This document shows positions 1 through 64,000 of a stretch of DNA of 64,000 nucleotides, in pieces. How positions within the stretch are numbered: position 1 is the first letter of the stretch; every line of letters starts with the position of its first letter. Below the pieces are notes generated by a model. The model was not told the DNA's origin and did not search any database. It worked only from the letters and a program-made list of their open reading frames with translations. A program made the position numbers and the translations under genes. The stretch is from a virus. The DNA lies in IMG/VR virus record IMGVR_UViG_3300028800_000071, positions 1 through 64,000 of that record; one strand, 5' to 3'.

Positions 1-6
1 GCGTAG

Positions 7-213
7 GCAGCGGACGCTGCCTACGCTGCCTACGCTGCCTACGCTGCCTCCGCTGCCTACGCTGCCTACGCTGCCGACTCTGCCTCCGCTGCCGACGCTG
101 CCGACGCTGCCTCCGCTGCCTCCGCTGCCTACGCTGCGAAAGTGCGCGAGCAATACGGCGATCTGCTGCGGCAGAAAGCCCTCGAAGCATTGGATGCCGT
201 TTTAGCGATATGA
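7..213 (+). CDS. 3' end of a truncated ORF with Ala-rich (AAY/AAD/AAS) repeats
   Basis: Frame 1 reads AADAAYAAYAAYAASAAY...KVREQYGDLLRQKALEALDAVLAI* (TGA 211-213); the start lies outside the window. Confidence 0.6.
   Translation, partial: AADAAYAAYAAYAASAAYAAYAADSASAADAADAASAASAAYAAKVREQYGDLLRQKALEALDAVLAI
16..137 (+). repeat. 9-bp tandem repeat GCTGCC(TAC/TCC/GAC)
   Basis: About 13 imperfect in-frame copies visible directly. Confidence 0.9.
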
Positions 214-259
214 GGGCTTACATCACCCTTGCCTTTGTGGAGATAGCCTAGATGGGTGG

Positions 260-421
260 TTACGCTCTGGACGCAACAACGCGGGCCTTTGCGGCCTCGT
301 TGCAAGGCTTGCAGGTTGCCAATCCGCTTCGTGGCTTGCGCTTACCGCAGACGCAACAGAGCCCGCGCTTTATGGCACGGGCCCTGAAGGCGGCGACCTT
401 CTCGGTGCTAGAGAGGGGCAT
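260..421 (-). CDS. 53-aa basic CxxC...CxxC zinc-finger protein (not in the ORF track)
   Basis: MPLSSTEKVAAFRARAIKRGLCCVCGKRKPRSGLATCKPCNEAAKARVVASRA*; ATG directly abuts the TAA of the upstream ORF 422-658. Confidence 0.65.
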   Translation of the reverse strand: MPLSSTEKVAAFRARAIKRGLCCVCGKRKPRSGLATCKPCNEAAKARVVASRA

Positions 422-658
422 TTATAGGCAGACCTCCTCCCAGGGCTCCAATCCACCCGCCGCGATGGTTTCACGGATCTCGGCGCGTTCCGCCATGAGC
501 TTCTGGACGAGTGGTTCCGGGGCTCCCGTTTCGCGGAGAACCGCCAAGTGATGCGCGTCGGTCTGGTTATGCTCGAAGCGGGCCTTCGTGGTGTTGGGGT
601 AGGTTTCAGGCTTTCCCGAGCAGTTACAGGTGAGGGTTGCTGGCTGTGAGTTCTTCAT
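422..658 (-). CDS. hypothetical protein, 78 aa
   Basis: GGAGA RBS upstream on the - strand; coupled to 260-421; divergent from the methyltransferase. Confidence 0.6.
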   Translation of the reverse strand: MKNSQPATLTCNCSGKPETYPNTTKARFEHNQTDAHHLAVLRETGAPEPLVQKLMAERAEIRETIAAGGLEPWEEVCL

Positions 659-687
659 GTCTCCATGTTACTGTAACCAGGGGCAGA

Positions 688-1755
688 ATGTCAAGCCCTG
701 TGATCCGCGTCGTGAGTTTATTTTGCGGCCTGGGCGGCTGGGATATGGGGCTATACGCCGCCGCGGATGCGCTAGGCATCGAGGTAGAGGTCGTGGCCGC
801 TTACGACTCTTGGCCGAAAGCGGTTGAGGTTTACAACGCCAACCTCCCGCATCCCGTGGCCGAGGTGCGCGACCTCAAGCAGGTGCAGCGCGAGGACTTG
901 CCGCCGCACGACCTGGTGATCGGCGGACCGCCTTGCCAACCGTTCTCGATGGCGGGGAAGCGCAAGGGCCACGATGACGAGCGCAACTGCCTGCCCGACT
1001 TCCTGCGGCTGGTGGGCGACTCTCCCTACGTCATGGAGAACGTGGTGTCGCGGCTGATTAACGCGCCCTGGAGCGAGAAGTTATGTGCGGCAGACTTTGG
1101 GGATGTCACCTCGCGCAAGCGTTGGTTCTACTCAAACTACTTGCTGCATATTCTGCCGACGCCCGGGCCTCGCCGCATCCGCGATATACGCGACCACGCC
1201 GAAGATGAGCGCGTGCTCGTAAAGCGCGGAGTCTGTAAGGCTGGAAAGCACGGACACTACGACTCCTACGACTCCCTCGACTCCCTATCCGCACACTCAT
1301 GGCACGGGCACGACATACGGGGCAGCGGGAAGCTGTTACCGATTGGGCACAAAGCGATTTGTGGCGAAGCCGGTGTGCTTGGTAGTCTAACACGCACGCA
1401 TCATCACGGGTCGAAGAACGATGGCTACGGGCAACCCACCAAGGACGTTTATTTACGGCTCGGGCTACGCGGCAACTCGGCCTCGGCCTCGGCCTCGGCC
1501 TTCGAGGATGATGAAACGCTCGGCTCGGTTTTGGCAAACTCTTTTCACGGAAACGAAGCATCAAAACTGGTCGGATGCCGCAACCCATCGCTCCTGGAGA
1601 TGGCGCGAGCGCACAGCATCCCTGATACGTTCGATTGGTGCGGCGCAACTAAGAGCGATCGCGGAAAGATGATCGCAAATTCCGTGCCCTGCGGTATGGC
1701 CGCCGGCGTATCTTCTGCGATTCTCCGCGCTCTCACCGGAAAGGTAGCCGCATGA
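688..1755 (+). CDS. DNA (cytosine-5)-methyltransferase
   Basis: Motif I FCGLGG, catalytic GGPPCQPFS, ENV, SRKRWF, motif IX RNPSLLEMARAHSIPD, motif X IANSVP; ATG 688 preferred as start. Confidence 0.93.
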   Translation: MSSPVIRVVSLFCGLGGWDMGLYAAADALGIEVEVVAAYDSWPKAVEVYNANLPHPVAEVRDLKQVQREDLPPHDLVIGGPPCQPFSMAGKRKGHDDERNCLPDFLRLVGDSPYVMENVVSRLINAPWSEKLCAADFGDVTSRKRWFYSNYLLHILPTPGPRRIRDIRDHAEDERVLVKRGVCKAGKHGHYDSYDSLDSLSAHSWHGHDIRGSGKLLPIGHKAICGEAGVLGSLTRTHHHGSKNDGYGQPTKDVYLRLGLRGNSASASASAFEDDETLGSVLANSFHGNEASKLVGCRNPSLLEMARAHSIPDTFDWCGATKSDRGKMIANSVPCGMAAGVSSAILRALTGKVAA

Positions 1756-1802
1756 ACCTCGCCACCCTCTTTGCCGTCCTCATACTTGCGGGATGCCGAT
1801 GA
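1752..1802 (+). other. 16-aa mini-ORF that is almost entirely a lipoprotein-like signal peptide
   Basis: MNLATLFAVLILAGCR*; ATGA overlaps with both neighbours. Confidence 0.45.
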
Positions 1803-2335
1803 ACTACCGATGCGTTGTGATTGACCCGCCTTGGCCCGAGCGTGGAGCTGGGAAGGTGAAGCGTGGCGCTGACCGCCATTACGCGCTGCTCTCGGTCCAG
1901 CAAATCGTTGAACTGCTGGAAGAAGAGATCGAACCGAAACTTGCGCCGGACTGCCACTTATGGCTTTGGACGACGAACAATTATCTCGAAGCGGGGCTTC
2001 TCGTCATCAAAAAACTAGGCTTTCGGTACGTCACGAATCTTGCTTGGGTAAAAGACCGAATCGGGCTAGGTCAATACTTGCGCGGCCAGCACGAACTCTG
2101 CCTGTTCGCTGTTCGCGGCGAGGCGATGATGCCCGAGCACCGCACGACGCCGAGCGTTCTCTTTTGCCCCAAGGGGCCTCATTCGATGAAGCCTCAACTC
2201 GCGTTCGACTCGATTACGAACGTAAGCCCCGCTCCAAGGCTTGAGGTTTTCTGCCGAACGAAACGGCCCGGCTGGGATGCGTGGGGCAACGAGGTTGAGG
2301 ATACGCTGCTAACGATCGGAGAGTCCGCACGATGA
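1799..2335 (+). CDS. MT-A70 family N6-adenine methyltransferase
   Basis: IDPPW catalytic motif, LWLWTTN, GFRYVTNLAWVK, GLGQYLRGQHE, HSMKP, RLEVFCR. Confidence 0.92.
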   Translation: MNYRCVVIDPPWPERGAGKVKRGADRHYALLSVQQIVELLEEEIEPKLAPDCHLWLWTTNNYLEAGLLVIKKLGFRYVTNLAWVKDRIGLGQYLRGQHELCLFAVRGEAMMPEHRTTPSVLFCPKGPHSMKPQLAFDSITNVSPAPRLEVFCRTKRPGWDAWGNEVEDTLLTIGESAR

Positions 2336-2451
2336 CACGCCTACTCTTGGTGCTGCTCCTCACCGCCTGCCAGCCCTTTCTGCAGATTCCACCGCAATGC
2401 GGTGTGGACGTATCGCCCAGCAACTGCGCGAGCGAGAGGGGTGCGCGATGA
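2332..2451 (+). CDS. 39-aa putative lipoprotein
   Basis: MTRLLLVLLLTAC (lipobox-like)...SNCASERGAR*; ATGA overlaps on both sides. Confidence 0.5.
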   Translation: MTRLLLVLLLTACQPFLQIPPQCGVDVSPSNCASERGAR

Positions 2452-2600
2452 GTGAGGTTTGCAAAAACTGCCACGGCGCAGGTTTCACCTGGGAGGCCGA
2501 CTGTTACGACGACGGGTCGCTCTCTCGTTCCCTCTCAGCCGAACCATGCACCGAGTGCGCCCCACCCTCCACCTCAAGCGAAAGTGAAAGCGATGAGTAA
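2448..2600 (+). CDS. small zinc-ribbon protein (array unit 1)
   Basis: MSEVCKNCHGAG...CTEC..PPST; positional counterpart of 4345-4530. Confidence 0.6.
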   Translation: MSEVCKNCHGAGFTWEADCYDDGSLSRSLSAEPCTECAPPSTSSESESDE

Positions 2601-2892
2601 AGCAGACACACCGTTGACGGAACGAGTGATTGACGCGATAGAAAGCCTGGAGTGCGCTTCGGTGCGTCTACGAGAAGGCGTAGAAGGGAAGGGGCAATAC
2701 CTCGGCAGCGCAGACGCGTGCGACCGCGCCGTATCCGTTCTTCGCGCCCTCCAATCAACGCTCGATAGACTCTCTGAGCCTGGGGAGGGGTGTCGTGGGT
2801 GCGGCGGCATCATCGGACCGTATTGCGTAGAGTGTGGTGAAGCCGCCGCACAGCAACAAGCGGGTAGTCCCAAGAAGAAAAGTGAGGAATGA
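2593..2892 (+). CDS. hypothetical protein, MSKADTP family (unit 1)
   Basis: Shares MSKADTP, LQSTLDxLSEP and AAAQQQAGSPxKKSEE with 4527-4994. Confidence 0.7.
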   Translation: MSKADTPLTERVIDAIESLECASVRLREGVEGKGQYLGSADACDRAVSVLRALQSTLDRLSEPGEGCRGCGGIIGPYCVECGEAAAQQQAGSPKKKSEE

Positions 2893-2895
2893 AAC

Positions 2896-3114
2896 GTGAG
2901 TGACTCGCGCAAGAAAACGCCGATTCACGGCATCTGCACCTACAAGCCTGGCGAAATGAAGTGGTGGCGTAATCGTGTTGCGCGTGTGCTGCGCCGTTTG
3001 GCAAAGCTCGACCCCGAGAATGCCCCGACATCAAAGAACGTCGTGGAGCGATGGAGCGCGCCAGACGACGGTAAGATTTACGACCCTGGTTGGGCGAAAG
3101 GGCTTCGCAAATGA
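2896..3114 (+). CDS. small basic hypothetical protein
   Basis: GAGGA RBS; ATGA overlap with the next gene. Confidence 0.6.
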   Translation: MSDSRKKTPIHGICTYKPGEMKWWRNRVARVLRRLAKLDPENAPTSKNVVERWSAPDDGKIYDPGWAKGLRK

Positions 3115-3326
3115 GCAGAACCAACGCCCCCTACACCTCCGAGGACCTTGCTGCGCTCCCGAAGATTGCGGAGCGGTTGCGTGAGTTGCCCCCCGTTTTC
3201 GCGACTTCCCATGTCCCGATTCTGAACTGCTTTAAGACGCGACGTTGCCGGGACTGTAAAGAACGGCTTATCGCCGCCGACGCGCTTCTCAAGGCACACG
3301 CTGAGATAGTGAGGTTGCAGGGGTGA
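3111..3326 (+). CDS. hypothetical protein, YTSEDL family (unit 1)
   Basis: Shares YTSEDLxALPKIAERLR and LLKAHAEIVRLQG with 5354-5659. Confidence 0.7.
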   Translation: MSRTNAPYTSEDLAALPKIAERLRELPPVFATSHVPILNCFKTRRCRDCKERLIAADALLKAHAEIVRLQG

Positions 3327-3438
3327 AGATTATTGGAACGCCGTGCCCCTATTGCGGAGGCACTCGCGGATGCGACCGAACTTGCAACGACTGCGGGCGA
3401 ACGTCGTGACTAATCAAAGCCGCTTTGGAGGGCAAATA

Positions 3439-4047
3439 ATGGCTGCTGATTTAGTGGAGCAGTTCAGCGATGAAGAGATTGACGGCGACCTTCGCGTCCT
3501 GGCAAACACCTCTGCCTGCGTTGACCTCGGGGACGCGCGACCGTATCTAAAGCGTGTCCTCGCCACGATAGACGACCGCGACCGCGAGATTGCAGAGTTG
3601 CGGCATCAGCTAGACAAAACCGCCATCCTCGGCTTGCGTCTGTGTGACGAACGGGATGCGGCCATTCGCCGCGCCGAACGCTTTAAGCGAAGGTCCCACG
3701 ACGCAAACGCCACCATTGCAGAGTTGCGGCAGCGTGAGAGGGCGGTGCTCCTGAAAATGCAAACGATTCTCGCGTTTTGCGATGCGGCGGACGGAGCAGC
3801 CCCCGAAGATTGCTGGATGACCGTAGACGAAATCAGAATCAAGGCCCGCGAGGCGCTTAACCTTTTGAGCGACGCCATACTCGATAAGGCCCCAACAGAA
3901 GCGAAGGCCGAACCCAGTGGGTACCATTCGTGCGACGGTGCTTGCTGCGAGAAAGTACCAGGCAAATACTGCGCCGACGACGACTGCAACTGCGGAGCGG
4001 CTGGCAACCATGCAGCAGAAACGAAGGCCATGGAGGGAGAGCGATGA
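3439..4047 (+). CDS. coiled-coil hypothetical protein, MAADLV family (unit 1), Cys-rich C-terminus
   Basis: GGAGGG RBS; shares EIAELR, AELRQRER and ILDxAPT with 6326-6865. Confidence 0.7.
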   Translation: MAADLVEQFSDEEIDGDLRVLANTSACVDLGDARPYLKRVLATIDDRDREIAELRHQLDKTAILGLRLCDERDAAIRRAERFKRRSHDANATIAELRQRERAVLLKMQTILAFCDAADGAAPEDCWMTVDEIRIKAREALNLLSDAILDKAPTEAKAEPSGYHSCDGACCEKVPGKYCADDDCNCGAAGNHAAETKAMEGER

Positions 4048-4105
4048 GTGAGATTTGCCCGCAACCGTGTATCGACATCCCCTGCGCGAACGTGAGGGCC
4101 GCGAA

Positions 4106-4348
4106 ATGAGTGTGAAGCCGCCGCCGCAAGATGAAGATGGGTTGGCCGCAGAACGCCATCGAACGAATAGGGCGCGTTTACCGGAGCGCCTTCGGTGCGG
4201 GATGGTCCTTCCCACCGCACAGCTAGAGCAACTGCTCAACGAAGGCGCTGACGAGATCGAACGCCTGCGCGATGCGTATTTAGAGTTGCGTCACGATACC
4301 GCTCCCTCAACCACCAGCAACTGCGCGAGCGTGAGGGGTGCGCGATGA
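4106..4348 (+). CDS. hypothetical protein
   Basis: EGADEIERLR motif; ends SNCASVRGAR like 2332-2451. Confidence 0.6.
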   Translation: MSVKPPPQDEDGLAAERHRTNRARLPERLRCGMVLPTAQLEQLLNEGADEIERLRDAYLELRHDTAPSTTSNCASVRGAR

Positions 4349-4530
4349 GTGAGCCACGATGCGATGAGTGCGACTCACCAAACAACGTAATGACCGCGAT
4401 CTCCGACAATATTTGGATTTGCGTGGAGTGTGGCGACCGTATAGAAAGGGAGATCGAACGAATGCGGGACGGCTACCAATCTCCACCCTCCACCATAGAG
4501 AAGCCGTCTAGCGGAGGTAAAGCAGAGTGA
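4345..4530 (+). CDS. small zinc-ribbon protein (unit 2)
   Basis: CDEC...CVEC, PPST. Confidence 0.6.
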   Translation: MSEPRCDECDSPNNVMTAISDNIWICVECGDRIEREIERMRDGYQSPPSTIEKPSSGGKAE

Positions 4531-4994
4531 GCAAAGCAGACACACCGCAGCCGTTGTCGCCGGAAGAAGTCGAAGCGATACACCGCTGGCCGACCCGCGT
4601 GACCGTAAGCGGCGAAGGGCGCGTGCCAGATGCCCGCTCGATAACGATGGACGAACTTTGGTGGGTGCGCATCCTCGCCACCATCGACAACCTCCAATCA
4701 ACGCTCGATGGACTCTCTGAGCCTCGGACAAGCGATATGATGGTTCGTGTACGCGGCGACAAGACCGGCGTCCGCATCGAGGAGTACGACTCAGACGGCG
4801 TTATTCAAGACTTCGTGTTTACTCCTATAGAGGGTGAGCGATTCGCGAAAGAGATGTCTAAGGCGGCGCACGTTGCCGCGCACGCCAAACAAGCGTTGAC
4901 TGACGCCGAAGCCTCGGGCGCGCATTACTACGCGCCAGCCCTAGCCGCCGCACAGCAACAAGCGGGTAGTCCCAACAAGAAAAGTGAGGAATAG
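4527..4994 (+). CDS. hypothetical protein, MSKADTP family (unit 2)
   Basis: GGAGG RBS; anchors shared with 2593-2892. Confidence 0.7.
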   Translation: MSKADTPQPLSPEEVEAIHRWPTRVTVSGEGRVPDARSITMDELWWVRILATIDNLQSTLDGLSEPRTSDMMVRVRGDKTGVRIEEYDSDGVIQDFVFTPIEGERFAKEMSKAAHVAAHAKQALTDAEASGAHYYAPALAAAQQQAGSPNKKSEE

Positions 4995-4998
4995 AAAC

Positions 4999-5133
4999 GT
5001 GATTAGGTTTTTCGCCCGCGTGTTTTGCGGGATTTTCGGGCACCGTTACGGCCTCGCGCCGGGGTATCCATCCGCAACAGACGACCGCATTTACGAGTGC
5101 AAGACTTGGGGTTGTCGGGATTGGCACGGATGA
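4999..5133 (+). CDS. 44-aa Cys/His protein
   Basis: VIRFFARVFCGIFGHRY...CKTWGCRDWHG*; occupies the same slot as 2896-3114. Confidence 0.5.
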   Translation: MIRFFARVFCGIFGHRYGLAPGYPSATDDRIYECKTWGCRDWHG

Positions 5134-5357
5134 GCAACACCAACGCCCCCTACACCTCCAAGGCCCATTTTCATATCGTAGCGGGACCCGAGTCCCAGTT
5201 CGTTTCGTCGCCCATCGCGACGTTGCGTAAAGCAAGGAATCGTTTAGTGGCGGTAAAAAGCCCGAAACATATCGTTGAGTGTAGCGCCGCCACAAGGGCC
5301 GATTTCTGCGAAAGCGTTTTTGACGGTTCTATTCTTCGAGCGAAGGTGGTTACATGA
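5130..5357 (+). CDS. hypothetical protein
   Basis: Begins MSNTNAPYTS like 3111, then unrelated sequence. Confidence 0.55.
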   Translation: MSNTNAPYTSKAHFHIVAGPESQFVSSPIATLRKARNRLVAVKSPKHIVECSAATRADFCESVFDGSILRAKVVT

Positions 5358-5659
5358 GCTACACCTCCGAGGACCTTACTGCGCTCCCGAAGATTGCGGA
5401 GCGGTTGCGAAACAATATGCCGCACAATCATATTGGCGACCCCGCTGGACTGGGCGACCCGATTCTCTACTGCACAAGTTGTTGCGAAAGGCGCGAAGCC
5501 GCATCCGCGCTACTCAAGGCACACGCTGAGATAGTGAGGTTGCAGGGGCGGCTAACGAGCGTTACCGCGTTCGCTGATAGATGGGACGCAGACGGCGTGA
5601 TAGGCACAGCCGAGTGGTGTGAACTGCGCCAAACCGCAAGCCGCTTGGAGGGCAAATAA
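5354..5659 (+). CDS. hypothetical protein, YTSEDL family (unit 2)
   Basis: Anchors shared with 3111-3326; ends RLEGK. Confidence 0.7.
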   Translation: MSYTSEDLTALPKIAERLRNNMPHNHIGDPAGLGDPILYCTSCCERREAASALLKAHAEIVRLQGRLTSVTAFADRWDADGVIGTAEWCELRQTASRLEGK

Positions 5660-5844
5660 TGCATGAAATGACGCTTCGTTATATTGCGGGATTCTCGCTA
5701 TTGGTAGCGGTTCTGTTGGCGCTATTTTGCCCCGTAATAGCCCAGGCACTATGGATTTTGAAGAAACGTTTGGACGCTCATAGCCTACAAAAAAGCGCAA
5801 GGTATTCTCCACCCAAAGACGACCCGCGCTTGGAGGGCAAATAA
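5659..5844 (+). CDS. small single-TM protein
   Basis: Hydrophobic N-terminal half; flanked by direct repeats CGCTTGGAGGGCAAATAATG. Confidence 0.6.
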   Translation: MHEMTLRYIAGFSLLVAVLLALFCPVIAQALWILKKRLDAHSLQKSARYSPPKDDPRLEGK

Positions 5845-5984
5845 TGGCTGCTGATGAGTTTTGTAATCCGAAGAAGTTTTTATGGTGGACGTACTCGGCC
5901 CACGACTGGCAAGATTTTCAAGGCATGAACTGGGATTTGCCCGGCTATTCCCGCTGTAGACTATGCGGAAAGGAGAGCCGATAA
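5844..5984 (+). CDS. 46-aa Cys/His protein
   Basis: MAADEFCNPKKFLWWTYSAHDW...CRLCGKESR*. Confidence 0.55.
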   Translation: MAADEFCNPKKFLWWTYSAHDWQDFQGMNWDLPGYSRCRLCGKESR

Positions 5985-6326
5985 ATGGCTGCTGATTACG
6001 CCTACGCCTGGAAGAATGGCCCGCGATGGGCCTTTGAGTTTCTACGCTACCGCAAAGGGCGCGGCATTAGTTACGGTATGGCGGTGTTGGGATTCTTGCG
6101 AACACTTTGGCTGACGCTCGTCTGCGGTCATATCTGCGAAGCCTGTCAAGAGTGTGGGCGAGCGTACCTGCTTTGGTGGGCACCGGACGACCTTTACGCC
6201 ACGGTTACGGGACTAGAGAAGCGCGGCGGCTCTTATTCTCCTGGACTCTTTTGCCTCGACTGTTTCGACCGCAAGGCTAGGCGCAAAGGGATTCACCTTC
6301 GCTGGAAACCGGAGGCTTGCAAATAA
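5985..6326 (+). CDS. hypothetical zinc-binding protein
   Basis: MAAD start; CQECGR...CLDCFD. Confidence 0.65.
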   Translation: MAADYAYAWKNGPRWAFEFLRYRKGRGISYGMAVLGFLRTLWLTLVCGHICEACQECGRAYLLWWAPDDLYATVTGLEKRGGSYSPGLFCLDCFDRKARRKGIHLRWKPEACK

Positions 6327-6865
6327 TGGCTGATGATTTAGTGGCGCGGCTGGAAGCCGTTGCGGAGCGTATAGACTTTATCGCGCCCGGGATGGCGGGT
6401 TGGGACGACATGACGGAAGGTAAGATATGCCGTAAAGCCGCCATCGAGATTGCAGAGTTGCGGCAGCAGCGCGACCATGCAATAGACGAAGGCAACGCAA
6501 CGTCTAAACTTTACGCAGAGTTGCGGCAGCGTGAGAGGGGCCTGCGCCGAGAGCGGATTACAGGCAAAGAATACGTCGAAGCGTCAGAAGCCATTTTGAC
6601 TGAACTTAAGTACCAGGATAGTCTTGAGCGCAGAACAGACGATGAGGCCAAAGACGTTCCGGGATTTCTCACTCTGCTCCGGCGGTACACCCGCATAGTT
6701 GAAGACTCTTGGTCTGATAATCCTGGGACCCCGCAAGAAGATGGCTCCGTACAGGTGGAGCAGGCGTTACACGGATTGCGAAAACTAGCGGCCATTTGTG
6801 TTCGAGCCATGATATATAACGGCATACGAGCCCGCGACATACTCGATGAGGCCCCAACAGCATGA
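6326..6865 (+). CDS. coiled-coil hypothetical protein, MADDLV family (unit 2)
   Basis: Anchors shared with 3439-4047. Confidence 0.7.
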   Translation: MADDLVARLEAVAERIDFIAPGMAGWDDMTEGKICRKAAIEIAELRQQRDHAIDEGNATSKLYAELRQRERGLRRERITGKEYVEASEAILTELKYQDSLERRTDDEAKDVPGFLTLLRRYTRIVEDSWSDNPGTPQEDGSVQVEQALHGLRKLAAICVRAMIYNGIRARDILDEAPTA

Positions 6866-6962
6866 GTAACACCTTTCTCCGCGCTCTCGACCACGGTGGC
6901 GAACCGAGCGATGCGGAAGTGGAAGCCTTCATTGTCGTCGCAAAGCGACGGGAGAACATTGC

Positions 6963-7277
6963 ATGACCGACGGCCATAAGATCGGCGCCGAGATCGAAGC
7001 CATACTCAAGAAGCACGTCGGAAAGTTAATCAGCGCGAGCGAGCACGACGTTCTCAAAGCACGCATCCGCGACGAAGTGCTCGACTATCTTCGCGGGCAT
7101 TACACGCCGATCAACTTCGGCGCCAAAACCCTCGACGACGTGGACGTAACGTTCAATAACGATCCGGCGGTACTCGCGGCGGGCGTGCTCGATCTCCGGT
7201 TCGTGCCGGCGACCGAACGCGGCCGCCAATGGCTCGCGTCGTTAATGGCGCAGGAGGGCGGCAAGACGACCGAGTAA
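6963..7277 (+). CDS. hypothetical protein
   Basis: GGAGA RBS; first gene with the high-GC codon style of the main genome. Confidence 0.7.
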   Translation: MTDGHKIGAEIEAILKKHVGKLISASEHDVLKARIRDEVLDYLRGHYTPINFGAKTLDDVDVTFNNDPAVLAAGVLDLRFVPATERGRQWLASLMAQEGGKTTE

Positions 7278-7331
7278 ATCCACGGAAATCAGTAGTGCCG
7301 CCCGAAAGGGTGTGAGCCAAGGGAGACCGAC

Positions 7332-8285
7332 GTGGACGGCGACGATCAACCGACGAGCAATCGTTCATCATTGGACGACGCGAGCTCGTTTTACGACCTA
7401 GACCATTCGTGGAAAGGCACCAAGCTCCCAAGCGGCGGCGGCATCGACGCCTTCTTCGCCCCCCTGGTCAAACAGCACAACGACGCCCTGGCCGACGAAA
7501 TGAAGCGCCAGGGCGTTTCGCGTCCCGAGGATATCCGCACCACCAACCGGGGCGCCTACGAGAACGTCGAAGCCCGGCAGCGCCAGCTGCAAGCCGAAGG
7601 CTACACCATGGCCGAGGCCCGCCAGATCGCCCGGGACGAAAACCCGCAGGCCATCGCCGATACCGAGAAGGCGACCGATCCGATCGGCGACCGAATCGAA
7701 AACATTATGGGCGTCAACCGGCGCGTCCATGCCGGCGGCGGGGGCGGCAACGTCACGAAGATCAAGCAAGAGCCGATCTTCGAGCCCTGCAAGACCTGCG
7801 GCGGCCACGGCGTCGATCTCAAAGCCGCAGCGGCCATGCCGAAAGATCGGCGCTTCGCCCTCGAATCGTTGCCGGTCTGCATCAAATGCAAAGGCGAAGG
7901 CAAGGTCAAGGTCGGGAGCCGCACCGTCATGGTGCAGTTGCTCGGGGCCAAGTCGGCCGGCGGCGGGGGCGGCAGCGGCGGCGGCAAGATGAAGCGCGAC
8001 AAGAAAGGCGGCGCAGCCTACGGCGAGGGGTACATTCTCGCCTCCTACGGCGGCCGCTACGAAACGATCGAAGAAGAACCCCGCACCGAATTCCGAACGG
8101 CACGCGTCACGCAATCGACCGACGAAGTGCTCGACGAGCTCGAACAGGAGACCGGCGTCAACACCGCCGGCCTTTTAGCTGCGGTCGCGACGTTGCGCAA
8201 GAAGTGCCACGATCCCAACGCTCAGATCGCGCTCGCTATGCTGCTCGGCGTCGCGCCGGCGCCCAAGCAGCGCCGCGCCTCGTGA
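7332..8285 (+). CDS. CxxCxGxG zinc-finger protein, possible late regulator
   Basis: CKTCGGHG and CIKCKGEG; AAGGGAGA RBS. Confidence 0.6.
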   Translation: MDGDDQPTSNRSSLDDASSFYDLDHSWKGTKLPSGGGIDAFFAPLVKQHNDALADEMKRQGVSRPEDIRTTNRGAYENVEARQRQLQAEGYTMAEARQIARDENPQAIADTEKATDPIGDRIENIMGVNRRVHAGGGGGNVTKIKQEPIFEPCKTCGGHGVDLKAAAAMPKDRRFALESLPVCIKCKGEGKVKVGSRTVMVQLLGAKSAGGGGGSGGGKMKRDKKGGAAYGEGYILASYGGRYETIEEEPRTEFRTARVTQSTDEVLDELEQETGVNTAGLLAAVATLRKKCHDPNAQIALAMLLGVAPAPKQRRAS

Positions 8286-8498
8286 ATGCCGCCGCCTGAT
8301 CGGAAGATCTTTGGGATACCGGATGGGCGACACAATAGCGATTGGTGGGACGCCGATCATATCGTGCCGATCATCGAGGGCGGCAAGAACGAGCTCGCCA
8401 ACCTGCGCACGCTCTGCCTCGCGTGCCACCGAGGCCACACCGCAGCGCTCGCGCGACGCCGAGCCGACGCGCGCAAGGGAAAGATCGCGTTACTGTGA
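8286..8498 (+). CDS. HNH endonuclease (short)
   Basis: DADHIVPIIEGGKNELANLRTLCLACHRGHT. Confidence 0.8.
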   Translation: MPPPDRKIFGIPDGRHNSDWWDADHIVPIIEGGKNELANLRTLCLACHRGHTAALARRRADARKGKIALL

Positions 8499-8648
8499 TC
8501 GCCTGGCCGTGGTTGGTCTTTGCCTTTTACGTCGGCGTCGTGGTTGGCGCTTGCGTTGTCGATGAATTGAAAATCCGTAACGATCGCCACTAAAGGAAGC
8601 GCGTCTCGGAAAACGCCGGGCTGAGACTTTCGATCGGCAATCGAATGC

Positions 8649-8678
8649 TTGACAGACACGCCAGCGCCAGGTTAGTAT
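8649..8678 (+). promoter_or_regulatory. sigma70-like promoter
   Basis: TTGACA (8649-8654), 18-bp spacer, TAGTAT (8673-8678) in an intergenic gap. Confidence 0.65.
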
Positions 8679-8725
8679 CAGCGCCAGAGGCCGAGCCCTC
8701 GACCGTGTGTCACACGGAACTCACG

Positions 8726-8758
8726 AACGGAACTGCGTAGCGGGTCCGTTTTTTGTTT
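8726..8758 (+). terminator. intrinsic terminator
   Basis: AACGGAACTGC-GTA-GCGGGTCCGTT followed by a T-tract. Confidence 0.65.
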
Positions 8759-8806
8759 AACGTTGAACGCAGGGAGCAAGCGGCGTTTCACGGTAACAGC
8801 GTTGAT

Positions 8807-9103
8807 ATGCGTGCGTGTAGCCGTTGCCAAGGGCCTCACGATCGAAACGGTCGATATTGTCGCGCTTGCCATGCGGAATATATGCGTACGTGGCGCCTTT
8901 CTCACCCATTAAAAGGCGAGCAGCGACGTAAAGATATCGCGCGAGCGTATGCAAACGTTTATCAGCGGCGCGGTCATTTGAAGCCGCGGCCGTGCGTCGA
9001 TTGCGGCGACCCGAAGTCGCAAAAGCATCACGAAGATTACAGCAAGCCGCTCGACGTGATCTGGCTCTGCCGATCTTGTCATCTAAATCGACACAAAGTT
9101 TGA
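8807..9103 (+). CDS. HNH-like endonuclease
   Basis: CVDCG...KHHEDYSKPLDVIWLCRSCH. Confidence 0.75.
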   Translation: MRACSRCQGPHDRNGRYCRACHAEYMRTWRLSHPLKGEQRRKDIARAYANVYQRRGHLKPRPCVDCGDPKSQKHHEDYSKPLDVIWLCRSCHLNRHKV

Positions 9104-9365
9104 ACTATTTTCCGCCAGATGGCGGGGCCAATCCCCGTCCAGGTTGGTTCCCGCTTACATGAAAGGCCAACCGCCTGTTGATCGCGCCCGGCCTCATCGA
9201 GCACGCCTTCTCCGATCGCAAAGTCGCGGTCGTGATTACGTGCGAGCTCGAGCGTAGGGTCCCGCTTCGCTTGATCTTCGGCAGCGGTGCGCCGCATGAC
9301 GTGTTCCTTACGGTCCGAGTGCCGTATGCGAACGGTTGGACGCTCTCGCTCAACTAGGAGGACGG

Positions 9366-9866
9366 ATGCCCGACGCTCGCGCGTGCAAAAACCCCGAGGT
9401 GTGGTGCAAAGTTTGCGGCCGCGGTTACACCGAATCGTCGCTCAAGTTCCACGCCTATGAGAAGCACCCCGGCGTCAAGCGCGCCGATTGGTACTCGGCC
9501 CTGCCCGTGCGTCTCGCCGATCTGCCGGACGCCATCGGTGCCGAAACGGATCTCGCGCCGGAACAAGCGGTCGGCATCATCAACGAGCTCGACGTCGATG
9601 GACCGCCGCTCTCTGCCGTCCCTGATCTGCCGAAGGTCCATTCGGCCGTTGTGGGTAGAAAGTCGGTGGAGAAAGATACCGTCACGTCGATCTACGCAAA
9701 CTTGCCGTGGCTCACGTATCCGAAATCGGTTGCCGAATGCGACGACGCCTTGAACTTGCTCGCCGTGGCGATCGAACAAGCCGACCGCGCTCTCCCGTTC
9801 TTCTTGAGCTTGCGAGCCATCGCAACGGCGCTCCGTAAGCGCCTCGCCGAAGGAAAGGCTGCCTAA
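9366..9866 (+). CDS. C2H2-type zinc-finger hypothetical protein
   Basis: CKVCGRGY...LKFHAYEKH; AGGAGG RBS. Confidence 0.65.
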   Translation: MPDARACKNPEVWCKVCGRGYTESSLKFHAYEKHPGVKRADWYSALPVRLADLPDAIGAETDLAPEQAVGIINELDVDGPPLSAVPDLPKVHSAVVGRKSVEKDTVTSIYANLPWLTYPKSVAECDDALNLLAVAIEQADRALPFFLSLRAIATALRKRLAEGKAA

Positions 9867-9867
9867 A

Positions 9868-10083
9868 ATGCTATCCGTCCTACTCGCCCTCGCATCCGTA
9901 CCGTTGCTCCAGATCATCGTTTCGATCATCGTCGTCGGCGTGCTCTTGTGGCTCGTCAACGCCTACATACCCATGGAAGCCGGCATCAAGCGGCTGCTCA
10001 ATATCGTCGTCATCTGCTTGCTCGTGATCTGGCTGCTCGATATCTTCGGCCTGCTCGCCTTCTTGAAAACCATGCGCGTCTAA
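9868..10083 (+). CDS. small two-TM membrane protein (Thivi_2564-like)
   Basis: IIVVGVLLWLVNAYIPM..IKRLLNIVV..LLVIWLL pattern. Confidence 0.7.
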   Translation: MLSVLLALASVPLLQIIVSIIVVGVLLWLVNAYIPMEAGIKRLLNIVVICLLVIWLLDIFGLLAFLKTMRV

Positions 10084-10084
10084 C

Positions 10085-10396
10085 GTGCCTGGTCACGATG
10101 GCGTGGCGCACCCGGTCATCAAGCGCCCCAAAGGCGCGCAGCCGCTCCCGTTCTGGATCGCCGACGCCTGGGTGCTCGGACACGATCCCGACGGGCGCAA
10201 CTACCGCAGCACCATCATCGCTCGATCGCGAGCCGAGCGCCGTGAAGGCCTCGTAGTCAAAATCTACGACGACGAGCTCGCCGGCAAAACGGAAAAAGAA
10301 GCCAATGCCTACGTCGGCCAAAAACTTGCACGCGCGCTCATCAATCTCGGGTTCGGTTGGTTCGTTCTGAAGCACAAACTCTCCGCAAAGGAATAA
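10085..10396 (+). CDS. hypothetical protein
   Basis: Fills an operon slot; typical codon usage. Confidence 0.6.
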   Translation: MPGHDGVAHPVIKRPKGAQPLPFWIADAWVLGHDPDGRNYRSTIIARSRAERREGLVVKIYDDELAGKTEKEANAYVGQKLARALINLGFGWFVLKHKLSAKE

Positions 10397-10399
10397 ATC

Positions 10400-11020
10400 A
10401 TGTCCGTCCAAAGTCCGCTCGGCGTCGGCCCCCTCATCGTGAAAGCGATCGGGTACGTCAAAGGCACGCTCGGAACGTATGCCGGCCTCACCGTCATTAG
10501 CGTCAGCGGGGGCAATCGGTTCCCGATCTCCCAACTCATCGCTACCGCCGTCAACCAATTCGCAAAAGCAACCGGCGAAGCCGGCGGCACCTGGGCGCTC
10601 AACGACACCGCCACGGCCACCATCAACGGGCACGCCACCGTCTACACCGCCGGCGCATCGCCAACGCCGACGAGTGTCATCGCCGGTCTTGCCGCCGCGA
10701 TCAACGCCGACAGCACCTCCAAGCTCATCGTCAAAGCCACCGCGCTCGGCAACGTGCTCACGGTCCGATCGCTCAACGCAGGCGCCACCGGCGAATACAC
10801 CTTCGTCCTCACCAAGAGCAGCAGCGGCACCCTCGTCGCCTCCAACGACGAGCTTCAAGTCGGCCAAGGCGAGCCGGGCGCCGGCCTCCCGGCCGATCTC
10901 TCGCTCGTGCGCCACATGACCCGCAATGCCGTAGCGCTCGGGTCCGGCGGCGGATCCGGCGTCACCTACGACCAAACGGTCGACAACGCCGTCATTGACT
11001 ACGTAACGCAATACGGATAA
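10400..11020 (+). CDS. putative virion structural or decoration protein
   Basis: G/A/T-rich beta-type sequence with IAGLAAAINA...VKATALGNVLTV, seen in virion accessory domains. Confidence 0.55.
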   Translation: MSVQSPLGVGPLIVKAIGYVKGTLGTYAGLTVISVSGGNRFPISQLIATAVNQFAKATGEAGGTWALNDTATATINGHATVYTAGASPTPTSVIAGLAAAINADSTSKLIVKATALGNVLTVRSLNAGATGEYTFVLTKSSSGTLVASNDELQVGQGEPGAGLPADLSLVRHMTRNAVALGSGGGSGVTYDQTVDNAVIDYVTQYG

Positions 11021-11472
11021 TGTCCGACGGCATCAAAGCGGCCGAAGCTATCGTCCGCGATCACGCCCGCGAAAGCGGAGCAATCTCAGCCTTCCTCGAC
11101 AACTACACACCGGGCGAAAAGGCCGCCGCGCACGTCATGGTCTGGGACCATCGCGTCATCGTCGTCGGCCACAGCCACAATCAAGCCGCCTGCGTAGCTA
11201 TGAGCTCGGCCATCCAAACCACCGCCGCGATCGCACGAGCGCTCAGAACGGCCGAGAGCGTCGAGCTCTACAAAACCGTCCACGGCGAGCCCGTGTACGA
11301 TATCATCTTCAAACAAGGCAAGCGATCACGCCTCATCGTCGCCGCCCTACTTTCATCGTTCGCCGGCATTGCCAAAACGGCCGACAAAACCCCAGGCGAT
11401 GCCATGGTGCTCACCGATCACCGCAAACTGATCCCCGATACCAAAGATGCCGCGACAAACGCCGCTTCTTGA
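11020..11472 (+). CDS. Prp (YsxB/DUF464)-like cysteine protease
   Basis: VIVVGHS...AACVAMSSAIQT resembles the Prp GH(A)...VCAAVS..QT His-Cys dyad; later helix LIVAALLSSFAGIA. Confidence 0.6.
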   Translation: MSDGIKAAEAIVRDHARESGAISAFLDNYTPGEKAAAHVMVWDHRVIVVGHSHNQAACVAMSSAIQTTAAIARALRTAESVELYKTVHGEPVYDIIFKQGKRSRLIVAALLSSFAGIAKTADKTPGDAMVLTDHRKLIPDTKDAATNAAS

Positions 11473-11851
11473 GGCGCACGAAGATAATCTCGATGAAGCC
11501 TACAAGCTCGCCGTAGCAGAACGGTTCCTTCACCAAGATTATATCTACCTCGTCGTCGAGCCCAAAGGCAAAATCGGCAAGCATATCAACCTCTGGGAAG
11601 ATTCGATCGGCGAGGTCGTCGGCCGCAAGTTCTACGACGACCCCGACTTCGGCGACACGGACTACGAAGAAAAAACGGTTCAACCCGATCTCATCCAGCG
11701 CCGCACAACCCAAGCCCTCATCGTGCGAATGCGCATCGCCGACGTCATGGAAGCCGTACGGCGCCGTGCCCGAAACGAAATCCGAGAAGAACAGGCGCCG
11801 ATAACAGCAAACCAAATGCGCGGCAACGGCCGCGCCAATCTCGCGCGCTGA
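11447..11851 (+). CDS. hypothetical protein
   Basis: ORF with typical codon usage. Confidence 0.65.
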   Translation: MPRQTPLLEAHEDNLDEAYKLAVAERFLHQDYIYLVVEPKGKIGKHINLWEDSIGEVVGRKFYDDPDFGDTDYEEKTVQPDLIQRRTTQALIVRMRIADVMEAVRRRARNEIREEQAPITANQMRGNGRANLAR

Positions 11852-11888
11852 CGCGCAAACGAAAGGGCGGCGATGATGCCGTAAATAC

Positions 11889-12425
11889 ATGGCTGGACGC
11901 TCAAAGGTCAATTGGCTTGCCATCCGTACCGCCTACGTGGTGCAACAATGGACAGCCGAGCGCTGCGCCAAAGAATTCGGCCTCGATCCCACCACTATCA
12001 GAAAACGCGCCTCTAAAGAAGGCTGGACCCAAGAACGCCATCGTCTCAACACGCACGCGGAGGACGTTGCTGACGAAGCCGTCCAGAAAGCCGTCAATGA
12101 TGCCGCTCGCAAGCAGCAAATGGTGCTCGATGGTTTGATCTTGTGGTCGGCGCAGTTCATCCGTGATTCGAACAACGATCTCGGGTTAATCAAGAATCCG
12201 TACTCACGGGTTCGAGCTCGCCGCGACGTGATTGAAATGATCGGCACGTTTGCCAAGACGCATCAGATCGCCAATATCGATAGGCCGCAAGAGCGTGATG
12301 ACACGTTGACGATCGTGCAGCAGCGCGTGGAGCCCTATAAGATCGCCGTTGGCGAAGATGGCCGTGCGATACCGGAGCTCATGCCGCCAGACGATGACGA
12401 CGGAGAACCCGACGACGATGACTAA
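11889..12425 (+). CDS. terS: terminase small subunit
   Basis: N-terminal HTH NWLAIRTAYV...CAKEFGLDPTTIRKRASKEGW; upstream of TerL. Confidence 0.75.
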   Translation: MAGRSKVNWLAIRTAYVVQQWTAERCAKEFGLDPTTIRKRASKEGWTQERHRLNTHAEDVADEAVQKAVNDAARKQQMVLDGLILWSAQFIRDSNNDLGLIKNPYSRVRARRDVIEMIGTFAKTHQIANIDRPQERDDTLTIVQQRVEPYKIAVGEDGRAIPELMPPDDDDGEPDDDD

Positions 12426-12702
12426 CGTGATCGGCCGGCACGTTGCCGCCTATGCCGATGCCGAGAACCCGGGCGACTTTTGGTTTCGACCTGGCTACAG
12501 CGATCGGGTCATCATGATGCTCTCGTACTTGTGTCCGCAATGCGGCGAGCTTCGGTGCGTGCCGATCTCGCTCTCGCCGGCGACGAATCGGTGGGATTGG
12601 GATGGCGAGTACGATCGCCCAACGCTCAAGCCGTCGATCCGTCAAATGGACGGGTGCCAATGGCACGGATGGCTCACGAAAGGCATCTGGGTAACGGCGT
12701 GA
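12418..12702 (+). CDS. DUF6527-like Cys/His/Trp protein
   Basis: CPQCG...WDWDG..PTLKPSI...CQWHGWLTKGIW. Confidence 0.65.
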   Translation: MTNVIGRHVAAYADAENPGDFWFRPGYSDRVIMMLSYLCPQCGELRCVPISLSPATNRWDWDGEYDRPTLKPSIRQMDGCQWHGWLTKGIWVTA

Positions 12703-14135
12703 TCGTTCGCCTGCAACACCTGCCGGCGCAAGACGACTTCTACAACGCGCAAGAAGATCAGATCTCATTCATCGGTGGCCTCGGCTGCGGCAAGACGCGC
12801 GTGGCATCCGACGACGTACTGCGCACCGCTGCAATGTATCCGCATTGCGGTAAAGGCGAGCGCACACCCGGCATTGCGATCTGCTCGAACACCTTTCAGC
12901 AGCTGATCGACGGTACGATGGCCACCTTCTTCGAGCGATGCGAGGAGAATTGGAAGGTCCATTATGTCGACCGCATCCGCGCCGAGCACAAGATCTACAT
13001 AAAAGAGTTTGACGCCTGGATCGGCGTCTATTCGGTTGACGAACCCGACAAGTTCAAATCGTACGAGTTCTGCTACATTTGGATTGACGAAGCGCAAGCC
13101 GACACGTGGAACAAGCCGGCCTACGACAAACTGATCGGCCGTCTGCGTGGCACCGTACGCCAACGCAAACTCTATCCAGACATGGAACTCCGCGTACGCA
13201 TCACGGCTAACCCGCCGTGGACAATGGATCATTGGCTCGTTGATCTCAACACCAAGAAGAATGCCGAGACCGGCCGCGCGCCGTCACGGCTGATCACCGC
13301 GAGCACGTACGACAACCCGTTCTTGCCGGCGCAATACATTCAGCGCCTCAAAGAGAACTTCGACCCCGAGCTCGCCGAGATCGAAATGGGCGGCAAGTTC
13401 GGCGATATCGGCTTCGGCCGCATCTTCCGCCGCTTCTCCCGCAGCAAGCACGTCTTTGATGCCGAGCGCGCCGAGAAGTATGGCCTGCCGCCGATCGTCG
13501 CCGACCCGAACCTGCCGATCTGCTGGTCGCACGACTTCAACGTCGATCCGCTCTGCTCGGTGATCTTCCAATGGCGCCGTATCAGAGTGAACGGCTTCCA
13601 ACGCGTGGTCATGTACGTGCTGGACGTGATGCAAATCCGTAACTCGCTCGTGGAAGAAGCCGTCAAAGAGTTTCTCAATCGCCGGCCGTACGTCAAGATC
13701 GCACGGCGCCGTGGTTTGATTCTGTACGGTGACGCCACCGGCAATACGCAAACCAACCGGCAGACCGGCCTTACGGACTTCGAGGCGCTCACGCAAGAGC
13801 TCGAACGCAACGATCTCTGGGGTTCGATCGGGCAGAAGCAAGTCGGCATAGCGAACCCCGAGCGCATCGCTCGGTACGCCGCCGGCAATCGGATGCTCGA
13901 AGATTCAACCGGCAAGATCGGTGTCGTGATGAACGAAGGCACGACCGAACCGCTGGTCATCGACCTGGAACGAATGTTCTACAAACCTGGAACTCGCAAC
14001 GTCGAGATTCCCAAATACAAAGATGGCAGACCCACGAAGCTCTTTACTCACTTGGCAGACGCGTTCTCGTATCCGATCGCACAGGACTTTCCGGTGCGCG
14101 TAATCGAGAGCGCCGAGCCTACAACGTCGAGGTAA
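12699..14135 (+). CDS. terL: terminase large subunit
   Basis: Walker A GGLGCGKT, Walker B YIWIDEA, TANP, nuclease DFNVDP and HLADAFSY; GTG 12699 overlaps the upstream stop. Confidence 0.93.
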   Translation: MIVRLQHLPAQDDFYNAQEDQISFIGGLGCGKTRVASDDVLRTAAMYPHCGKGERTPGIAICSNTFQQLIDGTMATFFERCEENWKVHYVDRIRAEHKIYIKEFDAWIGVYSVDEPDKFKSYEFCYIWIDEAQADTWNKPAYDKLIGRLRGTVRQRKLYPDMELRVRITANPPWTMDHWLVDLNTKKNAETGRAPSRLITASTYDNPFLPAQYIQRLKENFDPELAEIEMGGKFGDIGFGRIFRRFSRSKHVFDAERAEKYGLPPIVADPNLPICWSHDFNVDPLCSVIFQWRRIRVNGFQRVVMYVLDVMQIRNSLVEEAVKEFLNRRPYVKIARRRGLILYGDATGNTQTNRQTGLTDFEALTQELERNDLWGSIGQKQVGIANPERIARYAAGNRMLEDSTGKIGVVMNEGTTEPLVIDLERMFYKPGTRNVEIPKYKDGRPTKLFTHLADAFSYPIAQDFPVRVIESAEPTTSR

Positions 14136-14142
14136 AACAATC

Positions 14143-15042
14143 ATGGACGGCAATATCGGCAACGATTTCAACGAGCAGATCAAGGAAGGGCTCGAGGATC
14201 AAGAAGGCGTCGGCGACAATCAGGTCACGGACGGCACCGGCGTTGAGAGTGCCGATCAGACGCAAGACCGGCTTCGTGGCGAAGGCCCCGGCGCGCAAGG
14301 CGACGGTCCCCAGGAAGATGACCCGATCACCGGCCGGCAGGGCATCGATCGGCCTTCTGCCGGTGCCAAGAGCGGTGCAGAGACCGAGTACGATCCCAAC
14401 CGCGCCAACGCGGCCGGAATGGGCGAAGGCGCCGGCCATGCGCCGGTCCCGCACGAGCAGGACCGCACCCGCGACAAGGTGATCGAGCTCAATCCCGACG
14501 AGACCGAGCGCACCGATGCCGACACCGGCTTCGACGAGATCGACAACGTGCGACCGGGTGACGCCGCCGCCGACGAGCTCGGCGAGCGTAGCGGCTATCT
14601 CGGCCAGGATCGCACCGAGGATGCCCCGGGTGGTCCGCTCGTCGATCACACCGCCTTCGGCGAGAAGCTCATGCAGATCGCCAAGTTGTTCGTCACGCAG
14701 TATTCGGTCAATGCCTTCGGTTGCAAAGCGGCGATCGACAAATACATGGCCGAGCATCACCTCGCCGGCAGCACGCTCATCACCGAAAACACCAACACCA
14801 ACGCAACGGCGCCGGTGATCAACGTCACGGTCATTCTCGACGACGAGCAGCACCTGTTCTACGTGTCGCTCAAGCGCGGCGATCAAAACCTCGTCGGCGA
14901 AGCCGTCGTGTTGCACGACAACACCGAAGGCAAAGACGGCGTAGTGGTCGACAAAAGCGGAGATCCGTTGCATCGGTACGTTGACCGCCCGGTGACTACG
15001 AGCCCCGGCGGCCCGCACGAGCACCCGCCGTACGATCGGTAA
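14143..15042 (+). CDS. acidic low-complexity hypothetical protein
   Basis: D/E/G-rich N-terminal half; GAGG RBS. Confidence 0.7.
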   Translation: MDGNIGNDFNEQIKEGLEDQEGVGDNQVTDGTGVESADQTQDRLRGEGPGAQGDGPQEDDPITGRQGIDRPSAGAKSGAETEYDPNRANAAGMGEGAGHAPVPHEQDRTRDKVIELNPDETERTDADTGFDEIDNVRPGDAAADELGERSGYLGQDRTEDAPGGPLVDHTAFGEKLMQIAKLFVTQYSVNAFGCKAAIDKYMAEHHLAGSTLITENTNTNATAPVINVTVILDDEQHLFYVSLKRGDQNLVGEAVVLHDNTEGKDGVVVDKSGDPLHRYVDRPVTTSPGGPHEHPPYDR

Positions 15043-15070
15043 TCCTTAACCCCCGAAAGGGGAACCCAAA

Positions 15071-15340
15071 ATGAACACACTTGAGCAACTTGGTCTCGCG
15101 CTCGCATTCGTCCAACTGTGCATCGGCGTTGGTGTAGTTGTCAGCGGAAGTGAGATCGTTAAACGTCTTGATACGATCAAGAAAAACACAGACGGCACGC
15201 TGACAGAGTTGCGGAAAAGGAACATAGTCTTGCAAGACGGCAAGGACGTTCTACGGGACGAGAAAGAGGTGCTCGTGGATAAGGTTCACCTCGCTTCGAC
15301 TACTGCTGCCACACGGAAGCGCAAGACACGACGACGTTAG
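15071..15340 (+). CDS. single-TM protein with coiled coil and basic tail
   Basis: Hydrophobic N-terminus; RKRKTRRR C-terminus. Confidence 0.6.
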   Translation: MNTLEQLGLALAFVQLCIGVGVVVSGSEIVKRLDTIKKNTDGTLTELRKRNIVLQDGKDVLRDEKEVLVDKVHLASTTAATRKRKTRRR

Positions 15341-15353
15341 CCAAAGAGGAACA

Positions 15354-15830
15354 ATGATCGAGCTCAAGCAGCTGGCAGAACTCGCCAGCAAGTTCCCGAT
15401 GCTTCGCCTAGAGATCGCCACCGGCACGGCGATCACGATCGAAAACGGTTCGGTCGGCGAGCATCCGTACCAACGTGCCGTCATGCACGTGAGCGATGGC
15501 GACGAAAAAGGTCAATCGTTCGAGTTCTCCGGTGTTGGCGATGGCGTAACGGCGTTGCGCCTCTGTCTTGCGCTGCTCGGTCAACCGAATACCGATCACG
15601 CCAAGGTTGCCCCGGCGGTAGAGATCGCCGGCAGAGCAATGCCGCCGGTCGAGATCGAGGAAATCAGCGAAGGCGAGCAAGACCCGCCGGCCGTCGCGCC
15701 GCCGCCGCCACCCGCGACGGCATCGCGCTTTGCCGATCGGCAGCAACAGCCCGAGCAAAAGAAGTCGCGATCGGCAAACGGCAAACAGCCGGTCGTCGCC
15801 GGCGCAAGCTCAACACTACTGCGCCTCTAG
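15354..15830 (+). CDS. hypothetical protein
   Basis: GAGGA RBS. Confidence 0.65.
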   Translation: MIELKQLAELASKFPMLRLEIATGTAITIENGSVGEHPYQRAVMHVSDGDEKGQSFEFSGVGDGVTALRLCLALLGQPNTDHAKVAPAVEIAGRAMPPVEIEEISEGEQDPPAVAPPPPPATASRFADRQQQPEQKKSRSANGKQPVVAGASSTLLRL

Positions 15831-15842
15831 GAGATCCCGAAC

Positions 15843-16190
15843 GTGCATGAATCCGTAGAGAACTACGCCATTGGCGCAGGCGGCAACTATGACTTCCTCG
15901 ATAGCGGCACACCGAATGTTGCAAGTCTCGGTAGTCCGCGCCTCGGCCAACCGAACCGGCTAACGTTGGCCGTGTGGTCGGTCGATAACGCGAGCACGTT
16001 CACGGTCTTTGTTTCGTACGACAAAACGATCTGGGTGCCGGCGACACTTCGCGGCACCGCCACGAAGGTGAGCATCGTAGCGGCCGGTAGCGGCGACGGG
16101 CTTGCCGTTGAGATCACGCCGGCGCCATACGTGCGCATCCATTCGAGCGCGGCGTGCAAAATGTTCGCCTGGGCTTATATCTCCAACTAA
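15843..16190 (+). CDS. hypothetical beta-rich protein, possibly structural
   Basis: AGGAG RBS; alternating beta pattern ending in PYVRI. Confidence 0.6.
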   Translation: MHESVENYAIGAGGNYDFLDSGTPNVASLGSPRLGQPNRLTLAVWSVDNASTFTVFVSYDKTIWVPATLRGTATKVSIVAAGSGDGLAVEITPAPYVRIHSSAACKMFAWAYISN

Positions 16191-16193
16191 CGA

Positions 16194-17945
16194 ATGGACT
16201 TACTCGCTTACCGAGCGTCGATTGCGAGGCTGCAATCGTCGCGCTGGACGCCGCGTCAGAAGCGCCTCAACGCGCTCTCTCTCATTCTGCGCGGCGCCCA
16301 ATACTCGCATATCCGAGCGGCTTTCTCACAAGAGCGTAAGGGCGACCCCTTCACAGGCCAACGCCTCCTGCTCGACGATCGCCGCCCGGCCGTGCAAGCT
16401 CGGTTGCCGAAGGAGGCCGTGCGTGATCTGTGCGGCCTCATCTTCGGCGAAGATCGCCGGCCGCTCGTGCTCGTCAAAGACGACGAACAGCAAGACAACA
16501 AGCAAAAGAAGGCGACGGCCGACGGCGAAGGCGCAGCGCCAAGCCCGCCGCCGTCCGATCCCACCGAGGATTGGATCACCGCCTTCATCCACGACACCAA
16601 GTTTTGGCTCACGCTGCTCGATGCGCTCTGGAAGGGCTCCGTCGGATCGGCCGCGATCGTGCTGCGCGTACTCGGCAAAGAGAAAGCCGTCAACGCGGAA
16701 GTCGATGGCGAAGTCGTGCAGACGTACGAAGCCGATGGCGCCGGTCATTATTATTTTGAAGTGTGGCGCGGCGAGGAATGCTCGCCGATCTTCCGCACCG
16801 ACGATCCCGATATGCTCCAAACGCTCGAACGGCGGTACTTCATCGCCGACGATGCGTTGCGTGCGCAAGGCTACGACGTTGATGCGCTCAAAGAGAAGTG
16901 GAAGAAGAAAGCCAAGCGCAACCGATCGCCATTAGTCGGCGACGAGTGGGCGGTTCGCATTGTGCTCACGGCCACCGAGGAGCAATGGTATCTGCCGGTT
17001 CCGCGGCACGTGTACGAGCGCACCGATTGGAAAGATACCGATTGGGCGCTCGATAACGGACGCTCGTTCATGCACGAGCTCGATGAAGTGCCGGCCGAGT
17101 GGGTTGTGCCGCTTCCGATCGACGCCGACGAGCTCTATCCCGACGGCGCGTGTCTGTTCGAGGATTGCATCGATCCCGAGTTTCGCCTCAATCGCACGTA
17201 CTCGCAGGTCGGCCGTGCATTCGACTACAGCGGCGATCCGCAAATGTCACGGCTGCGTGACGAGAAGGGCGGCGTCCCGCGCTCGCAGTTCGGCACCGCA
17301 ACGGCGCTCGGCGGCACCGCATCCGACGTTCTTGAAGGCGATGCCAAGTTTGTCGAGATCACCGGCCAAGGTTTAGAGATTGCGATCGGCACGTACGCCG
17401 AAGCCGTGGTCGATCTCGGGAAACGCGCCGCGGCCATGAGCAGAGTGACGCCGAACTCTAAGACCGGCGCTTCGCTCGAGCTTTCGTCGGCGGCGATGAA
17501 GTTTCTCAACAGTTCGCAACTGACGCTCGCCGGCATCCTGCGCGAAACCGCAGCGGAGAAGCCCGGCGATCGGATGCTGCGGCTTGCCATGCGTATGTGG
17601 GATAAGGTCACGGTGGCGTTGCCGTCGCTGCAAAAGCCGGTCAAGCCAGATCCCGAAGCTCGCTTTGAGTGGCAATGGCCGGCGTACTACGAGCCACACG
17701 GCCAAGAGAAAGTCTTTGAGGTACAGGCGATCAACACGGCCAAAGAAGGCCAACTGATCTCAAGCCAAACGTCTGTCGGCAATGCCGCACCGTTGTTCGA
17801 CGTAACGGACCCCGATCGCGAAGCCGAACTCATCCAAGGCGACACCGAACAGGCGAACGCCGATGAAGTGATGCAAGCCGATGCGCTCGGCGAAGTGCAA
17901 GCCAAACACGCAGTAAAGCCTGGCGCCGGTGATGGCGCCAAATAG
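16194..17945 (+). CDS. portal protein
   Basis: 583 aa between terminase and scaffold/capsid; GRAFDYSGDPQ, SSAAMK, WQWPAYY and LISSQT match portal patterns. Confidence 0.8.
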   Translation: MDLLAYRASIARLQSSRWTPRQKRLNALSLILRGAQYSHIRAAFSQERKGDPFTGQRLLLDDRRPAVQARLPKEAVRDLCGLIFGEDRRPLVLVKDDEQQDNKQKKATADGEGAAPSPPPSDPTEDWITAFIHDTKFWLTLLDALWKGSVGSAAIVLRVLGKEKAVNAEVDGEVVQTYEADGAGHYYFEVWRGEECSPIFRTDDPDMLQTLERRYFIADDALRAQGYDVDALKEKWKKKAKRNRSPLVGDEWAVRIVLTATEEQWYLPVPRHVYERTDWKDTDWALDNGRSFMHELDEVPAEWVVPLPIDADELYPDGACLFEDCIDPEFRLNRTYSQVGRAFDYSGDPQMSRLRDEKGGVPRSQFGTATALGGTASDVLEGDAKFVEITGQGLEIAIGTYAEAVVDLGKRAAAMSRVTPNSKTGASLELSSAAMKFLNSSQLTLAGILRETAAEKPGDRMLRLAMRMWDKVTVALPSLQKPVKPDPEARFEWQWPAYYEPHGQEKVFEVQAINTAKEGQLISSQTSVGNAAPLFDVTDPDREAELIQGDTEQANADEVMQADALGEVQAKHAVKPGAGDGAK

Positions 17946-17947
17946 GA

Positions 17948-18928
17948 GTGATTCCTTTGTTCCACGATCTGCAAGCAATGTTTAGCAAATGTTTTATCCG
18001 ACCGTCGATTATCAAACGTCTCAACGACCGCTTCTTAGGACCGACGTTGCCTCCGTGGCAGTTGGCGATCTTCGACGGTGAAGGTGGGGACGGCGGTGGC
18101 AATGGCGGCGACGGTGGCGCCGGTGACGGCGGCGCTGGTGCTGGTGATGGCGGCGCAGGGGCCGGTGCCGGTGATGCCGGTGCGGGCGCTGGTGCTGGTG
18201 CAGGCGACGGTGGCGCAGCCAGCGGTGCAGCCGCAACGCGTTCTAAGGAGCGCACCAATAACGGCGATGACCGCGGCCGCGATCGCAACGATCGAGGCAA
18301 TGGTGGCGGCACAGCCCGCGACAACGACGGCCGATTCACCAACGAAGAAGTGCAACGCGCCAATCAGCGCATCGCCGAGCTCAACGAAGAAAACAAAAAC
18401 CGGCGCATCGAAGCGCGCGAGCTCAAAACCGAAAATGGTCTCTTGCGTACGCGCGCCATCCACGAAGATGCCAGCCGCGCCGTTATGGCCGCAGGAGCGG
18501 TGAGCGAACGCATCGTCGATATGTTCCTCGAAGATATGGGCGAGGCGATAACGCTCGACAAGAAAACCGGCCGGACCGTCGGGCTCGAGAAACTCGGCGA
18601 TTGGAAGAAGGCCAACGCGGCCTTATTCAAACCCGAAACCGAAGGCGGCGACGGTGCCGGCGACGGCAACAACGGTGGTGCCGCAGCTGGTGCTGGTGAC
18701 GGCGGCAACAACAACCAGCAACGAACCAATCGCACGTCCAACGGTGCCTCTCGCGGCGCCGGCGCGGGCGATCAAGGTGGCGGCGGCCGCGAAGGCCTCC
18801 CCGATCTCACAAAACTTGGTACTCCCGCCGAACGTAAGCAGGCTCTCCGCGATTGGAAGCGCGGCTTGCGTGGCGGTGGTGGCGGCGGCTACGGTGGTGG
18901 TCGCGCTTCATCCAACAAAGCCTCGTAG
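17948..18928 (+). CDS. capsid scaffolding protein with N-terminal LAIFD motif
   Basis: Gly/Asp low-complexity tracts, coiled coil IAELNEENKNRRIE, WKKANAALF; position before the capsid gene; start codon uncertain. Confidence 0.8.
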   Translation: MIPLFHDLQAMFSKCFIRPSIIKRLNDRFLGPTLPPWQLAIFDGEGGDGGGNGGDGGAGDGGAGAGDGGAGAGAGDAGAGAGAGAGDGGAASGAAATRSKERTNNGDDRGRDRNDRGNGGGTARDNDGRFTNEEVQRANQRIAELNEENKNRRIEARELKTENGLLRTRAIHEDASRAVMAAGAVSERIVDMFLEDMGEAITLDKKTGRTVGLEKLGDWKKANAALFKPETEGGDGAGDGNNGGAAAGAGDGGNNNQQRTNRTSNGASRGAGAGDQGGGGREGLPDLTKLGTPAERKQALRDWKRGLRGGGGGGYGGGRASSNKAS

Positions 18929-19071
18929 CTTTTCCCGTAGGCGTTGACGCCTGCCATCGGTCCCTTAGTCCCGAAACCGCGTGACGCGAGTGTGAAGGGG
19001 CATTTCGATCGGCACCGCGCGATGCGGAGTACGCCGGTTCTGCTTCTCCCCCATAAGGAAACGCGACAATC

Positions 19072-20577
19072 ATGCGCGGACAGAATCAACGCAACGTCGT
19101 CGTGCTGCCCGATTACCGCTTGGCGATCTTCGATATCGCGGATCTGCCCTCGCAGTTGCAGCCGATGCTTCAGGCGGGCTTTCTCGCCACGTCGTTCGAA
19201 GATTATCTGGAAGCACACAACGGTTATTGGGAAGGCGTCGATGACGAATCGTTCGCCGAATCCATCTTCGAAAAGAACCGTGGTGTGACGATCACCCGCA
19301 CCCGCCCCGGCCTCAAAGCGCCGGTCGTGGTTGCGGCCGACCCCGTTCAGGCGCAAACGCCGCCAAACGATGGCGTTACGCCGTCGGACTTCTACGTTGA
19401 GCAATACACCTTCGCGCCGTTCGAGCTCACGGACGGCATCGATCTCGATCTCATCGGTACGAACTTCGCTATCGTCGATCGCTTCGAGCACGACGTGCGC
19501 GTGTCGTATCACCAGGGCGTGCAATCGGTCGATCTGCTCGCTCGCGACACGTACCTGGCTGCCTACGGCGCCGCGTACACCGTCCTCACCGGCAATATCT
19601 CCGGTGCCATCATCCCGGTTGACGATATCCGTGGCTTCACCACGGTCATCACCGTCGGCCCGGGCGGCACCAACGGCGTATTGACGGCCGTTTCCAGCGG
19701 CGTCCCGCTGCCGTGCTTCATCTACGTCGGCGGCGATCCGACCAACGTCAAGACGTGCAACGTCACGCTTGCCGCTGCGGACGTGACCAACGTTTCCAAC
19801 TACGTGCCCTACGGTGCGCCGTACGGTACGCCGGGAGCGCCGACGGCCGCACGCGGCAACGGCGTCTCGGGTCACCTTACGCTCGCGAGCATCCAGGGCG
19901 GCTACTCGCCGGTCACGGGTGACGTGATCGTTGCGGGTGACGCGCCGATCCAACTGTTCGCAGGCGGCAGCACCCACTTCTCGCAAGTGACCGGCGGCAT
20001 TTCGCAGAGCAACGTGCTCGATGCAACCGGCTACTTGGAGAACAACGCGGTGCCGCATTCGCGCAACGCCGGCGGTGACGACGAAGGCACGTACGTCTGC
20101 CATGTCGCGCCGTCGATCAATCGGCAACTGTTTGCCGATCCCGACTTCAAGCAGGCGAATCAGACGCTCGGGAAATCGGATATCTACCAGCAGGGTGTGG
20201 TATCGCGGTATTGCGGCGTCACGTTCCTCAAGAACACGAACGCTCCGCGTATCGCTCTTGCGCCGTACGGTGGCAAGGGCTACGCCTACGCAACGGTCAT
20301 CGCCGGTCAAGGCGCCCTGATCGATGCGTGGTACGAGGGCCTCGTCGATTGGGTGGAATCCGCATTCCAGCCTGGTCTCGTCGAGCTCAATCGTGGCATC
20401 GCTCAGATCCTCATGCCGGCATACGCCGATCGTCAGGGTCGCCGGATGCACATCGATTGGCTCACGATCCGCGATATGGTCGCGCCGACCGACGTCACCC
20501 GCTCGTCCGTGATTCTCACGGGCACCGGCGGCCGTCGCGCTCGTGCGGTCATCATCTGGAGCTGGTCGGCAACCTAA
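19072..20577 (+). CDS. major capsid protein
   Basis: 501 aa after scaffold, AAGGA RBS, followed by a terminator; QLFADPDF...GVVSRYCGVTF. Confidence 0.85.
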   Translation: MRGQNQRNVVVLPDYRLAIFDIADLPSQLQPMLQAGFLATSFEDYLEAHNGYWEGVDDESFAESIFEKNRGVTITRTRPGLKAPVVVAADPVQAQTPPNDGVTPSDFYVEQYTFAPFELTDGIDLDLIGTNFAIVDRFEHDVRVSYHQGVQSVDLLARDTYLAAYGAAYTVLTGNISGAIIPVDDIRGFTTVITVGPGGTNGVLTAVSSGVPLPCFIYVGGDPTNVKTCNVTLAAADVTNVSNYVPYGAPYGTPGAPTAARGNGVSGHLTLASIQGGYSPVTGDVIVAGDAPIQLFAGGSTHFSQVTGGISQSNVLDATGYLENNAVPHSRNAGGDDEGTYVCHVAPSINRQLFADPDFKQANQTLGKSDIYQQGVVSRYCGVTFLKNTNAPRIALAPYGGKGYAYATVIAGQGALIDAWYEGLVDWVESAFQPGLVELNRGIAQILMPAYADRQGRRMHIDWLTIRDMVAPTDVTRSSVILTGTGGRRARAVIIWSWSAT

Positions 20578-20593
20578 ACCCTGCGATTAACCT

Positions 20594-20628
20594 AAAAGGG
20601 CGGGGCGAGTGATTCGCTCCGCCCTTTA
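20594..20628 (+). terminator. terminator hairpin after the capsid gene
   Basis: AAAGGGCGGGGCGA-GTGAT-TCGCTCCGCCCTTT. Confidence 0.7.
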
Positions 20629-20644
20629 GTTCAGGAGAGATTCC

Positions 20645-21001
20645 TTGACGACCAAACAAAACTTCGGCAAGCAGCCGAAGCTGGACGACCGGCAAGATTC
20701 GCCGCCAGCCGCCGATCAGCGGCCGCAAGAAGGCCGTGGCGATGAGATTGAAAAGCGCGCAGCGCAGACCGATCGAACGGCCAAGACTGCCGTGCAGGTC
20801 GCAAACGGTTCCAACGTACGGCGCGATCGCATTGCGCCACGGGAAAAAGTCTACATTGTCGACGAACTCGTCGAGCGATCGGTGATGGCCGGCTACACCA
20901 CGGTGGTCTTTCGGCCGAACCAAGTGCTTCAAGAGGTCAGGGACAAACGCCAGATCTCCTTGGCGCAAGCCAATAACATTCGGTTACGCGAAAGGGACTA
21001 G
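20645..21001 (+). CDS. hypothetical head-associated protein
   Basis: AGGAGA RBS, TTG start; position. Confidence 0.6.
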   Translation: MTTKQNFGKQPKLDDRQDSPPAADQRPQEGRGDEIEKRAAQTDRTAKTAVQVANGSNVRRDRIAPREKVYIVDELVERSVMAGYTTVVFRPNQVLQEVRDKRQISLAQANNIRLRERD

Positions 21002-21007
21002 CGCACG

Positions 21008-21853
21008 ATGGCGATCTCGCAAACGCAAATGGCCGAGGTCGCACGCATACTCGGTTTCCCGAACCTTTCACCGCAAACGTCGCTCAACATGGAATACCCG
21101 ACGTTCTCGTCGCAGTTCGCCGTGTTTCAGCCGTACGCGCAACTGCTCAACCGTCTAGCAGGAGCATCCGACGCCGATGAAGTTCAGTATTTCGGGGCCG
21201 AATCTACGAAGTTCGCTTCCTTCTTCACACCGTCTCAGATCGTCCTCACGTTTAGCGGCCCCGGCCCAACGACCGGCGTTATCATCCGCATCAACCTTGG
21301 CGGCAACCAATACGAATATACGGTCAACGATAGCGATACATACGCTTCTATCGCCGCCGCCTTTTCGGCTTCGTTAGCGGACGATCCGCAAGGCTCGGCG
21401 CTCTTTCTTCCCAACGCCGTTGGCCCCGCGCTCGGCCTCTACAACGTCGCCGCCGTCGGAACGGACGGCAATGGCGTGCAATGTATGGCCGGCTCGACCG
21501 ATACGAGCGTCCTGGTATCGTTCGGCGGCGCGGCAGCGCAGTTCGCGGCCGGCGCCACGTCCGGTGGCCAGGTGCCGCCCGGTCCGCAGTTCACGGCGAT
21601 CACCGGCGCACAAAAAGGCCAGGTCGTCTTTGGCTTCGTGCCGATCATTCATTTGCTCGAATCCGATCTCGTCAACGCTCGCGCAAACCTTGATACGCTA
21701 AGTGCCGAAGCCTGGCACCCGCGCCAGGACGAGCTCGACGTGCGCAAGGCGCTGCTCGACAAGTACCGGATCGATCTCGCCAACGGCCTCGCCGTGCCGA
21801 TCGACCCCGATATCATGGGTAACAACAGCCGCGGCTCGCAGCGCATCGTATGA
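21008..21853 (+). CDS. putative head-tail adaptor
   Basis: Position; C-terminal NLDT.SAEAW...EL..R..L...YR..LA..L.VP. Confidence 0.6.
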   Translation: MAISQTQMAEVARILGFPNLSPQTSLNMEYPTFSSQFAVFQPYAQLLNRLAGASDADEVQYFGAESTKFASFFTPSQIVLTFSGPGPTTGVIIRINLGGNQYEYTVNDSDTYASIAAAFSASLADDPQGSALFLPNAVGPALGLYNVAAVGTDGNGVQCMAGSTDTSVLVSFGGAAAQFAAGATSGGQVPPGPQFTAITGAQKGQVVFGFVPIIHLLESDLVNARANLDTLSAEAWHPRQDELDVRKALLDKYRIDLANGLAVPIDPDIMGNNSRGSQRIV

Positions 21854-22647
21854 GCTCGACGCGGATCGAGTATCTCGACAGCAAGATTCAATACGGGCGC
21901 GGCAAGGCCGCAACCGTTTACGGCCAGACGTTCAATATCTACCGGCTCACCAATCAGAGCGGCTCGATACTCGATGGCCATCCGATCTTTGCCGACTTTC
22001 CGCTCTCGCCGATCAAGACCGGCAAAGGTAAGGTCGAGAACCAAGTTTACGACCTGCAAATCTTCGACGCGGCGTTCGACAACACGCTACTCAAGCTCGG
22101 CGACTACTTCGTCGAGGTCGGGCAGTTTGACGATCGCGAACCCGATCACCTGATCTTTGCGCAACGCCGACCTTTCCGTGGCCGCTCGCTCATGATTCGG
22201 TGTGAATCGAACGTTACGATCACGCGACCGCAGCCGCTCGGCGGTGGCTCTGGCCAACAGCCGCGTTCTGGCGGCATTCGTGCCCCCGGCTATATCGGCA
22301 TCACGAAAAAGAACGAGCGCGGGATGCTGCTCGCCAACGGAATGTACTTTTTCAGCAACTCGCTCGTCACGACGCCGATCGCCAACTCCGAAGCGTCGGG
22401 GTTGGCGGCGGTGCCGGCGGCGCTGTTGCAACTCAATCGCATTCGCGATGCTACGATCCCGAAGTTGCCCGTGTCGCTCTTTCGCGAGCATTTTGTCATC
22501 TATATCCCGCCGCTCAATGGCATCATGCTACAGGAGCTCGATCGGTTGAACTTCCAGAACTCGGACCGCTACGAGATCGGCTCGCTCTTTCTGAGCGAAG
22601 AAGGCTTCGTCGGCAACATTGCGATCTGCGAGAAGCTCGGCACGTGA
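21850..22647 (+). CDS. putative head closure or neck protein
   Basis: Position; KIQYGRGKAA...FNIYR, DRYEI. Confidence 0.6.
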   Translation: MSSTRIEYLDSKIQYGRGKAATVYGQTFNIYRLTNQSGSILDGHPIFADFPLSPIKTGKGKVENQVYDLQIFDAAFDNTLLKLGDYFVEVGQFDDREPDHLIFAQRRPFRGRSLMIRCESNVTITRPQPLGGGSGQQPRSGGIRAPGYIGITKKNERGMLLANGMYFFSNSLVTTPIANSEASGLAAVPAALLQLNRIRDATIPKLPVSLFREHFVIYIPPLNGIMLQELDRLNFQNSDRYEIGSLFLSEEGFVGNIAICEKLGT

Positions 22648-23105
22648 CGGAGTTTAAGTACGTGCAGCGCGCCGGCGGTGATGCGCCGGCGCCAGCACAG
22701 AAGCCGCCAACGAGCAAGGTGATTGCACCCGGCCCGCGGCCGACGGCGATCATCGCTGACGATTCGGGGCCGACGCGCCGTCGCTTCCTTAGTCTGCTCA
22801 CGCTCTGCGGCGTACAAGTGATCGACCAAGCAACGTCGGGGCAAGAGGCGCTCTGGAAGTGCCGTAAGATGAAACCGCAGATCGCCGTGCTCGACGTAGC
22901 GATGCCGCCTGGCAGCGGGTACGACACGGCGTTGAAGTTGGCCGATAGCCAGATCGTGCCGCATATCATCGTGGTTTCGTCCAACTCGCAAGGGATGGTT
23001 TTCGAACCGTTACGCAAGGCCGGCGTCATGCTGCTCACCAAGCCGGTCAACGACGATCAGTTCATCAAAGAGATAAAGGCGATGATAGCCGATGGCAACG
23101 CTTGA
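22644..23105 (+). CDS. single-domain response regulator (CheY-like receiver)
   Basis: IIADDS acidic pocket, LDVAMP phospho-acceptor, IIVVSS, LTKPV. Confidence 0.88.
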   Translation: MTEFKYVQRAGGDAPAPAQKPPTSKVIAPGPRPTAIIADDSGPTRRRFLSLLTLCGVQVIDQATSGQEALWKCRKMKPQIAVLDVAMPPGSGYDTALKLADSQIVPHIIVVSSNSQGMVFEPLRKAGVMLLTKPVNDDQFIKEIKAMIADGNA

Positions 23106-23991
23106 CGAAGTAGTCGAACAAACCGTTGACACCGTGCTTGCCACGCTCAACGCAGCTGGCGGCGCCAACATACTCGGCGCCGATCCTGCGAACCCGACCG
23201 GGCCGGCGATCTATCGGTGGGTTGCCAATCCGCCGTTTCAATGCGGCTACGGTTGGCCGTACGGACAAGCGTTATCGGAGATCCTCGGGCAGTACCAAGC
23301 GCAAGTGACGGTGTGGCCGCTCGCCGACGCCATGCGCAACGTCACCGATCGAATGCTCTCCTGGAAGTTCGCCGGCGCGGCGCCGGTGGGGCTCAACGTA
23401 AGCTATTCGTGGCTCGACAACGGCAACGTGATTCTCACGTTCGTCGGCAGCGGCGGCGGCTTGAACGTCCATACGATCTTCGGCGAACCCGAGGTCGATG
23501 CGTACTACCTTACGCAAACAGCCGACGATACGAATGCGATCGCAACGGCGGTGATGACGCAGATCAACGCAACGGCGTTGGCCAACGGTCTCGGCGTAAC
23601 AGCGACGGCGGCGAACAATCAGGTTTTCGTCAACGGCGCGAGCAAGATCGTCGTCAATATCGGCGGCGCGATCACGATGAAGCAAGAATCGCGGCGCATG
23701 ATGTGCCCGATTCAAGTGACGGTGTGGGCCGAGGACCCCGACGTGCGCAACGCGATGGCCAAGCAGATCGAGGCAGGGCTCGGGCTTGGCAGCCAACCGT
23801 TCTTGCCGCCGGTCAACGGCGAGCTCATTCGGTTCCGGTTGCAGCGCGGCCCGATTCCGAATGATCTGTCGCAATCGTCGTACTCGCTCTACATAGCGAA
23901 CATAATCTTTGAGGCCACGTACCCGACGTTCGACGTTGCGATGGGCGCAACGATCGGGGCCGTCGAAACTACAATCTCTCAAGAGGTCTGA
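23092..23991 (+). CDS. putative tail terminator or neck protein
   Basis: Position; YGWP, QVTVWA...RNAM, YSLY...FEATYPT. Confidence 0.6.
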   Translation: MATLDEVVEQTVDTVLATLNAAGGANILGADPANPTGPAIYRWVANPPFQCGYGWPYGQALSEILGQYQAQVTVWPLADAMRNVTDRMLSWKFAGAAPVGLNVSYSWLDNGNVILTFVGSGGGLNVHTIFGEPEVDAYYLTQTADDTNAIATAVMTQINATALANGLGVTATAANNQVFVNGASKIVVNIGGAITMKQESRRMMCPIQVTVWAEDPDVRNAMAKQIEAGLGLGSQPFLPPVNGELIRFRLQRGPIPNDLSQSSYSLYIANIIFEATYPTFDVAMGATIGAVETTISQEV

Positions 23992-23994
23992 TCA

Positions 23995-25521
23995 ATGGCC
24001 ATGAATTGGCTTGGGACTTTTCTCACCGGCGGCGCAGGCAAGAACGTCATTCAGACGGTTGATCCGAACGTCGATATGGCTTCGATCGGCATCTTCAACG
24101 TTGCGCGCTACGGCATGAACCCGACGGCGGCGCCAGCCGCGAACCGCCTGGCGCTGCTACAAGCCGTCCAGGATGCGCTCTCGGTTGGCGGTAAGGTGTA
24201 TGTCCCAGGCGCGCTCAAGTTCTACCACACGAGCGGCGCCCCGATCGTGATCAGTTCCGGCCAGCCGATTCAGTTGGTTGGCGACGGTGCCGGTTCGGTC
24301 ATCACCAAAGACGACGGTGGCGATCTCTTTCAGTTCGAGAACTACTCGGGCTCTCCGAGCGGCGCGACGATCTCCGATCTCGTGCTGCGCTATACGAACG
24401 TCGAGAGCGGCGGCGGCAACGCCATCTATGCGGCCGGCGCGCAGTTGGTGATCGCCGAACGCGTGTGGTTTCTCAACTGCCCGAGCGCGTACTTCATGGA
24501 CAACCGCTCGTTGCAATGCGGCATGGACAAATGCACGGTCGAGAACACCAAACAAAACAACAGCATTCAGATCGTGCTCAACGGCCCGCAAAACTTCTTG
24601 CGCCAGACGGTGATGCGCCAGCAGCCGATCGGCAGCGGTGGCCCCACCGGCACCACGGCTGTGCAACTGCTCGGCAACGCCTCGACGCTCGACGCCGTGC
24701 AAATGTCGGACTTCAACGTTGGTCTGGCGATCGGTCAAGGCGCCTTCCGTAACTACATATCGAAGATCTTCTCCGAGGCGTGGACGACGGCGCTGCTGAT
24801 CATGCCCGCCGGCAACAGCGGTCAAATCTTTAAGATCTACATTGCGCAATGCGACTTCGCGCAAACCAATAACTCGAACGTCACGACGGCCGGCGTCATT
24901 GTCGACCCGAACGGCGGTCCCGACACGAACCTCGAGGAAATCGAGTTCACGGCTTGCACGAGCGATGGCTGGATCGGCCCTGGCTGGCAACTCAACGGCG
25001 GCAAGATCAAGTTGATCGGCGGCGCGGGGCGCGGCAATGGCGGCGGCGGCTTCCTAGCAGCTGGCGGCTTCGCCAAGCTCCGAGGCTTCGATGCGCTCGG
25101 TGCGCAGGTCGGCGCATCCGCAACGCAACCGTACGGCTTGATGGCGTCCGGCGCAGGCGCAATCGACGCCGCAGCGTGCGATCTGCGCGGCAATCTCACG
25201 GGCGCGCTGCACAACACGTCGAGCGGCTCGGTGTTGCTCGACAACTGCCCAGGCTACACCGATCAGAATCTCGCTGTCGATCTTACGGGCTCGCCACCGG
25301 CATCCGGCAGCGCCTTCAAGGCGTCGCAGTTCGGCTACTTCGGCAAGAAGGCGGTGTTTGAGATCGCCGGCGGCACCGTCACGGCGATCAAGCGCGGTCC
25401 CAATCCGTCAACGCTCAAAGCCACCGGCAGAACGCTCGGTGATCTCGTGCTCGGCGAAAACGAGTATGGCGAGCTCGAGTATTCGGTGGCGCCGACAACT
25501 CTTTTCTTCGTCGGCCACTAA
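23995..25521 (+). CDS. right-handed beta-helix (pectate-lyase-like) protein, probable depolymerase
   Basis: FNVARYG...ALLQAVQDA...GGKVYVP...LVGDGAGSVI followed by G/N/hydrophobic coils. Confidence 0.75.
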   Translation: MAMNWLGTFLTGGAGKNVIQTVDPNVDMASIGIFNVARYGMNPTAAPAANRLALLQAVQDALSVGGKVYVPGALKFYHTSGAPIVISSGQPIQLVGDGAGSVITKDDGGDLFQFENYSGSPSGATISDLVLRYTNVESGGGNAIYAAGAQLVIAERVWFLNCPSAYFMDNRSLQCGMDKCTVENTKQNNSIQIVLNGPQNFLRQTVMRQQPIGSGGPTGTTAVQLLGNASTLDAVQMSDFNVGLAIGQGAFRNYISKIFSEAWTTALLIMPAGNSGQIFKIYIAQCDFAQTNNSNVTTAGVIVDPNGGPDTNLEEIEFTACTSDGWIGPGWQLNGGKIKLIGGAGRGNGGGGFLAAGGFAKLRGFDALGAQVGASATQPYGLMASGAGAIDAAACDLRGNLTGALHNTSSGSVLLDNCPGYTDQNLAVDLTGSPPASGSAFKASQFGYFGKKAVFEIAGGTVTAIKRGPNPSTLKATGRTLGDLVLGENEYGELEYSVAPTTLFFVGH

Positions 25522-25539
25522 CCAACGAAAGGTTGAACA

Positions 25540-25752
25540 ATGCCCGTAGACTACAGCTATCGCGTGCTCACCGTCGGCGTCCATATTCCAGAGAGTGGAA
25601 AGAGTTACGAACCTGGCGACGTGATTACGGGCGACGATGCTCGTGCCGTCGAGGCCGATGGAACGCTCTTAAAGCGTTGCGGCCGCATTGCGCCAACCGC
25701 GACGGCGGCGCCGGCCCCAGATCAGAAACCCGCCGATCCCGGCAGCAAGTAA
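25540..25752 (+). CDS. small pre-sheath protein
   Basis: YEPGDVIT motif; position. Confidence 0.6.
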   Translation: MPVDYSYRVLTVGVHIPESGKSYEPGDVITGDDARAVEADGTLLKRCGRIAPTATAAPAPDQKPADPGSK

Positions 25753-25780
25753 CAACACCCGGCTTTAGGGAGTTCTCGCA

Positions 25781-27439
25781 ATGCCTATCACCAATCAAGG
25801 CCCGACGCAACAGGTAGTGCCGAACGTTTACGTTCAGGTCCTCCCGCCGTTGCAGGCGCTTAATCCGTACATTGCAACGTCGCTCAACGGCTTCGTTGGC
25901 GTCGGCAATTGGGGTCCGGTCAATACGCCCGTGTTTTGCGGCGATTCCGCGTCGATCACTTACGCGTTCGGCAATGATTCGGTAGGTTTGACGACCAGCG
26001 GCCTCAACGCTTCGCTCATTCAGGAAATGCTCACGGCGCTCAACGAGGACGGCAACTCCGTCGGCGTTCGCGTCACGGACGGCACCGATACGCCGGCCAC
26101 GATCAAACTCATCGACACCGCCGGTTCGCCCGGTACGCTCGTTACGCTCACGGCGCGCTACTCGGGTTCGCTCCCGATGGGCAACGTCGCGACCAACACG
26201 CCGGCTGCCGGCGCTCGCGTTGATTCGGTCGGCACCAACCTCTTTCGCGTCACGATCTTCTTCCCCAATCAAGCGCCGCAGGTGTATAACAACATTTCCG
26301 GCGGCATCGGCTTTGGCGGCGGCGGTGGCAGTTACTCTGCCTCTGTATTTAAGAACAACGTCATTGCGGCGATCAACGGCACCGCGCCGAACACCACGCC
26401 GAACCCGTTCTTCTTCGCCTCCACCGGCGCGTCCACGGTCGCACCGAAACTCGCGACGGTGTTTGCGCCGGATACGAACAGCGGCACGGACGGCACGCTC
26501 GGCGTCGTTACGGCCACCCTGATCGGAACCGACAGCGCCACCGGCGCACGCACGGGCATCTATGCGTTGCGCGGCACCGGCGCCTTCCACATGGCGATCT
26601 GCGGTTGCACCGATCTCGCCCAGGCTGCAACGCTCTCGGCGTTCTGTACCACGGAGAATATCGCGCTCGCCTTCCTCACCGTGCCGAAGGGCACGAGCGA
26701 TAGCGGCGCGGTCGGTCTGCGCGTGACCAACAGCGTCGCGCTCAGTAACGTGGTGCTCGTCAAGGACTTCATCTACGTCTACGACGCGATCTTGCAGACG
26801 TACCGTTACGTGTCGCCGATCGGCAAAGCCATGGGCATCGTCGGTCTGCTCGCACCGTACGCCTCGCCGATCAATCAGCCGTACGAGATCACCGGGCTCT
26901 CAGCGGCCGGCGTGTACTCGACCGAGCAGACGCCGCTCGGACCGCGCTCGCAGGACGAGCTCGGCTATCTGCTCACCAACGGTTTCGTGTCGATCACGAA
27001 TCAGATTCCGCTCAATAACGGCGCATACGGCTTCTTCGACGACGTTTGCTCCAATGGCGATCCCGCGACGAACAACGGGGCCGGCACGTACATTCCGGTG
27101 ACGCGCATGACGTCGTTCCTGTCGCAGGCCTTCGAGGATATCGGCGCTCAGTACGTCGGCAAGCCGCAAAGTACGGCCGCCAACGATCCGACGCGGTTGG
27201 CGATCGAAGGTGCGTTCAATAACTTCCTCTCCTCGCTCAAGCCGAACGGCGGTCAGTCGCAGATTGATTCGTATAACGTTACGTGCGATCTCACGAACAA
27301 CTCACCGGCGAGTATCGCGGCCGGGTATTGCTACGTGAAGATCCTCGTTCGGTATCTCGGCATCGTGCGTATCCTGTGGATCACGCTGCAAGGCGGCACG
27401 AACGTCACGATCAGCAACCAGCCGCCTTCGGCTGGCTAG
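25781..27439 (+). CDS. contractile tail sheath protein
   Basis: VPNVYVQVLPP, GFVGVGNWGPVNTP, VRVTDGTD, C-terminal VTCDLTNNSPASIAAGY...LQGG. Confidence 0.9.
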   Translation: MPITNQGPTQQVVPNVYVQVLPPLQALNPYIATSLNGFVGVGNWGPVNTPVFCGDSASITYAFGNDSVGLTTSGLNASLIQEMLTALNEDGNSVGVRVTDGTDTPATIKLIDTAGSPGTLVTLTARYSGSLPMGNVATNTPAAGARVDSVGTNLFRVTIFFPNQAPQVYNNISGGIGFGGGGGSYSASVFKNNVIAAINGTAPNTTPNPFFFASTGASTVAPKLATVFAPDTNSGTDGTLGVVTATLIGTDSATGARTGIYALRGTGAFHMAICGCTDLAQAATLSAFCTTENIALAFLTVPKGTSDSGAVGLRVTNSVALSNVVLVKDFIYVYDAILQTYRYVSPIGKAMGIVGLLAPYASPINQPYEITGLSAAGVYSTEQTPLGPRSQDELGYLLTNGFVSITNQIPLNNGAYGFFDDVCSNGDPATNNGAGTYIPVTRMTSFLSQAFEDIGAQYVGKPQSTAANDPTRLAIEGAFNNFLSSLKPNGGQSQIDSYNVTCDLTNNSPASIAAGYCYVKILVRYLGIVRILWITLQGGTNVTISNQPPSAG

Positions 27440-27441
27440 TC

Positions 27442-27476
27442 ACTATACTTAGGATAGTTACTATACTTAGTATAGT
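27442..27476. repeat. two tandem 17-bp AT-rich palindromes
   Basis: ACTATACTTAGGATAGT (27442-27458) and ACTATACTTAGTATAGT (27460-27476). Confidence 0.85.
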
Positions 27477-27483
27477 TCGCATC

Positions 27484-27519
27484 TTTGGCGCGGTTGCCGT
27501 AACAGGGCGCCGCGCCAAA
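27484..27519. other. GC-rich hairpin between sheath and tube genes
   Basis: TTTGGCGCGG...CCGCGCCAAA, 10-bp stem. Confidence 0.6.
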
Positions 27520-27553
27520 CCAAACCTCTCTCCTCTCTTGGGAGTAATAGAAC

Positions 27554-28009
27554 ATGACGGCCCCTCTACTCGGCGGGTTCAATATCGGCATTCAGCGCTC
27601 GTGGGTTGTAATCGACAACGTAACGCAAGAGCAAATGCCGTGGGGCGGCGATATCATCGACCTGCAATCATCGCCGATCACCAAGGAGATCACCATCGAC
27701 CCGATCTCCACGCAAGGGTACAGCAAATTCAAGACCGATCGCTCGGGCTGGCAGGGCAGCATCACCGTCGCGCGTGTCAACGGTGACGCCGATCAGTTCG
27801 AGGCTATCCAGGAATCGCTGTATCACCAAGGCGGCACGCAGCGGTACTTCTCCATCTACGAAACCACAATCAACGACGACGGCACCATCGACAAAATGCA
27901 GTACACCGGCTGCGAAATCAAAATGACCGACGCCGGTATGGCTCGCAAGGATTCGTCGATGGATATCAAGTTGGCGTTCCGTGGCCAAGCACGTCAAGCA
28001 CCACAATAA
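27554..28009 (+). CDS. tail tube protein
   Basis: 151 aa directly after sheath; GWQGSITVAR, YETTINDDGT..QYTG. Confidence 0.85.
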   Translation: MTAPLLGGFNIGIQRSWVVIDNVTQEQMPWGGDIIDLQSSPITKEITIDPISTQGYSKFKTDRSGWQGSITVARVNGDADQFEAIQESLYHQGGTQRYFSIYETTINDDGTIDKMQYTGCEIKMTDAGMARKDSSMDIKLAFRGQARQAPQ

Positions 28010-28028
28010 TCCATAACGAAAGGTTGCC

Positions 28029-28481
28029 ATGAACGAATCGCCGACCGTGAAGATCACGGTCGATCCCGACGAAATCGATCGCCTGCGCAAAAAGGTCGAG
28101 GGTGGCGAGGATCTAACGCTCACAGAGTTTCGCTCGCTCATGCCGGCTCGCATCAACGATGAAGGCCAGCTGGAGATTCAACTGAGCGATCGCGCCTTTG
28201 CGATTGTGAGACGCCTCAACGGCCAAGAGTCGATGAAGTGTGACGCGCTCATCGGCGATTCGACGAACGCCGATCTCAAGTTCAAAACCTACGCGCTCTA
28301 CGGCCTCACGAAGCTCATCATCGACGGTAAAGAGAAAATGCTGGCGCCGGTCGATCGAGCGGGTATGAACGTCGGCGTGCGCGGTACGCTAATGGACGCG
28401 CTCGAAGCCAAGTCGCTCGGCGAAGCCTTCGCTATGTTCTTTATGACGCCAATGGAGGCGAGCGCCCTAAAAAACGCCTGA
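28029..28481 (+). CDS. tail assembly chaperone (gpG-like)
   Basis: Position after tube; ends in the slippery CTA AAA AAC GCC TGA. Confidence 0.75.
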   Translation: MNESPTVKITVDPDEIDRLRKKVEGGEDLTLTEFRSLMPARINDEGQLEIQLSDRAFAIVRRLNGQESMKCDALIGDSTNADLKFKTYALYGLTKLIIDGKEKMLAPVDRAGMNVGVRGTLMDALEAKSLGEAFAMFFMTPMEASALKNA

Positions 28482-28657
28482 GGTCCCCCTTCCTACAGGA
28501 AGTTGGGGACTTTATTCTTTTTGGCGGGAGCTACGGCGACGGAATGGCCATGGACTTCGCGGAGCTCAAGGCGATGAACGTCTATCTCGGGACGCGTCGT
28601 GGCGGCCTCTACGATCCCGTCAAAGGCATTTGGATCAAACAACCCGTCGTATTCTAA
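28469..28657 (+). CDS. -1 frameshift extension of the tail chaperone (gpGT-like)
   Basis: A AAA AAC heptamer 28469-28475, hairpin 28483-28510, open -1 frame RLRSPFLQEVGDFILFGG...WIKQPVVF* to TAA 28657. Confidence 0.75.
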   Translation, partial: KKRLRSPFLQEVGDFILFGGSYGDGMAMDFAELKAMNVYLGTRRGGLYDPVKGIWIKQPVVF

Positions 28658-28670
28658 AAGGGGAACGTGC

Positions 28671-29327
28671 GTGCCAACGATCGGGGTAAACACCGCCGCG
28701 TCGTTCATGAATCTCAAAGCCGGCCGGCCTCGAGTTTTTGGCGGTCTGCGAGAGTTTAGCGCGTTCCTCAAGGCGGAAGCCGTAGAGGAGCCATTGCGGC
28801 TGCTCGCAGCAGCCGGCGTTGCCGGTTCGATCTTCAAGTGGAAGATTCAAGCCGAGTTCGGTGACGATAGCAAACTCGCGCCGAACACGCCGACGACGCA
28901 AGATCTGCGATCGGACGGCGGTGCCGGCGGCCCGCTGCTCGTCTCTGGCGCGTTGCGCGATTCGATTGAAGCTATGGCCGAACCGTTCGGCGACGGCGCG
29001 ATCATGGGCGTCGGCTCGGCGTCGCAGATCCTCGTATGGCAAGAGCACGGCTTTACCACGGCGCCCGATTCGATGATCCCAAACAAGATCGTGCCGCCGC
29101 GTCCGGCCTTCGCGCTCGGCGTGTACGAAGCGGCACCGCTGGTGCAGCAGGCGATCATGCGGTTCGTATTGCCTGGAACCGAATGGCGCAACGTCAATAA
29201 CACCTTCGGCAACTTCATGAATCCCGAATCGTATATGCGCGGCGCCGGCGATATCCGAGCGATCGGTCGCGGTCAAATGCCGTACCAGCGCGCGAGCGAC
29301 TTCAAAACCGGCGTCTTTCTAGGATAA
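28671..29327 (+). CDS. HK97 gp10-like virion morphogenesis protein
   Basis: PLLVSGALRDSI, WQEHG...VPPRPAF. Confidence 0.7.
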   Translation: MPTIGVNTAASFMNLKAGRPRVFGGLREFSAFLKAEAVEEPLRLLAAAGVAGSIFKWKIQAEFGDDSKLAPNTPTTQDLRSDGGAGGPLLVSGALRDSIEAMAEPFGDGAIMGVGSASQILVWQEHGFTTAPDSMIPNKIVPPRPAFALGVYEAAPLVQQAIMRFVLPGTEWRNVNNTFGNFMNPESYMRGAGDIRAIGRGQMPYQRASDFKTGVFLG

Positions 29328-29342
29328 AGGAGAACTACTAGC

Positions 29343-31433
29343 GTGGCCTTTGGAGAGTCGTGGCTGATCTCAGTCATGATGCGATTTACGAGCAACGGCT
29401 CGCGCATTATGAACGAGCTCGGAAACTCGGCGAGCAAGGCTAATGCTATCCTCGATACGCACACCAAGAAGGTCAACGCCGCGACGGCTGCATGGGAGCG
29501 CTTTAGTGTCGCGAGCGTGAAGGCCGGCACCATGTTTGCCGGCGGCTTCGCGGCCACCGGCGCTGCGGCGATCGTCTACGGTATCAATCAGGCGGCGAAG
29601 CTGGAGCTCGCCATGACGGGCGTGTATGCCGCTACGGGCGCCAACCTGCGGCAGCAGTCGCAACTGCGCAACATGGTGATGCAGATCTCGGGCGTGACGG
29701 CGCAATCGGCTACCACGATCGCCAACGAGCTCTTTATGGTTGGCTCGTCTGGCTTGAACGATCCCAAGCAACTAATGGCGGCGTTCCCGCAGATCGCCAA
29801 AGCCGCCGACGTGCTCTGGCTCTCGACGATGGGCACGCCGAAAGCCGTCGATCCCGTACACGCCTCGATGCAAATGATGAAGCTCTCGCATCTGTTCGGC
29901 GCGTATCAAGGCAAACCGTTAGCCGATATGGTCGATGCTATCGTGCGCCTGCAAATGGTGCAACCCGACGCGCTCGCGAAGGTCGTCACGCAGGCGAGGT
30001 ATTTTGTCCCGGCGGCGCTCGGCGCTGGCGTGAGTATCAAGAATCTGCCGCAATCCGATCTCATGGTTCTGATGGCGTCGATGGGCCAGCAGGGCTTCAT
30101 GCAAGGCAAAGGCGGTACGGGCCTCGCGGCGTTCATTCAATACATGGATAAGGCGCCGACGTTGACGGCGCATCTGTCGAAGATTCAGCGCGCCTCAATG
30201 ATCGATCTCGGGCTATTCGACAGCAGCGGCAGAAATAAGTTCCTCGATAGTCACCAAAACCTAAAGCTCGGTGAGGCGGTCCATTATCTCGGCGAAAAGT
30301 TCGACAGCATGGTCAAAGAGGGTCGGCGCGGCGACTTTATGGCCGATCTCTACGGCGCGTTCTTGCGGCAGGGCGGGGCGTTCACCGCGGCGATGCTGCT
30401 TCCGCAAGTCCGTGCGCAACGCCAACGCAACATTCTCGGCATGGAACGGATCGCGCCGCCTGGCACCGCCGTCGAACGGTTGTGGGACAAGTATATGCAC
30501 ACCACGATTGGCGCGTGGAAATACTTCGTCACGAACTTCGAAAACGTGTGGATCTACGGCTTCACGCCGATGCTGCCCACCGTCACCGCCTTCTTGCGCG
30601 GCCTCGGCTACGAGTTCGGGCGCTTCGGCAATACGCTCAAAGATCACCCCGGCATGGCGCAGGCGCTCGCTAATATCCTGATCGGCCTTACGGCGCTCTC
30701 GACCGCGCGCTTCTTGCTCGGTGGCGGCACGTGGCTCTTTACCGTTGCGAGCGGCTTCGGTAAACTCGCGCCGGAACTGAGCCTCACGAGCAAAGCGCTC
30801 ATGACGCTAGACAACTTCGTGCTGGCCGGCATGGGCGCGCGCCTTCTCAAGCTCACGAAGTATTGGTTTGATCTCGATACGGCAGCATTAGCGTCGGCCG
30901 CGCCGATCAATAACGTGGCTGGTGCATTGCGCGCGCTCGCGGCAGCTGGCGGCGCGTTCTTGCTCTCACCGCTCGGCCGACTGATCTCAGCCGGCGGCGG
31001 CATCCTCACCGGCGCGTACATTTCGATGCAGCAACATAGCTCGGCGAAAGCCACGTACGATGCGGTTGCACACAAGTACGGCGCGCACTACGCGAACACG
31101 CTGTTGCACGGCGCACCGGGTTGGAACCTCGATTGGCACGGCCTCCACAAAGGCGGCGGCTCTTACGGCGGTTGGCCGTACAACTATGGTCCGAACGATA
31201 TCCCCGCTGGTGCGCCGCGGCCGCACAACGGGCCGACGCACGTAAGCATGACGAACCATATCGAGATCAAGGTGCCGAAAGGCACGTCCGCCGAGCAGGC
31301 CAAGGAGATCATCAAGATGGCCATGGCCGGTATCCGATCCGAAATGGCGTCTAGCGGAATGCACTTCACCAGCCGCAACGCGCCGCCGGTACTCAATCTC
31401 GATCTCGCTAGTCCGAGCCTCGGCCTTTCGTAA
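29343..31433 (+). CDS. tape measure protein
   Basis: 696 aa, Ala-rich and helical; GFMQGKGGTGL core motif; position. Confidence 0.85.
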   Translation: MAFGESWLISVMMRFTSNGSRIMNELGNSASKANAILDTHTKKVNAATAAWERFSVASVKAGTMFAGGFAATGAAAIVYGINQAAKLELAMTGVYAATGANLRQQSQLRNMVMQISGVTAQSATTIANELFMVGSSGLNDPKQLMAAFPQIAKAADVLWLSTMGTPKAVDPVHASMQMMKLSHLFGAYQGKPLADMVDAIVRLQMVQPDALAKVVTQARYFVPAALGAGVSIKNLPQSDLMVLMASMGQQGFMQGKGGTGLAAFIQYMDKAPTLTAHLSKIQRASMIDLGLFDSSGRNKFLDSHQNLKLGEAVHYLGEKFDSMVKEGRRGDFMADLYGAFLRQGGAFTAAMLLPQVRAQRQRNILGMERIAPPGTAVERLWDKYMHTTIGAWKYFVTNFENVWIYGFTPMLPTVTAFLRGLGYEFGRFGNTLKDHPGMAQALANILIGLTALSTARFLLGGGTWLFTVASGFGKLAPELSLTSKALMTLDNFVLAGMGARLLKLTKYWFDLDTAALASAAPINNVAGALRALAAAGGAFLLSPLGRLISAGGGILTGAYISMQQHSSAKATYDAVAHKYGAHYANTLLHGAPGWNLDWHGLHKGGGSYGGWPYNYGPNDIPAGAPRPHNGPTHVSMTNHIEIKVPKGTSAEQAKEIIKMAMAGIRSEMASSGMHFTSRNAPPVLNLDLASPSLGLS

Positions 31434-32359
31434 TGGCAACGCTGCACCGTCCGCAACAGCAGACACCCTCGGGGCCATCGGATAGTCTGACGATCGGCAG
31501 CACCGTTCTGCTCGACGAGGAAACGCCGGACGAACTTATTATCGAGATCAAACGCGTCTGGGCGATCGTCACCTATATCGGCGGCGCTCGCGTCGCGCAA
31601 GATATGGGGCCGTCACCGGCCGATATCACGTGGAAGGGCCGGCTGTTCGCCGGCAACGTCGCCGAACGGTTCGCCGCGCTGCAATCCATGGAGAATGCCG
31701 CGCAGTTGGTGCCGCTCACGTATCTCGATCAGGCGTTCAACGTCGTCATCAAGACGGTGCGCAAGGTGTACGAGCACCGTTGGCAGGGCGGCTACGAGAT
31801 CACGGTCACGATCATCGAGGACGTTTCCGGCCAATACCAAGTTGGTTCCGGCCCGAGCGCCGAGCAGCAAGTTGATGCGCTGTGGCAGCGCGCGCTCGAT
31901 ACGCTCGAACAACTCGTGCAAGCCGATCCGTTCGAAACGCCGGGCATACAAACCGAATTCACGATTCTGTTCGCCGCGCTCGAACTCGCCGGGATGCTCT
32001 CTGAGCTCACCTCGGGATCGTTGCAGAACCTCGTGACGCTCGCCGGTCAAGCCGCCGGCGCTGCGGCTGCGTACATTGCGAATCACGGCGGGGCGAACGG
32101 TAGTTCGCAACTATTCTTGCTCGCCTCCGATCTTGAAACGTCGGCGCTGTTGATCGCCAAGAACCTACAGAGCGGCAACGCGCCAAACGTCGTGGTGATT
32201 CACGGTGCCGATCAGAGCGATCTGTTTGGGCTCGCCGCGCAGGCGTACGGTGACGCCTCGCTGGCCTTTGCGCTCGCGAGCATCAACGGTCTGTCGTCGC
32301 CGCTGCTGGCCTCGACGAAAGTCTATACGCTCACGTTGCCGACAACGCTGGTGGCATGA
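31433..32359 (+). CDS. tail tube initiator with C-terminal LysM/gpX-like domain
   Basis: GGARVAQDMG...ITWKGR; DLFGLAAQAYGDAS...LASINGL. Confidence 0.7.
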   Translation: MATLHRPQQQTPSGPSDSLTIGSTVLLDEETPDELIIEIKRVWAIVTYIGGARVAQDMGPSPADITWKGRLFAGNVAERFAALQSMENAAQLVPLTYLDQAFNVVIKTVRKVYEHRWQGGYEITVTIIEDVSGQYQVGSGPSAEQQVDALWQRALDTLEQLVQADPFETPGIQTEFTILFAALELAGMLSELTSGSLQNLVTLAGQAAGAAAAYIANHGGANGSSQLFLLASDLETSALLIAKNLQSGNAPNVVVIHGADQSDLFGLAAQAYGDASLAFALASINGLSSPLLASTKVYTLTLPTTLVA

Positions 32360-33660
32360 CGAACGGTCTCGGGCCGCTTACGTTTACTCAGCCGGGCGAC
32401 GTATCGTCGCCGCGTGCGTGCGCCAAGATCGCCGGCAAACTCTACCCGGTATCGAGCTATCGACTGAGCAAGAACTCGCACGGCGCCACGAACACGGGCA
32501 GCATGGCGTTGGCGATCGCGGGGAATCCCGATTGGACGCGCGAGCTTACCTCGGTGATCAAAACCGGCCAGACGGACCCGTCGCCGATCTATCTCGAACT
32601 CTGGGCCGGCTTCCCGCCCGCTCCGAGCTCGGTGCCGTCGCTCGCCGGCCTACAGCGCCGCTTCTACGGCGTGCTCGATACGTACGAGCCAGATAATCTC
32701 TCAACGACGGAGTTTCGGCTGCGCTCGATCGCCGCGCCGCTCACGACGGACGCCATCACGACGGCGGTGCAAAACGTCACGACCGTTGACTTCATCCGCA
32801 AAATCTGCGCCTCGTACAATATCAAAGTGTCGATCGACCCGACGCTCACTAATCCGTTCACGCTCGCGCGCGTCTACGCTCAAGACTTCGTGGTCGGCCT
32901 GAAGAACCTCAAGAAGTGGGATATCTTCCTGCGCTCGTCGATCGCCGACGATTGCGATCTCTGGGAAGATGACGGCACCGTCTACTACTATCATCCGTGG
33001 AACGTGCAGCGCCAGACCGTCAAGCTCGTCTACGGCACGAGCATCAAAGACTTTCACCCGAGCCATTCGCCGCAGTTCTCGCGCACGATCCGCGTGCAGG
33101 TGCATTCGTATTCGCAGAAGATCCGTACCGCGACGACCGTGAGGGTGCAATCCGTGGTCGGCGGCATCGAAGTGTCGCGCAACACCAAGACGCTCACGTC
33201 GCAACCGAATTGGGGAACGAACAGCGGCCAGACGACGACCTACCTCAACGACGGCTCGATAAAATACGGCTCGTGGTCATCGTCCGGCGGATCGACCGGC
33301 TCGAGCAACGTCGCGATCGCCGAGAGCGGCATCGAGCTCTACAACTTCTATCTGCCGAATCTGTCGTACGACGAATGTAACAAGTTGACGACGGCGATCT
33401 GGCGGCAAATCTCCATGCACGAGTATCAGGGCACGATCGAATATCAAATGACGCCGGCCTTGCTCAAGCTGACGGCTATGGCTTCGCTGCTCGACGTGAG
33501 CGGTTATCCGATGAGCAAGTTCAACACGCAGTATTGGCCGCGCACGATGGAGGAAGTATTCGAGGGCGCTCAGACCGACGAAAACTCCGGTGAAGCTCCC
33601 GGTTGGTACGTGACCTATCACGGCGTGAACCACACGCTGCCGCTCGGGGGAGGCGTCTAA
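32356..33660 (+). CDS. baseplate hub (gpD-like)
   Basis: Position and size in a Mu/P2-type baseplate order. Confidence 0.7.
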   Translation: MTNGLGPLTFTQPGDVSSPRACAKIAGKLYPVSSYRLSKNSHGATNTGSMALAIAGNPDWTRELTSVIKTGQTDPSPIYLELWAGFPPAPSSVPSLAGLQRRFYGVLDTYEPDNLSTTEFRLRSIAAPLTTDAITTAVQNVTTVDFIRKICASYNIKVSIDPTLTNPFTLARVYAQDFVVGLKNLKKWDIFLRSSIADDCDLWEDDGTVYYYHPWNVQRQTVKLVYGTSIKDFHPSHSPQFSRTIRVQVHSYSQKIRTATTVRVQSVVGGIEVSRNTKTLTSQPNWGTNSGQTTTYLNDGSIKYGSWSSSGGSTGSSNVAIAESGIELYNFYLPNLSYDECNKLTTAIWRQISMHEYQGTIEYQMTPALLKLTAMASLLDVSGYPMSKFNTQYWPRTMEEVFEGAQTDENSGEAPGWYVTYHGVNHTLPLGGGV

Positions 33661-34712
33661 TGGCCTTTGCCGAGCTCTTTGCGTTCATGCAGGCGCACGC
33701 GCGCGGCCAACTGCACCTTGGCTTCGAAGGCACGATCGTCAAAGATACGTACAATCAGACGGACGGCACCGTGCAGGTCGTGATCGGCGAAGCGTTCGCC
33801 AACTTCGACGACCCCGATCAGCAGCCGTATGCGATGACCGGCAAGCTCATGACGCCGATGCTCGGTCTCATGGGCGGTCCGCAGGGCGGCGAACGTGCGC
33901 TCCTGATTGCCATGCGCGGCTCGTATCGCGTGCTGCTCGAACACGACTTCGACGATGCGCCTGGCGTGCCGCCTGGCGAGCTACAGTACAAACACTACAA
34001 GCTCGGCACGACCGGACAGGGCAATACGCCTGTTGCCGACACGGGCTTCCACTTCACGAACGACGGTCCGACGGCCGCCGATGGCCTCGGTGGCGCGCAC
34101 GTCGGCGCAGATGGCGCGCACAGTACGCTCGACACGGCCAGCGGTCATCAAGTCGAACTCAACGACACCGCGAAGCAGGTCGCGATCAAGACGGCCGGTG
34201 GCGTTGGCGGCGGTGCCTCGCTTACCGAAACGTTCGACGATACGTCGCAGACGATCGTACGCACCGTATCGGCTACCGTCCAAGATAAACTCGACGCGAT
34301 CAATAAGATCGCGCAATCGCAGGTTGCGGCCAACGTATTCCACCAACTGATCGGTGGCGCTACGCCGACGGCCACGACGCAAGTCTCCAGCGGTGTCAAG
34401 ACGATATGGGATTCGGCCGGCAACGCGATCTCGCACGTCGTGCCCGGTGGTGGCACCGTTGCTCTCGGTGATCTTGCTTCAAACCTTTCAGCCGCCGGCA
34501 AAGGCGCGATCAATAACGATATCCTTACGACGTTCGGCGGCAACTCCGATACGGTAGCGCTCACGAATCTGCAAGCCTTCGCGACCGCGCTGCACACCGC
34601 CGGCGCGATCACGGGCGCCCAACTCACGGCGATGCTCGGGATTCTGATTACGTCGTGGCTCACGAAAGTCGGCATACCGGCCGGTTCATCACTTGTCAAG
34701 ATCGCCGTATAG
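33660..34712 (+). CDS. baseplate spike (gpV-like)
   Basis: N-terminal OB-like YNQTDGTVQV, GPQGGE, PGVPPGE, then beta repeats. Confidence 0.7.
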   Translation: MAFAELFAFMQAHARGQLHLGFEGTIVKDTYNQTDGTVQVVIGEAFANFDDPDQQPYAMTGKLMTPMLGLMGGPQGGERALLIAMRGSYRVLLEHDFDDAPGVPPGELQYKHYKLGTTGQGNTPVADTGFHFTNDGPTAADGLGGAHVGADGAHSTLDTASGHQVELNDTAKQVAIKTAGGVGGGASLTETFDDTSQTIVRTVSATVQDKLDAINKIAQSQVAANVFHQLIGGATPTATTQVSSGVKTIWDSAGNAISHVVPGGGTVALGDLASNLSAAGKGAINNDILTTFGGNSDTVALTNLQAFATALHTAGAITGAQLTAMLGILITSWLTKVGIPAGSSLVKIAV

Positions 34713-34721
34713 GAGAACGTT

Positions 34722-35180
34722 GTGGCTGGCCTTCCGCAGACGACGAGTAACCCGTTGGCGGCGGTGGAGGTCCTTTTGCCCTACGGCGGCGACTATTCAC
34801 TAACGTCAACCGGCGATCTGCAACTCGTCAAAGACCAACCCGGCAATCCGGCCGCCACGACGCAGCGCATCATCTTCTTGCTGCTCACCAATCCCGGCGA
34901 CGATCTCTTTAACCTCGATTACGGCGCCGGCTGCCGCGCGACCGTTGGCCGACCGAACGTTATGGCGAACGTCGATGCCATCCGGCGCACGATCTCAAGC
35001 GCTCTTGCCAACGACCCGTTCGTCGCGGTGTCGCCGGGACCGACGATCGGCATAACGCTTTCGCCGGATAATCAGAGCGCCATTATTGCGATCTCGTTCT
35101 TTTCGGTGATCGGCCAATACGTATCGTTGCCCGATATATCTCTTTCGCCGAATAGCATCCAAATCGGAGCGGCAGCGTGA
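34722..35180 (+). CDS. baseplate wedge subunit (gp25/W-like)
   Basis: GDYSLTSTGDLQLV, QRIIFLLLTNPGD..DYGAG. Confidence 0.8.
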   Translation: MAGLPQTTSNPLAAVEVLLPYGGDYSLTSTGDLQLVKDQPGNPAATTQRIIFLLLTNPGDDLFNLDYGAGCRATVGRPNVMANVDAIRRTISSALANDPFVAVSPGPTIGITLSPDNQSAIIAISFFSVIGQYVSLPDISLSPNSIQIGAAA

Positions 35181-36382
35181 GCATTCAGAAGTACGGCCTC
35201 CAAGATCTCATCCAACTCATGCTGACGGCGTATGCCGCCAAAGCAAAACAGGAAGCCGACGTCGGCACGGGCTCGCAGTTCGGCCCCATGTATCGCGCGA
35301 TGGCGCTCGCCGAGCAGCTGCTCCAAAACGAAAACGTTTACGTCGAGACCATCCTGCGCCTCGCGGCGATTCAAGATCCTCTGCCGGACGGCACGCCAAA
35401 CCCCGACGTGGATTCATTCGTCAACCCGTTCAACTTCTTTCGCAACGGACCGGGCTATGCGGTCGGCGGCGTCACGGTTTCGATTCCCGCCTCGCTGCCA
35501 ACCGATAAGACGATTCCGGTCGGCTATCTGTTTGGTGCCAATGCCGGCCCGACGTACACCGTCGCGGCTAACGGCCCCGGCTACAACTCCGGCGCGGGCG
35601 GTTACGTCATCCCGGCCGGTCAAACCAGCGTCATCGCGTACGTGCAATGCAACGTGTCGGGGTCGCAAGGCAACGCGCTGCCGAACACGATCACGCAGGT
35701 GCTTTCGGGGCCGAACGGATCGCCTCCCGATCCGACGCTCGCGATCAGCAACGCTTTATTGCTCACCGGCGGCGTCGATTCCGAAGTTGGCCAGCCGCTA
35801 AAGACGCGCTTCGCGCAGTATATTGCCGGCGGCGGCGAAGGCACGCCGACGAGCATCATGGCGGCCGTCGGCCAATCAATGACGGGGATCACGTACAGTT
35901 ACGGCGACTTCGTGATGGGCACCGAAGTGTCGAACGTCTGGACCTTTACGCCGAACACCGACGGATGGTTTACGGTCTGCGTCGATATCATGGGCGCGCC
36001 GGGAACGATCACGCAGGACCAACTCAATACGATCGCCGCGCTGATTCTCAACGATTATCGCGCCGGCGGCATCCATTACGCCGTCGCACCGCCGACGCCG
36101 CTCGACGTGGCTGGTGCCGGTACGGTCGTGCTCGTGCCTGGTGCCGATCCCGGCATCGTCGTGCCGGCGGTCAATGCCGCCTTCATCACGTTCGTCAACA
36201 ACCTCGGGCTCGATCCGCTCGGCGGTCCGATGATCTGCTCGATCATGGCGGCGTACATTGCGCTCTCGCAAGTCCCCGGCGTGCTGCGAATCGACAATCT
36301 CACGCTCAACAGCGGCAACGCCGATATCACCGCCGACTTCGGACAAATCCTGCGGGCCGGCACACCCGGCTTCGCCGCGTAA
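35177..36382 (+). CDS. baseplate J/gp47-like protein
   Basis: GSQGNA, GGVDSE...LKTRF, DYRAGG, VPGV. Confidence 0.85.
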   Translation: MSIQKYGLQDLIQLMLTAYAAKAKQEADVGTGSQFGPMYRAMALAEQLLQNENVYVETILRLAAIQDPLPDGTPNPDVDSFVNPFNFFRNGPGYAVGGVTVSIPASLPTDKTIPVGYLFGANAGPTYTVAANGPGYNSGAGGYVIPAGQTSVIAYVQCNVSGSQGNALPNTITQVLSGPNGSPPDPTLAISNALLLTGGVDSEVGQPLKTRFAQYIAGGGEGTPTSIMAAVGQSMTGITYSYGDFVMGTEVSNVWTFTPNTDGWFTVCVDIMGAPGTITQDQLNTIAALILNDYRAGGIHYAVAPPTPLDVAGAGTVVLVPGADPGIVVPAVNAAFITFVNNLGLDPLGGPMICSIMAAYIALSQVPGVLRIDNLTLNSGNADITADFGQILRAGTPGFAA

Positions 36383-36394
36383 AGGAGAACCTCG

Positions 36395-39046
36395 ATGCTG
36401 CGATTGCTCAAGGCGATCGGACCGGTCGTCGTGTGCGCCGCATTCTTCGCCATGCCGCACGTCGCACGCGCGAACCAAAGCGCGGCGATTACGTACTGCG
36501 CACCGCCGGTCATATTCACGCAAGGCCAAACGATCAACGCCGACCCGTTTAATCAAAACTTCGGCACCGCCTCGACGTGCCCGGCACAGTATGGCGATAT
36601 GTTTAGCGACGGGCCGTTCTACGACCCGACCGTGCCTTTCAGCGGCTCGTCCTTCAACTTCACGATCCCCGCCAATACGTGGGTTGCGCTCGGAGCTCGC
36701 GTGCCGACCAGCGCGTCGGCGCTCGTGGCACCAGCAAGCGCGACGAGCTATTGGTGGCTCTCGCGCACCGGCCTCTGGACGTGTACGCTCGACACCGGCC
36801 CGCCGACGAATGCGTGCCCCGGCTTCAATCTTCCCGATACGACCTACGTTTCCGAATACACCATTGCGGCCAACGGCAGCGGCATCACGGCGATTACGCT
36901 CCCGACGATCGCCGGAATCAAGTTCAACGGCACCGTCGCGCTCACGAGCTTCCCGTCGGGATCTTGCTTGCAAACCACGACAGGCGGCGTCCTTACGGCG
37001 ACCGGCCTGCCGTGCGGCAGCGGCGGCAGCGGCATCGCGAGCGTTACGGGCAGCGGCAATATCAACGCCGTCACGGTCTCGGGCGCCGTCATGGTAAGCG
37101 AAGCGAGCTCGCCGACCTGGACCGGCACGCCGACGACGGCGAGCGCCACGCAGGCCGGTTCGTTCAACTTCGGCAGCGATGGCGCGGCCTCGCTCGCGCG
37201 CACCGGCGCGAGCGCCTTCGCGTTCACGGCGGTCGGCCCGGCAACGCTCTCGGTGCCCGGCGGCGTACTGAGCGGCTCGTCGATCTACGGACCCACCTCC
37301 GCTTTCCTCAACGGCGGCCTCACAGCGAGCGCCGTGACCGATTCCGGGCTCTCGGTCGGCCAATGCGTCCAGACGACGACAGGCGGCCTTCTGGCCACCA
37401 CGGGCGCAGCCTGCGCGGGGCTCGGGAACGTGCTCTCGGTGGCGGCCGGCGGCAGCGGCAACGTGACGTGCTCGCCCACGACCGGCAACGTGATCTGCGA
37501 TACGGTCAATAACCCAACGTTTTCGGGCGCCGTCGTGGCCTCGTCGTTCACCGGCTCGGGCGCCGGCCTCACGTCGGGCACGGTGCCGAACGTCGCGCTC
37601 GTAACGCCTGCGGTCACGAGCGTCACCGGGACTTCGCCGATCGCCAGCAGCGGCGGCACGACCCCGGCGATCTCGATCGCGAGCAACCCCGCGCTCTCAG
37701 GCACCGTAACGGGCACGTCGTTCCGCGCCACCGCGGCGATCGTCGCCGGGTCGGCCTCGGCCTTCTTGCCCTCCAATAACGATCTCTCGGCCTCAGAAAC
37801 CACGACCTGCGGCGCGATCTACCTCGGCGGCTCGAGCGATAAGGGCAAACTCGACTACGGCTGCACGAGCGGATCGACGTTCACGTTTGGCACGAATACG
37901 ACCGTCGGCGGCACGCTCGCCGCGACGACGCTCAAAGGCACGACCCTTACCTCGGGCAACTGTGTGCAAGCGACGACCGGCGGCGTTCTGATCACGACCA
38001 GCAGCGCGTGCGGCTCGGCAACCTCCGTGACGTCCGTGGTCGGCACGTCGCCCGTCGGCGTCACGACTTCGGTTGGCGTTGCGACCGTAACGTGTACGAC
38101 GTGCCTCACCGGCTTGACGGCCGGCTCGAATATCTCCGTCGGTAGCGGCACGACGCCATCGGTTGCAGTCGCCTCGTCGCCCACGTTCTCGGGACAGATC
38201 GGCGCGGACGGCAACGCAGCGCCTGCTGCGGGCATTGCGCTCGGCGCGACGACGACGCCGGCAACGATCACCTCTGGCGTAAGTCTGTCGGCAGCGTTCG
38301 CCTTCAAAGATATCTCGGCGAATTGCGGCACGGGATTCATCGAGTTCGTCAAAGGCGCCTCAACGGTGATCTCGCGCATTGATTGCACCGGCAACTATCT
38401 CATGGGATCGTCATCGTACGGTACGAACGCCACGATCGCAGGTTCCTTGAGCGCAGGCACGACGATCTCGGGCGGCAACATTCAAGATAGCGGCTTGGGA
38501 TCGACCGTCACGCCGATCTGCGGAAACAATGCGGCAGCGATCGCGCCGTGCGGCCAACTGACGCCTATGTTTGCGACGACCGGCAACGCAACGAAAGCCA
38601 GCGGCACGTCGGCCAATACGTTGCAGCAACTCGGCGCGTCGGCCCCGTCGTTGACGCTCGGCACAAGCGCCGGCCCCAACGGGCAATGGCTCGTCAAGGC
38701 GCATCTGCTCATTCGTGGCGCATCGGGTTCGACTAGCGAATATCTGTACGGTTGCCTTTCGAATACGATTAGCGGCGGATCAATCACGCCTCAGCAGAAT
38801 TCCGCCGACGAGATCGGCACGACGTGTTGGGCAACGCCGGGAACGGGCTCCGTTCTCGCCGGCACCGTCGGCTTCGGTCAAACGTCGTCGGCCGGCAATC
38901 AGCAATACGGGTTAGACGCGACCGCCGAGGCGATCTTCCTCGCACCGAATGGAGCAACGATCACGATCTATCCGTGGATCGGCGCATCGACCAACGCGAG
39001 CGTGAACGTGAGTGGAGCGCTCTCGGTCGAGGCTGATCCCTACTAA
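36395..39046 (+). CDS. 883-aa Ser/Thr/Gly-rich fibre-like protein with Sec signal peptide and Cys-pair repeats
   Basis: MLRLLKAIGPVVVCAAFFAMPHVARA|NQ; three C[LV]Q[TA]TTGG[VL]LxxTxxxC repeats; AAGGAG RBS. Confidence 0.75.
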   Translation: MLRLLKAIGPVVVCAAFFAMPHVARANQSAAITYCAPPVIFTQGQTINADPFNQNFGTASTCPAQYGDMFSDGPFYDPTVPFSGSSFNFTIPANTWVALGARVPTSASALVAPASATSYWWLSRTGLWTCTLDTGPPTNACPGFNLPDTTYVSEYTIAANGSGITAITLPTIAGIKFNGTVALTSFPSGSCLQTTTGGVLTATGLPCGSGGSGIASVTGSGNINAVTVSGAVMVSEASSPTWTGTPTTASATQAGSFNFGSDGAASLARTGASAFAFTAVGPATLSVPGGVLSGSSIYGPTSAFLNGGLTASAVTDSGLSVGQCVQTTTGGLLATTGAACAGLGNVLSVAAGGSGNVTCSPTTGNVICDTVNNPTFSGAVVASSFTGSGAGLTSGTVPNVALVTPAVTSVTGTSPIASSGGTTPAISIASNPALSGTVTGTSFRATAAIVAGSASAFLPSNNDLSASETTTCGAIYLGGSSDKGKLDYGCTSGSTFTFGTNTTVGGTLAATTLKGTTLTSGNCVQATTGGVLITTSSACGSATSVTSVVGTSPVGVTTSVGVATVTCTTCLTGLTAGSNISVGSGTTPSVAVASSPTFSGQIGADGNAAPAAGIALGATTTPATITSGVSLSAAFAFKDISANCGTGFIEFVKGASTVISRIDCTGNYLMGSSSYGTNATIAGSLSAGTTISGGNIQDSGLGSTVTPICGNNAAAIAPCGQLTPMFATTGNATKASGTSANTLQQLGASAPSLTLGTSAGPNGQWLVKAHLLIRGASGSTSEYLYGCLSNTISGGSITPQQNSADEIGTTCWATPGTGSVLAGTVGFGQTSSAGNQQYGLDATAEAIFLAPNGATITIYPWIGASTNASVNVSGALSVEADPY

Positions 39047-40206
39047 TGACGATCGGAACGTCGCAACTTGGCGGCGGCACCTTTGGTGGTGGCGGTATCT
39101 TTGGCGGCACCGCTGCGCAACTGCTCGCATTCCTGGACGAAACGGGCTCCAATCCGTTACCGGCCGGGATCTACGTGCAAATATACGCCGGGTCGATCGA
39201 CGGGCTGCTCGGTGCGCCGCCGATCGCCGCTGGCTGGACGCAGCCAGGCGGGCTTTGCAATGTTCCCGTACAGCCCGGCAATCTGATCACGTGCGTCTTT
39301 TCATTGTCGTCGCAAGCGCCCCCGAATCCCGTAGAGATTACGCCCGACGGGAACGGTCCGGTTTACACCGTGACGGTGGCACCCTACCGATCTCCGTCGC
39401 TGTCGGACAGCGGATACGCGGCGCTGCTTACTTCGAAACTGCCCAGAGGGTGGTTTAGCGGCGCGGCATTAGCCGATGAACCAGGCGACGGTTCCCCGAG
39501 CGGCATTGCGTACGCGATCGCCTACGCGATCGGTGCGGCGCTTGCGGCGCTTGATCAAGGACAGACGCAGGTCAACCTTGGTCGAGCGCGTCTTGGTCCG
39601 AGCGTCGGCGCCGATATCGACAGTTGGTCGACGGATATGGTCGGCCCGACGTTCGGCCGATATCCTCAAGAATCTGATGCGCTGTTTATCTCGCGCAATA
39701 TGCTCATGGTTTCGCGGCCGCGCTGCTCAATCAACGCGTTGCAAAAGTTCGTGACGCAGTTCTATGCGTCGATCTTGGCAGGTTGGAACGTAACGGGCTC
39801 CGAAGCGCTCGGCTTCGATACGGCGGGCGGCTTCGAAGTATCGGGCGCATTCAATAATCCGCCGGCCCCATCCGTTCCTAAAAATCCGCCGCCCGTAACG
39901 GTGTGGGACGGCATGACGCAACCGGCTCTGGCTGCGGCGCTCGGCGTCACGCCGTTGCAGTTCGTCATTATGGTCGGCCTATTCAGTACGAGTCTCGTCG
40001 AACAACTCGGCTTCAACGTCGCTGGTGCCCTCGGTGGCGGCCCGCACGGCGCGTCGCCCGGCTCGGGCGGATTCAGTAATGAAGTCACAAACGACACGCT
40101 GCCAAGCCCGACGCGCCAGGCGCCAGACCCGCGACTCGGCACGATGATCAATCTCATCACCAAAGGCACCGGCACCGTACCCCTATATCTCATCGGTCAA
40201 CTCTGA
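39046..40206 (+). CDS. baseplate wedge protein (gp48/I-like) with N-terminal extension
   Basis: LPRGWF, ARLG..GADIDSWSTD..G...RYPQESDALFISR. Confidence 0.7.
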   Translation: MTIGTSQLGGGTFGGGGIFGGTAAQLLAFLDETGSNPLPAGIYVQIYAGSIDGLLGAPPIAAGWTQPGGLCNVPVQPGNLITCVFSLSSQAPPNPVEITPDGNGPVYTVTVAPYRSPSLSDSGYAALLTSKLPRGWFSGAALADEPGDGSPSGIAYAIAYAIGAALAALDQGQTQVNLGRARLGPSVGADIDSWSTDMVGPTFGRYPQESDALFISRNMLMVSRPRCSINALQKFVTQFYASILAGWNVTGSEALGFDTAGGFEVSGAFNNPPAPSVPKNPPPVTVWDGMTQPALAAALGVTPLQFVIMVGLFSTSLVEQLGFNVAGALGGGPHGASPGSGGFSNEVTNDTLPSPTRQAPDPRLGTMINLITKGTGTVPLYLIGQL

Positions 40207-40216
40207 GGAGCTCAAC

Positions 40217-41560
40217 GTGAAGAAGTTTGCATCTGCGATCGCCGCGCTCGCGCTCGCGCTCTCGCCGTTCGTGGCGCAAGCGACGCAAGTCACCGTGCAG
40301 CCTGCGCCGACGGCGCGCGTCATGGTGTACGCCGGCCAAAACCCCGACACCAACGAAACCAACCTGATCCCGCGCTTTCAGCGGCTTGCCGACGGCACGA
40401 TGCTGCGCGATATTCTCTCGACGCTCGGCACGTCTGGCGCGTGGTCGAACATTGCGATTCGGCCAGGCTCGGGCCTCAACGTCACGATCAACCCGTATCC
40501 GAATACGTCGCAACTCGGCGCGGTCTATCAGATCGGTCAGAACGACGTGACGGCGCTGCCGCCGCCGCCAGGTCAATCTCCGAATCAGATCCCGGCAGAT
40601 TCGACCAATATCATCATTCAGGCAACGCAGAACGTGCAGAGCAATCCGCTCGGCCCGTTAAGCGCGCCTAGTGGCGCGGGCAACGGCATCTATTACATGG
40701 TCGAGGCGCAACTGAGTTCGATCGACACACAGAACCAATCCATGCTCTTTGTGTCGTCGAGCGGCATCACGAACTATCAGAACGTCAATACGCAACGCCA
40801 AGACATCATCACCTATAAGCTAAACCCGGGCGGGCCAGGCACGGCCGATTGCAGCACGACGTTCCCGACGCCGCCTGCGGTGGATAGCGGTTGGATTGAG
40901 ATCGGCTTGGTCTGCATCCCGCACGCCTTGACGCAGATCACCACGGCCAATATCGCCATGTTCCTCGGGACGAACTTCAACGGTTCGTCCTTTGCGCAAT
41001 TGAACTTCGGCGGCGCCTACGTAACGGGCGGTTGCCAAGGTACGGCGACCAACTGCGGCCCTTCGACGCTCTCCACGTCGCAGAACAGCGGGTGCGATCT
41101 CAATAACGAGCTCGGGTTCGTGATCAATAACAACGCGAATACGAATAACGGGAACCACGTGCTCGTGGCCGATCTGGCCGGCGATCTGGGCGTCTGCGGC
41201 AGCGAGCTCCATATCTTCAATCAGAACTCGAACTCGACGGCCGCCAAGATCATCGTCAATACGTCCGTCGATAAAGGCACGGCCACGGACGAAACGCTGT
41301 ATCCGGCCAATAACACCGCGACCTTGGTGACGAATTCCAACTGCGCCAACGCCACGATCTGCCAAAGCGCAGCGGAAAAGGATATCTGCGCTCAGTCCGG
41401 CGCGGCGTCAACGGCGATGATTACGCCGAATGGCGATTCCGCGATGGCGGTGACGAGCGCGCCCACGTCGGGGACCGGCGTACGTGTAGAGTTTTACAAC
41501 GTGAGCGGTAGCTCGATCTCGAGCCCGCACACGTTTAACTTTACCTATACGTGCTTCTGA
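40217..41560 (+). CDS. tail-fibre-type protein with Sec signal peptide and Cys-rich C-terminus
   Basis: MKKFASAIAALALALSPFVAQA|TQ; occupies the fibre slot after the wedge gene; P.VDSGWIEIGLV.I....TQITTANI baseplate-proximal pattern. Confidence 0.7.
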   Translation: MKKFASAIAALALALSPFVAQATQVTVQPAPTARVMVYAGQNPDTNETNLIPRFQRLADGTMLRDILSTLGTSGAWSNIAIRPGSGLNVTINPYPNTSQLGAVYQIGQNDVTALPPPPGQSPNQIPADSTNIIIQATQNVQSNPLGPLSAPSGAGNGIYYMVEAQLSSIDTQNQSMLFVSSSGITNYQNVNTQRQDIITYKLNPGGPGTADCSTTFPTPPAVDSGWIEIGLVCIPHALTQITTANIAMFLGTNFNGSSFAQLNFGGAYVTGGCQGTATNCGPSTLSTSQNSGCDLNNELGFVINNNANTNNGNHVLVADLAGDLGVCGSELHIFNQNSNSTAAKIIVNTSVDKGTATDETLYPANNTATLVTNSNCANATICQSAAEKDICAQSGAASTAMITPNGDSAMAVTSAPTSGTGVRVEFYNVSGSSISSPHTFNFTYTCF

Positions 41561-41856
41561 GGTTCAAACGCGTCGATCATTCGCCGCGCCGATAGAACGA
41601 AGAAGCAGGCAGCGGCCAAGCCAAACTCGGGCGCCCATGAGGCGAGCACCACGCAGATCCCCGCCATCGCGGAGTTACGAATGACGCCGGTCAATCGCTC
41701 CGCGAGCTCGTAGAACGCGGCGTTCGGCTGCTCGATGATCGGAGTGACGTTGCGGAGATCCCGGGCCGGCAGCGCGTCGGCGAACTCGGGGTGCTCGATC
41801 GCGATCATCACCTGTACGTGAGGCGGAAGATCAAGGAAGTGGATGCTGCGCCGCAT
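41545..41856 (-). CDS. small membrane protein on the opposite strand
   Basis: ATG 41856; two hydrophobic C-terminal stretches. Confidence 0.5.
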   Translation of the reverse strand: MRRSIHFLDLPPHVQVMIAIEHPEFADALPARDLRNVTPIIEQPNAAFYELAERLTGVIRNSAMAGICVVLASWAPEFGLAAACFFVLSARRMIDAFEPQKHV

Positions 41857-41879
41857 TTGAGGGGGCAAGTATAGCACGA

Positions 41880-42140
41880 ATGACCCCGCAGGGCTATCGG
41901 AACCGGCTCGCGTGCATAGAGTGGCACGTGAACTTCTGGCTGCAATCGGGAACCGATTACGACCAATGCCAGCGTACCTTACACCACCTTCAAGAATGCC
42001 TCGACGCGGACTTCTACGGCGAAGCGCGCCCAGAGGCGCCCGATTCCATTACACTAGTATTAATTGACTATTTGGACCGGGAGTTTTCCGGCCCGACCGT
42101 CGAACGGGATGGTTGGGGAGCGCTCGTTTCGTTTGAATGA
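41880..42140 (+). CDS. hypothetical protein
   Basis: ORF divergent from 41545-41856. Confidence 0.5.
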   Translation: MTPQGYRNRLACIEWHVNFWLQSGTDYDQCQRTLHHLQECLDADFYGEARPEAPDSITLVLIDYLDREFSGPTVERDGWGALVSFE

Positions 42141-42191
42141 GGAGCGAGTTACCGAGGCGAACCCACAACGTCGTGCGCAAGGATTCTGACC

Positions 42192-42512
42192 GTGCCATCT
42201 TGGGAACGCGAGATCTCGGACTTGTGGGCGGCGTTATTCGTCCCCGCGAGCGCCGTCATCGGCACGATCGGCGTCATTCTGCTCGCCCTCACCCGCTTCA
42301 AGGACAAGCGGATGGAAGGGGCGCTCGAAGCGAGCACGACCTGGCGCGAGCTCGCACAAAGCCGCGAGGCCACCAATGTCGATCTCGAACGCAAGGCCGT
42401 GTCGAGAGATCGGTACATTCAGCGGCTCGAACGGCAAAACTCATTCCTTTGGGATCAACTTGCGCCCGAGAAGCGAGAGGAGGTTTCTCGCAAATGGAAC
42501 TTACGCGAATAG
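42192..42512 (+). CDS. TM plus coiled-coil protein, holin- or spanin-like
   Basis: One TM then heptads; lysis region. Confidence 0.5.
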   Translation: MPSWEREISDLWAALFVPASAVIGTIGVILLALTRFKDKRMEGALEASTTWRELAQSREATNVDLERKAVSRDRYIQRLERQNSFLWDQLAPEKREEVSRKWNLRE

Positions 42513-42519
42513 GTGCCGT

Positions 42520-42921
42520 ATGATTAACACGCTTCCGAACACCCTGTGGGCTCTCTCTGTTTGTAGCTTCATTGCGATCTATGCGATCGTGCTCGGCTTT
42601 GCGTGGGGGAAAATCAGCCGGCGGTTTTTGTTCCGCCGATTCGCCGATCACTATACGCAGTTCGACGTGACGTGCGTCGGCATCGGAACATTACTCACCC
42701 TCATTCTTTTTGAGTGGGGCGTTCGCGCGCCGTTCGTATTTTTCGTTTTCGGTCACGTGACGATCGGCGGGTGGTGGGTTCAAATCTGGATCGTCTGCTT
42801 CGCTGCCGGCACAATGTTTGGCTACAGTAAACGCAAGCGCGAGGACAACAACCTCCTCAACGACGGCGCCATTACGTTCTGCCCCCATCCTAACTGTCCA
42901 GCACTAAAAGGAGATCACTAG
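42520..42921 (+). CDS. multi-TM membrane protein, holin candidate
   Basis: Three to four hydrophobic segments upstream of the endolysins. Confidence 0.55.
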   Translation: MINTLPNTLWALSVCSFIAIYAIVLGFAWGKISRRFLFRRFADHYTQFDVTCVGIGTLLTLILFEWGVRAPFVFFVFGHVTIGGWWVQIWIVCFAAGTMFGYSKRKREDNNLLNDGAITFCPHPNCPALKGDH

Positions 42922-43301
42922 TGAAGCAAATCCTCGCCGTTGCGATGCTCATGCTCGCGGCGGCACCCGTGTCTGCGGCAACGCCGCCACCGAATGCCGC
43001 GCCGGCGAGCGCGCCAATCCAAAATGCACCGAACGGTGTCAAGCCAAGTCCGCAGCCGTTATGGGCGCTCGTGAAAACCGTGCAAGACAACGACGCCGCC
43101 GTAACGCGCGACTACAATCTTTTTGTCATGCACTATCAGACGTTCGGCGCCTCGGTCTATGCACCGTGGTGCGTCAACGCGGGCGGCGTCCTCACCGTGA
43201 AGCTCGCCAAAGCGTGGGCTGCATGGCCGGCAACCGTGTGGTGCCATAAGGACGATCCGAAAGGGCCAGGGCGTTCCGCCACGGCGCCGGTGGTCAAATG
43301 A
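42921..43301 (+). CDS. secreted protein with Pro/Ala linker
   Basis: MKQILAVAMLMLAAAPVSA signal; two Cys. Confidence 0.65.
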   Translation: MKQILAVAMLMLAAAPVSAATPPPNAAPASAPIQNAPNGVKPSPQPLWALVKTVQDNDAAVTRDYNLFVMHYQTFGASVYAPWCVNAGGVLTVKLAKAWAAWPATVWCHKDDPKGPGRSATAPVVK

Positions 43302-44029
43302 TCGCCACCCATCATTGGTCCGGCTCGCGCGCCGTTCGCGGCCGCAACTATCATATCGAGAACGCGCGTACGGGCATCATCGACGACGCCTATCGCCATC
43401 TGCTGCGCGCCGCATGGATCACCGACGACGGCGCCAAGTCGGTAGACTTCCATAAACTCAAATCGCTGTTCATCGTCTACAAGAACGATTCGCTCACGGA
43501 AACGACCGAGTTCGGGACCTGGGATCTCAATAGCGATCCGCGCAACGGCACGCCGAATATCGAGATCGCCTCGCTCTGTATGCCGGGCGGCGCGACGGAC
43601 TTCGAGGGCGTCGAACCATTCACGATCGCGCACGCATGGGTTCACGCCTACGAAACCGCGGCGATCTGCCTGCTCAAAGGTCAAGACCCGCAGGAGTTCT
43701 TCAACGCAAACGTCGCGCCGCAACTGCAAAACGGACCGATCTTCGTTTTTAGTACGCACGGCGAGCGTGCGATTCAGACCAAGAACTACAACGTGCCTGG
43801 CGCCGGCGCATCGTCGGAAGCCGTGTCTGAGGAATATGGCTACTTCTTCGGCAGCGGTGATTCTGATTCGCGCGCCGATCTATTCTGCCTCGACGGCGCG
43901 TGGTACAACGGCAAAGTCACCGAGGACCAATGCCGATCGAGCGCGGCAGCGATCCGCCATCACGCGCTCATGATCATCCAGCACGGGCTCGTGAAAGACT
44001 TCTGGGGGCTCGACGGCCCCGAGAGCTAA
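43298..44029 (+). CDS. divergent N-acetylmuramoyl-L-alanine amidase (endolysin)
   Basis: HHWSG...NYH, IEIASLCM.G, THGE resemble Amidase_2 phage lysins. Confidence 0.55.
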   Translation: MIATHHWSGSRAVRGRNYHIENARTGIIDDAYRHLLRAAWITDDGAKSVDFHKLKSLFIVYKNDSLTETTEFGTWDLNSDPRNGTPNIEIASLCMPGGATDFEGVEPFTIAHAWVHAYETAAICLLKGQDPQEFFNANVAPQLQNGPIFVFSTHGERAIQTKNYNVPGAGASSEAVSEEYGYFFGSGDSDSRADLFCLDGAWYNGKVTEDQCRSSAAAIRHHALMIIQHGLVKDFWGLDGPES

Positions 44030-44078
44030 AGCGCAACGAGGGCGAGCAATCGCCCTCGCTTCTTTCCCCGAAGGTGTC

Positions 44079-44891
44079 ATGGACAATCACGTCGTCGATA
44101 TCTGCCTCGCGATCTTCGCTTTGTCGATGGTCGCGCTTGCCGTTATTCCGCACCCCGAAGGTACGCCGATCCCATCGGCGCCGCTCACGAAGCCGCTCTC
44201 AAAGACGGCCGCGGTCGTGCTCAAATACAATAACGAGCATCCATTCTTCAGTAAGGCGCCCGTGTGGACCGAACCGGCGCCCGGCGTAACGATTCACAAG
44301 ATCCCGCCGAGCACGGCGCAAGAAGAAGCCGACGTCGCCGAAGCCGCGAGCGTGCGCGAGAAGTATCCGCTCACGATGATCTTCGCTGCGCTCGGCGTCG
44401 AGAGCGTGCTCGATCCGCTTTGCGAAAACCACAACGCCGCGCCGGGCGAAAGCAACGAAGGCAATAAGTTCGGGCCGGCCGGTTGGGATATGGGGCTTGG
44501 ACAGTTCAAACTCGGAATTCTGGCCAAGGCGCTCGGCATCACGCTCGCGCAGGCACAGGAGCTCGCGTTCACGATCAAATGGGCGATCGACTATCACGTC
44601 GCCGTGATGAAGAAGGAAGTCGCCTGGGCCAATACGGTCATTGCGCAAAACCAAGGCAACTCGAACGTCGATTATCGCTTTCGCGATCCGTATCTACTCG
44701 CGACGTGCTCGTACAACTACGGCCGCAACGGCGTGCTCGAACAGTATTATTACAAAGGCACGTTTCCCGACGGCGGCAAGAACCCCGATGGTACTCCGCG
44801 CAAGAATCACGGCGCGTCGGTCATGAGTGACGAAGCCTACTTTGCCAAGCAACTCGGCGTAACGTCGATCTTCGCCTATCTCAAGGCGTAG
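44079..44891 (+). CDS. lytic transglycosylase with N-terminal signal or anchor
   Basis: GVES catalytic Glu, MGLGQF, SYNYG (SLT motifs I-III). Confidence 0.75.
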   Translation: MDNHVVDICLAIFALSMVALAVIPHPEGTPIPSAPLTKPLSKTAAVVLKYNNEHPFFSKAPVWTEPAPGVTIHKIPPSTAQEEADVAEAASVREKYPLTMIFAALGVESVLDPLCENHNAAPGESNEGNKFGPAGWDMGLGQFKLGILAKALGITLAQAQELAFTIKWAIDYHVAVMKKEVAWANTVIAQNQGNSNVDYRFRDPYLLATCSYNYGRNGVLEQYYYKGTFPDGGKNPDGTPRKNHGASVMSDEAYFAKQLGVTSIFAYLKA

Positions 44892-44903
44892 GAGGATCAT
44901 TGC

Positions 44904-45059
44904 ATGGATTCCGATTCTGGCGGTGGCGCAAAAGGGTCCGTCGCCGCTTCAGACAGCCTCGATGCCGTCGTGATTCACAAAGACGGCAGCACGACCCAAA
45001 CTCAGCTAACGGGCGTTAAAAAAATCATCGCCTGGTTCAAAGGATGGTTCACGTCATGA
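44904..45059 (+). CDS. 51-aa protein (not in the ORF track)
   Basis: AGGAGG RBS; MDSDSGGG...LDAVVIHKDGSTT...IIAWFKGWFTS*; ATGA overlap with the next gene. Confidence 0.6.
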   Translation: MDSDSGGGAKGSVAASDSLDAVVIHKDGSTTQTQLTGVKKIIAWFKGWFTS

Positions 45060-45991
45060 AAAAACTGCTCGGTGCAGTTCTGCTCACGGCGCTCGCGCTC
45101 GCAGGCTGCTCTCACGGAACAACGCATCACCCGGGCCTCGCGCCGGGAAAGATGCGTGCGCACAGTTCGCTCGTTCACAAGGTTGACCTTAAGGCCGGCA
45201 AGCCGCAAGAGCACGCCGTAATCGATCTGCGCAAACACCAGCCGACGGTATTCCTCGGTAGCGGCGTCAACTTCGGCCATATCATGGCCTATCACTATCG
45301 TCACCATCGTCTGATCGGCGTTCACGATCTCGGGTTCGGGACCGTGACGAACGTCGGCGTAATGGCCATGGCCAACGACTTTGCGTGGGCCGGCCCGTCG
45401 GGTGCGCCGATCAATACGCTCGCGCTCTGCAAGTTCATGGCGACAGGTACGGGCACAACCGCCTCGGCCTCAACGGATATCGCGTTGCAGACCGCCGACG
45501 GTGTTGCCTCAGTCACCGGCACGCAGTCGCTCGTGAGCGCGGCCAACTCCCAAGCCTATAAGGTCGTCGGAACCCAAAACTATACGGGCACCGAGGCCGT
45601 CACGGAATGGGGACTCTTTGCGAACGGCACGCTTTCGGCGAGCACAGGCACGCCGTTTACCGCCGGATCGGCGACGAGCGGAACCGTAACAGGCACACCG
45701 CTTACGGCATCGTCGACGACGGCTCAAGGCGAGCAACAGTTCATCTTCCAAGATACGACCAAATCGCCGAAGATCTACGGCTTGGTGACGAGCAACACCA
45801 CGTCGGTCGTGACCGTTCCGGCGTGGTACAAATCCACCGACGGCACCGCTGCCGGCACAACGCCGGCCAACGCCGATGCGTTGACGATTCTCCCGGTGAT
45901 GCTCGACCATATCGTCTTTTCGGCGATCAACGTCATCAATGGCGACTCGATTCAGTTTACGTTCACGTTGACGTTGCCTTCGGGCTCGTAA
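45056..45991 (+). CDS. virion-type beta protein with lipoprotein signal peptide
   Basis: MKKLLGAVLLTALALAG|C; body VTNVG..ATGTGTT..DIALQ..VTEWGLF..FSAINVINGDSIQFT resembles phage minor tail proteins. Confidence 0.7.
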   Translation: MKKLLGAVLLTALALAGCSHGTTHHPGLAPGKMRAHSSLVHKVDLKAGKPQEHAVIDLRKHQPTVFLGSGVNFGHIMAYHYRHHRLIGVHDLGFGTVTNVGVMAMANDFAWAGPSGAPINTLALCKFMATGTGTTASASTDIALQTADGVASVTGTQSLVSAANSQAYKVVGTQNYTGTEAVTEWGLFANGTLSASTGTPFTAGSATSGTVTGTPLTASSTTAQGEQQFIFQDTTKSPKIYGLVTSNTTSVVTVPAWYKSTDGTAAGTTPANADALTILPVMLDHIVFSAINVINGDSIQFTFTLTLPSGS

Positions 45992-46015
45992 GTAACTCGC
46001 ACGGGAGTCTAGCCG

Positions 46016-49000
46016 ATGGCGATCTCGTTCGTCCAAGCCGCTCAAGGCGCGGGGTTCGGCGTCGTTCTCGGTGCGGCTCCCGTGAAAGGCAACCTCTTAC
46101 TCGCCGTTGCGGTCAATAACGGCTCGACGCCGACAGCCAATACGGGCTGGACGAGCATCGACACCCTCAACCTCACGCAAGACGGCATTTCGCTCTATAA
46201 GATCGCTGGTGCGGCCGAACTCTCGACGCAGACGCCGATCGCCGGCACGTCGAGCAACGTTTCGGTCTACGAGTTCCACGCCGATCGCGGCTTTGCGGCC
46301 AATCCGGTCGATGACCATTCCGTGCGCCAAGGCGCACCGGCTACGCCGCCGACGTGCGTTTCTAACGGCGTAAACCCGACCAAGCCGATCAACGGAATGC
46401 TGGCGGTGTTTTACTCTACGTCGAGCGCCGATACGGCGCCGACGGCTGTTTCGGGCATGACCGTGCAACTCACGTTGAGCGGCGGCGCGACCGGCAACGG
46501 CGTCGGCTGTTATCAGATCGGCGTCAACGGCGAACACGTCACAAAAACAGCGACGTGGACCGGCTCAACGAGCGCATCATCGTGCGCCTTTATCATCGTC
46601 TTTTACGAGCAGACGGAAGTCACGCTCGTGCAAGCCGCGACGGCCGTCGGCACCGGCGTCACGTTCGGATCTGCGCCGACGCAAGGCAATCTGCTCGTCG
46701 CCGTCTGCTTCAATAGCGGCACGCCGGCGCTCGGCACAGGCTGGACGAATATCGACAATCAGGCGAGTTCGCCCAATAGTCGATCTATGTATAAGATCGC
46801 CGGGGCCGGCGAATCGACGACACAAAGTCCGACAAGTACGGCGACGAGTACGCTCATGGTCGCCGAGTTCAACGCCGTGAGCGGACCATTTACGGCAGCG
46901 AATCTCGACGTACATGGCGTGACGCGCGTTGCGACGGCAAATCCACCGAGCGTCACGTCCGGTGCTCTTACGCCATCGAAGGTCAACGACTTCGCCATCG
47001 TTGTCGCGTGCGATGCCGGTACGGCCGACGCTGCGCCGACGGCGATCACCGGCATGGTCACGCTCGTTGATATGCCAGGCACCGGCGGCAACGTCGGTAT
47101 CGGCTTTGCGGCGTGGACGGTCAATACGGGCACGGGTTCGTTTACGAAAACCGTCACGTGGGGTAGCGGCACAACGTCGGCGAGCGCCGTTCACGTCATG
47201 ATCTTTACGGTGCCGGGCTATACTTCAACGCCGTCGGGATCTGTGACGGGCGCGGGGGCCGCCAATCGCGCCGATAAGGCGGTGCGCACCGGCAGCATCA
47301 CGGGAGCCAGCGCGCTCTCGCGGGCGATCGCTCATGGTCTGACGGCCTCGATCACGGCCGTGAGCTCCGCGCTCCGATTCGTCGCAAAGATATTGCCCGG
47401 CGCGTCGATGACGCCGACCGGCACGGCGACAAAGCAGGCGCAACTGCCGGTTGCAGGCAGCGTCACGGGTGCAAGCTCGTTCGTGCGCGCAACCTTTGCA
47501 CAACTCGCTGGAAGCGAAACGCCGGCCGGAACGTTCGTGCGTTTCATTCAGCGCGTGCTCACGACGGGCTCGATCACGGGTGCCGGCGCCGCTTCAAAGC
47601 AGACGCAGGTGCCGGTGGCCGGGTCCGTCACGGGCTCGACTTCGATGCTGCACGCCATCGGCGCGCTACTCAGCGGCAGCGTCACGGGCGCGACCGGATT
47701 CGTTCGCTCGACGTTCCGTAAACTCACCGGCAGCGAGACCCCCGCCGGCGCGGCTACGCGTGCGATCGCGCGCGCCTTTACTGCGGCGAGCATCACGGCA
47801 AGCTCGGCTCTGGCCACCGGCAAAGCCTTCGTGCGATCCTTGACGAGTTCGATCACGGGCACGACCGGCTTCGTTCGCTCGACGTTCCGCAAGCTCACCG
47901 GCAGCGAAACGCCAGCCGGCGCGGCTGCGCGTGCGATCGCGCGCGCGTTCACGGCAGCGAGCATTACAGCCACGTCGGCGCTGGCCACCAGCAAGTCTTT
48001 CCTCCGATCATTCACGGGTTCGATCACGGGCTCGAGTTCGATGCTACACGCCATCGGTGCGCTTCTCAGCGGCAGCGTCACGGGCACGAGCTCGATGAAC
48101 CGCTCGATCGGCGCGAAGCTCACCGGAAGCATCACGGATGCCGGGACGTTCATCCGATCGACCGTCGCGAAACTTACGGGCAGCGAAACTCCCGCCGGTG
48201 TCGTCGCGCGCGCGATCGCCCGCACCTTCGCCGCGGCGAGCATCACGGCGAGCTCGGCTCTGGCCACCGGCAAGGCGTTCGTTCGATCGTTCACCGGCTC
48301 GATCACCCCGGCCGGCTCGATCAATCGGTTCACGACGGCGCTGATCTCGGGCAGCGAGGCCGCTACGTCGTCGCTCAACCGCTTCACGGCGCGTCTTGAG
48401 GCCGGGAGCATTACCGGGGCCGGCACGGCTCACAAATCGACCGGAACGGTCGAAAGCGGCAGCATCACGGATGCCGGGGCGATCGGCAAGCAGACGAAGG
48501 TGCCCGTGGCGGGCAGCGTCACGAGCTCGGGAACGCTCAGGCGCTCGATCTTCGCCTTGCTCGCGGCCAGCATCACGGCGGCCAGCGCGATCCGGCGCGC
48601 GTCGACCAGGGCGCTCGTCGCCCAGGTTACGCCGCAGGGCGGGCTCGCCCGGGCGATCGGCGCGGCGCTCGCGAGTGCCAGCATTACGGCACAGTCGCTG
48701 CTTACGTCCAATCGTGCCATCATCCGCAACTTCACGGCGTCGATCGCGCCGAGCGGGACGATCGGCAAAGCCGTCAGCGCGCTACTGAGCGGCAACGTGG
48801 CGCCGGCGACACACCTCCTTCGCTCGACGGTCGTACAGTTCGGCGGCCAGATCACCGCAACGGCCGGCATCGTCCGTACGACGGTGCTCAATATCGCCGG
48901 CAGCATCGCGGCCGCTGGCACCATTGCTCGTGGCCGTATCAAGAACTTCACCGGCTCAATCACCGGGCAAGGCGTGCTCGCCGACCGCAAGGCGATCAAC

Positions 49001-49300
49001 GTCATCTTCAACGCCGTGCTTGCGCCGCAGGGCACGATACGTCGGTCGATCCGCAAGGCGTTCGCGGCCGTCATTGCGGCCGTCGGGTCGCTTCGCAATC
49101 TGTTCTATCACGCGCCGCCGGCCATCGTGCTCGATATTGCGATCATCGCGCCGACGGAGATCAGCGCCTCGATTCTCGCGCCGACGGTGATCGGCGCACC
49201 GATTCTCGCGCCGACGACAATCAGCGCACCGATTCTCGCGCCGACGATGCTTGAGCTCGATATTCCCGGCGCCATCATTCTGTCGGTTTCGGGGGACTAA
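46016..49300 (+). CDS. 1094-aa repetitive fibre-like structural protein
   Basis: Two tandem N-terminal domains (VQAA..FG..P..GNLL..GWT.ID..YKIAGA), many approximately 19-aa GS[IV]T repeats, C-terminal I[IL]APT x4. Confidence 0.75.
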   Translation: MAISFVQAAQGAGFGVVLGAAPVKGNLLLAVAVNNGSTPTANTGWTSIDTLNLTQDGISLYKIAGAAELSTQTPIAGTSSNVSVYEFHADRGFAANPVDDHSVRQGAPATPPTCVSNGVNPTKPINGMLAVFYSTSSADTAPTAVSGMTVQLTLSGGATGNGVGCYQIGVNGEHVTKTATWTGSTSASSCAFIIVFYEQTEVTLVQAATAVGTGVTFGSAPTQGNLLVAVCFNSGTPALGTGWTNIDNQASSPNSRSMYKIAGAGESTTQSPTSTATSTLMVAEFNAVSGPFTAANLDVHGVTRVATANPPSVTSGALTPSKVNDFAIVVACDAGTADAAPTAITGMVTLVDMPGTGGNVGIGFAAWTVNTGTGSFTKTVTWGSGTTSASAVHVMIFTVPGYTSTPSGSVTGAGAANRADKAVRTGSITGASALSRAIAHGLTASITAVSSALRFVAKILPGASMTPTGTATKQAQLPVAGSVTGASSFVRATFAQLAGSETPAGTFVRFIQRVLTTGSITGAGAASKQTQVPVAGSVTGSTSMLHAIGALLSGSVTGATGFVRSTFRKLTGSETPAGAATRAIARAFTAASITASSALATGKAFVRSLTSSITGTTGFVRSTFRKLTGSETPAGAAARAIARAFTAASITATSALATSKSFLRSFTGSITGSSSMLHAIGALLSGSVTGTSSMNRSIGAKLTGSITDAGTFIRSTVAKLTGSETPAGVVARAIARTFAAASITASSALATGKAFVRSFTGSITPAGSINRFTTALISGSEAATSSLNRFTARLEAGSITGAGTAHKSTGTVESGSITDAGAIGKQTKVPVAGSVTSSGTLRRSIFALLAASITAASAIRRASTRALVAQVTPQGGLARAIGAALASASITAQSLLTSNRAIIRNFTASIAPSGTIGKAVSALLSGNVAPATHLLRSTVVQFGGQITATAGIVRTTVLNIAGSIAAAGTIARGRIKNFTGSITGQGVLADRKAINVIFNAVLAPQGTIRRSIRKAFAAVIAAVGSLRNLFYHAPPAIVLDIAIIAPTEISASILAPTVIGAPILAPTTISAPILAPTMLELDIPGAIILSVSGD

Positions 49301-49633
49301 ATGAATAGCGACCAGCAGCCGGTCATCATTCCGCAAAAGACGATCGGCCGAACGATCAAAGTCAATACCAACGGCGAAGGCTACGTAATCACTTCGGGCC
49401 TCACGGCCGTCCTGATCTTCCGCCAAGTGAGCGGCACGGGCGTTCGCAACGAAAAACAACTCACGTGCGCGATCGCCGCCGACGGCCTGTCGGTATCCTA
49501 TACGACGGTCGGCGGCGAGTTCGACGCGATCCCCGGTCTGTGCGATGCGCAGGTCAAAGTCTTTGCCTCTGGCGTGCTCGACTACAGCTACGTCATGCCA
49601 CGCCTCGTCAACATTCAGCCGCCTTTAGGATGA
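49301..49633 (+). CDS. BppU-N-like small structural protein
   Basis: DG.SVSYTT..GEFD..PG..DAQVKV pattern. Confidence 0.55.
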   Translation: MNSDQQPVIIPQKTIGRTIKVNTNGEGYVITSGLTAVLIFRQVSGTGVRNEKQLTCAIAADGLSVSYTTVGGEFDAIPGLCDAQVKVFASGVLDYSYVMPRLVNIQPPLG

Positions 49634-49941
49634 ACACTATGGCGATCAAGTTTTCGAACCCATGGATGGCGGCGCTCTACGCGGCGCTCTATTCGTGCTT
49701 CATTAGTGCGTTCACGATCGTCTCGACGGCCGTCGGCGTCGGCTTGACGCTCGGCCCCAAAAACGGCGGCTTCGACGATCTGACGACCTTCATTACGTTT
49801 ATGAGCCACGCATGGTTCGGCTGCGTACTCGGCTTCGTCTTTCAGGTCGGGCCGTACGTGCGCGCCAAGCAAGGCTTTACGGCCTCGAAGAACGGCGGCG
49901 CAACAGCTCCCCCGCCGGAACAAAACCAGCCAGACAAATAG
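49630..49941 (+). CDS. two-TM membrane protein, holin candidate
   Basis: Two hydrophobic segments; dual Met start (MNTM). Confidence 0.5.
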   Translation: MNTMAIKFSNPWMAALYAALYSCFISAFTIVSTAVGVGLTLGPKNGGFDDLTTFITFMSHAWFGCVLGFVFQVGPYVRAKQGFTASKNGGATAPPPEQNQPDK

Positions 49942-50003
49942 GAAGCCGCCGTCGAGCGGCCAATCTCCTCCCCCACACCCTCGAAAACGTTAGGAGAACA
50001 AAG

Positions 50004-50306
50004 ATGGATCTTCAAGATATCCTCAAGCCGCTCGAAAAGGAAATGATCGAAGCGGTCGCCGCGGGTCTCGATAACGAAAAGACCGCGATCGAGCAAGTCA
50101 CCGGACCGGCGGTTTTGGTCGTCGTCAACGGTGCCGTCAAGGTCGCCGATGGCGTGTTTGCGCAGTTCCCGTGGGGCACCGGCGCGATCGTCGATGCCGC
50201 GCTGCATAAGTACGTGCAGCAATACGAAGGCGATATCAGCAAGTACGAAGGCGCCGGGATCGACGATCTCGTGCAGCTGCTCGAAAACGCCGCAGCGAAA
50301 CTCTAA
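50004..50306 (+). CDS. hypothetical protein
   Basis: AGGAGA RBS. Confidence 0.7.
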   Translation: MDLQDILKPLEKEMIEAVAAGLDNEKTAIEQVTGPAVLVVVNGAVKVADGVFAQFPWGTGAIVDAALHKYVQQYEGDISKYEGAGIDDLVQLLENAAAKL

Positions 50307-50327
50307 CCCCTATCGCACGTTGCAACG

Positions 50328-50367
50328 AAGCACCCTCGCCGTAATGGCGGGGGTGCTTTTTTCTTTT
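50328..50367 (+). terminator. intrinsic terminator ending the late operon
   Basis: AAGCACCCTCGCC-GTAAT-GGCGGGGGTGCTT followed by TTTTCTTTT. Confidence 0.85.
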
Positions 50368-50380
50368 GTCCCGAGGAGGC

Positions 50381-50548
50381 ATGAAGAAGCGAACAGATGA
50401 CGACGACGATCTCGTCGAATACGATCCCCCCGAGCCAGAGCCCGAGCGAGAGCGCGTCAAGCTGCCGCCGCTCAAACCCGTCGATCAACTCGAACGAACG
50501 CGTCTGCGGCCGGCGCCGACGCACGTGACGCACAAGATTCCAAAATGA
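50381..50548 (+). CDS. small hypothetical protein
   Basis: GAGGAGG RBS. Confidence 0.55.
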   Translation: MKKRTDDDDDLVEYDPPEPEPERERVKLPPLKPVDQLERTRLRPAPTHVTHKIPK

Positions 50549-50567
50549 AAGGACGGCATCTAACGCC

Positions 50568-51140
50568 ATGACAACCGCAAAGCGGACCCTCAACGGTCTG
50601 CGCATCGAAACCAAGAACCTTGCCGATCTCAAGGCGGCGCCCTACAACCCGCGCACGATCTCGCAAGAAGCGCTCAACGGGCTTGCGAAAAGCCTCGAAC
50701 GATTCGGCATCGTCGAACCGATCATCTTCAACGAACGTACCGGGCACGTCGTCGGCGGCCACCAGCGGCTCAAGGTCCTGGAGCATCAAAAGAAGCAGCA
50801 GACCGACGTGATCGTCGTCGATCTTGAGCTCAAGGAAGAAAAGGCGCTCAACGTCGCGCTCAACAGCGAGCATATTCAGGGCGAGTTCGACGACGAAAAA
50901 CTCGAGGCGCTGCTCAAAGAGATTCACGTGAGCGACAAAGAGCTATTCGACGGCCTGCGCTTCGAGGAGTTCGGCTTCAACATTGAAGCGCCGAATATCG
51001 ACGACGTGGTAGGCACGCCGAACATGGCCTTCGCCTCGAAGTTCGAGTGTATCGTCACGTGCAAAGACGAAGCCGAGCAGCGCGATCTCTACGAACGCCT
51101 GCAAGCCGAGGGCTACAAGGTCAAGGTTCTGCAACTGTGA
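50568..51140 (+). CDS. ParB/Sulfiredoxin N-terminal domain protein
   Basis: LKAAPYNPR, SLERFGIVEPII.N, VVGGHQRL, EKALNVALN. Confidence 0.88.
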   Translation: MTTAKRTLNGLRIETKNLADLKAAPYNPRTISQEALNGLAKSLERFGIVEPIIFNERTGHVVGGHQRLKVLEHQKKQQTDVIVVDLELKEEKALNVALNSEHIQGEFDDEKLEALLKEIHVSDKELFDGLRFEEFGFNIEAPNIDDVVGTPNMAFASKFECIVTCKDEAEQRDLYERLQAEGYKVKVLQL

Positions 51141-52360
51141 TCGTCGAGCTCGAACTCAAATCGCCCGTATCGGATACGTTTCGCGTGCAGACGCTCGCGT
51201 CGCGCATGGATTACGAGCCTTCGGAGAGCACGACGTTTCGGCTCACGGCCGAGCTCCCGTCGCTCGACGAGAAGTGGAACGTCGGCCTGATCGTCGGACC
51301 GTCGGGCAGCGGCAAGACGCGGCTGCTCGAAAAGGCCTACCCGTCGTTCACAGACGCCGCCAAGTATCATTGGAAAGCCAAGTCGTTCATCGACGATCTG
51401 GCCGAGAAGGCGAGCGTCGAACAGATCTCGCTCGCGCTCACGTCAGCCGGCTTATCGTCCGTGCCGACGTGGATGCTGCCGTATCATCGCCTTTCCAACG
51501 GTCAACAGCAACGCGCTGCGATGACGCGCGCTCTGCTCGAAACCGATGAGATCGCCTTTGACGAGTTTTCGTCGATGCTCGATCGTGTGGTTGCTCGTAC
51601 GACGGCGATGGCCGTCGCGAAAACGATCCGTCGTGCCAACAAGCGGCTCGTTGTCGCCACCTGTCACTATGATATCGCTGAGTGGTTGGAAGCCGATTGG
51701 GTTTTCGATACTGCGACGGCGACGTTGGCAAGGGGGAAACTTCAGCGACCAAAGCTCGACATTACAGTCCATCCTGCACCGCGTTCTCTCTGGCCCCTCT
51801 TTGCGCCGTATCATTATATGAATCCGCGCCAAGCGCCGGCGGCGCGCTGCTTCATCGCCACGCTCAACGTCAAAGGCGAGGAGGCGATCTGCGGGTGGGT
51901 CAGCTTCGTGCCGGTGGCCGGCTACAAACACTATTGGCGCGGCCATCGCGCCGTGGTGCTGCCCGACTTTCAGGGGATCGGGATCGGCGCGCGGTTTCCG
52001 AGCGCGTGCTTCGATATTCTGAGCAAGGAAGATCCCAAGCGTCGTATCAGTACGATCACGGGTTCGATCGCGCTCAACGTTGCGAAGCAGCGGCAGAAGT
52101 GGTGGATTCTCACGCGCGCCCCGTCACGCATCACGGGTCGTGACGTGGGGACGTTGAAAGCGACGGCGCACCGATCGTTCGAACGTTTGACGACGACGTG
52201 GGTATTCGACGCGCCGAAGTACGACGCGAAAGCGAACGGCGAAGTGCCGCTTGATTACGACGCGTCTGCGTCTGATCAGACGAAGCGCGAAAGCGCGAAA
52301 GCGCAGACGCGAGGGCGCGTCAAGGGGGCGTCTGTGACGCGTTCAAAAGACGACGGGTGA
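51137..52360 (+). CDS. ABC-type ATPase fused to GNAT (Mom-like) acyltransferase
   Basis: Walker A GPSGSGKT, signature LSNGQ, Walker B IAFDEF, ATCH; then FAPYHYM and the acetyl-CoA motif VVLPDFQGIGIG. Confidence 0.88.
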   Translation: MIVELELKSPVSDTFRVQTLASRMDYEPSESTTFRLTAELPSLDEKWNVGLIVGPSGSGKTRLLEKAYPSFTDAAKYHWKAKSFIDDLAEKASVEQISLALTSAGLSSVPTWMLPYHRLSNGQQQRAAMTRALLETDEIAFDEFSSMLDRVVARTTAMAVAKTIRRANKRLVVATCHYDIAEWLEADWVFDTATATLARGKLQRPKLDITVHPAPRSLWPLFAPYHYMNPRQAPAARCFIATLNVKGEEAICGWVSFVPVAGYKHYWRGHRAVVLPDFQGIGIGARFPSACFDILSKEDPKRRISTITGSIALNVAKQRQKWWILTRAPSRITGRDVGTLKATAHRSFERLTTTWVFDAPKYDAKANGEVPLDYDASASDQTKRESAKAQTRGRVKGASVTRSKDDG

Positions 52361-52694
52361 CGTATCAGACGCGGGGGCGCGTTCAGACGCGTCAGGGGGC
52401 AGGGAAACGTCATATCCCGTCAGTCTTTCAGACGCGTTCAGAACGCGTCAGATCAGCATCGAACACCTGTTCGATACTTTCACGAATGGCAGCTTGCCCT
52501 GGTGGGCGGGCAAGCGTCGTTTTAAGCGTTTCCCTGCGTCCCTAGACCCCCCTAGCCCCCCGCAGCAGTATCAGACGCAGACGATTCTCAGACGCAGCAG
52601 GGGGCAGGGAAAGCGAGCCCCACGCGATTCTGTACGAAGCGCGTCTGAGAAGCGTCGGGGGGCGACGTTCAGATGTTCAGACGCGTCTGATCAG
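52259..52694. repeat. cluster of TCAGACGC-type repeats in both orientations
   Basis: Copies at 52365, 52383, 52428, 52571, 52588, 52641 (reverse); palindromes at 52269-52282 and 52677-52690; CAGGGGGCAGGGAAA twice. Confidence 0.8.
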
Positions 52695-52746
52695 TACGTT
52701 CGGAAAGTGCTCACTTTTGGAACGCCGCGCGGCAGATCGCCGGATG

Positions 52747-52789
52747 CAAAAAAGAAAAGAGGGTCGCCTGATCGGCGGCCCTCTTTTTC
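52747..52789. terminator. bidirectional intrinsic terminator
   Basis: A-tract, AAAAGAGGGTCGCC-TGATC-GGCGGCCCTCTTTT, T-tract, at the convergence of + and - genes. Confidence 0.85.
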
Positions 52790-52790
52790 G

Positions 52791-53198
52791 TTATCCGACG
52801 AGCGCGCTTATTCGCCGTCGAACGTGATCGGGTGGCGTCCACAGTCCTTGACGCCCGCTGGTTTTGATCGGCTCGATGCGTCGAACGTTGCGCAGCATCC
52901 AGCAGTAGGGTCCCGCTGCCCATGGCGGCAGATCGTCACCGAACTCGCGAACGTGAATCACGTCGACGAGCTCGGCGATCGCGACGATGCTGCTTCGCTG
53001 CGCCATCGCCTCGGCGCGCAGGCGATCGGACAGACGCCCGACGTTCGCCTCAACGGCGGCGAGATCGTCGAACGCTTTGCTGCCGGCGTGAATCAAGATC
53101 GTGCCGCGATACGGGGTCGGCCATGTACGATTCTCGATTCGTTTCCCGGCGTGCGTGATCGCCCACGCCCACGGCTGCCGCAGCGTGAGTGCTCTCAA
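52791..53198 (-). CDS. ASCH domain protein
   Basis: MRALTLRQPWA...GKRIENRTW...RGTILIHAG...GRQGLW. Confidence 0.9.
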   Translation of the reverse strand: MRALTLRQPWAWAITHAGKRIENRTWPTPYRGTILIHAGSKAFDDLAAVEANVGRLSDRLRAEAMAQRSSIVAIAELVDVIHVREFGDDLPPWAAGPYCWMLRNVRRIEPIKTSGRQGLWTPPDHVRRRISALVG

Positions 53199-53461
53199 CC
53201 TTGCCTCTCTTTCCGATGCGCGCGATTGCGCCGTTGTGCCTGGCGCCGGCGATGCACGGCGTCCACGTACAGCGGTTCCTTGCCGCGTGATCTGGCATCC
53301 TGAACGACCCTAGTCGGGATTCGCTCGCCGCAGTTGCAGCCGCAGAGCGGATTCGCTTTGCATCCCGGGCAGTAGTCCTCCGTATGCCAGCCGTGATCGG
53401 GGCATTTGTCTGCGCCGCAGACGCAGGTCGTGCCCTGATCTTTTTTGTGGCGATGATTCAT
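53195..53461 (-). CDS. Cys-rich hypothetical protein
   Basis: CVCG..C..HG...CPGC...CGCNCG; ATGA overlaps. Confidence 0.65.
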   Translation of the reverse strand: MNHRHKKDQGTTCVCGADKCPDHGWHTEDYCPGCKANPLCGCNCGERIPTRVVQDARSRGKEPLYVDAVHRRRQAQRRNRAHRKERQG

Positions 53462-53706
53462 TCGTCGCCGTCCTCGTCCGTGACTTCTTCGATATCGTCG
53501 GCGAGCTTGTATTCGCTCTCGACGACGGGTCCGAAGAATACGGTGATATGCCCGACCCGTTCGTCGTCAACTTCGACTTCGACGTGCTCGGGTAGAACGG
53601 CGCTGAGAATCTCGGCGGCCGACGCTTCATCTTCCGCCTTGATCTCGGCGCAGAACCCGATTGGTCCGGTGCTGCTATTGCCGCAGCTGAAATGTACCAC
53701 TTTCAT
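53458..53706 (-). CDS. acidic hypothetical protein
   Basis: Starts MKVVHFSCGNS; ATGA overlap. Confidence 0.65.
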   Translation of the reverse strand: MKVVHFSCGNSSTGPIGFCAEIKAEDEASAAEILSAVLPEHVEVEVDDERVGHITVFFGPVVESEYKLADDIEEVTDEDGDE

Positions 53707-54164
53707 TTGATGCCGTATCCTTTCAGCGCTTCGCCGATTTTGATGCCGAGGTTCTGTGCGTACCCAACCGAATCGCGGCATTCGGGCGCGTCGGTGTAGA
53801 TATCGTCGTGCGTCGTCGCCATCAGCGATCTCACGACTTCAAGGAACGAGCGCTTTACCGGCACGTCATCGCGCTCGATGTCGGCGGCGAGGTCGTTGCG
53901 AAGCGATTCAAGAACCGAGCGCGATACCATCATGCAGTTGAACTTGCCGGGGTCCGGCTCGCCGCGCAGCATTTGCCGAACGCGATGCAGATCGTCGATC
54001 AACGTATCGAGGCGATCATCGACTTGGCCGGCTTCCGGCTCGCGATTTTCGCCGTCGAGGCATTCGATGCGAATCGCCTCGAACAGCGGACTGTCGGGAT
54101 CGTGAAAGCCCTCGCTCATCGTTTCCCAGGCTTTCTCGAATTGTTTGGCGGTGATTCTCGGCAT
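53703..54164 (-). CDS. hypothetical protein
   Basis: GGAGA RBS; TAATG coupling. Confidence 0.7.
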   Translation of the reverse strand: MPRITAKQFEKAWETMSEGFHDPDSPLFEAIRIECLDGENREPEAGQVDDRLDTLIDDLHRVRQMLRGEPDPGKFNCMMVSRSVLESLRNDLAADIERDDVPVKRSFLEVVRSLMATTHDDIYTDAPECRDSVGYAQNLGIKIGEALKGYGIK

Positions 54165-54622
54165 TAGTGATTCTCCTTTATCGCGAGAAAGTTGTTCGCG
54201 GCTTCTTTGTGCTTACACCACTTCTCGGCGTGACCGTCGGCGCAGGTGCAGGACGGACGCGACGAATCGGTCGTCCACGTTCCGTGCAGACGCTGACGCC
54301 GATGCTCTTGCATCCCTTGGACGTGAAACGCGTTCTCGATGCCGTCATCCCATACGGATATGAACCCGTTGGCGTTCTCTTGAACGGCGAGGTTCTCGCT
54401 CGGCGTGAGGCAGCGGCCTTCATGGCCGATGCCGACTTGCTCGATCTCGCGCCAATGCTCGTCGAGCAGTTGATTGGCGACGGTGATGATCTCAACGCCG
54501 GCGCCGTCCGTGTACGTGTTTTGGATGACGCCTTCTTGGCTCACGATGCCGACCGTGATCTCCGGCTCGATCTGCTCACCGCAGGCGAGGCAGGCGAGAT
54601 TCTCGTGTTTGCAATCGCTCAT
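54164..54622 (-). CDS. SWIM zinc-finger protein
   Basis: C-terminal CTCADG....WCKH. Confidence 0.7.
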   Translation of the reverse strand: MSDCKHENLACLACGEQIEPEITVGIVSQEGVIQNTYTDGAGVEIITVANQLLDEHWREIEQVGIGHEGRCLTPSENLAVQENANGFISVWDDGIENAFHVQGMQEHRRQRLHGTWTTDSSRPSCTCADGHAEKWCKHKEAANNFLAIKENH

Positions 54623-55605
54623 AGAAAGTTCTCCACGGTTTCGACTTTGCCGGTGGCATAGTCGATATGACAGCCTCTGATCGGCGCGTTATAGCGGCGC
54701 CGCGCCGTCACGGCTTTCGCCATGGCGTTATCAAACGAGACGCTATCGCCGCGATGATAGGGGAAATAGTCGAATGCGACCGTCAGCGCGTGCTGTTCCT
54801 CTGGCGTCCACCAACACGGCATCACGTGTCCTGGGATATTGTGCGGCCAATAATCGGCGATGAAGCCGATCGCCTGGGGCGTTGACTTAAAAACGTACCA
54901 TTGAACCGGCGAGGCTTGCAGGTCTGGCGCGGCGTAGTACCGTTCTGCCTGCGGTCCGCTCTGGGTGAGGTCAATGGCGCCGACCATCTTGAGATATCGG
55001 CAACTGAGGCATTCGCCTTTGACGTTCTTGTCGAGCGGCTGATCGTGAATGCAGAGCACGTCGCGGACGTTCTGTTGATACGCATCATCGCGGTCGTAAG
55101 TCACCGTGTCGAGCATCCATTCGCTTACAGGGTCCGTGCCGTCGCCGATCTGCTCGGGTTCGTACATGGTGCCGTCGGCGTTGTAGTAGATAATCCGGTC
55201 GCCAGACAGAATCTCGCGCAGGCGCTTCTCGGCGATCTCGGCGTCGGCGGCGCGAACCCAGAAGGCTTCGTAAACGACGCGATTGATCTTGATCAGATAT
55301 TCGCGCGCGCCGTCGGCGACGGGGCGCTTCGGTGCGGCTTCTTCACGATTCGGTCCCCATTGTTTGGGAAACGATTGGAACTCGTGATGCGGAAATGGAC
55401 AGTTGCCGACGACGCAGTACGGCTTCGGGTCCTCGCATTCGGCCGTATGCTCGTGATCGACCAAGCATTGCTCGGCCGCAGCGGGGAACTCGTGATCGCG
55501 AAACGTGTCGCCGCAGACGAAGCAGGGTTCATCTTCGGTGCCACGGAGCTCGGCGATGCCGTCGGTGATCACTTTCAATAGATCGGTGATGGTCTGAATA
55601 CTCAT
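54619..55605 (-). CDS. multi-module hypothetical protein
   Basis: Starts MSIQTITD after the CCGTAGGAGA motif. Confidence 0.65.
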   Translation of the reverse strand: MSIQTITDLLKVITDGIAELRGTEDEPCFVCGDTFRDHEFPAAAEQCLVDHEHTAECEDPKPYCVVGNCPFPHHEFQSFPKQWGPNREEAAPKRPVADGAREYLIKINRVVYEAFWVRAADAEIAEKRLREILSGDRIIYYNADGTMYEPEQIGDGTDPVSEWMLDTVTYDRDDAYQQNVRDVLCIHDQPLDKNVKGECLSCRYLKMVGAIDLTQSGPQAERYYAAPDLQASPVQWYVFKSTPQAIGFIADYWPHNIPGHVMPCWWTPEEQHALTVAFDYFPYHRGDSVSFDNAMAKAVTARRRYNAPIRGCHIDYATGKVETVENFL

Positions 55606-55696
55606 TTGGAATCTCCTACGGATTTGATGCGTTTTGAATGTTGACGCCGCCAATCAAACAACTTCTTGATTCGCGGGTCGCGTTGTCGTAGACGCC

Positions 55697-56299
55697 TCAT
55701 TGCTGACGAGCCTCGACGACGCCGCAGAACTTGCATGACGCGGCATGACTGAGACGATAGCGCCAGACGAGAAGCGCCGCGCAGCAGAAGCAATCGCGGC
55801 ATTCATGCCGATTGTCCGTACTTACGGCCGCCTGGCGCTTGAGCTCCTTGTCGTCGAGCGGCCACGCATTCGCCAACTGCTCGTTGAACGATACGCCGTC
55901 GTCGATGATTCGCTCGACCCCCAGGATGACGTTCGTTCGGCGAGCGATATCGTTCGCGTACGTGAGCGCTTCTGCTTCGGTCGGACAGACCGTGCCGTCG
56001 CCGACTTTCCAGATGCCATACCCGGCGTCGAACCCGATCACCGTGCCGACGGCATCGCCGTGATCGTAGCAGAGAATCGGCGAGACGCGGACGGATTCGA
56101 GATCGTACTTCTCATAGACTTGCGCGAGCTTGTCGCCGGGGTTATTGGCGAAGATCGCGTGCGCCCATTCGGCGGCATCCTCGAACTTGTCGAAGTGCGC
56201 GCCGCCTTGGTTCTCGCGCAGCAGTACGCGAAGCCCGCTTTTCTTTTCGCGGATCGTCGGCGCGAATCGCAGACGAGTCGAGAGCGGATAGTCTGGCAT
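55697..56299 (-). CDS. hypothetical protein with C-terminal Cys cluster
   Basis: Starts MPDYPL (TAATG coupling); HECRDCFCC. Confidence 0.65.
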   Translation of the reverse strand: MPDYPLSTRLRFAPTIREKKSGLRVLLRENQGGAHFDKFEDAAEWAHAIFANNPGDKLAQVYEKYDLESVRVSPILCYDHGDAVGTVIGFDAGYGIWKVGDGTVCPTEAEALTYANDIARRTNVILGVERIIDDGVSFNEQLANAWPLDDKELKRQAAVSTDNRHECRDCFCCAALLVWRYRLSHAASCKFCGVVEARQQ

Positions 56300-57126
56300 T
56301 AGTTGTTCTCCCACAGGAAGCCCGCGCCGACGATCAAGCGTTTGAACGCCTTCATGAGCGACGGGTGTCGTGCTTCGAGCGCGGCGCGTAATGCGTCTGG
56401 CTCTTGCATGAGATCTGCGTCGGTCGCCTCTGGCCAAATGGCGGTGCGGCGCGCGTGATCGAGTTGGCGTTCCTTGCCCTCTCCGATGCGCTCTGACTGA
56501 ACCCATTTCAGGACCGGCGTCGTTGGCAGATCATCGCCGTCGTGCCGTTCCTTGAGGATGAAAAGCGGGACCGTTTCGAGGCCAGCATACTTGAGGCCGG
56601 TCGGCGTATCGCTCAGTTTCACGCCAACGCCGAGTGGGGCGCCGGTGATGGCGTGCAGTTCCCACATTTTCAATCCGCTTCGCGTCGTCAACGGTTGGCG
56701 TTCGCCTTTGCGTAGCCCCCAACAGTCACGATCGCCGGCGTGATAGATCGTATTGGCGACGTAATGCATCGGCGCGTCGCTGCTCGTCAAGTGCCATGGA
56801 ATGAACGGCGCGAGCTCGGGGAATACGCTAGCGATCTCGTCGTGCATACAGCCGCCGGCCTCAATGTCATGGCGGCGCCTGCTGGCGGCGGTCGTCACGC
56901 CGGCCGTAATCGCGAACGTGTTGTGCCCGTTGCGGCATTCGTCGTCGAATCGAAGGTTGACGGTCATGCGGCCGCCGGGGCCGTAGTCGTCGATCGGCCG
57001 GCTGGACTTCCATTCTTGCTTGCAGAAGCAGCCTGGCTTTTCGTCCTCTCGCGCCGTGACGGCGAACATTCGGCCTTCGACGCCGTTGATCGTGTGCTCG
57101 TGTTCTTGCTTGATGATCGGGTTCAC
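56299..57126 (-). CDS. conserved phage hypothetical protein
   Basis: RFDDECRNGHNTFAIT, GGCMHDEI...FPEL...WHL, PMHYVANTIYHA; pattern recalled from phage early regions. Confidence 0.7.
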   Translation of the reverse strand: MNPIIKQEHEHTINGVEGRMFAVTAREDEKPGCFCKQEWKSSRPIDDYGPGGRMTVNLRFDDECRNGHNTFAITAGVTTAASRRRHDIEAGGCMHDEIASVFPELAPFIPWHLTSSDAPMHYVANTIYHAGDRDCWGLRKGERQPLTTRSGLKMWELHAITGAPLGVGVKLSDTPTGLKYAGLETVPLFILKERHDGDDLPTTPVLKWVQSERIGEGKERQLDHARRTAIWPEATDADLMQEPDALRAALEARHPSLMKAFKRLIVGAGFLWENN

Positions 57127-57503
57127 TTGATGATCTCCTCGGTGAGTTCAATCTCGACGACGAAGGGATGCTGACAGCAGCGGAAGCGATTGCCGCTCCC
57201 GTCAACGTCGATCAGCGGCGCATAGCATCCCATGCTCGGGCAGACGACGATGCCGGTGCCGGCGGCGTTGATGCGCTTCTCGGCCACGTCAACGAGAACG
57301 GCGAGCGCCTCTTGGCTCCCCATTGTGAGCCCTTCGCGCGCATCGGTGATCGAGATCGGCTTGAGGCCGCGCTCGACGCAGGTCTGGCACGTGTCGCCGT
57401 AACAGCCGCCGTGCCGAATGCAGGCGAAGCTCGGCCCTTTGACGGTCACGTACTCGTACTCTGGCTCCCGGGCTTGCGCCGGTGTGATATGATCGTTTTG
57501 CAT
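57123..57503 (-). CDS. Cys-rich hypothetical protein
   Basis: Starts MQNDHIT after the CCGTAGGAGA motif. Confidence 0.65.
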   Translation of the reverse strand: MQNDHITPAQAREPEYEYVTVKGPSFACIRHGGCYGDTCQTCVERGLKPISITDAREGLTMGSQEALAVLVDVAEKRINAAGTGIVVCPSMGCYAPLIDVDGSGNRFRCCQHPFVVEIELTEEIIK

Positions 57504-57531
57504 TAGGGATTCTCCTACGGGTTCTGAGTGC

Positions 57532-57566
57532 AGGGGCGACGGGGTAAAACCCGCCGCCCCCTTTTT
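57532..57566 (+). terminator. hairpin with T-tract oriented against the local genes
   Basis: AGGGGCGACGGGGT-AAA-ACCCGCCGCCCC followed by TTTTTT on the + strand. Confidence 0.55.
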
Positions 57567-57579
57567 GTTTTCCAGCCGC

Positions 57580-58803
57580 TTACTGCCGAAGCGGCATGAT
57601 GATGCAGTAATCGCCGGTCCGATTCGCCAGGACGAGCGGCGAGAGCGGGTTGTGCAGGTCGGCTTCGATCTGCTCGTAATCGTCGAACGACGACAGGCAG
57701 CTGGCGAGATACTCGGCATTGAAGGCAATGCTCATATCGTTCGCGAGCGGCTTGGGCGCCGGTTCGGTGAACGCGACGAGACGCGTGAACTTTCCTTTCG
57801 TCTCGCTCTCGGCGTTGATCTCGACGGCGTTGCCCTTGGCAAGGAACAGGAGTTTGATCAACGATGCGCGGTCGCTGGCCACTTTGCCGGCGGCCGTCAC
57901 GGCGGCGATCATTTCATCCACGGGGATACTGACTGTGCCGCTGATCATAGCCTTCGCCGGATAGACGGCTTCGTAGTTCGGGTACTGACCGTCCACGCAG
58001 CGGCAGATCACGGTGATGCCGTCGCTCACGGCGATGGCGTACGTGGTGTTGGCCTTGACGGTGATCGAGACTTCGACTTCGCTGGCCTTCGGCAGAACTT
58101 TCATCATCGCTCTAGCGAATACGGGAACGACGATGGCCTTGCCGCCGGTGCCCTTCTTCTCTTGATCGCCGGTGAACGAATCACGAACGACGGCATCCTC
58201 GATCTGGAAGTGTCCCATTTTGTAGCCGTCCGTTGCGGTGATCGCTGCGCCGGCGTTGCCTTTGATTTCGAGCAGCGTGCTCATGAGCGTGGCGCCGCGC
58301 GCTTGTTCGTCGCTCGCGTGCTTACTGCATTTGAGGAACGCCACGCGTACGTTGTCCGTCGGCGCGAGGAAGGCCGCGATGCGTTCGCCGTCGGTTGGCG
58401 GATAGGCGGGGAGGTCCTCGGCCGGCAGAGTGGGCAGCGTGACGCTGCCAATTCCCCACCCGAGATCGTCGGCGCTGGCGAGGGAGAGTTTATCTGCCTC
58501 GAACGTCAAGCGAACGTTCCCGTGAACGCCCTTGAGCATTTCCTTGAGCGCCTTGGGGCTAACGGTCGTTTCACCGGCGGTGATGCCGACGGCCGGGACT
58601 TCGGCGATGATGCGCGTTTCGAGATCGGTTCCCGTGATCGAGAGTTTGCCGGTGCGGTGATCGGCGCTCAGTTTCACGTTCGCCAAGATCGGCGTATGCG
58701 AATGCGTGTTGACGGCGAGCAAGACTTGCGTGAGTGCCTTGACGAGATTCTTGGCGTCGGTGACGACGACGGCGGGTTCGAGTTTGGTTTGTGCTTGTGC
58801 CAT
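57580..58803 (-). CDS. dnaN: DNA polymerase III beta sliding clamp homologue
   Basis: PILANVKL, ITGTDLE, ATDGYKM, DGQYPNYEAVYP, IAFNAEYL, C-terminal IIMPLR. Confidence 0.9.
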   Translation of the reverse strand: MAQAQTKLEPAVVVTDAKNLVKALTQVLLAVNTHSHTPILANVKLSADHRTGKLSITGTDLETRIIAEVPAVGITAGETTVSPKALKEMLKGVHGNVRLTFEADKLSLASADDLGWGIGSVTLPTLPAEDLPAYPPTDGERIAAFLAPTDNVRVAFLKCSKHASDEQARGATLMSTLLEIKGNAGAAITATDGYKMGHFQIEDAVVRDSFTGDQEKKGTGGKAIVVPVFARAMMKVLPKASEVEVSITVKANTTYAIAVSDGITVICRCVDGQYPNYEAVYPAKAMISGTVSIPVDEMIAAVTAAGKVASDRASLIKLLFLAKGNAVEINAESETKGKFTRLVAFTEPAPKPLANDMSIAFNAEYLASCLSSFDDYEQIEADLHNPLSPLVLANRTGDYCIIMPLRQ

Positions 58804-58811
58804 GTTGATAT

Positions 58812-59333
58812 TCATTCTCCTACGGGTGCGTTGTGTGTATTGTAGAACGCCGCGACGGCGAGATTCTTGAGCATTGATTCGATGGCGCGGCATTCGGCAG
58901 CGGCGTCAACTTCGATCGCATCGAAGGCCACGTCGCCGCATTCGTCCCAAAGAATCCTGCCGCGTGTATCTATGGGACAGGTGATGAGGGTGTCGCCCTC
59001 TAGCCAATAGACCTGCGCGTCGTCAAGGATGACGAGTTGCGTGCCGGTCGGCGGCGAACTTGTATCGACTTTCTTCTCGAACTTGAGGCGGTCCGTGAGA
59101 TCGACTTGTGCATCCGCCAACTTCTCGGCGTAGTTCTCCAAGTCGAGGCAGACCTGATTGAAGTCCGGCAGATAGCGCGGGTAATCCACTTGCGCGTCGA
59201 GATCGTGATCCCACGCTCGTTGCAGTTGGCGCGCGGCCTGTGCAAAGAGCATCGCGGCCTCTGGCATATCGGGGCAGGCGGAACAGAACTCGTTGGCGGC
59301 TTTGCCGTGGATGCAGTCGTAGGCGCGCTTCAT
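58812..59333 (-). CDS. hypothetical protein
   Basis: ATGA coupling within the early cluster. Confidence 0.65.
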   Translation of the reverse strand: MKRAYDCIHGKAANEFCSACPDMPEAAMLFAQAARQLQRAWDHDLDAQVDYPRYLPDFNQVCLDLENYAEKLADAQVDLTDRLKFEKKVDTSSPPTGTQLVILDDAQVYWLEGDTLITCPIDTRGRILWDECGDVAFDAIEVDAAAECRAIESMLKNLAVAAFYNTHNAPVGE

Positions 59334-59596
59334 ACCGGCGGTCCCTCAAAGCCGCTGACCATGATGGCGTCAAACTTACTGCTGACGTGCATACGCAGTA
59401 TCGCTCGGCGAAAGCGCCCTTGATGAAAGAGGCGCTCGCGGAACGGCAGTTTGCTCATGCTGTCGAACAGCGCTCGCTGGTTCTGTGTCATGAGCGAATC
59501 GGCTACTCGGTCGGCCATTTGCGCCGCGCCGAGATCGGAGAACGGGGCTTCGAGGATGGCCAGCGCATCGGCCGGCGTCATGGTGATCTGTTGCAT
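59330..59596 (-). CDS. hypothetical protein
   Basis: Preceded by CCATAGGAGA. Confidence 0.65.
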   Translation of the reverse strand: MQQITMTPADALAILEAPFSDLGAAQMADRVADSLMTQNQRALFDSMSKLPFRERLFHQGRFRRAILRMHVSSKFDAIMVSGFEGPPV

Positions 59597-59620
59597 ACTT
59601 TCTCCTATGGTTCGAGTGAT

Positions 59621-60286
59621 TTAGAGGTCGGTGATGCCGAGCACGTTTCGGACTTCTGTGTGCGAGCCAACCCATCCGTCGGCGTACAGCCCGACGCCGT
59701 GTTGGAAGTCGCGGTCCATCCGCAGCCGTTCGGCGTGCCCGAGCTCGTCGAGCGCCACGATCTTGTGCGGGCACCACGGCTTGTCTTGCGCGCCGTCGGG
59801 ACAGGAACAGACGGGCTGCGAATCCGGCTCGATATCATTGGCGATGATCGCCTTGCGATACGCGATCATGCCTTCGACGTACGCCGACCCGAGCTCGGGT
59901 TCGATCTCCTCGGGCAGCGCCGAGTTCCAGACTTCCATTTTGTCGATGGCGCTTGGCGGGTCGCCTTTGTACCCCTGATTGACGCAGTAGTACGCTCCCC
60001 ATTCGAGGCGCGGCAGAATCGGCTTCTTGCAGCCGTCGCAGAAGTCGATGCAGCCGTTGTCGTACTCTTGCTGCGCCGTCATTGGCTCATCGGGGTCGTT
60101 CTCGAAGCGCGTCGACTTGCCGTTCTCGACGGGGCATTCGTGCTTCGGATTACATGACGGGCAGAAGATGAACGAGGGGAACCAAACGGGTGCGGCGCCG
60201 TTCGCGATCGCCTCGGGCGATGACGTGTGACGTTCGCCGTGACAGTAGGCGACGATGGTCTTGGGAAGAACGAGAATCGTTTGCAT
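59621..60286 (-). CDS. Cys-rich protein with SWIM-like finger
   Basis: CSCPDG....WCPH; GGAGG RBS. Confidence 0.65.
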   Translation of the reverse strand: MQTILVLPKTIVAYCHGERHTSSPEAIANGAAPVWFPSFIFCPSCNPKHECPVENGKSTRFENDPDEPMTAQQEYDNGCIDFCDGCKKPILPRLEWGAYYCVNQGYKGDPPSAIDKMEVWNSALPEEIEPELGSAYVEGMIAYRKAIIANDIEPDSQPVCSCPDGAQDKPWCPHKIVALDELGHAERLRMDRDFQHGVGLYADGWVGSHTEVRNVLGITDL

Positions 60287-60720
60287 TAGTGGTCCTCCAT
60301 TGGCGGAAGTGCGAAGTAGAGATCGGTGAGATCGTTGACGCCAAGAACCTCGAACGTGAGGGCATTGAGCGTTGCGATCAGAACGAGTTGACTATGCTTG
60401 CCGTGCGGACGATCGGCGGCGTACGCGCGGCGGTACAGGGCTTGCAAAGCGACGGCGACTTCGTAGTCGGTGGGGCCGGTTGCCGGGCCGGCCCCTTTGG
60501 TCGAACAGTTGACGCAGACGAACGCCGTGCGGTCGCAGGTCGTGAAACGATGGCGGCAGGTGTGACAGTCTTTCGTCACCGTCAAGCCGCCATCGTTCAC
60601 GTCATGATCGACGTAGATCACCACGGCCTCACGACGGCAAACATGAGGATGATAAACAGAACGACGCCGACGACGATGCGCCAATCTTCGTGTTGCTTCG
60701 TCATCATCAGAATTGCTCAA
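60286..60720 (-). CDS. hypothetical zinc-ribbon protein (start uncertain)
   Basis: CHTC...CVNC; TAATG coupling. Confidence 0.55.
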   Translation of the reverse strand: MSNSDDDEATRRLAHRRRRRSVYHPHVCRREAVVIYVDHDVNDGGLTVTKDCHTCRHRFTTCDRTAFVCVNCSTKGAGPATGPTDYEVAVALQALYRRAYAADRPHGKHSQLVLIATLNALTFEVLGVNDLTDLYFALPPMEDH

Positions 60721-61018
60721 ACTCTAGCTTGAGGCGTTCGGCGAGCATCGCCGCGCCGCCGACGAATCCCCATCCGAGATCGGCGATTTGATCGGGGTGC
60801 GGCTCGCCGAACGGAACCATCTTCAAGCCCGAATCTTCGCCGCCGCGCCAGATACCGATGGGGCCGATAGGGAACTCTTTGATATAGTCCTTGCATTTGA
60901 ACGTGACTTTGGCGCCGCTCGGGATCACGACGTTCGTGAGTTTCTTGAGCGATTCGACCAACTGTTGCTCGCAGGCTTCGCCATACGATGCTTTGGTGAC
61001 GACGGGCTTCTTGGCCAT
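60707..61018 (-). CDS. hypothetical protein
   Basis: Starts MAKKPVV after GGAGGACACCGCTA. Confidence 0.65.
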   Translation of the reverse strand: MAKKPVVTKASYGEACEQQLVESLKKLTNVVIPSGAKVTFKCKDYIKEFPIGPIGIWRGGEDSGLKMVPFGEPHPDQIADLGWGFVGGAAMLAERLKLEFEQF

Positions 61019-61197
61019 TAGCGGTGTCCTCCGAAGTCCCACGACGCGACTTCAAGTTGGCGCATGATGCGGTCGGCGTTGGTTTCTCCGAGCGTCTTGA
61101 CGAGATAGCCATAGCGGCTGTCGTTGCCGCGTAACCGATCTATATCGGCAACGGTCGTGATGCCGAGATCGGCGAGCGCGGTTTTCAGGTCGGCCAT
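61018..61197 (-). CDS. small hypothetical protein
   Basis: Starts MADLKTAL after GGAGGACACCGCTA. Confidence 0.6.
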   Translation of the reverse strand: MADLKTALADLGITTVADIDRLRGNDSRYGYLVKTLGETNADRIMRQLEVASWDFGGHR

Positions 61198-61403
61198 TAG
61201 CGGTGTCCTCCAAGTGGTGAGAGCGGTGCATTGCGGAGTGCTTGACGCAGCCGGCCGATCGCCGCAAGCCGGTTGCCGAGCAGGGTGACGGCGTGGAACT
61301 GTTGGTTGTGCCGCTTCACGGCGCCACGTGAGAACGCGGCGTCGGTGATGACCATGCGGCAGGCCGGGCAGAAAGCCCGGCCCTCGGTGATCAGTTTCAT
61401 CAT
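61197..61403 (-). CDS. small C2H2-like zinc protein
   Basis: CPAC...HNQQFH. Confidence 0.55.
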   Translation of the reverse strand: MMKLITEGRAFCPACRMVITDAAFSRGAVKRHNQQFHAVTLLGNRLAAIGRLRQALRNAPLSPLGGHR

Positions 61404-61405
61404 GA

Positions 61406-61675
61406 TCAGGCCCTCGCGTATCCGTGCTGTTCGAGTTGCGTGACGACGAGCGCCGCGCCGCGATCAACGTCGCGCAGACGCTTGACGCGCTTCCACGTTC
61501 CGCCGAACGGCTTTTCGCCGTGCGGCTTCCAGCTGGACTTTTTGAGAACCCATCCGTTGCTTCGGATGCTGTACGTCGTAACGATCTCGGTCGGGACGCC
61601 GGTGACGCTATCGGGTTGCGTGCGGCGCTTGGTGAGACGAGCGACTTCCTCGCCGTTCTTGAATAGACTTGCCAT
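61406..61675 (-). CDS. basic hypothetical protein
   Basis: Starts MASLFKNG after CCGTAGGAGA. Confidence 0.65.
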   Translation of the reverse strand: MASLFKNGEEVARLTKRRTQPDSVTGVPTEIVTTYSIRSNGWVLKKSSWKPHGEKPFGGTWKRVKRLRDVDRGAALVVTQLEQHGYARA

Positions 61676-61706
61676 GTTGGTTCTTCTCCTACGGGATTTT
61701 GGTGTG

Positions 61707-62264
61707 CTACAGGATGGCGTATGCCAGAACATCGTCGGTGCCGGTGAACGTGTTGAGGCGCTCTTGCTCGGCGCGGCTATGCTGAACGTGGCGGCCTTGG
61801 TTCTTGCAGTAGTCCTCCACGTCCATGATGCGATAGAGTTCGCTTTCGCGGCGGCGCGCTTCTTCGATCATCGACGTATGCCCGACGACCGTATAGGCGT
61901 ACGCGTGATGCGCGTCGGCGGCGATGCAGGGCACGACGTACAGGAACTTTGGGTCGAGCGTCTCGGCGACGAGCGCGCCGACCTGCCGGGTCCTTTCGGC
62001 CGATTCGGCTTCCAGGCGATCGGCGAGGATATCGAGGCCACGTGCCAACAGCCGCGCGCCGAGGACGACGCGTTCTTGCGGCTTGAGGTGCGCTTCGCGC
62101 GGCAGTAGCGCGTTCGTGATCGCCGTTGCGGCTTGGTCGAGGATATGGGAAAGTTCCACCGCGCCGGCGCCGTCGTCGCGTTCTTGCGCGGTGAGCGATT
62201 CGGTAATGAGAGAGCGGAGATCGGCGCGGCGCCGGGCGTGAGCGGACGGGGTGATCTTGGTCAT
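61707..62264 (-). CDS. hypothetical protein
   Basis: Preceded by CCGTAGGAGA. Confidence 0.7.
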   Translation of the reverse strand: MTKITPSAHARRRADLRSLITESLTAQERDDGAGAVELSHILDQAATAITNALLPREAHLKPQERVVLGARLLARGLDILADRLEAESAERTRQVGALVAETLDPKFLYVVPCIAADAHHAYAYTVVGHTSMIEEARRRESELYRIMDVEDYCKNQGRHVQHSRAEQERLNTFTGTDDVLAYAIL

Positions 62265-62293
62265 GTTGTTTATTCTCCTACGGTTGTGAGTGA

Positions 62294-62479
62294 TTAAAGG
62301 GGAACGTTTTGGACGGTGGTCGTGCTATCGCCGTCATCTTCGTCGTAGCGCCAGCGCCAGCCGCCGTTGCCGTCGGAAGTATAGAGCTTGCGGCGTTCTT
62401 GCGTATTGACCTTACGGCTGATCTCCGCGCCCTTCTCGTCCAGCATAATGAACGTGCGCGTGACGGTTTGCTCGTTCAC
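62294..62479 (-). CDS. small hypothetical protein
   Basis: GTGA overlap with the upstream gene. Confidence 0.55.
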   Translation of the reverse strand: MNEQTVTRTFIMLDEKGAEISRKVNTQERRKLYTSDGNGGWRWRYDEDDGDSTTTVQNVPL

Positions 62480-62877
62480 AGTAGATGCCCCCGACCGGCG
62501 TTGATAATGTTCTCGCGGTCGATTGCGCTGAAGCCGCCGTCATCGTAATCGCGGCCATGCGAATCGCGGGGTTCGCCGTCGTCATCGGTTTCTTCGGCGT
62601 CGTCGGCGACGCTGACGGCGGCGGGCTTCGGCATCCGGTAATATGCGGCGGCGCATTCGGGGCAGATGGCGATCAGGACTTTCATATCGCCGATTGTCCA
62701 GCCGTCGTCGGTGACGTAGATATCCCAAACGCCGCCGGGATCGTGAACGACGCCTTTGCGAACCATGGCGCTCGTTCCGAGTTTGCGGTCGGGGTGCGCC
62801 TCGCAGGCGAGCATGAAACCGTGATCGGTGAACTCAAAGAGTTCGCCGCTGGTGGTGATTTCGAAACGGTCTGTCAT
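62476..62877 (-). CDS. acidic hypothetical protein
   Basis: GAGG RBS; CPEC. Confidence 0.65.
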   Translation of the reverse strand: MTDRFEITTSGELFEFTDHGFMLACEAHPDRKLGTSAMVRKGVVHDPGGVWDIYVTDDGWTIGDMKVLIAICPECAAAYYRMPKPAAVSVADDAEETDDDGEPRDSHGRDYDDGGFSAIDRENIINAGRGHLL

Positions 62878-62878
62878 G

Positions 62879-63121
62879 TTACTTTACCTCGAAGGCGTTG
62901 GTGAGTGGAACAAGATGGCCGTCAACGTCGCCGTAAACGCGCTTGACGCGGAGCCAGATGCCGTTGTCGGGGTCGTGCGAGATTTCCGTGACCGTGCTCT
63001 TGAAGCGTCGGCCAGATACGCCGCAGGCGCGGGCATATTTGCCAGCGGCTTTGAATTGAATACGGCTTCCCGGTTTGATCGTGAAGCCTCGGTGGGATTG
63101 GACGGATTGCAGTTGCTTCAT
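62879..63121 (-). CDS. small basic SH3/KOW-like protein
   Basis: IKPGSRIQF...STVTEI; preceded by CCGTAGGAGA. Confidence 0.6.
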   Translation of the reverse strand: MKQLQSVQSHRGFTIKPGSRIQFKAAGKYARACGVSGRRFKSTVTEISHDPDNGIWLRVKRVYGDVDGHLVPLTNAFEVK

Positions 63122-63155
63122 GTTTGCGGTTTTTCTCCTACGGGTGTGTGAGTGA

Positions 63156-63452
63156 TTAAACGGTCGGGTTTACGATTTTGCAGTACGACGCGGCCACGCG
63201 CTTCATTTGCTTCGTCGTGCGATCAAGAACGTTGAGCGACGTGCGGTTTACTTTCTTGACGGTGCCGATGAAGTGTGAGCCATGGCGGCTGTTTACTTGG
63301 ACGAGATCGCCTTTTGAGAAGTCGCCTGCCGTCCAGAACGATTCGTTGCGATAGGCGGCTTTGAGAATCGCCATGGCTTCTTCGAGCGTGGACTTGTTTT
63401 GATCGGCAACGTTTTCGCGGATGAAGTTGAGGAAGTTGTGGTTGTATCGCAT
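63156..63452 (-). CDS. KOW/SH3-like hypothetical protein
   Basis: FSKGDLVQV...GTVKKVNRTSLNV; TAATG coupling, start MRYNHNF. Confidence 0.65.
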   Translation of the reverse strand: MRYNHNFLNFIRENVADQNKSTLEEAMAILKAAYRNESFWTAGDFSKGDLVQVNSRHGSHFIGTVKKVNRTSLNVLDRTTKQMKRVAASYCKIVNPTV

Positions 63453-63775
63453 TACTTGCCACCGGCCGGGATGAACGCGGCGATATCGGCGGCGTCGGCG
63501 ACGACCCATTCGCTGAACGTTGCGCGACGGACGAACTTGACGTATTCGTATTTGACGGTCATGAAGTAATCGTTGCAGTAATCGGCGACGGTCGAGCGCG
63601 AGACGGCGCCAACGTTGTCGATGAGCTCGTGCATTGCTTGCAGTACGGGGTTTGACGAATCGGAATCTTCGGGGTTCACGATGGCGAGAACGTCGTCGTG
63701 ATCGTCGTAGATCACCGGCCAGAGCGGGAAGTTGGCTCTGGCAGCGGCGGCGGCGGCGATTTGCTCGTTGTGCAT
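63452..63775 (-). CDS. first gene of the early cluster, hypothetical
   Basis: Preceded by CCGTAGGAGA. Confidence 0.7.
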   Translation of the reverse strand: MHNEQIAAAAAARANFPLWPVIYDDHDDVLAIVNPEDSDSSNPVLQAMHELIDNVGAVSRSTVADYCNDYFMTVKYEYVKFVRRATFSEWVVADAADIAAFIPAGGK

Positions 63776-63855
63776 TTTGTTCTCCTACGGTTTCGAGTGC
63801 TTCGTGATCGGCGCTTTCGGGGGGTTCTCGTTCGCGCCAATTAGAAGATGACAGA

Positions 63856-63864
63856 AGTATAACA
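63856..63864 (-). promoter_or_regulatory. extended -10 promoter for the early cluster
   Basis: TGtTATACT on the - strand about 80 nt upstream of the first early gene. Confidence 0.55.
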
Positions 63865-64000
63865 TACGTCCCGATCATGCGAAAGCGAACGTCTGTTCGT
63901 CGGTTTCTGAGCGAAACTAATCAAGCCAGGCCTGTAGTTTTACGCTCCCCTGCCCCTCAGAGTGGGCTGTCCGAAAATGACGATCTCGACGCTCGCTCCC

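Follow-up and report, generated by a model that had tools for sequence, protein, structure and literature searches.

The modular theory is reportedly due to Susskind and Botstein and is said to be illustrated by HK620/HK97-type comparisons of lambdoid phages. In these phages, boundary ('linker') sequences are short stretches of conserved DNA at gene junctions with non-homologous genes on either side. In the Neisseria pilE/pilS and Borrelia vlsE systems, one expression site is altered from silent, truncated donors by unidirectional gene conversion. In the hyperplastic regions of T4-type phages, repeated ~100-bp motifs (PeSLs, intergenic elements that combine an early promoter with a stem-loop terminator) flank ORFan genes, and recombination between them adds, removes or exchanges small genes together with expression signals (PMC2839356, PMC4122927). 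Within a single protein, the T-even adhesin gp38, which sets host range, conserved glycine-rich motifs in fixed order separate hypervariable segments, each with a restricted palette of alleles and with crossovers near the motifs (PMC3157838). Phage annealases recombine short, diverged homologies, with ~100-bp intragenic exchanges being frequent (PMC3945230), and Sak4 possesses annealing activity (PMC5928155).

Here we describe an array of small genes in an uncultured rhizosphere (soil) tailed phage, analyzed in a window of 64,000 nucleotides that opens an IMG/VR phage record of 80.8 kb. Two adjacent units in this array carry different alleles at every position and therefore match at short anchors only. 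The small-ORF region holds 17 translationally coupled ORFs with coding-like codon-position GC, unit 1 having overlapping stop/start codons at most joins, and searches of these 17 ORFs against Pfam and PHROG matched no family. All array copies are complete, coupled ORFs, and a layout of silent cassettes versus an expression site is absent. Anchors were located by a repeat search, an exact-word scan and a self-blastn covering all 80.8 kb of the record, all three of which agree, and the boundary of unit 2 was corrected to the stop of gene 2h (Table 1). The comparison set (G000, L008, L013, L014, L015 and L016) comprised four metagenome contigs and one viral contig besides this phage; all arrangements were read from metagenome assemblies, not from clones or single-molecule long reads.

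Table 1. Positions of the array, its anchors and other features of the phage record.
Feature	Position (unit 1 for paired features)	Position in unit 2	Strand	Content
C5 cytosine methyltransferase	637-1755		+	upstream of array; Pfam PF00145
MT-A70 adenine methyltransferase	1793-2335		+	upstream of array; Pfam PF05063
Unit 1	2417-4313		+	genes 1a-1h; from ORF map and translations
Genes 1a, 1b, 1c, 1d	2448-2600, 2593-2892, 2896-3114, 3111-3326		+
Genes 1e, 1f, 1g, 1h	3323-3409, 3439-4047, 4044-4109, 4106-4348		+
Unit 2		4314-6865	+	genes 2a-2h; from ORF map and translations
Genes 2a, 2b, 2c, 2d', 2d		4345-4530, 4527-4994, 4999-5133, 5130-5357, 5354-5659	+
Genes 2e, 2f, 2g, 2h		5659-5844, 5844-5984, 5985-6326, 6326-6865	+	2e, membrane helix
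2h interior		6521-6841	+	residues 66-172, captured domain
Downstream junction genes	6862-6967		+	one gene, 6862-6966
A1	2417-2456	4314-4353	+	98%; weaker copies 4035-4058, 4075-4114
A2	2597-2613	4531-4547	+	start of gene b, M/V-SKADTP; aligned block 2599-2613 / 4533-4547
A3	2748-2784	4691-4727	+	95%; in-frame motif LQSTLDxLSEP within gene b
A4	2841-2899	4943-5002	+	97%; third copy genome 79785-79844
A5	3111-3147	5130-5166	+	89%; MSxTNAPYTS
A6	3131-3181	5359-5409	+	98%; YTSEDLxALPKIAERLR
A7	3273-3323	5498-5548	+	92%; LLKAHAEIVRLQG
A8 (junction J2)	3422-3460	6319-6347	+	extra copies 5642-5661, 5827-5865, 5984-5997
A9	3585-3615	6445-6475	+	90%; EIAELR within genes 1f and 2h
A10	3715-3751	6515-6548	+	88%, 25 nt exact, aligned block from 3718; AELRQRER
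A11	3873-3898	6835-6860	+	92%; ILDxAPT near 1f and 2h C-terminus
Putative Sak4-like annealase, RusA-like resolvase	genome 66.5-67.5 and 71.6-72.3 kb			outside window

The two units have 19 exact runs of at least 14 nt in common, 16 of them in one colinear chain, while 200 dinucleotide shuffles gave a mean of 0.04 and a maximum of 2. Common exact words reach 36 nt at most and seldom exceed 33 nt. Between the anchors, seven of eight segments scored as shuffled sequence at both the DNA and the protein level (z < 2), the sole exception being the middle of gene d, where similarity was marginal (z 2-3), and the lengths of the interiors differ several-fold between units. When anchors were compared over 4-7 instances with unrelated flanks, 69 of 78 third-codon positions were invariant, and variable columns were equally frequent at third and first positions (9/78 each). 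Because most third positions are invariant despite unrelated flanks, plain divergence after duplication is excluded as an explanation. These results bear out the original prediction of two operon copies alike at short colinear anchors, with unrelated interiors (no protein homology being detectable in seven of eight) that ordinary divergence does not explain, and every peptide example quoted in it was correct; its statement that many anchors lie inside genes holds for roughly half, the other half being gene junctions (Shine-Dalgarno, stop/start, first or last codons). The silent-site conservation could instead reflect an unrecognized DNA- or RNA-level function of the anchors, which matched neither a promoter nor a terminator when checked for these.

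The junction anchors carry translation signals. A1 contains the last ~10 codons of the gene upstream, whichever that is (..SNCAS[E/V]RGAR and stop), and then the beginning of gene a (ATGAGTGAG) preceded by a Shine-Dalgarno sequence. In this phage, L013 and L014, the same tail closes four upstream proteins that are unrelated to one another. A4 joins the C-terminus AAAQQQAGSPxKKSEE and its stop, through a spacer, to the GTG start of gene c; among contigs, it has four left and three right flanks, and in L014, the crossover from the 1b allele to the 2c allele falls within it. A7, with four different flanks per side, combines the 1d C-terminus with the 1e ribosome site, and the 2d frame continues 36 residues further. 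A8 consists of ..LEGK and stop, GGAGGG and ATGGCTGCTGAT (MAAD..); unit 2 has three additional whole genes (2e, 2f and 2g) lined up between copies of A8, and its 19-nt core alone is found also in unrelated phages, by chance or convergence. A5 and A6 are contiguous in unit 1 (3111-3181) but apart in unit 2, where the extra gene body 2d' separates them, inserted at the duplicated word CTACACCTCC. Among the intragenic anchors, the A3 word recurs at genome 79297-79319 in a separate 71-aa gene, A9 is identical at 18/18 nt in all six instances with six different right flanks, and A10 has seven distinct flanks per side. A9 and A10 have in common a 14-17-nt direct repeat, separated by 126 nt in unit 1 and 63 nt in unit 2. 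The unit 2 copy of A11 leads into a stop/start junction with the post-array gene, whose conserved start MSNTFLRALDHGG.. was found also in L008 and L014. A further anchor downstream (..FIVVAxRRENIA, stop and ATG) occurs a second time at genome 79127-79170. Beyond the window, the record closes with a third, partial version of the array (genome 78.7-80.8 kb), the final 1004 nt of which match window 4950-5953 at 99.9% identity.

Across G000, L008 and L013-L016, anchors have 2-7 distinct flanks on each side, more than two flanks each, and inter-anchor modules reappear in new combinations at 85-100% nucleotide identity. The 1b allele is present at 96-97% in L014 and L016, where the neighboring a and c genes differ; the 1f N-part is in L014 (100% over 172 nt), 2c-2d in L013 (99.4%), 2e-2f in L016 (99.4%), 1h in L013 (97%) and the 2h N-part in L008 (98%), and the 2c-2f block is seen again at 99.4% in L013 and L016, as well as at the record end. 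The alignment blocks with this phage end at anchors. A precise deletion distinguishes the L014 f gene from 1f: it is 1f minus the 126 nt between two AELR repeats (the A9/A10 copies). The flanks of L008, L014 and L016 gave no tblastx match of at least 38 bits to the 80.8-kb record, the L016 flanking genes being a helicase, a pyrophosphohydrolase, a dTMP kinase and ThyA. Run contigs of rhizosphere metagenomes connect anchors in many other orders at a depth of 20-30, at least two phages unrelated to each other (G000 and L016) keep several alleles in tandem, and frames are intact in all 20+ mosaic ORFs found. The comparison supports the view that the anchors act as recombination joints, and the related metagenome contigs indicate that gene pieces are exchanged, gained and lost exactly there.

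Three small-protein families are represented: b (MSKADTP..LQSTLD..AQQQAGSP), d (YTSEDL..LLKAHAEIV) and f/h (MAADLV..ELRQRER..ILDKAPT). In the 13 clusters of the f/h family, N-part, middle, C-part and tail are variously recombined: one N-part, for instance, is joined to four alternative C-parts, and one C-part to three alternative N-parts; these are the combinatorial small proteins that had been proposed. The motifs look structurally important, ELRQRER lying at the best-predicted center of a long helix in the f/h model, and their persistence may be due to such protein-level constraint. The 2h interior corresponds to a stand-alone ~100-aa protein in many phage and metagenome contigs (a stand-alone gene in L006), with relatives in 70 clusters at 48-73% identity, mostly of 98-106 aa; as a lead only, its nearest named look-alikes are MazG-type pyrophosphohydrolases.

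Taken together, these results make it probable that homology-driven modular shuffling takes place at conserved junctions and motifs in a hyperplastic early-gene array, and the array is an unusually dense case of a known mode of phage evolution. The modules are 40-350 nt long, each an entire tiny gene or a gene part, and would belong to a pool common to phages of the same habitat; between them lie 18-60 nt of conserved DNA that form translational-coupling junctions or encode in-frame motifs of the three families. Crossovers within these stretches, in mixed infections or between repeats of one genome, would come about by single-strand annealing or homologous recombination and would yield allele swaps, insertions, deletions, gene fusions or splits and the tandem stacking of whole units, and the same events would keep the silent sites of the anchors identical. 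Since the eleven anchors compared have no common core, the exchange appears to depend on homology, not on a specific site. The enzyme may be the phage's own Sak4-like annealase (PF13479 (AAA_24) above cut-off; phrog_124; E about 1e-10) with the putative RusA-like resolvase, or host RecA; this choice is a guess, and timing and benefit are likewise inferred. The array probably encodes early proteins with accessory or host-takeover roles that are subject to diversifying pressure. A search of the rest of the genome, suggested by the original prediction, yielded these two candidates and neither a tyrosine or serine recombinase nor a reverse transcriptase in the 80.8-kb record. Phage annealases (Redbeta, RecT, Erf, Sak4) carry out relaxed homologous recombination, which suits short or diverged homology (PMC3945230, PMC5928155). 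A Sak4-type protein is apparently encoded here, but the annealase is a sequence match whose activity and use at anchors are putative. Retention of two full units may need selection beyond this model, because 20-60-nt direct repeats together with an annealase should be unstable.

The predicted shuffling system with anchors as handles survives insofar as the anchors, with their 2-7 flanks, appear to be joints, and a dedicated system we consider unlikely. Such a selected diversity-generating architecture would have anchors that evolved as recombination handles and tandem units as a stored cassette library, re-assorting small early proteins (anti-defense or takeover) at high frequency in a pilin- or vls-like manner with all copies expressed. 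Twelve colinear anchors in 2 kb with fixed silent sites, the tandem alleles retained in G000 and L016, the preserved frames and an annealase apparently encoded by the same genome all speak for it. However, there is no dedicated enzyme beside the array, the anchors are without a core, the copies are not divided into silent and expressed, and the variation is all between contigs or samples, none coming from within one clone. Moreover, the same pattern follows if homologous recombination of the ordinary kind occurs and in-frame products survive, and the structural role predicted for motifs such as ELRQRER would account for their persistence.

Concatenation of strain variants by the assembler, previously named as the main alternative, would mean that units 1 and 2, or the record-end copy, were never on one molecule, which we regard as quite improbable. 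The repeat at the record end does resemble a circular or multi-strain graph walked twice, samples hold several variants at unequal depth (2-8 for this variant and 20-30 for another), and no one run contig extends across the entire region. At the unit 1/unit 2 join, as distinct from the record-end repeat, a chimera is nonetheless unlikely: the common words are presumably short for graph collapse at usual final word sizes, a run contig agrees with 4305-4557 at every position, among them 9 nt of 1h-specific sequence ahead of A1 (another ends at 4305), the same multi-unit array occurs in L015 and L016 from two different samples, and intact coupled ORFs are kept across every array junction. Some mosaic joins could be artefacts where anchors are as long as the assembler word size or longer, but the population-level mosaic stands even if the units were misjoined. 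There is very little to be expected of old paralogues, an ancient tandem duplication without recombination, saturated except at motifs under purifying protein selection. The peptide motifs encoded by anchors, the faint similarity left in the gene d middle and the placement of ELRQRER in a confidently modeled helix core would suit it, but conservation at third-codon positions equals that at first positions and the interiors differ several-fold in length. We rejected it as contradicted by the silent-site invariance, by identical modules recurring in other combinations in other contigs, and by the 2h interior, which is a different, stand-alone protein family.

The proposed homology-driven shuffling at the anchors has parallels in known systems. 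As with lambdoid boundary sequences, joints between phages fall on conserved boundary DNA, presumably by homologous recombination, but the array is far denser, half of the anchors are intragenic and in frame, a single genome carries several alleles in tandem, and the partner phages have no other detectable similarity. As with T4 PeSLs, repeats flank small genes of plastic regions and recombination would occur between them, whereas the junction repeats here serve in translational coupling and many of the anchors fall inside genes. Like gp38, a single protein is composed of short motifs in fixed order and swappable variable segments; unlike that virion adhesin, the proteins here are small, helical, cysteine-rich early proteins with no assigned role, and whole genes are exchanged too. 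Neisseria pilE/pilS and Borrelia vlsE likewise alternate conserved segments with variable mini-cassettes and hold variant copies in tandem, but here all copies are full coupled ORFs and the variation is between genomes. By analogy, the array fits with lambdoid boundary sequences, T4 PeSLs and gp38 motifs rather than with a dedicated diversity machine.

The array at 2417-6865 consists of 17 small plus-strand ORFs of 21-202 aa, nearly all with overlapping or abutting stop and start codons. None of the 17 is truncated, and each has a ribosome site and coupled stop and start codons; their codon-position GC is coding-like, GC3 being 0.62 vs 0.73-0.78 in core genes. The two units of the array (unit 1, 2417-4313, genes 1a-1h; unit 2, 4314-6865, genes 2a-2h including an additional 2d') share eleven types of short anchor (A1-A11) of 18-60 nt, 88-100% identical and in identical order. 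Nineteen exact runs of at least 14 nt were common to both units, 16 of them colinear, when 0.04 were expected from shuffles, and seven of the eight interiors between anchors were at shuffle level in both DNA and protein, the middle of gene d being marginal. These results bear out the original prediction that the units are alike only at short colinear anchors and that their variable segments lack protein homology; its placing of many anchors inside genes needs amending, as about half are gene junctions.

Stop codon, ribosome site and start codon all fall within the anchor in A4, A5 and A7. Two kinds of junction, J1 (the tail of an upstream gene and the start of gene a) and J2 (a stop and a following start), occur in four to five copies each and bound extra genes: J2 copies bound 2e, 2f and 2g, and J1-type copies bound 1g and 1h. 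All array repeats are direct. Four unrelated upstream proteins (2332-2451, 4106-4348, and L013:202-447 and L014:56-295 in two compared contigs), among them one of membrane type and one that is the C-terminal part of a larger L014 protein, share their C-terminal ~10 residues, ..SNCAS[E/V]RGAR, because the junction cassette of the next gene is embedded in the 3' ends of the upstream genes. An Rfam search of 1-9000 returned nothing, no promoter-like sites were found on the plus strand of 2400-6900, and terminator-like matches were at shuffle level, with none at anchors.

Similarity to the region is confined to a few other contigs, namely one record of IMG/VR (L007/L008/L017) and L013-L016, four contigs of JGI metagenomes. 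An exact scan of IMG/VR for A6 found no other record, and none of 50,697 deposited phages matched 2300-7000 in blastn. Four viral contigs with the 19-nt core of J2 were set aside as unrelated (e.g. an SSB gene start), the core there being chance or a convergent ribosome site. The blocks of L008, L013, L014 and L016 that match the phage under study end on anchors, with overlapping block ends falling within A4, A9/A10 and J2. Across contigs each anchor had 2-7 distinct flanks on the left and on the right, so the flanks are not limited to the two seen here. The alleles 1b, 1f-N, 1h, 2c-2d, 2e-2f and 2h-N reappear at 85-100% nucleotide identity beside other neighbours. L014 has one unit, a-b-c-d'-d-e-f-g followed by an MSNTFL gene, its modules being the 1b allele at 96% identity, the alleles 2c/2d'/2d at 90% and the 1f N-part at 100% over 172 nt, and its f gene is 1f minus exactly the 126 nt between two AELR direct repeats. 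L013 runs from the end of a C5 methylase gene into 1g/1h (97%), followed by an a and a b that are both new and then by 2c-2d (99.4%); it lacks 1798-4050, a gap bounded by junction-type sequences. L016 carries two to three tandem units with 1b (97%), 2g (85%) and 2e-2f (99.4%) amid new modules; L015, from another sample, is the same variant as L016 through its first unit, after which its contig ends. All mosaic ORFs in the related contigs are open. Outside the array, L008, L014 and L016 gave no tblastx match of at least 38 bits to the 80.8-kb record, and the array of L016 is neighboured by helicase, pyrophosphohydrolase, dTMP kinase and thymidylate synthase genes. Since the modules are near-identical and the flanks are without similarity, the modules are common to phages that are otherwise unrelated in the compared sequence.

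In seven in-frame anchors, represented by 4-7 instances with unrelated flanks, 69 of the 78 third-codon positions were invariant, and the variable columns numbered 9, 3 and 9 at codon positions 1, 2 and 3. Selection on the peptide alone would free the silent sites. Their invariance, together with the reuse of modules in other combinations, therefore means that the anchors share recent ancestry through exchange and, as had been proposed, that ordinary divergence after duplication is insufficient.

The arrangements of the array are known from assembled contigs. Over 1500-7500 this exact variant has a depth of 2-8 (contigs of four runs), and a commoner relative is present at depth 20-30, with contigs that join anchors in other orders (see the table). 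One run contig equals 4305-4557 with zero mismatches and, through 9 specific nucleotides, gives weak support to the join between 1h and unit 2. Parts of the region occur in sequencing runs that are without exception rhizosphere metagenomes of 2019, and no RNA dataset is among the runs listed for it. A further variant of the array lies outside the window, at genome 78.7-80.8 kb, and its gene layout means that motifs united in gene b of units 1 and 2 are split there over separate genes. When the head of the record was compared with its tail by tblastx, only the anchors and a 1-kb repeat matched; the single difference within this repeat is in the Asn/Lys codon of the AQQQAGSPxKKSEE anchor. The repeat is either a genuine second locus or the product of an assembly walk around a circular or multi-strain graph that entered one locus twice. 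In the latter case one locus would have two alternative left flanks, 1-4949 and the sequence preceding 79792.

Searches of Pfam and PHROGs with the ten larger array proteins gave none above threshold. Paired CxxC motifs occur in many array products (2448-6326), namely 1a, 1b, 1e, 2a, 2f and 2g. Among these products 2a alone had zinc-ribbon or DksA-like matches, which were weak and all below threshold. The f/h family (MAADLV..ELRQRER..ILDKAPT; genes 1f and 2h) forms only 13 clusters among 5.8 billion proteins, with zero matches in 185,579 species genomes and no further IMG/VR record. Its members are plainly combinatorial in sequence. The N-part MAADLV..AERIDFIAPGMAGWDD.. is found with four different C-parts, the C-part ..AVPKASPRK.. 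with two N-parts (three counting an insertion variant), zero to three extra segments lie between repeated AELRQ words, and five different tails follow ILDKAP. In the AlphaFold model of one member (pLDDT 77, pTM 0.37) a long helix is accompanied by a second one. ELRQRER lies midway along a helix of 50 residues, where confidence is highest, and ILDKAP closes the second helix; a helical rod of this predicted form could be expected to accommodate the swapping of segments in frame. Elsewhere, the interior of 2h makes up a whole protein by itself, about 100 aa long, with at least 70 clusters and an instance in L006; it was captured rather than diverged. Its nearest named look-alikes are MazG-type pyrophosphohydrolases, a lead to a possible relationship, and it had no sequence match in PDB.

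No word is common to the eleven anchors above the level of the controls. The absence of a recombinase or reverse transcriptase, first noted for the window, holds for the whole 80.8-kb record, in which we found no tyrosine or serine recombinase and no RVT_1 (reverse transcriptase) match. The lack of a common core, the direct orientation of the repeats and the lack of these enzymes rule out the known site-specific and retro-element systems and indicate homology-dependent exchange. The proposal of a sub-gene shuffling system with anchors as handles is accordingly retained for the joints at anchors and the combinatorial proteins, and not for a dedicated core site or enzyme of these types. The original prediction had also suggested looking for annealing proteins or recombinases in the rest of the genome, and genes for a Sak4-like AAA_24 protein (PF13479, 42 bits vs a cut-off of 27) and a RusA-like resolvase were found outside the window. 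By gene presence, this annealase and resolvase are candidates for the exchange enzyme. Sak4 anneals single strands (PMC5928155), and phage annealases recombine short and diverged homologies, with frequent intragenic exchanges of ~100 bp (PMC3945230).

The source record (80,795 bases, classed linear, 83% complete by CheckV estimate) is a tailed phage by gene content. It begins within a tandem repeat (1-150) with a period of ~63 nt and 87.8% identity between copies, whose translation gives GSVGSx or RRQ repeats in different frames and which is probably why the contig begins there. An ORF of 1094 aa (46016-49300) has internal direct repeats at 47620-48860, 72-92% identical and roughly 170-450 nt apart, and is probably a repetitive tail-fibre-like protein. 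A 73-nt inverted repeat of 77% identity links 14177-14248, where the gene following the terminase starts, with 54490-54561 in the minus-strand block. Outside the window, genome 75,450-76,450 holds ~1 kb of repeats with a period of 18 nt, each unit an 8-nt variable word plus a ~10-nt repeat ending GAGCCA or GAACCA. The gene after it, at 76,492-77,340, encodes 282 aa, and its product has a match to phrog_4285 'transposase' (2.8e-50) and a weak one to the IS110-family Transposase_20 domain. The 44 parsed spacers gave 4 matches to 2301-7000 where 6.2 were expected, and a link between this guide-like array and the anchor region was dropped because the matches are below expectation.

Features of the record and of the anchor array (positions in the 80.8-kb record)
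Feature	Position	Strand	Remark
C5 and MT-A70 DNA methyltransferases	637-2335		
J1 contents			tail ..SNCASxRGAR and stop, Shine-Dalgarno sequence, ATGAGTGAG
J2 contents			..LEGK and stop, GGAGGG, ATGGCTGCTGAT
Join in commoner relative	2890 to 6090		with 305 other letters
Join in commoner relative	6463 back to 3712		
Join in commoner relative	3908 to 4107		with 16 other letters
HNH endonuclease	8286-8498		
Large terminase	12480-14135		
Long block of structural-size ORFs	to about 52 kb	+	
Block including sliding-clamp-like gene		-	
Sak4-like AAA_24 protein gene	66493-67488		
RusA-like resolvase gene	71605-72321		
Third variant, gene ending ..FIVVARRRENIA			resembles window gene 6862-6966
Third variant, 71-aa gene			with LQSTLD
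Third variant, different 72-aa gene			ending AQQQAGSPKKKSEE
Third variant, final 1004 nt	79792-80795		99.9% identical to window 4950-5953; stops exactly at record end

Taken together, these results identify the array as an unusually fine-grained form of known phage mosaicism. We think it unlikely that the anchors are more than recombination leftovers and are kept, because exchange pays, as handles in a common network for exchanging cassettes. If they were, unrelated co-infecting soil phages would trade and stack sub-genic early-protein modules at high frequency, the tandem units would be an in-genome allele library, and the whole would be a homology-based, enzyme-generic analogue of the integron below the gene level. 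It is an old argument whether phage mosaics arise from homologous exchange at conserved linkers or at random sites followed by selection. This locus is a very clean natural example in favour of linkers, because it has many joints in a few kb, near-identical alleles across otherwise unrelated phages, a precise repeat-to-repeat deletion and the in-frame capture of a foreign domain. Linker exchange can evidently act within genes, making small helical proteins from interchangeable parts, and the anchors with their alleles are a concrete set for asking what minimum length of homology suffices for phage annealases in nature. As the mechanism is already known and the array proteins are without assigned function, the value of the locus is that of a model case rather than a new principle.

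Several known systems differ from the array in their basic design. A diversity-generating retroelement has a reverse transcriptase, template and variable repeats, and adenine-specific changes, whereas the record has no RVT_1 match and the array interiors are wholly different and of unequal length, not point-mutated. Shufflons, invertases and integrons use one recombinase and a common core site; the array has no core, its repeats are all direct, and its record has no tyrosine or serine recombinase. Gene conversion at pilE/pilS joins one expressed locus to silent, promoterless partial donors, unlike the 17 complete ORFs found here. In lambdoid phages, conserved boundary sequences are the sites of mosaic joints, and the array resembles this boundary or linker mosaicism in three ways: short conserved DNA borders the modules and the sequence to either side of it is unrelated, similarity to other phages starts and stops on conserved sequences, and the same module has different neighbours in different genomes. 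The hyperplastic regions of T4-type phages undergo PeSL-mediated shuffling of ORFans (PMC2839356, PMC4122927). Like PeSLs, the array repeats lie on either side of ORFan genes where the genome is plastic, and insertions and deletions are bounded by them, but a PeSL is a sigma-70-type early promoter with a stem-loop terminator and the anchors have neither. The design of conserved motifs and hypervariable segments is that of gp38 (PMC3157838), although exchange in the array affects small early proteins and whole genes. What separates the array from lambdoid boundaries, PeSLs and gp38 alike is its exchange between phages without other detectable similarity, its density, and its tandem stacking of alternative alleles.

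Follow-up and report, generated by a model that had tools for sequence, protein, structure and literature searches.

How would a tailed phage mature its head if none of the usual prohead proteases can be recognised in its genome? We asked this of a 64,000-nt stretch of viral DNA (the window; positions 1 to 64,000 of IMG/VR record IMGVR_UViG_3300028800_000071), for which an earlier, sequence-only reading had proposed that a phage-encoded Prp-like protease cuts a motif shared by the scaffold and the major capsid protein. Tailed phages mature their capsids almost exclusively with serine proteases, of the HK97/herpesvirus or ClpP types. Prp (also called YsxB; MEROPS C108, Pfam PF04327 Peptidase_Prp) is the protease that processes the N-terminus of ribosomal protein L27 in Firmicutes and related phyla, and its family is being pursued as an antibiotic target. 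To our knowledge, the Prp route has been described for capsid maturation in two cases, both Firmicute phages: 80alpha, which uses the host enzyme, and Cp-1, which encodes its own.

The head gene module

The full record is 80,795 bp long (83% complete, 60% GC). Its tail genes include those for a sheath, a tape measure and a baseplate wedge, and the phage had thus been correctly called a myovirus. The features of the head module are listed in Table 1. The protease start codon overlaps the stop codon of the upstream gene (TAATG), and about 6.5 kb lie between the gene and the scaffold gene downstream; the two are not adjacent. Homologues of the unassigned 134-aa gene directly follow the protease gene in two related records, L003 and L005 (blastp E 3e-15 and 5e-12). 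The large terminase gene probably starts near 12699, since relatives align from about residue 57-76 of the ORF.

Models for prohead protease families PF04586 (S78), PF00574 (ClpP/S14) and PF01343 (S49) matched the control genomes and found nothing in the 80,795-bp record (83% complete); in the search with PF03420 (S77, T4 gp21) the control genomes themselves gave no match. PF04327 was likewise without a match in the six-frame translation of the genome. The claim that no HK97-type prohead protease is recognisable here therefore stands for the S78, ClpP, S49 and Pfam Prp models.

Table 1. Features of the head module, in window coordinates.
Feature	Position	Strand	Basis
Prp-fold cysteine protease (predicted), 150 aa	11020..11472	+	AF2 model, Foldseek, VIA-align, family profile
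Conserved 134-aa gene, overlaps protease 3' end	11447..11851	+	no Pfam, PHROG or NCBIfam assignment
Small terminase subunit (putative)	11889..12425	+	PHROG 1206 terminase small subunit, E 2e-7
Large terminase subunit	12480..14135	+	Pfam Terminase_3 E 1e-13, Terminase_6N E 7e-11
Portal protein	16194..17945	+	blastp: Ralstonia phage Raharianne E 2e-33, Komagataeibacter phage phiKX1 E 2e-19
Scaffolding protein	17957..18928	+	Pfam Phage_scaffold E 5e-5; PHROG 194 head scaffolding E 4e-6
Predicted scaffold propeptide, about 39 aa, ends LPPWQLAIF	17957..18073	+	conserved motif
Major capsid protein, 501 aa	19072..20577	+	PHROG 1357 major head protein E 1e-8; tblastn
Predicted capsid propeptide, 20 aa, ends LPDYRLAIF	19072..19131	+	relatives' starts, clade conservation

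One motif at two N-termini

The pentapeptide LAIFD is encoded at 18062-18076 in the scaffold gene (N-terminal sequence ...TLPPWQLAIFDGEGG) and at 19120-19134 in the capsid gene (residues 17-21; N-terminal sequence MRGQNQRNVVVLPDYRLAIFDIADLP), where the sequence-only reading had placed it. Both LAIFD and the longer P.[YW].[LM][AF][IL]FD occur exactly twice in the six frames of the 80,795-bp genome, at these two N-termini; over 200 random genomes drawn from a first-order Markov model, the chance means were 0.06 and 0.0, respectively. All five IMG/VR records of the clade carry LP.[YW].[LM][AF][IL]FD on both proteins, and the scaffold copy was found in each of the six clade scaffolds examined (the five records plus the homologue P0043). 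The DNA identity pointed out earlier extends to the 14 nt TTGGCGATCTTCGA, present in both genes. It is incidental, with selection acting on the protein, since the codons used for the motif vary widely among relatives while the amino acids are kept (L as CTG, TTG, CTC, CTT or CTA; A as GCG, GCA or GCT; I as ATC or ATT; F as TTC or TTT; D as GAT or GAC).

The scaffold most likely starts at TTG 17957, given that AGGAG lies 8 nt upstream (17944-17948) and that the N-terminus read from this codon matches that of P0043; the length of the predicted propeptide follows from this start. The starts GTG 17948 and ATG 17978 were rejected on the same two grounds. The predicted scaffold cut precedes the Asp codon at 18074-18076, after which comes a Gly/Asp-rich linker. 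A low-complexity linker always follows the scaffold motif, and its composition varies between records.

For the capsid, tblastn matched the annotated major capsid proteins of phages Raharianne and phiKX1. In about 75 remote relatives the capsid protein begins M-[GPAS]-I[QS]NFPAALQP, a start that aligns with D21-I22 directly after LAIF and confirms what the sequence-only reading had stated about related capsids. The extension, 15-28 residues long and ending in [LM]P-x-[YW]-x-[LM]-AIFD, is confined to a small clade, in which P13, A18, I19, F20 and D21 are invariant among 12 capsids. Between the motif and the conserved N-terminus, the capsid gene offers no start codon, and independent public gene calls place the clade capsid starts upstream of the motif. 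A cut before the Asp codon at 19132-19134 would give the predicted mature N-terminus DIADLP.

One point against cleavage is that Prp of Staphylococcus aureus tolerates only a small residue at P1', where the predicted LAIF/D site (the slash marking the putative bond) would have Asp. In its favour, at P1, P2, P4 and P6 the motif has the hydrophobic residues F, I, L and Y/W, respectively; the S. aureus enzyme buries the residues at these same positions of its L27 peptide, F, F, L and L (PMC9261936).

A divergent Prp fold

ORF 11020-11472, whose sequence includes ...VVGHSHNQAACVAMSSAIQT, had no Pfam, PHROG or NCBIfam match above threshold. Searches with PF04327 gave no match to the ORF or its close relatives even at E 10, and a single hit below the family threshold (E 0.049) among 24 relatives. 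The AF2 model (pLDDT 77 overall, about 86-94 across most of the core) has an N-terminal helix (1-28) and then a beta-beta-alpha-beta-beta-alpha-beta core at 36-139 (E37-41, E45-49, H55-74, E78-85, E91-97, H101-121, E129-133), the arrangement of about 100 residues known from Prp. The top 12 Foldseek matches to this model were all Prp (7KLD, 7JVS, 4PEO, 1S12, 2G0I/J and 2IDL; E 3e-5 to 5e-3). VIA-align gave Z 11.0-14.0 (rmsd 1.8-2.5) for all seven Prp entries in the PDB, with 1S12 the best (Z 14.0, rmsd 1.9 over 93/94 residues) and 7KLD at Z 12.7; the next unrelated fold reached only Z 6.1. In a viral structure library the best matches were phage proteins annotated as "YsxB-like" or "cysteine protease", and structural neighbours included a protein of the Cp-1-like Streptococcus phage SOCP.

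The sequences of the family point the same way. A profile built from the 24 relatives and run against all PDB sequences had TM1457 (1S12) as its sole match (E 3.3e-4; profile positions 37-125, chain residues 3-87). The HMMER alignment set GH-x6-C of the ORF opposite GH-x6-C of TM1457, with His51 (codon 11170-11172) on His and Cys58 (codon 11191-11193) on Cys. These are the predicted catalytic residues; the dyad of S. aureus Prp is His22 and Cys34. H51, C58, A60, Q66, D133 and R135 are invariant across the 24 relatives, and H51 and C58 remain so in relatives down to 22% identity. The best reading of the model and the alignments is that the ORF encodes a highly divergent, phage-borne member of the Prp superfamily (MEROPS clan CR, His-Cys protease) with predicted protease activity. 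Both the fold and the dyad had been proposed from the sequence alone, and both are borne out by these comparisons. The family is very small: among 1.84 billion proteins its members form 24 clusters at 50% identity. A pattern scan of 185,579 species genomes and a search of 50,697 phage records found no member, and the species genomes likewise yielded no related prophage.

Protease and motif occur together

The proposed link between protease and motif recurs in relatives. Protease homologues are present in the window and in the motif-bearing records L003 and L005, each upstream of the terminase, and three further pairs of capsid and protease clusters were matched through identical base-pair totals and source (75,447, 73,388 and 18,790 bp). 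Co-occurrence is thus direct in three records and rests on record pairing in three more. No protease was detected in the motif-bearing record L006 (52% complete), a contig that begins 494 nt before the terminase gene, and L007 (24% complete), also motif-bearing, had no homologue, including in the 3.7 kb upstream of its terminase gene. No protease homologue turned up in the six-frame ORFs of about 80 loci that lack the motif, or in five whole records that also lack it, of which two are complete genomes.

A proposed maturation route and its alternatives

We consider it probable (roughly 0.65) that the phage-encoded Prp-type protease cuts scaffold and capsid at LAIF/D, with the enzyme's activity, its substrates and the bond (F/D, or else the one after the Asp) all predicted. 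The protease would be made from the same late operon as the terminase, portal, scaffold and capsid and would recognise the N-terminal [LM]-P-x-[YW]-x-[LM]-A-I-F-D common to scaffold and major capsid protein. Cleavage after Phe, during or after procapsid assembly, would shorten the scaffold by about 39 residues and the capsid by 20. Starting at DIADLP..., the mature capsid would then have an N-terminus as long as the natural one of the protease-less relatives.

The most serious competitor, which we think unlikely though deserving of weight, is that the motif is mainly an assembly or folding signal, such as a chaperone, portal or scaffold-capsid docking peptide, that is kept or only incidentally removed, while the Prp-fold protein acts on another virion or host protein. 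The N-terminus of the 80alpha scaffold plays its own part in assembly, where it is required in cut and uncut form alike, and the phage can do without cleavage of its capsid protein (PMC5744158); the motif may therefore serve a purpose besides, or instead of, cleavage. The separation of the protease gene from the scaffold and capsid genes by the terminase and portal genes would also fit this explanation. Against it, remote relatives with the same capsid fold assemble without the extension and start exactly where the motif ends, and the motif appears together with the protease gene and is absent from every other protein in the genome. Its hydrophobic pattern fits that of Prp substrates (PMC9261936), and a flexible low-complexity linker such as the one after the scaffold motif is typical of an exposed cleavage site.

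It is improbable that a host protease, rather than the phage Prp-fold protein, cuts the motif, for all that 80alpha offers a precedent (PMC5744158). The phage has its own Prp-type gene, with an intact dyad and co-occurring with the motif. The phyla known to combine Prp with a long L27 are Firmicutes and related groups (PMC9405229), and the host is probably outside them, judging from the 60% GC and from the phages that have distantly related capsids, which infect Ralstonia, Komagataeibacter and Streptomyces. The same evidence underlies the earlier suggestion that the system extends beyond its known low-GC Firmicutes context. To that extent the suggestion can be kept, but its novelty was somewhat overstated, as several uncultured phages already have Prp-like proteins annotated as "YsxB-like" or "cysteine protease". 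Lastly, the 14 identical nucleotides might suggest that the extensions are start-codon artefacts or that their likeness is a DNA-level repeat (a recombination or regulatory site) with no protein signal, which is very improbable given that the amino acids are kept while the codons change, that no start codon separates the motif from the conserved capsid N-terminus and that independent gene calls begin upstream of it.

If cleavage by the phage enzyme is the correct reading, the logic of 80alpha and Cp-1 also operates in a 60% GC, contractile-tailed phage, through an enzyme too diverged for current family models and a different, sharply defined recognition motif. This would be a new specificity for the Prp family. 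The close protease-less relatives mark the site of propeptide addition and allow a natural comparison of capsids before and after this step, from which to ask why propeptides are acquired, and the alignment could seed the annotation of a protein family now called "hypothetical". A wider proposal, which we regard as evenly balanced, is that in one lineage a protease-less (P22- or Raharianne-like) head module captured a diverged Prp-type protease while matching propeptides of new specificity (LP-x-[YW]-x-[LM]-AIF/D) evolved on scaffold and capsid. Clan-CR proteases would then be a general, independently recruited class of tailed-phage prohead protease, occurring outside low-GC Gram-positives and without a link to L27.

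Comparison with known systems

The published accounts of L27 processing, 80alpha and Cp-1 (PMC5744158, PMC9405229) agree with what the sequence-only reading had said of them. The phage protein shares with Prp the same fold over its whole length, with His after strand 2 and Cys in the first turn of helix 1, and the same His-x6-Cys spacing as TM1457; like LQFF/A, the substrate predicted for it is hydrophobic at P2, P4 and P6 and carries Phe at P1 (PMC9261936, PMC9405229). It differs in its low identity to solved Prp structures (9-16% in structural alignments), in falling under every curated family threshold and in its extra N-terminal helix of about 30 residues. Whereas Prp sits in the rplU-prp-rpmA operon and acts on the extension of ribosomal protein L27, the present enzyme is phage-encoded with phage proteins as predicted substrates, and its predicted site, LAIF/D, has Asp rather than Ala/Ser at P1' and a conserved LP-x-[YW] upstream.

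As here, the capsid (CP) and scaffold (SP) of 80alpha carry one common N-terminal motif, which Prp cuts after Phe in 80alpha and for which the same is predicted here, and an HK97-type prohead protease is absent there (PMC5744158) and was not detected here. However, 80alpha relies on the enzyme of its host and mimics the motif of the host L27, whereas the present enzyme is phage-encoded and its motif is unrelated to that of L27. The 13-14 residues removed in 80alpha compare with a predicted 15-28 on the capsids and about 14-46 on the scaffolds of this clade.

Cp-1 resembles the present phage in that its prohead protease (orf13, clan CR) is a phage-encoded, Prp-related enzyme that removes an N-terminal extension of the major head protein (PMC9405229), as is predicted for the capsid here. 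Cp-1 orf13 itself matched PF04327 over its full length below threshold (E 0.0024), and no sequence similarity was detected between orf13 and the present protease (hhalign probability 0.7%). Cp-1 is a phi29-like podovirus with a 19-kb genome and a low-GC host; the present phage, by contrast, is 80 kb or larger, 60% GC and contractile-tailed and has the motif on its scaffold as well. Raharianne and phiKX1 have homologous capsids (about 30% identity over 95% of the length) and portals in the same gene order; their capsids, in contrast, start M-P/A-I-[SA]-N-F-P without the extension, and the complete genomes of both are without a protease homologue.

Genome context and late operon

The window covers the first 64 kb of an 80,795-bp IMG/VR virus record, which is 83% complete (CheckV) and has a GC content of about 60%. 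The locus studied is its late operon, on the plus strand. Genes for a tail sheath, tape measure, and baseplate wedge lie downstream of the head genes and therefore indicate a contractile tail, which bears out the earlier description of the phage as a myovirus.

Features of the late operon and of corresponding loci in related IMG/VR records (L003, L005, L006, L007)
Feature	Record	Position	Strand	Remark
HNH endonuclease-like 116-aa ORF	window	8753-9103		paired CxxC and C-terminal ...HHEDY...CRSCHLNRH
206-aa ORF	window	10400-11020	+	first of the operon ORFs listed
Candidate protease	window	11020-11472	+	start overlaps stop of upstream ORF as TAATG
Conserved 134-aa ORF	window	11447-11851	+	after protease gene
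Homologous small gene	L003	1718-2083		
Homologous small gene	L005	within ORF 9133-9702		
Small terminase	window	11889-12425	+	
Large terminase	window	ORF 12480-14135	+	
Four unassigned ORFs	window	between large terminase and portal	+	
115-aa ORF	window	15843-16190		directly 5' of portal
Portal	window	16194-17945	+	
LAIFD, scaffold copy	window	18062-18076		
Scaffold linker	window	18077-18300		Gly/Asp/Ala
Scaffold	window	ends 18928	+	
Major capsid protein	window	19072-20577	+	
LAIFD, capsid copy	window	19120-19134		
CheY-like receiver gene	window	22644-23105		
CheY-like receiver gene	L003	10179-10526		
CheY-like receiver gene	L005	18038-18445		
CheY-like receiver gene	L006	13113-13508		
CheY-like receiver gene	L007	13910-14305		
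Large-terminase ORF	L006	494-2845		784 aa, about 470 in others
HNH-like motif (HHID...N)	L006	2080-2694		frame overlapping terminase ORF
Cys-rich zinc-finger or HNH-like ORF	L007	6613-7206		between portal gene and 115-aa ORF homologue

Several neighboring genes deserve mention in their own right. The HNH-like ORF precedes the small terminase gene by about 2.8 kb. The 115-aa ORF has no family assignment and is kept in L006 (53% identity) and in L007 (45%), where the Cys-rich ORF is inserted beside it. A stand-alone CheY-like receiver-domain gene (...VVIADD...) occupies the same neck/tail operon position in all five clade records and is thus a group-wide conserved feature rather than a single-genome oddity. 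The window's large terminase aligns only to the first 450 residues of the long L006 ORF, which may carry an intein or a homing-endonuclease insertion.

A remote Prp homologue

The candidate protease matched nothing in Pfam, PHROGs, or NCBIfam, and the Pfam Prp model, PF04327, found nothing in the genome; by curated sequence thresholds the ORF falls outside that family. Homology searches returned eight close relatives, and among 1.84 billion proteins the family forms just 24 clusters at the 50% identity level. An AlphaFold2 model built from the close relatives (pLDDT 77, about 86-94 over most of the core) has an N-terminal helix followed by beta-beta-alpha-beta-beta-alpha-beta; the C108 family topology is described as starting beta-beta-alpha-beta (PMC9405229). 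The sequence-only reading had proposed a Foldseek comparison with Prp, and the top twelve PDB chains were all Prp (S. aureus 7KLD, 7JVS, 4PEO; T. maritima 1S12; S. mutans 2G0I/J; S. pneumoniae 2IDL). VIA-align gave Z 14.0 for 1S12 (rmsd 1.9 over 93/94 residues) and 12.7 for 7KLD, with all seven Prp entries at or above 11 and the first unrelated fold at 6.1. In a viral structure library, the nearest neighbors were phage proteins that carry the annotation "YsxB-like" or "cysteine protease"; the Cp-1-like Streptococcus phage SOCP also contributed one. The ESM Atlas model reached a pLDDT of only 0.41, with matches below 0.8.

In the PDB, a profile of 24 diverse relatives had a single match, the Thermotoga Prp TM1457 (E 3.3e-4), aligning ...GHS.NkAaCvA.S... 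against ...GHAPDKTLCASVS... with equal His-x6-Cys spacing. The profile of nine close relatives gave only a chance MurD match; reaching TM1457 took the more diverse alignment. His51, Cys58, A60, Q66, D133, and R135 are invariant in the family. Together, the modeled fold, the TM1457 match, and the invariant His and Cys identify the ORF as a remote Prp homologue with its dyad intact, as had been suggested. When the protease core (residues 30-140) was co-folded with capsid residues 1-45, the score was 0.01, which speaks neither for nor against binding.

A shared motif at scaffold and capsid N-termini

Both LAIFD copies lie where they were first reported. When the entire genome is translated in six frames, LAIFD occurs exactly twice, at the scaffold and capsid N-termini, and so does the fuller pattern P.[YW].[LM][AF][IL]FD; random genomes held means of 0.06 and 0.0 copies, respectively. 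The 14-nt identity between the two genes was confirmed, but it merely follows from codon choice: relatives encode the motif residues by many synonymous codons.

All five clade records carry the scaffold signal (LPPWQLAIFD, LPPYQLAIFD, LPDYVLALFD, LPEYMMFLFD, LPPYILAIFD), as does a further homologue, P0043 (LPPYTLAIFD). In every scaffold an extreme low-complexity linker follows, with a wholly different, lineage-specific composition (L003 and L006 have Pro/Ala, L007 has repeats of Asp/Thr/Pro/Lys, and L005 has Gly/Ser/Asp). The capsid extension is 15-28 residues long and variable save for its terminal [LM]P-x-[YW]-x-[LM]-A-I-F-D, in which P13, A18, I19, F20, and D21 are invariant across 12 sequences. 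The hydrophobic residues at P1, P2, P4, and P6 before the predicted cut (F, I, L, Y/W) match the positions buried by S. aureus Prp, which are F, F, L, and L of its L27 peptide (PMC9261936).

We gathered about 80 capsid loci by tblastn and pattern search. Only the window and L003, L005, L006, and L007 had a motif-ending extension in this IMG/VR set; eight more capsid clusters in a large protein collection also had one. In about 75 loci (29-34% identity), among them those of the cultured phages Raharianne and phiKX1, the capsid starts M-[GPAS]-I-[QS]-N-F-P-A-A-L-Q-P, which aligns with D21/I22-A-D-L-P-S-Q-L-Q-P of the window capsid. Related capsids thus do begin about where the sequence after LAIF begins, and a cut after Phe would leave an end of the same length as that of the Met-trimmed relatives. 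The extensions resemble propeptides, whose boundary the protease-less sister lineages mark.

Linkage of protease and motif

A profile search of six-frame ORFs from 86 loci found the protease only in the window, L003, and L005, and whole-record searches confirmed the latter two. In all three, the gene lies upstream of the terminase with the same small ORF next. Three more capsid/protease cluster pairs each trace to a single contig of matching length and source (75,447, 73,388, and 18,790 bp). Whole-record searches found no protease in L006 (52% complete, its contig beginning 494 nt before the terminase) or L007 (24% complete). No homologue turned up in five records without the motif, two of which are the complete genomes of Raharianne and phiKX1. 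This agrees with the proposed co-occurrence; no protease was seen without the motif among the protease-bearing cases compared (the window, L003, L005, and the three cluster pairs). S78, ClpP, S49, and Pfam-Prp proteases were not detectable in the genome, consistent with the reported lack of an HK97-type prohead protease.

The small gene of unassigned function overlaps and directly follows the Prp-like gene; in L003 and L005 the large terminase comes immediately after it. It may encode a variant terminase small subunit or a protease partner.

Searches for further loci added little. A metagenome contig scan gave one 2.6-kb fragment (L088); neither the protease nor the capsid alignment found anything in species genomes, and a cultured-phage tblastn with the protease was likewise empty. 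When IMG/VR was searched with a degenerate DNA pattern encoding AIFDIA.[LF]P, the four known clade records came back, along with five matches in unrelated frames, rejected as chance; no protease homologue was found in those five records. The whole-protein scaffold search, swamped by low-complexity words, gave one homologue.

Comparison with known maturation systems

The simplest account is that a phage-encoded Prp-type protease removes the N-terminal propeptides of scaffold and capsid at LAIF|D, with activity, substrates, and the exact bond inferred. As far as computation allows, the fold, linkage, motif, and relatives' starts support the self-contained maturation system first proposed. Work on 80alpha warns that N-terminal peptides of this kind may have an assembly role even apart from cleavage (PMC5744158). 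The proposed placement outside the Firmicutes rests on base composition and distant relatives.

In 80alpha, a motif common to capsid and scaffold is cut by the host Prp (PMC5744158), and Cp-1 trims its head protein with its own clan-CR protease (PMC9405229). Cp-1 orf13 matches PF04327 (E 0.0024); hhalign found no similarity between it and the present family. New here are an enzyme family missed by current models and the predicted cleavage motif. The phage would combine the shared motif of 80alpha with the phage-encoded clan-CR protease of Cp-1, in a phage type and base composition that differ from both.

Follow-up and report, generated by a model that had tools for sequence, protein, structure and literature searches.

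Assembly of tailed phages is described in textbooks as taking place wholly in the reducing cytoplasm. Several proteins encoded in or near the tail-fibre region, including Llp of T5, Cor of phi80 and N15, and Lom and Bor of lambda, carry a signal or lipobox and act in the host envelope; they are small (~60-200 aa) and have neither a fibre-like build nor a virion-type fold. The tail-fibre slot of P2/Mu-type phages follows the order W-J-I-fibre-chaperone, and the known fibres of this type have no signal peptide and few Cys. Exported phage-fibre-like trimers have been described in Bdellovibrio bacteriovorus, a diderm bacterium that displays mosaic adhesive trimer (MAT) fibres with a conserved ~130-aa post-signal domain; some of them carry Peptidase_S74 and some have disulfides (Caulton et al. 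2024, PMC10769870). Signal peptides in genes of Porphyromonas phages are noted by Matrishin et al., with no tail parts among them. Our literature searches returned no description of signal peptides on tailed-phage fibres, the Tunturi virus paper included, and no precedent for a cytoplasm-built particle joining periplasmic fibres.

Here we analyzed a window of 64,000 nucleotides (IMGVR_UViG_3300028800_000071, positions 1-64,000) from an uncultured, contractile-tailed soil phage, in which three proteins of 883, 447 and 311 aa begin with export signals. Homologues in Eremiobacterota genomes (23-57% identity) indicate that the host is probably a member of the Eremiobacterota. The stretch is present in rhizosphere metagenome sequencing runs, two of which may be its source; no RNA run is listed.

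Gene layout of the locus

All features described here lie on the plus strand. A gp25/gpW-like baseplate gene (34722-35180; weak GPW_gp25 match, phrog_120 at E 5e-5) is followed by a baseplate J-like gene (35177-36382; Pfam Baseplate_J at E 2.5e-12, phrog_6 at E 3.8e-24), both without a signal. The 883-aa gene (36395-39046) comes next, then a signal-less 386-aa gene (39046-40206) whose start overlaps the 883-aa stop, and the 447-aa gene (40217-41560). The gp25-like/J-like order followed by large modular proteins resembles the P2/Mu-type slot; it differs from that slot in having an extra 883-aa gene between J and the next gene, in having no recognized chaperone gene, and in that the 883-aa and 447-aa proteins have both a signal and many Cys. 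A probable lysis cassette, as read from the translations, follows at 42376-44891 and encodes a multi-pass membrane protein, a 126-aa secreted protein, and proteins of 243 aa and 270 aa, the latter with a membrane anchor at its N-terminus. The 126-aa late gene (42921-43301) is a fourth signal-bearing gene, with V-S-A before ATPP, and was absent from the preliminary description. The 311-aa lipoprotein gene (45056-45991) and, just downstream, a signal-less gene for a repetitive 1094-aa protein (46016-49300) complete the locus.

The gene order was identical in an IMG/VR relative (L001). In an Eremiobacterota genome (G203), a J gene, a homologue of the 386-aa gene and a signal-bearing 447-type gene co-occurred, with other genes that lack an obvious signal lying between J and the homologue of the 386-aa gene; the 386-aa gene was syntenic in both. 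Searches of Pfam, PHROGs and NCBIfam gave no usable match for the 883-, 386-, 447-, 126-, 243-, 270-, 311- or 1094-aa proteins, and PDB sequence and profile searches gave none for alignments A1 (447-aa), A2 (883-aa), A4 and A7 or for the 1094-aa protein. The 883-aa and 311-aa proteins were also without a tblastn match among 50,697 phage records. The preliminary description had called the 386-aa gene a wedge gene, a label that we could not confirm: neither the single sequence nor a 14-sequence profile matched Tail_P2_I or a solved homologue in Pfam, PHROG, NCBIfam or PDB-sequence searches, and the sole label was a precomputed PF27728.

Signals and paired cysteines in the 883-aa and 447-aa proteins

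The signals described earlier at all three N-termini were found in the sequence, as were the strong ribosome-binding sites said to precede the first two. The stop codon of the baseplate J gene (36380-36382) is followed by GGAG (36384-36387), located 7 nt before the 883-aa ATG at 36395, and the protein opens with a 26-aa Sec-type signal peptide (36395-36472) in which two basic residues close to the N-terminus and a hydrophobic core are followed by A-R-A before NQS. The 447-aa protein starts at GTG 40217, 6 nt after GAGGAG (40205-40210), with a 22-aa signal (40217-40282) that has two basic residues and ends with A-Q-A before TQ. Signals were called by our own rules for the n-, h- and c-regions and the -3/-1 positions, and both proteins displayed the features of Sec and signal peptidase I substrates, namely a basic n-region, an uncharged h-region of ~10-16 residues and small residues at -3/-1. 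Tat export was also considered and rejected; the signals in the window lack RR, and RR occurs in two homologues, in neither as part of an S/T-R-R-x-F-L-K motif.

Comparison with homologues revealed a signal of 21-26 aa with A-x-A in 7/7 aligned members of the 883-aa family and a signal in 11/11 full-length 447-aa homologues, most of which conformed to our signal rules. The signal was also kept in four distant homologues and in a copy carried by a prophage of an Eremiobacterota genome. Identity was lower in the signal than at the start of the mature protein (0.37 versus 0.55 and 0.44 versus 0.50 in the two families), and in both families conserved mature sequence began right at the predicted cleavage site. 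The sequence drifts while selection has preserved the signal grammar (basic start, core of 10-16 residues, Pro/Gly turn, A-x-A) in every homologue, as would hardly be expected if the export machinery did not read this segment.

These alignments bear directly on the possibility that translation begins downstream of the hydrophobic segment and that the extensions are artefacts of start-codon choice. Met20 of the 883-aa ORF and GTG codons near the 447-aa cleavage site provide candidate internal starts; however, the strong ribosome-binding sites stand before the annotated starts, the internal codons have no such site, Met20 is unconserved (Ala in homologues), and every full-length homologue found has the signal segment, with conserved mature sequence from the cleavage site onward. 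We consider such an artefact extremely improbable, and the earlier statement that the extensions are genuine stands. The downstream start that had been named as counter-evidence did not appear: the 883-aa and 447-aa alignments contain no conserved internal start giving a signal-less form, and an isoform made in this way was rejected. Signal-less relatives were found for neither family, and a search of the phage genome for a signal-less paralogue of the fibre-type proteins found none.

The mature 883-aa protein (36473-39046) contains 22 Cys and the mature 447-aa protein (40283-41560) contains 10, with consecutive Cys 3-55 residues apart, in keeping with the regularly paired Cys noted in the preliminary description. 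Mature Cys counts were even in 22/23 sequences (range 8-36) and in 11/11 members of the 883-aa family, and insertions brought Cys in pairs. Five of the 10 Cys were invariant within the 447-aa family, and Cys446 came close to being a sixth. The two families had a Cys content of 2.3-2.5% compared with 0.4-0.7% in three signal-less neighbour families, and no parity was observed in the control families (386-aa, 5 even and 9 odd; 1094-aa, 4 even and 9 odd). Genes for DsbA and VKOR are present in a proxy host genome, as are those for the outer-membrane assembly factor Omp85/BamA, Lgt and LspA; DsbB and LolA were not found in it. Cys that are gained and lost in pairs, together with an oxidising system in the host, would place both proteins among disulfide-bonded extracytoplasmic proteins.

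A reading without export would leave the N-termini as segments unused late or as uncleaved helices, with folding in the cytoplasm, joining to the baseplate there, and disulfides formed after release into oxidising soil. It would follow the standard route of tailed-phage assembly, and even Cys counts would also fit oxidation after release. It does not sit easily with the full signal grammar kept in every homologue despite sequence drift, and a nascent-chain segment of this kind is normally targeted to Sec; we therefore judge it improbable. We consider it likely that the 883-aa and 447-aa proteins are exported with oxidative folding. That part of the preliminary reading holds at the level of build, since signals, Cys parity and the DsbA and VKOR of the proxy host are those of exported, oxidatively folded proteins.

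The 311-aa lipoprotein and its 1094-aa partner

The better start of the 311-aa protein is ATG 45056, with GGATGG 9-11 nt upstream, and yields MKKLL...LALAG and then Cys18; a start at ATG 45044, further upstream, would also retain the signal. The signal (45056-45109) ends in an L-A-G-C lipobox at Cys18, in agreement with the bacterial lipoprotein pattern [LVI][ASTVI][GAS]C, and the Lgt and LspA of the proxy host genome complete the host side of this assignment. The closest relatives of the protein (P0025, P0028, P0046, P0101 and L007) have a lipobox or a Sec signal. A His-rich linker lies between the lipobox and the C-terminal domain.

The C-terminal domain (residues ~70-311; 45263-45991) is beta-rich and was modelled by AF2 with pLDDT above 90. 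VIA-align matched the model to a tail domain of Haloferax tailed virus 1 (HFTV1; 9h4p_BD, Z 11.4 over 133 residues, rmsd 3.6, 21% identity) and to the fibre-tail adaptor of Ralstonia phage GP4 (8jou_a, Z 8.2 over 113 residues, rmsd 3.1), Z values of 8-11 being only moderately above the background of the search. A BFVD search with the model returned 'tail fiber' entries at E 1e-6, and Foldseek against PDB returned no match at E<=0.001. At the level of fold, AF2, BFVD and VIA-align bear out the earlier 'minor-tail-like' label and point to a fold shared with virion tail parts. The GP4 and HFTV1 proteins are cytoplasm-made virion parts without signals, whereas the present domain comes with a lipobox and a His-rich linker.

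The domain belongs to a large phage family (335 representatives at E<=1e-3) that is mostly signal-less. The lipoprotein clade is nested among signal-less relatives, its signal replaces their conserved N-terminal segment, and the family shows at least two or three independent gains of a signal. By this comparison of sequences, the lipoprotein signal is a derived add-on. The preliminary description had proposed alignment with homologues as a check that the signals are add-ons; the lipoprotein bears this out, whereas the 883-aa and 447-aa proteins do not, no signal-less relative of either having been found. The lipoprotein is a clear case of a virion-type domain given a lipid anchor. A homologue of the 1094-aa protein lies downstream of a member of the lipoprotein family in 17/36 IMG/VR loci; the protein consists of ~18-19-aa repeats, and its gene contains tandem DNA repeats.

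A lipid-anchored protein is not likely to leave the membrane for the virion, and at least the 311-aa protein would on this ground act in the envelope. The same may apply to the 883-aa and 447-aa proteins, which would then be fibre-like surface proteins exported to the cell envelope during infection or lysogeny and absent from the virion. They might serve in receptor masking, in superinfection exclusion like T5 Llp and Cor-type proteins, or in adhesion, as MAT fibres do in Bdellovibrio. The lipoprotein may be their membrane-bound docking adaptor, and the virion would adsorb via another protein such as the 1094-aa protein, which could be the real fibre. Several observations favour this arrangement: the lipoprotein clade has exchanged the N-terminal segment of its relatives for a lipid anchor, signal gain has recurred in its family, and in many phages the adaptor-like family has the signal-less 1094-aa protein as a conserved partner. 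It also poses no topological problem, and MAT fibres show that a signal peptide, a conserved N-terminal domain and a variable tip work together on a cell surface (PMC10769870).

Fibre identity and a proposed route to the virion

The 883-aa and 447-aa genes occupy the fibre position after the baseplate genes, and both products combine a conserved N-terminus with a variable C-terminus. The N-terminal ~560 aa of the mature 883-aa protein are conserved, with repeated C-x15-C motifs, and the N-terminal ~250 aa of the 447-aa protein recur in Eremiobacterota genomes fused to other C-termini. Gene position and this modular build suggest that both may be virion tail fibres. No match to a fibre domain or fold (Phage_fiber_2, Collar, gp53-like, trimeric beta-helix) was obtained in Pfam, PHROG, NCBIfam or PDB-sequence searches. 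One distant relative carries a Peptidase_S74 domain, and language-model (Atlas) neighbours fell in fibre and RBP clusters with scores of 0.79-0.89, which are below 0.9 and serve as leads only. The AF2 model of the 447-aa protein (12 sequences) had a pLDDT of 44. The nearest published analogue of the two proteins is the Bdellovibrio MAT fibres; those are encoded by chromosomal genes of a predatory bacterium and form no part of a virus particle, whereas the present genes lie in the baseplate operon of a phage. PDB-sequence searches with the 883-aa and 447-aa alignments gave no match to solved MAT fragments, so that the likeness is one of analogy rather than membership.

This genomic setting weighs against confinement of the proteins to the envelope. 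Both the 883-aa and the 447-aa gene belong to the baseplate operon rather than to a lysogeny or moron region, translation of the 883-aa gene is coupled to that of the 386-aa gene after it, and there is no signal-less paralogue to serve as the virion copy. All homologues found have phages or prophages as their setting. The exclusion proteins known so far are small, whereas the proteins here are 447-1452 aa with fibre-like modular turnover; even the 311-aa lipoprotein, the shortest of the 311-883-aa signal-bearing set compared with Llp, Cor, Lom and Bor, has a tail-part fold. We regard a purely envelope-bound role as only slightly less probable than attachment to virions.

Under the reading that we prefer, in which the exported proteins reach the particle, the 883-aa and 447-aa proteins would be tail-fibre-type host-recognition proteins made late from the baseplate operon. 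Sec would carry them across the inner membrane, signal peptidase I would cut after ARA (883-aa) and AQA (447-aa), and host DsbA/VKOR would drive their periplasmic folding, with ~11 disulfide bonds in the 883-aa protein and ~5 in the 447-aa protein. The particle would be built in the cytoplasm without fibres and would meet them only at lysis, when the membrane is breached, with docking through the conserved N-terminal domains of the fibres. The 311-aa protein would contribute a tail-adaptor-type domain whose usual N-terminal segment has been swapped for a lipid anchor, tethering it in the envelope. The signals and their conservation, the Cys pairing, the operon position and the fold of the 311-aa protein are read from sequence; that the proteins are in fact exported, cleaved and disulfide-bonded, that they belong to the virion and when they attach to it is what we infer. 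The whole chain of export, periplasmic disulfide folding and attachment to virions is put forward tentatively, with a little less than an even chance of being correct. An extracytoplasmic branch of assembly, in which Sec-exported, disulfide-linked fibres, perhaps held at the membrane by a lipid-anchored adaptor-like protein, are added to finished fibre-less particles at lysis, is less likely than not.

If periplasmic folding and attachment to virions hold true, many soil phages would have fibre genes that are overlooked or taken for genes of host surface proteins, engineering of host range and heterologous fibre production would need an export and disulfide route, and lysis timing would be part of particle maturation. 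If instead the proteins stay in the envelope, they would be large surface proteins of a new class, encoded by phages and derived from fibres. The locus offers a first look at phages of the Eremiobacterota, a phylum almost without cultured members.

Signal-type N-termini of tail-region proteins

The virus record is a single sequence of 80,795 bp (G+C approximately 60%), and the window comprises its first 64 kb. The tail module of a contractile-tailed phage stands 5' of the signal-bearing genes. It encodes a tape measure protein (29343-31433), recognised by several tape-measure families of PHROGs, a weakly matching gpU-like protein, two proteins without assignment, a gp25/gpW-like protein (34722-35180) and a J-like baseplate protein (35177-36382), the last with matches at E 2.5e-12 in Pfam and E 3.8e-24 for phrog_6. 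Every gene from this module to approximately 50 kb lies on the plus strand, save one 110-aa ORF. A 1,004-bp direct repeat (99.9% identity) was identified between window positions 4950-5953 and genome positions 79792-80795, the very end of the contig; it represents either a true duplication or a contig-end assembly effect, with a simple end overlap ruled out.

Signals were called by n/h/c-region and -3/-1 rules, without a trained predictor. This analysis located the three signal-type N-termini as given in the preliminary description, all on the plus strand. The 883-aa ORF starts at ATG 36395 (GGAG 7 nt before, J stop codon 12 nt before), the 447-aa ORF at GTG 40217 (GAGGAG 6 nt before) and the 311-aa ORF most likely at ATG 45056, with a lipobox L-A-G-C containing Cys18. 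Under these rules the signals were canonical, with two basic residues near the start, a length of 22-26 residues and a terminal A-x-A. A fourth late signal-bearing protein (126 aa, 42921-43301, plus strand) has two conserved Cys and is also present in the related locus L001. A crude genome-wide ORF scan flagged these four late genes, two beyond the window end and one doubtful ORF; outside the window it marked a 126-aa gene with a Sec-type signal (genome 66116-66496) and a lipobox I-A-G-C behind an internal Met (genome 68911-69843).

The view that the signals are not start-call artefacts, put forward on the basis of strong ribosome-binding sites, was upheld by the homologues. Met20 of the 883-aa protein is not kept in them, and the predicted cleavage site directly abuts conserved mature sequence in both the 883- and 447-aa families, so there is no conserved internal start yielding a signal-less form. 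A signal-less isoform made from such a start was ruled out by this pattern in the two family alignments. The phage genome contained no second, signal-less copy of these genes. At the predicted cleavage sites the first mature residue was often Gln or Asn: most 447-type proteins would be cut between A and QVT, and 883-type proteins between A and NQS. This is reminiscent of the Gln rule that has been reported for signal peptidase I substrates in Bacteroidetes.

Cysteine parity and predicted export

Besides its own record, the 447-aa protein had 11 homologues, ten at 42-56% identity and the most distant at 35%. One was a fragment and was left out of the signal count; a signal of the same form was present in all ten full-length homologues (11/11 with the window's record). 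Five close homologues of the 883-aa protein and the L001 copy each carried a signal ending A-x-A, and relatives further removed (four, E 1e-12 to 1e-23) likewise open with signals. The first 120 mature columns had a higher mean pairwise identity than the signal (0.55 vs 0.37 and 0.50 vs 0.44), the pattern expected if physical properties rather than sequence are preserved.

Mature Cys counts were 22, 22, 22, 30, 36, 26 and 32 in the 883-aa family, with 18, 20, 20 and 30 in distant relatives. The window's 447-aa protein has 10, and the others of its family 8, 8, 8, 10, 10, 8, 8, 12, 12, 10 and 14. Counts were even in 22 of 23 sequences across this wide range, and Cys have been gained and lost in twos; the only odd count (9) came from the representative stored for the cluster, whose sequence is a variant form of the window's 447-aa protein. 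Lineage-specific insertions in the 447-aa family alignment bring two Cys apiece, and consecutive Cys in the window's proteins are 3-55 residues apart. The signal-less 386-aa and 1094-aa families from the same loci, used as controls, lacked parity (5 even and 9 odd, 0.72% Cys; 4 even and 9 odd, 0.37% Cys), compared with a Cys content of 2.3-2.5% in the signal-bearing families. The earlier claim of paired Cys was borne out. Parity and content provide strong indirect evidence, at the sequence level, for disulfide bonding, and parity together with the signals points to folding outside the cytoplasm. Export and oxidative folding of the 883- and 447-aa proteins appear well supported and are, in our judgment, highly probable. 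The alternative that neither protein is exported must account for a full signal grammar preserved in every homologue, and we regard it as improbable.

The lipoprotein and its 1094-aa partner

A full HMMER search identified 335 cluster representatives related to residues ~70-311 of the lipoprotein (45056-45991). Most are signal-less, with a conserved N-terminal segment of the type R-x-P-x-x-G-R ... D-x-G-x-A. In a tree of the shared domain, the window's protein fell in a clade (SH-aLRT 99) with other members that bear a lipobox or Sec signal; one further member, on a long branch, lacks a signal. The clade itself sits within signal-less relatives, which identifies the lipoprotein signal as a derived add-on. 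Two more signal-bearing members lie elsewhere in the tree; signals have therefore been gained at least two or three times in the family. Within the clade, the signal and a His-rich linker stand in place of the usual N-terminal segment. The linker (45110-45262, after the lipobox Cys; H-x-x-x-H-H, H-Y-R-H-H) is common to the clade's other signal-bearing members and absent from the signal-less family, and might serve in metal binding or pH sensing.

The AF2 model of the lipoprotein (mean pLDDT 84, >90 over the domain) resembled a Haloferax tailed virus 1 tail domain (Z 11.4, 133 residues, 21% identity), the phage GP4 fibre-tail adaptor (Z 8.2), phi812 and KP1 baseplate parts and phiKZ gp139. BFVD models labelled tail fibre or tail-collar fibre also matched. 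The minor-tail-like label of the preliminary description thus agrees with a predicted fold-level likeness to virion tail parts. Short family members matched phrog_5417 (function unknown).

A homologue of the 1094-aa protein (46016-49300) lay within a few kilobases downstream of a lipoprotein-family member in 17 of 36 IMG/VR loci. Among the family members in these 17, only that of locus L007 has a lipobox; the pair is therefore conserved, usually without any signal, and the anchor is a trait derived in this lineage. The 1094-aa family is composed of repeats of ~18-19 residues (type L-x-A-x-L-S-F-x-G); a Laminin_G_3 domain is present in one member. The pair (window 45056-49300; loci L006-L048) recurs in many uncultured phages.

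Candidate fibres, probable host and possible fates of the predicted exported proteins

Position, synteny and build provide indirect evidence that the 883- and 447-aa proteins are candidate tail fibres. Both genes (36395-39046 and 40217-41560) lie inside the baseplate operon, the 883-aa stop overlaps the start of the 386-aa gene (39046-40206), and in L001 J is likewise followed by a signal protein, a 386-aa homologue and a second signal protein. In the 883-aa family the ~560 N-terminal residues are conserved and the remainder swapped, and the ~250 N-terminal residues of the 447-aa family recur joined to other C-termini. One distant relative combines modules common to both families with a C-terminal Peptidase_S74, the chaperone domain that cleaves itself and occurs in phage fibres and spikes. 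ESM Atlas neighbours (language-model and structure) were almost all viral fibre or receptor-binding clusters, with scores (0.79-0.89) at the level of a lead. Neither protein matched any Pfam, PHROG or NCBIfam family or, in PDB sequence searches, any solved structure, and for the 447-aa protein AF2 gave an unusable model (pLDDT 44). The 386-aa gene was unconfirmed as a baseplate wedge, with no Pfam, PHROG, NCBIfam or PDB-sequence match; its sole label was the precomputed Pfam accession PF27728.

A Candidatus Eremiobacteraeota MAG has homologues of the 883-aa protein at two places on its 3.15-Mb chromosome, and the 447-aa family occurred in 5 of 301 sampled genomes of the phylum Eremiobacterota. 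One of these, genome G203, groups in one place homologues of J and of the 386-aa protein with a longer protein, which has the 447-type module at its N-terminus and a Sec signal of its own (MRRVL... ending A-R-A). Other genes with no obvious signal sit between J and the 386-aa homologue there, indicating that this slot is variable. These prophage homologues, at 23-57% identity, suggest a host link to Eremiobacterota. The MAG codes for Omp85/BamA, VKOR, two DSBA-family proteins, Lgt and LspA; searches of it for DsbB, Thioredoxin_4 and LolA were negative. The probable host would therefore be a diderm that has a periplasm, an oxidising system and the means to process lipoproteins. The same MAG (OY970335.1) contains two near-identical gene orders ~1 Mb apart (L002, L003): in each, the large terminase is followed by a 162-aa gene, a signal-bearing, fibre-like gene (1451/1452 aa), the tape measure gene and a 436-aa tail protein, with no head or baseplate genes in between. 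For this compact order a reduced element, a satellite and an assembly artefact are all conceivable.

A probable lysis cassette (42376-44891) lies between the fibre-type genes and the lipoprotein. The putative members, none with a family match, are a protein spanning the membrane several times, a secreted one of 126 aa, one of 243 aa and one of 270 aa anchored in the membrane by its N-terminus. Particles built in the cytoplasm would acquire exported fibres when lysis breaches the inner membrane. Because of operon position, coupling, modular turnover and the absence of a signal-less copy, we tentatively favor the 883- and 447-aa proteins as the phage's fibres, joined to particles in this way, at somewhat below even probability. 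A close competitor, doubtful yet credible, is that both proteins are retained in the envelope, where they would be surface proteins of fibre origin. The lipid anchor of the adaptor-like protein and the 1094-aa protein as a signal-less fibre-like candidate speak for it, and Bdellovibrio MAT fibres offer a working example of surface display. The two readings might also combine, the anchored lipoprotein holding exported fibres at the membrane.

The Bdellovibrio MAT proteins are phage-fibre-like trimers on the cell surface; behind the signal peptide they have a conserved domain, and their tips are swapped (PMC10769870). The 883- and 447-aa proteins share with them the signal, conserved N-terminus and swapped C-terminus, as an analogy; searches gave no sequence match to the solved MAT fragments. 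Our literature search found no paper on Sec signals of tailed-phage fibres. The locus adds a link of such signal-bearing fibre-type proteins to Eremiobacterota, a Cys-parity test with controls from the same loci, and a case of a virion-type adaptor domain acquiring a lipid anchor instead of its usual N-terminus.
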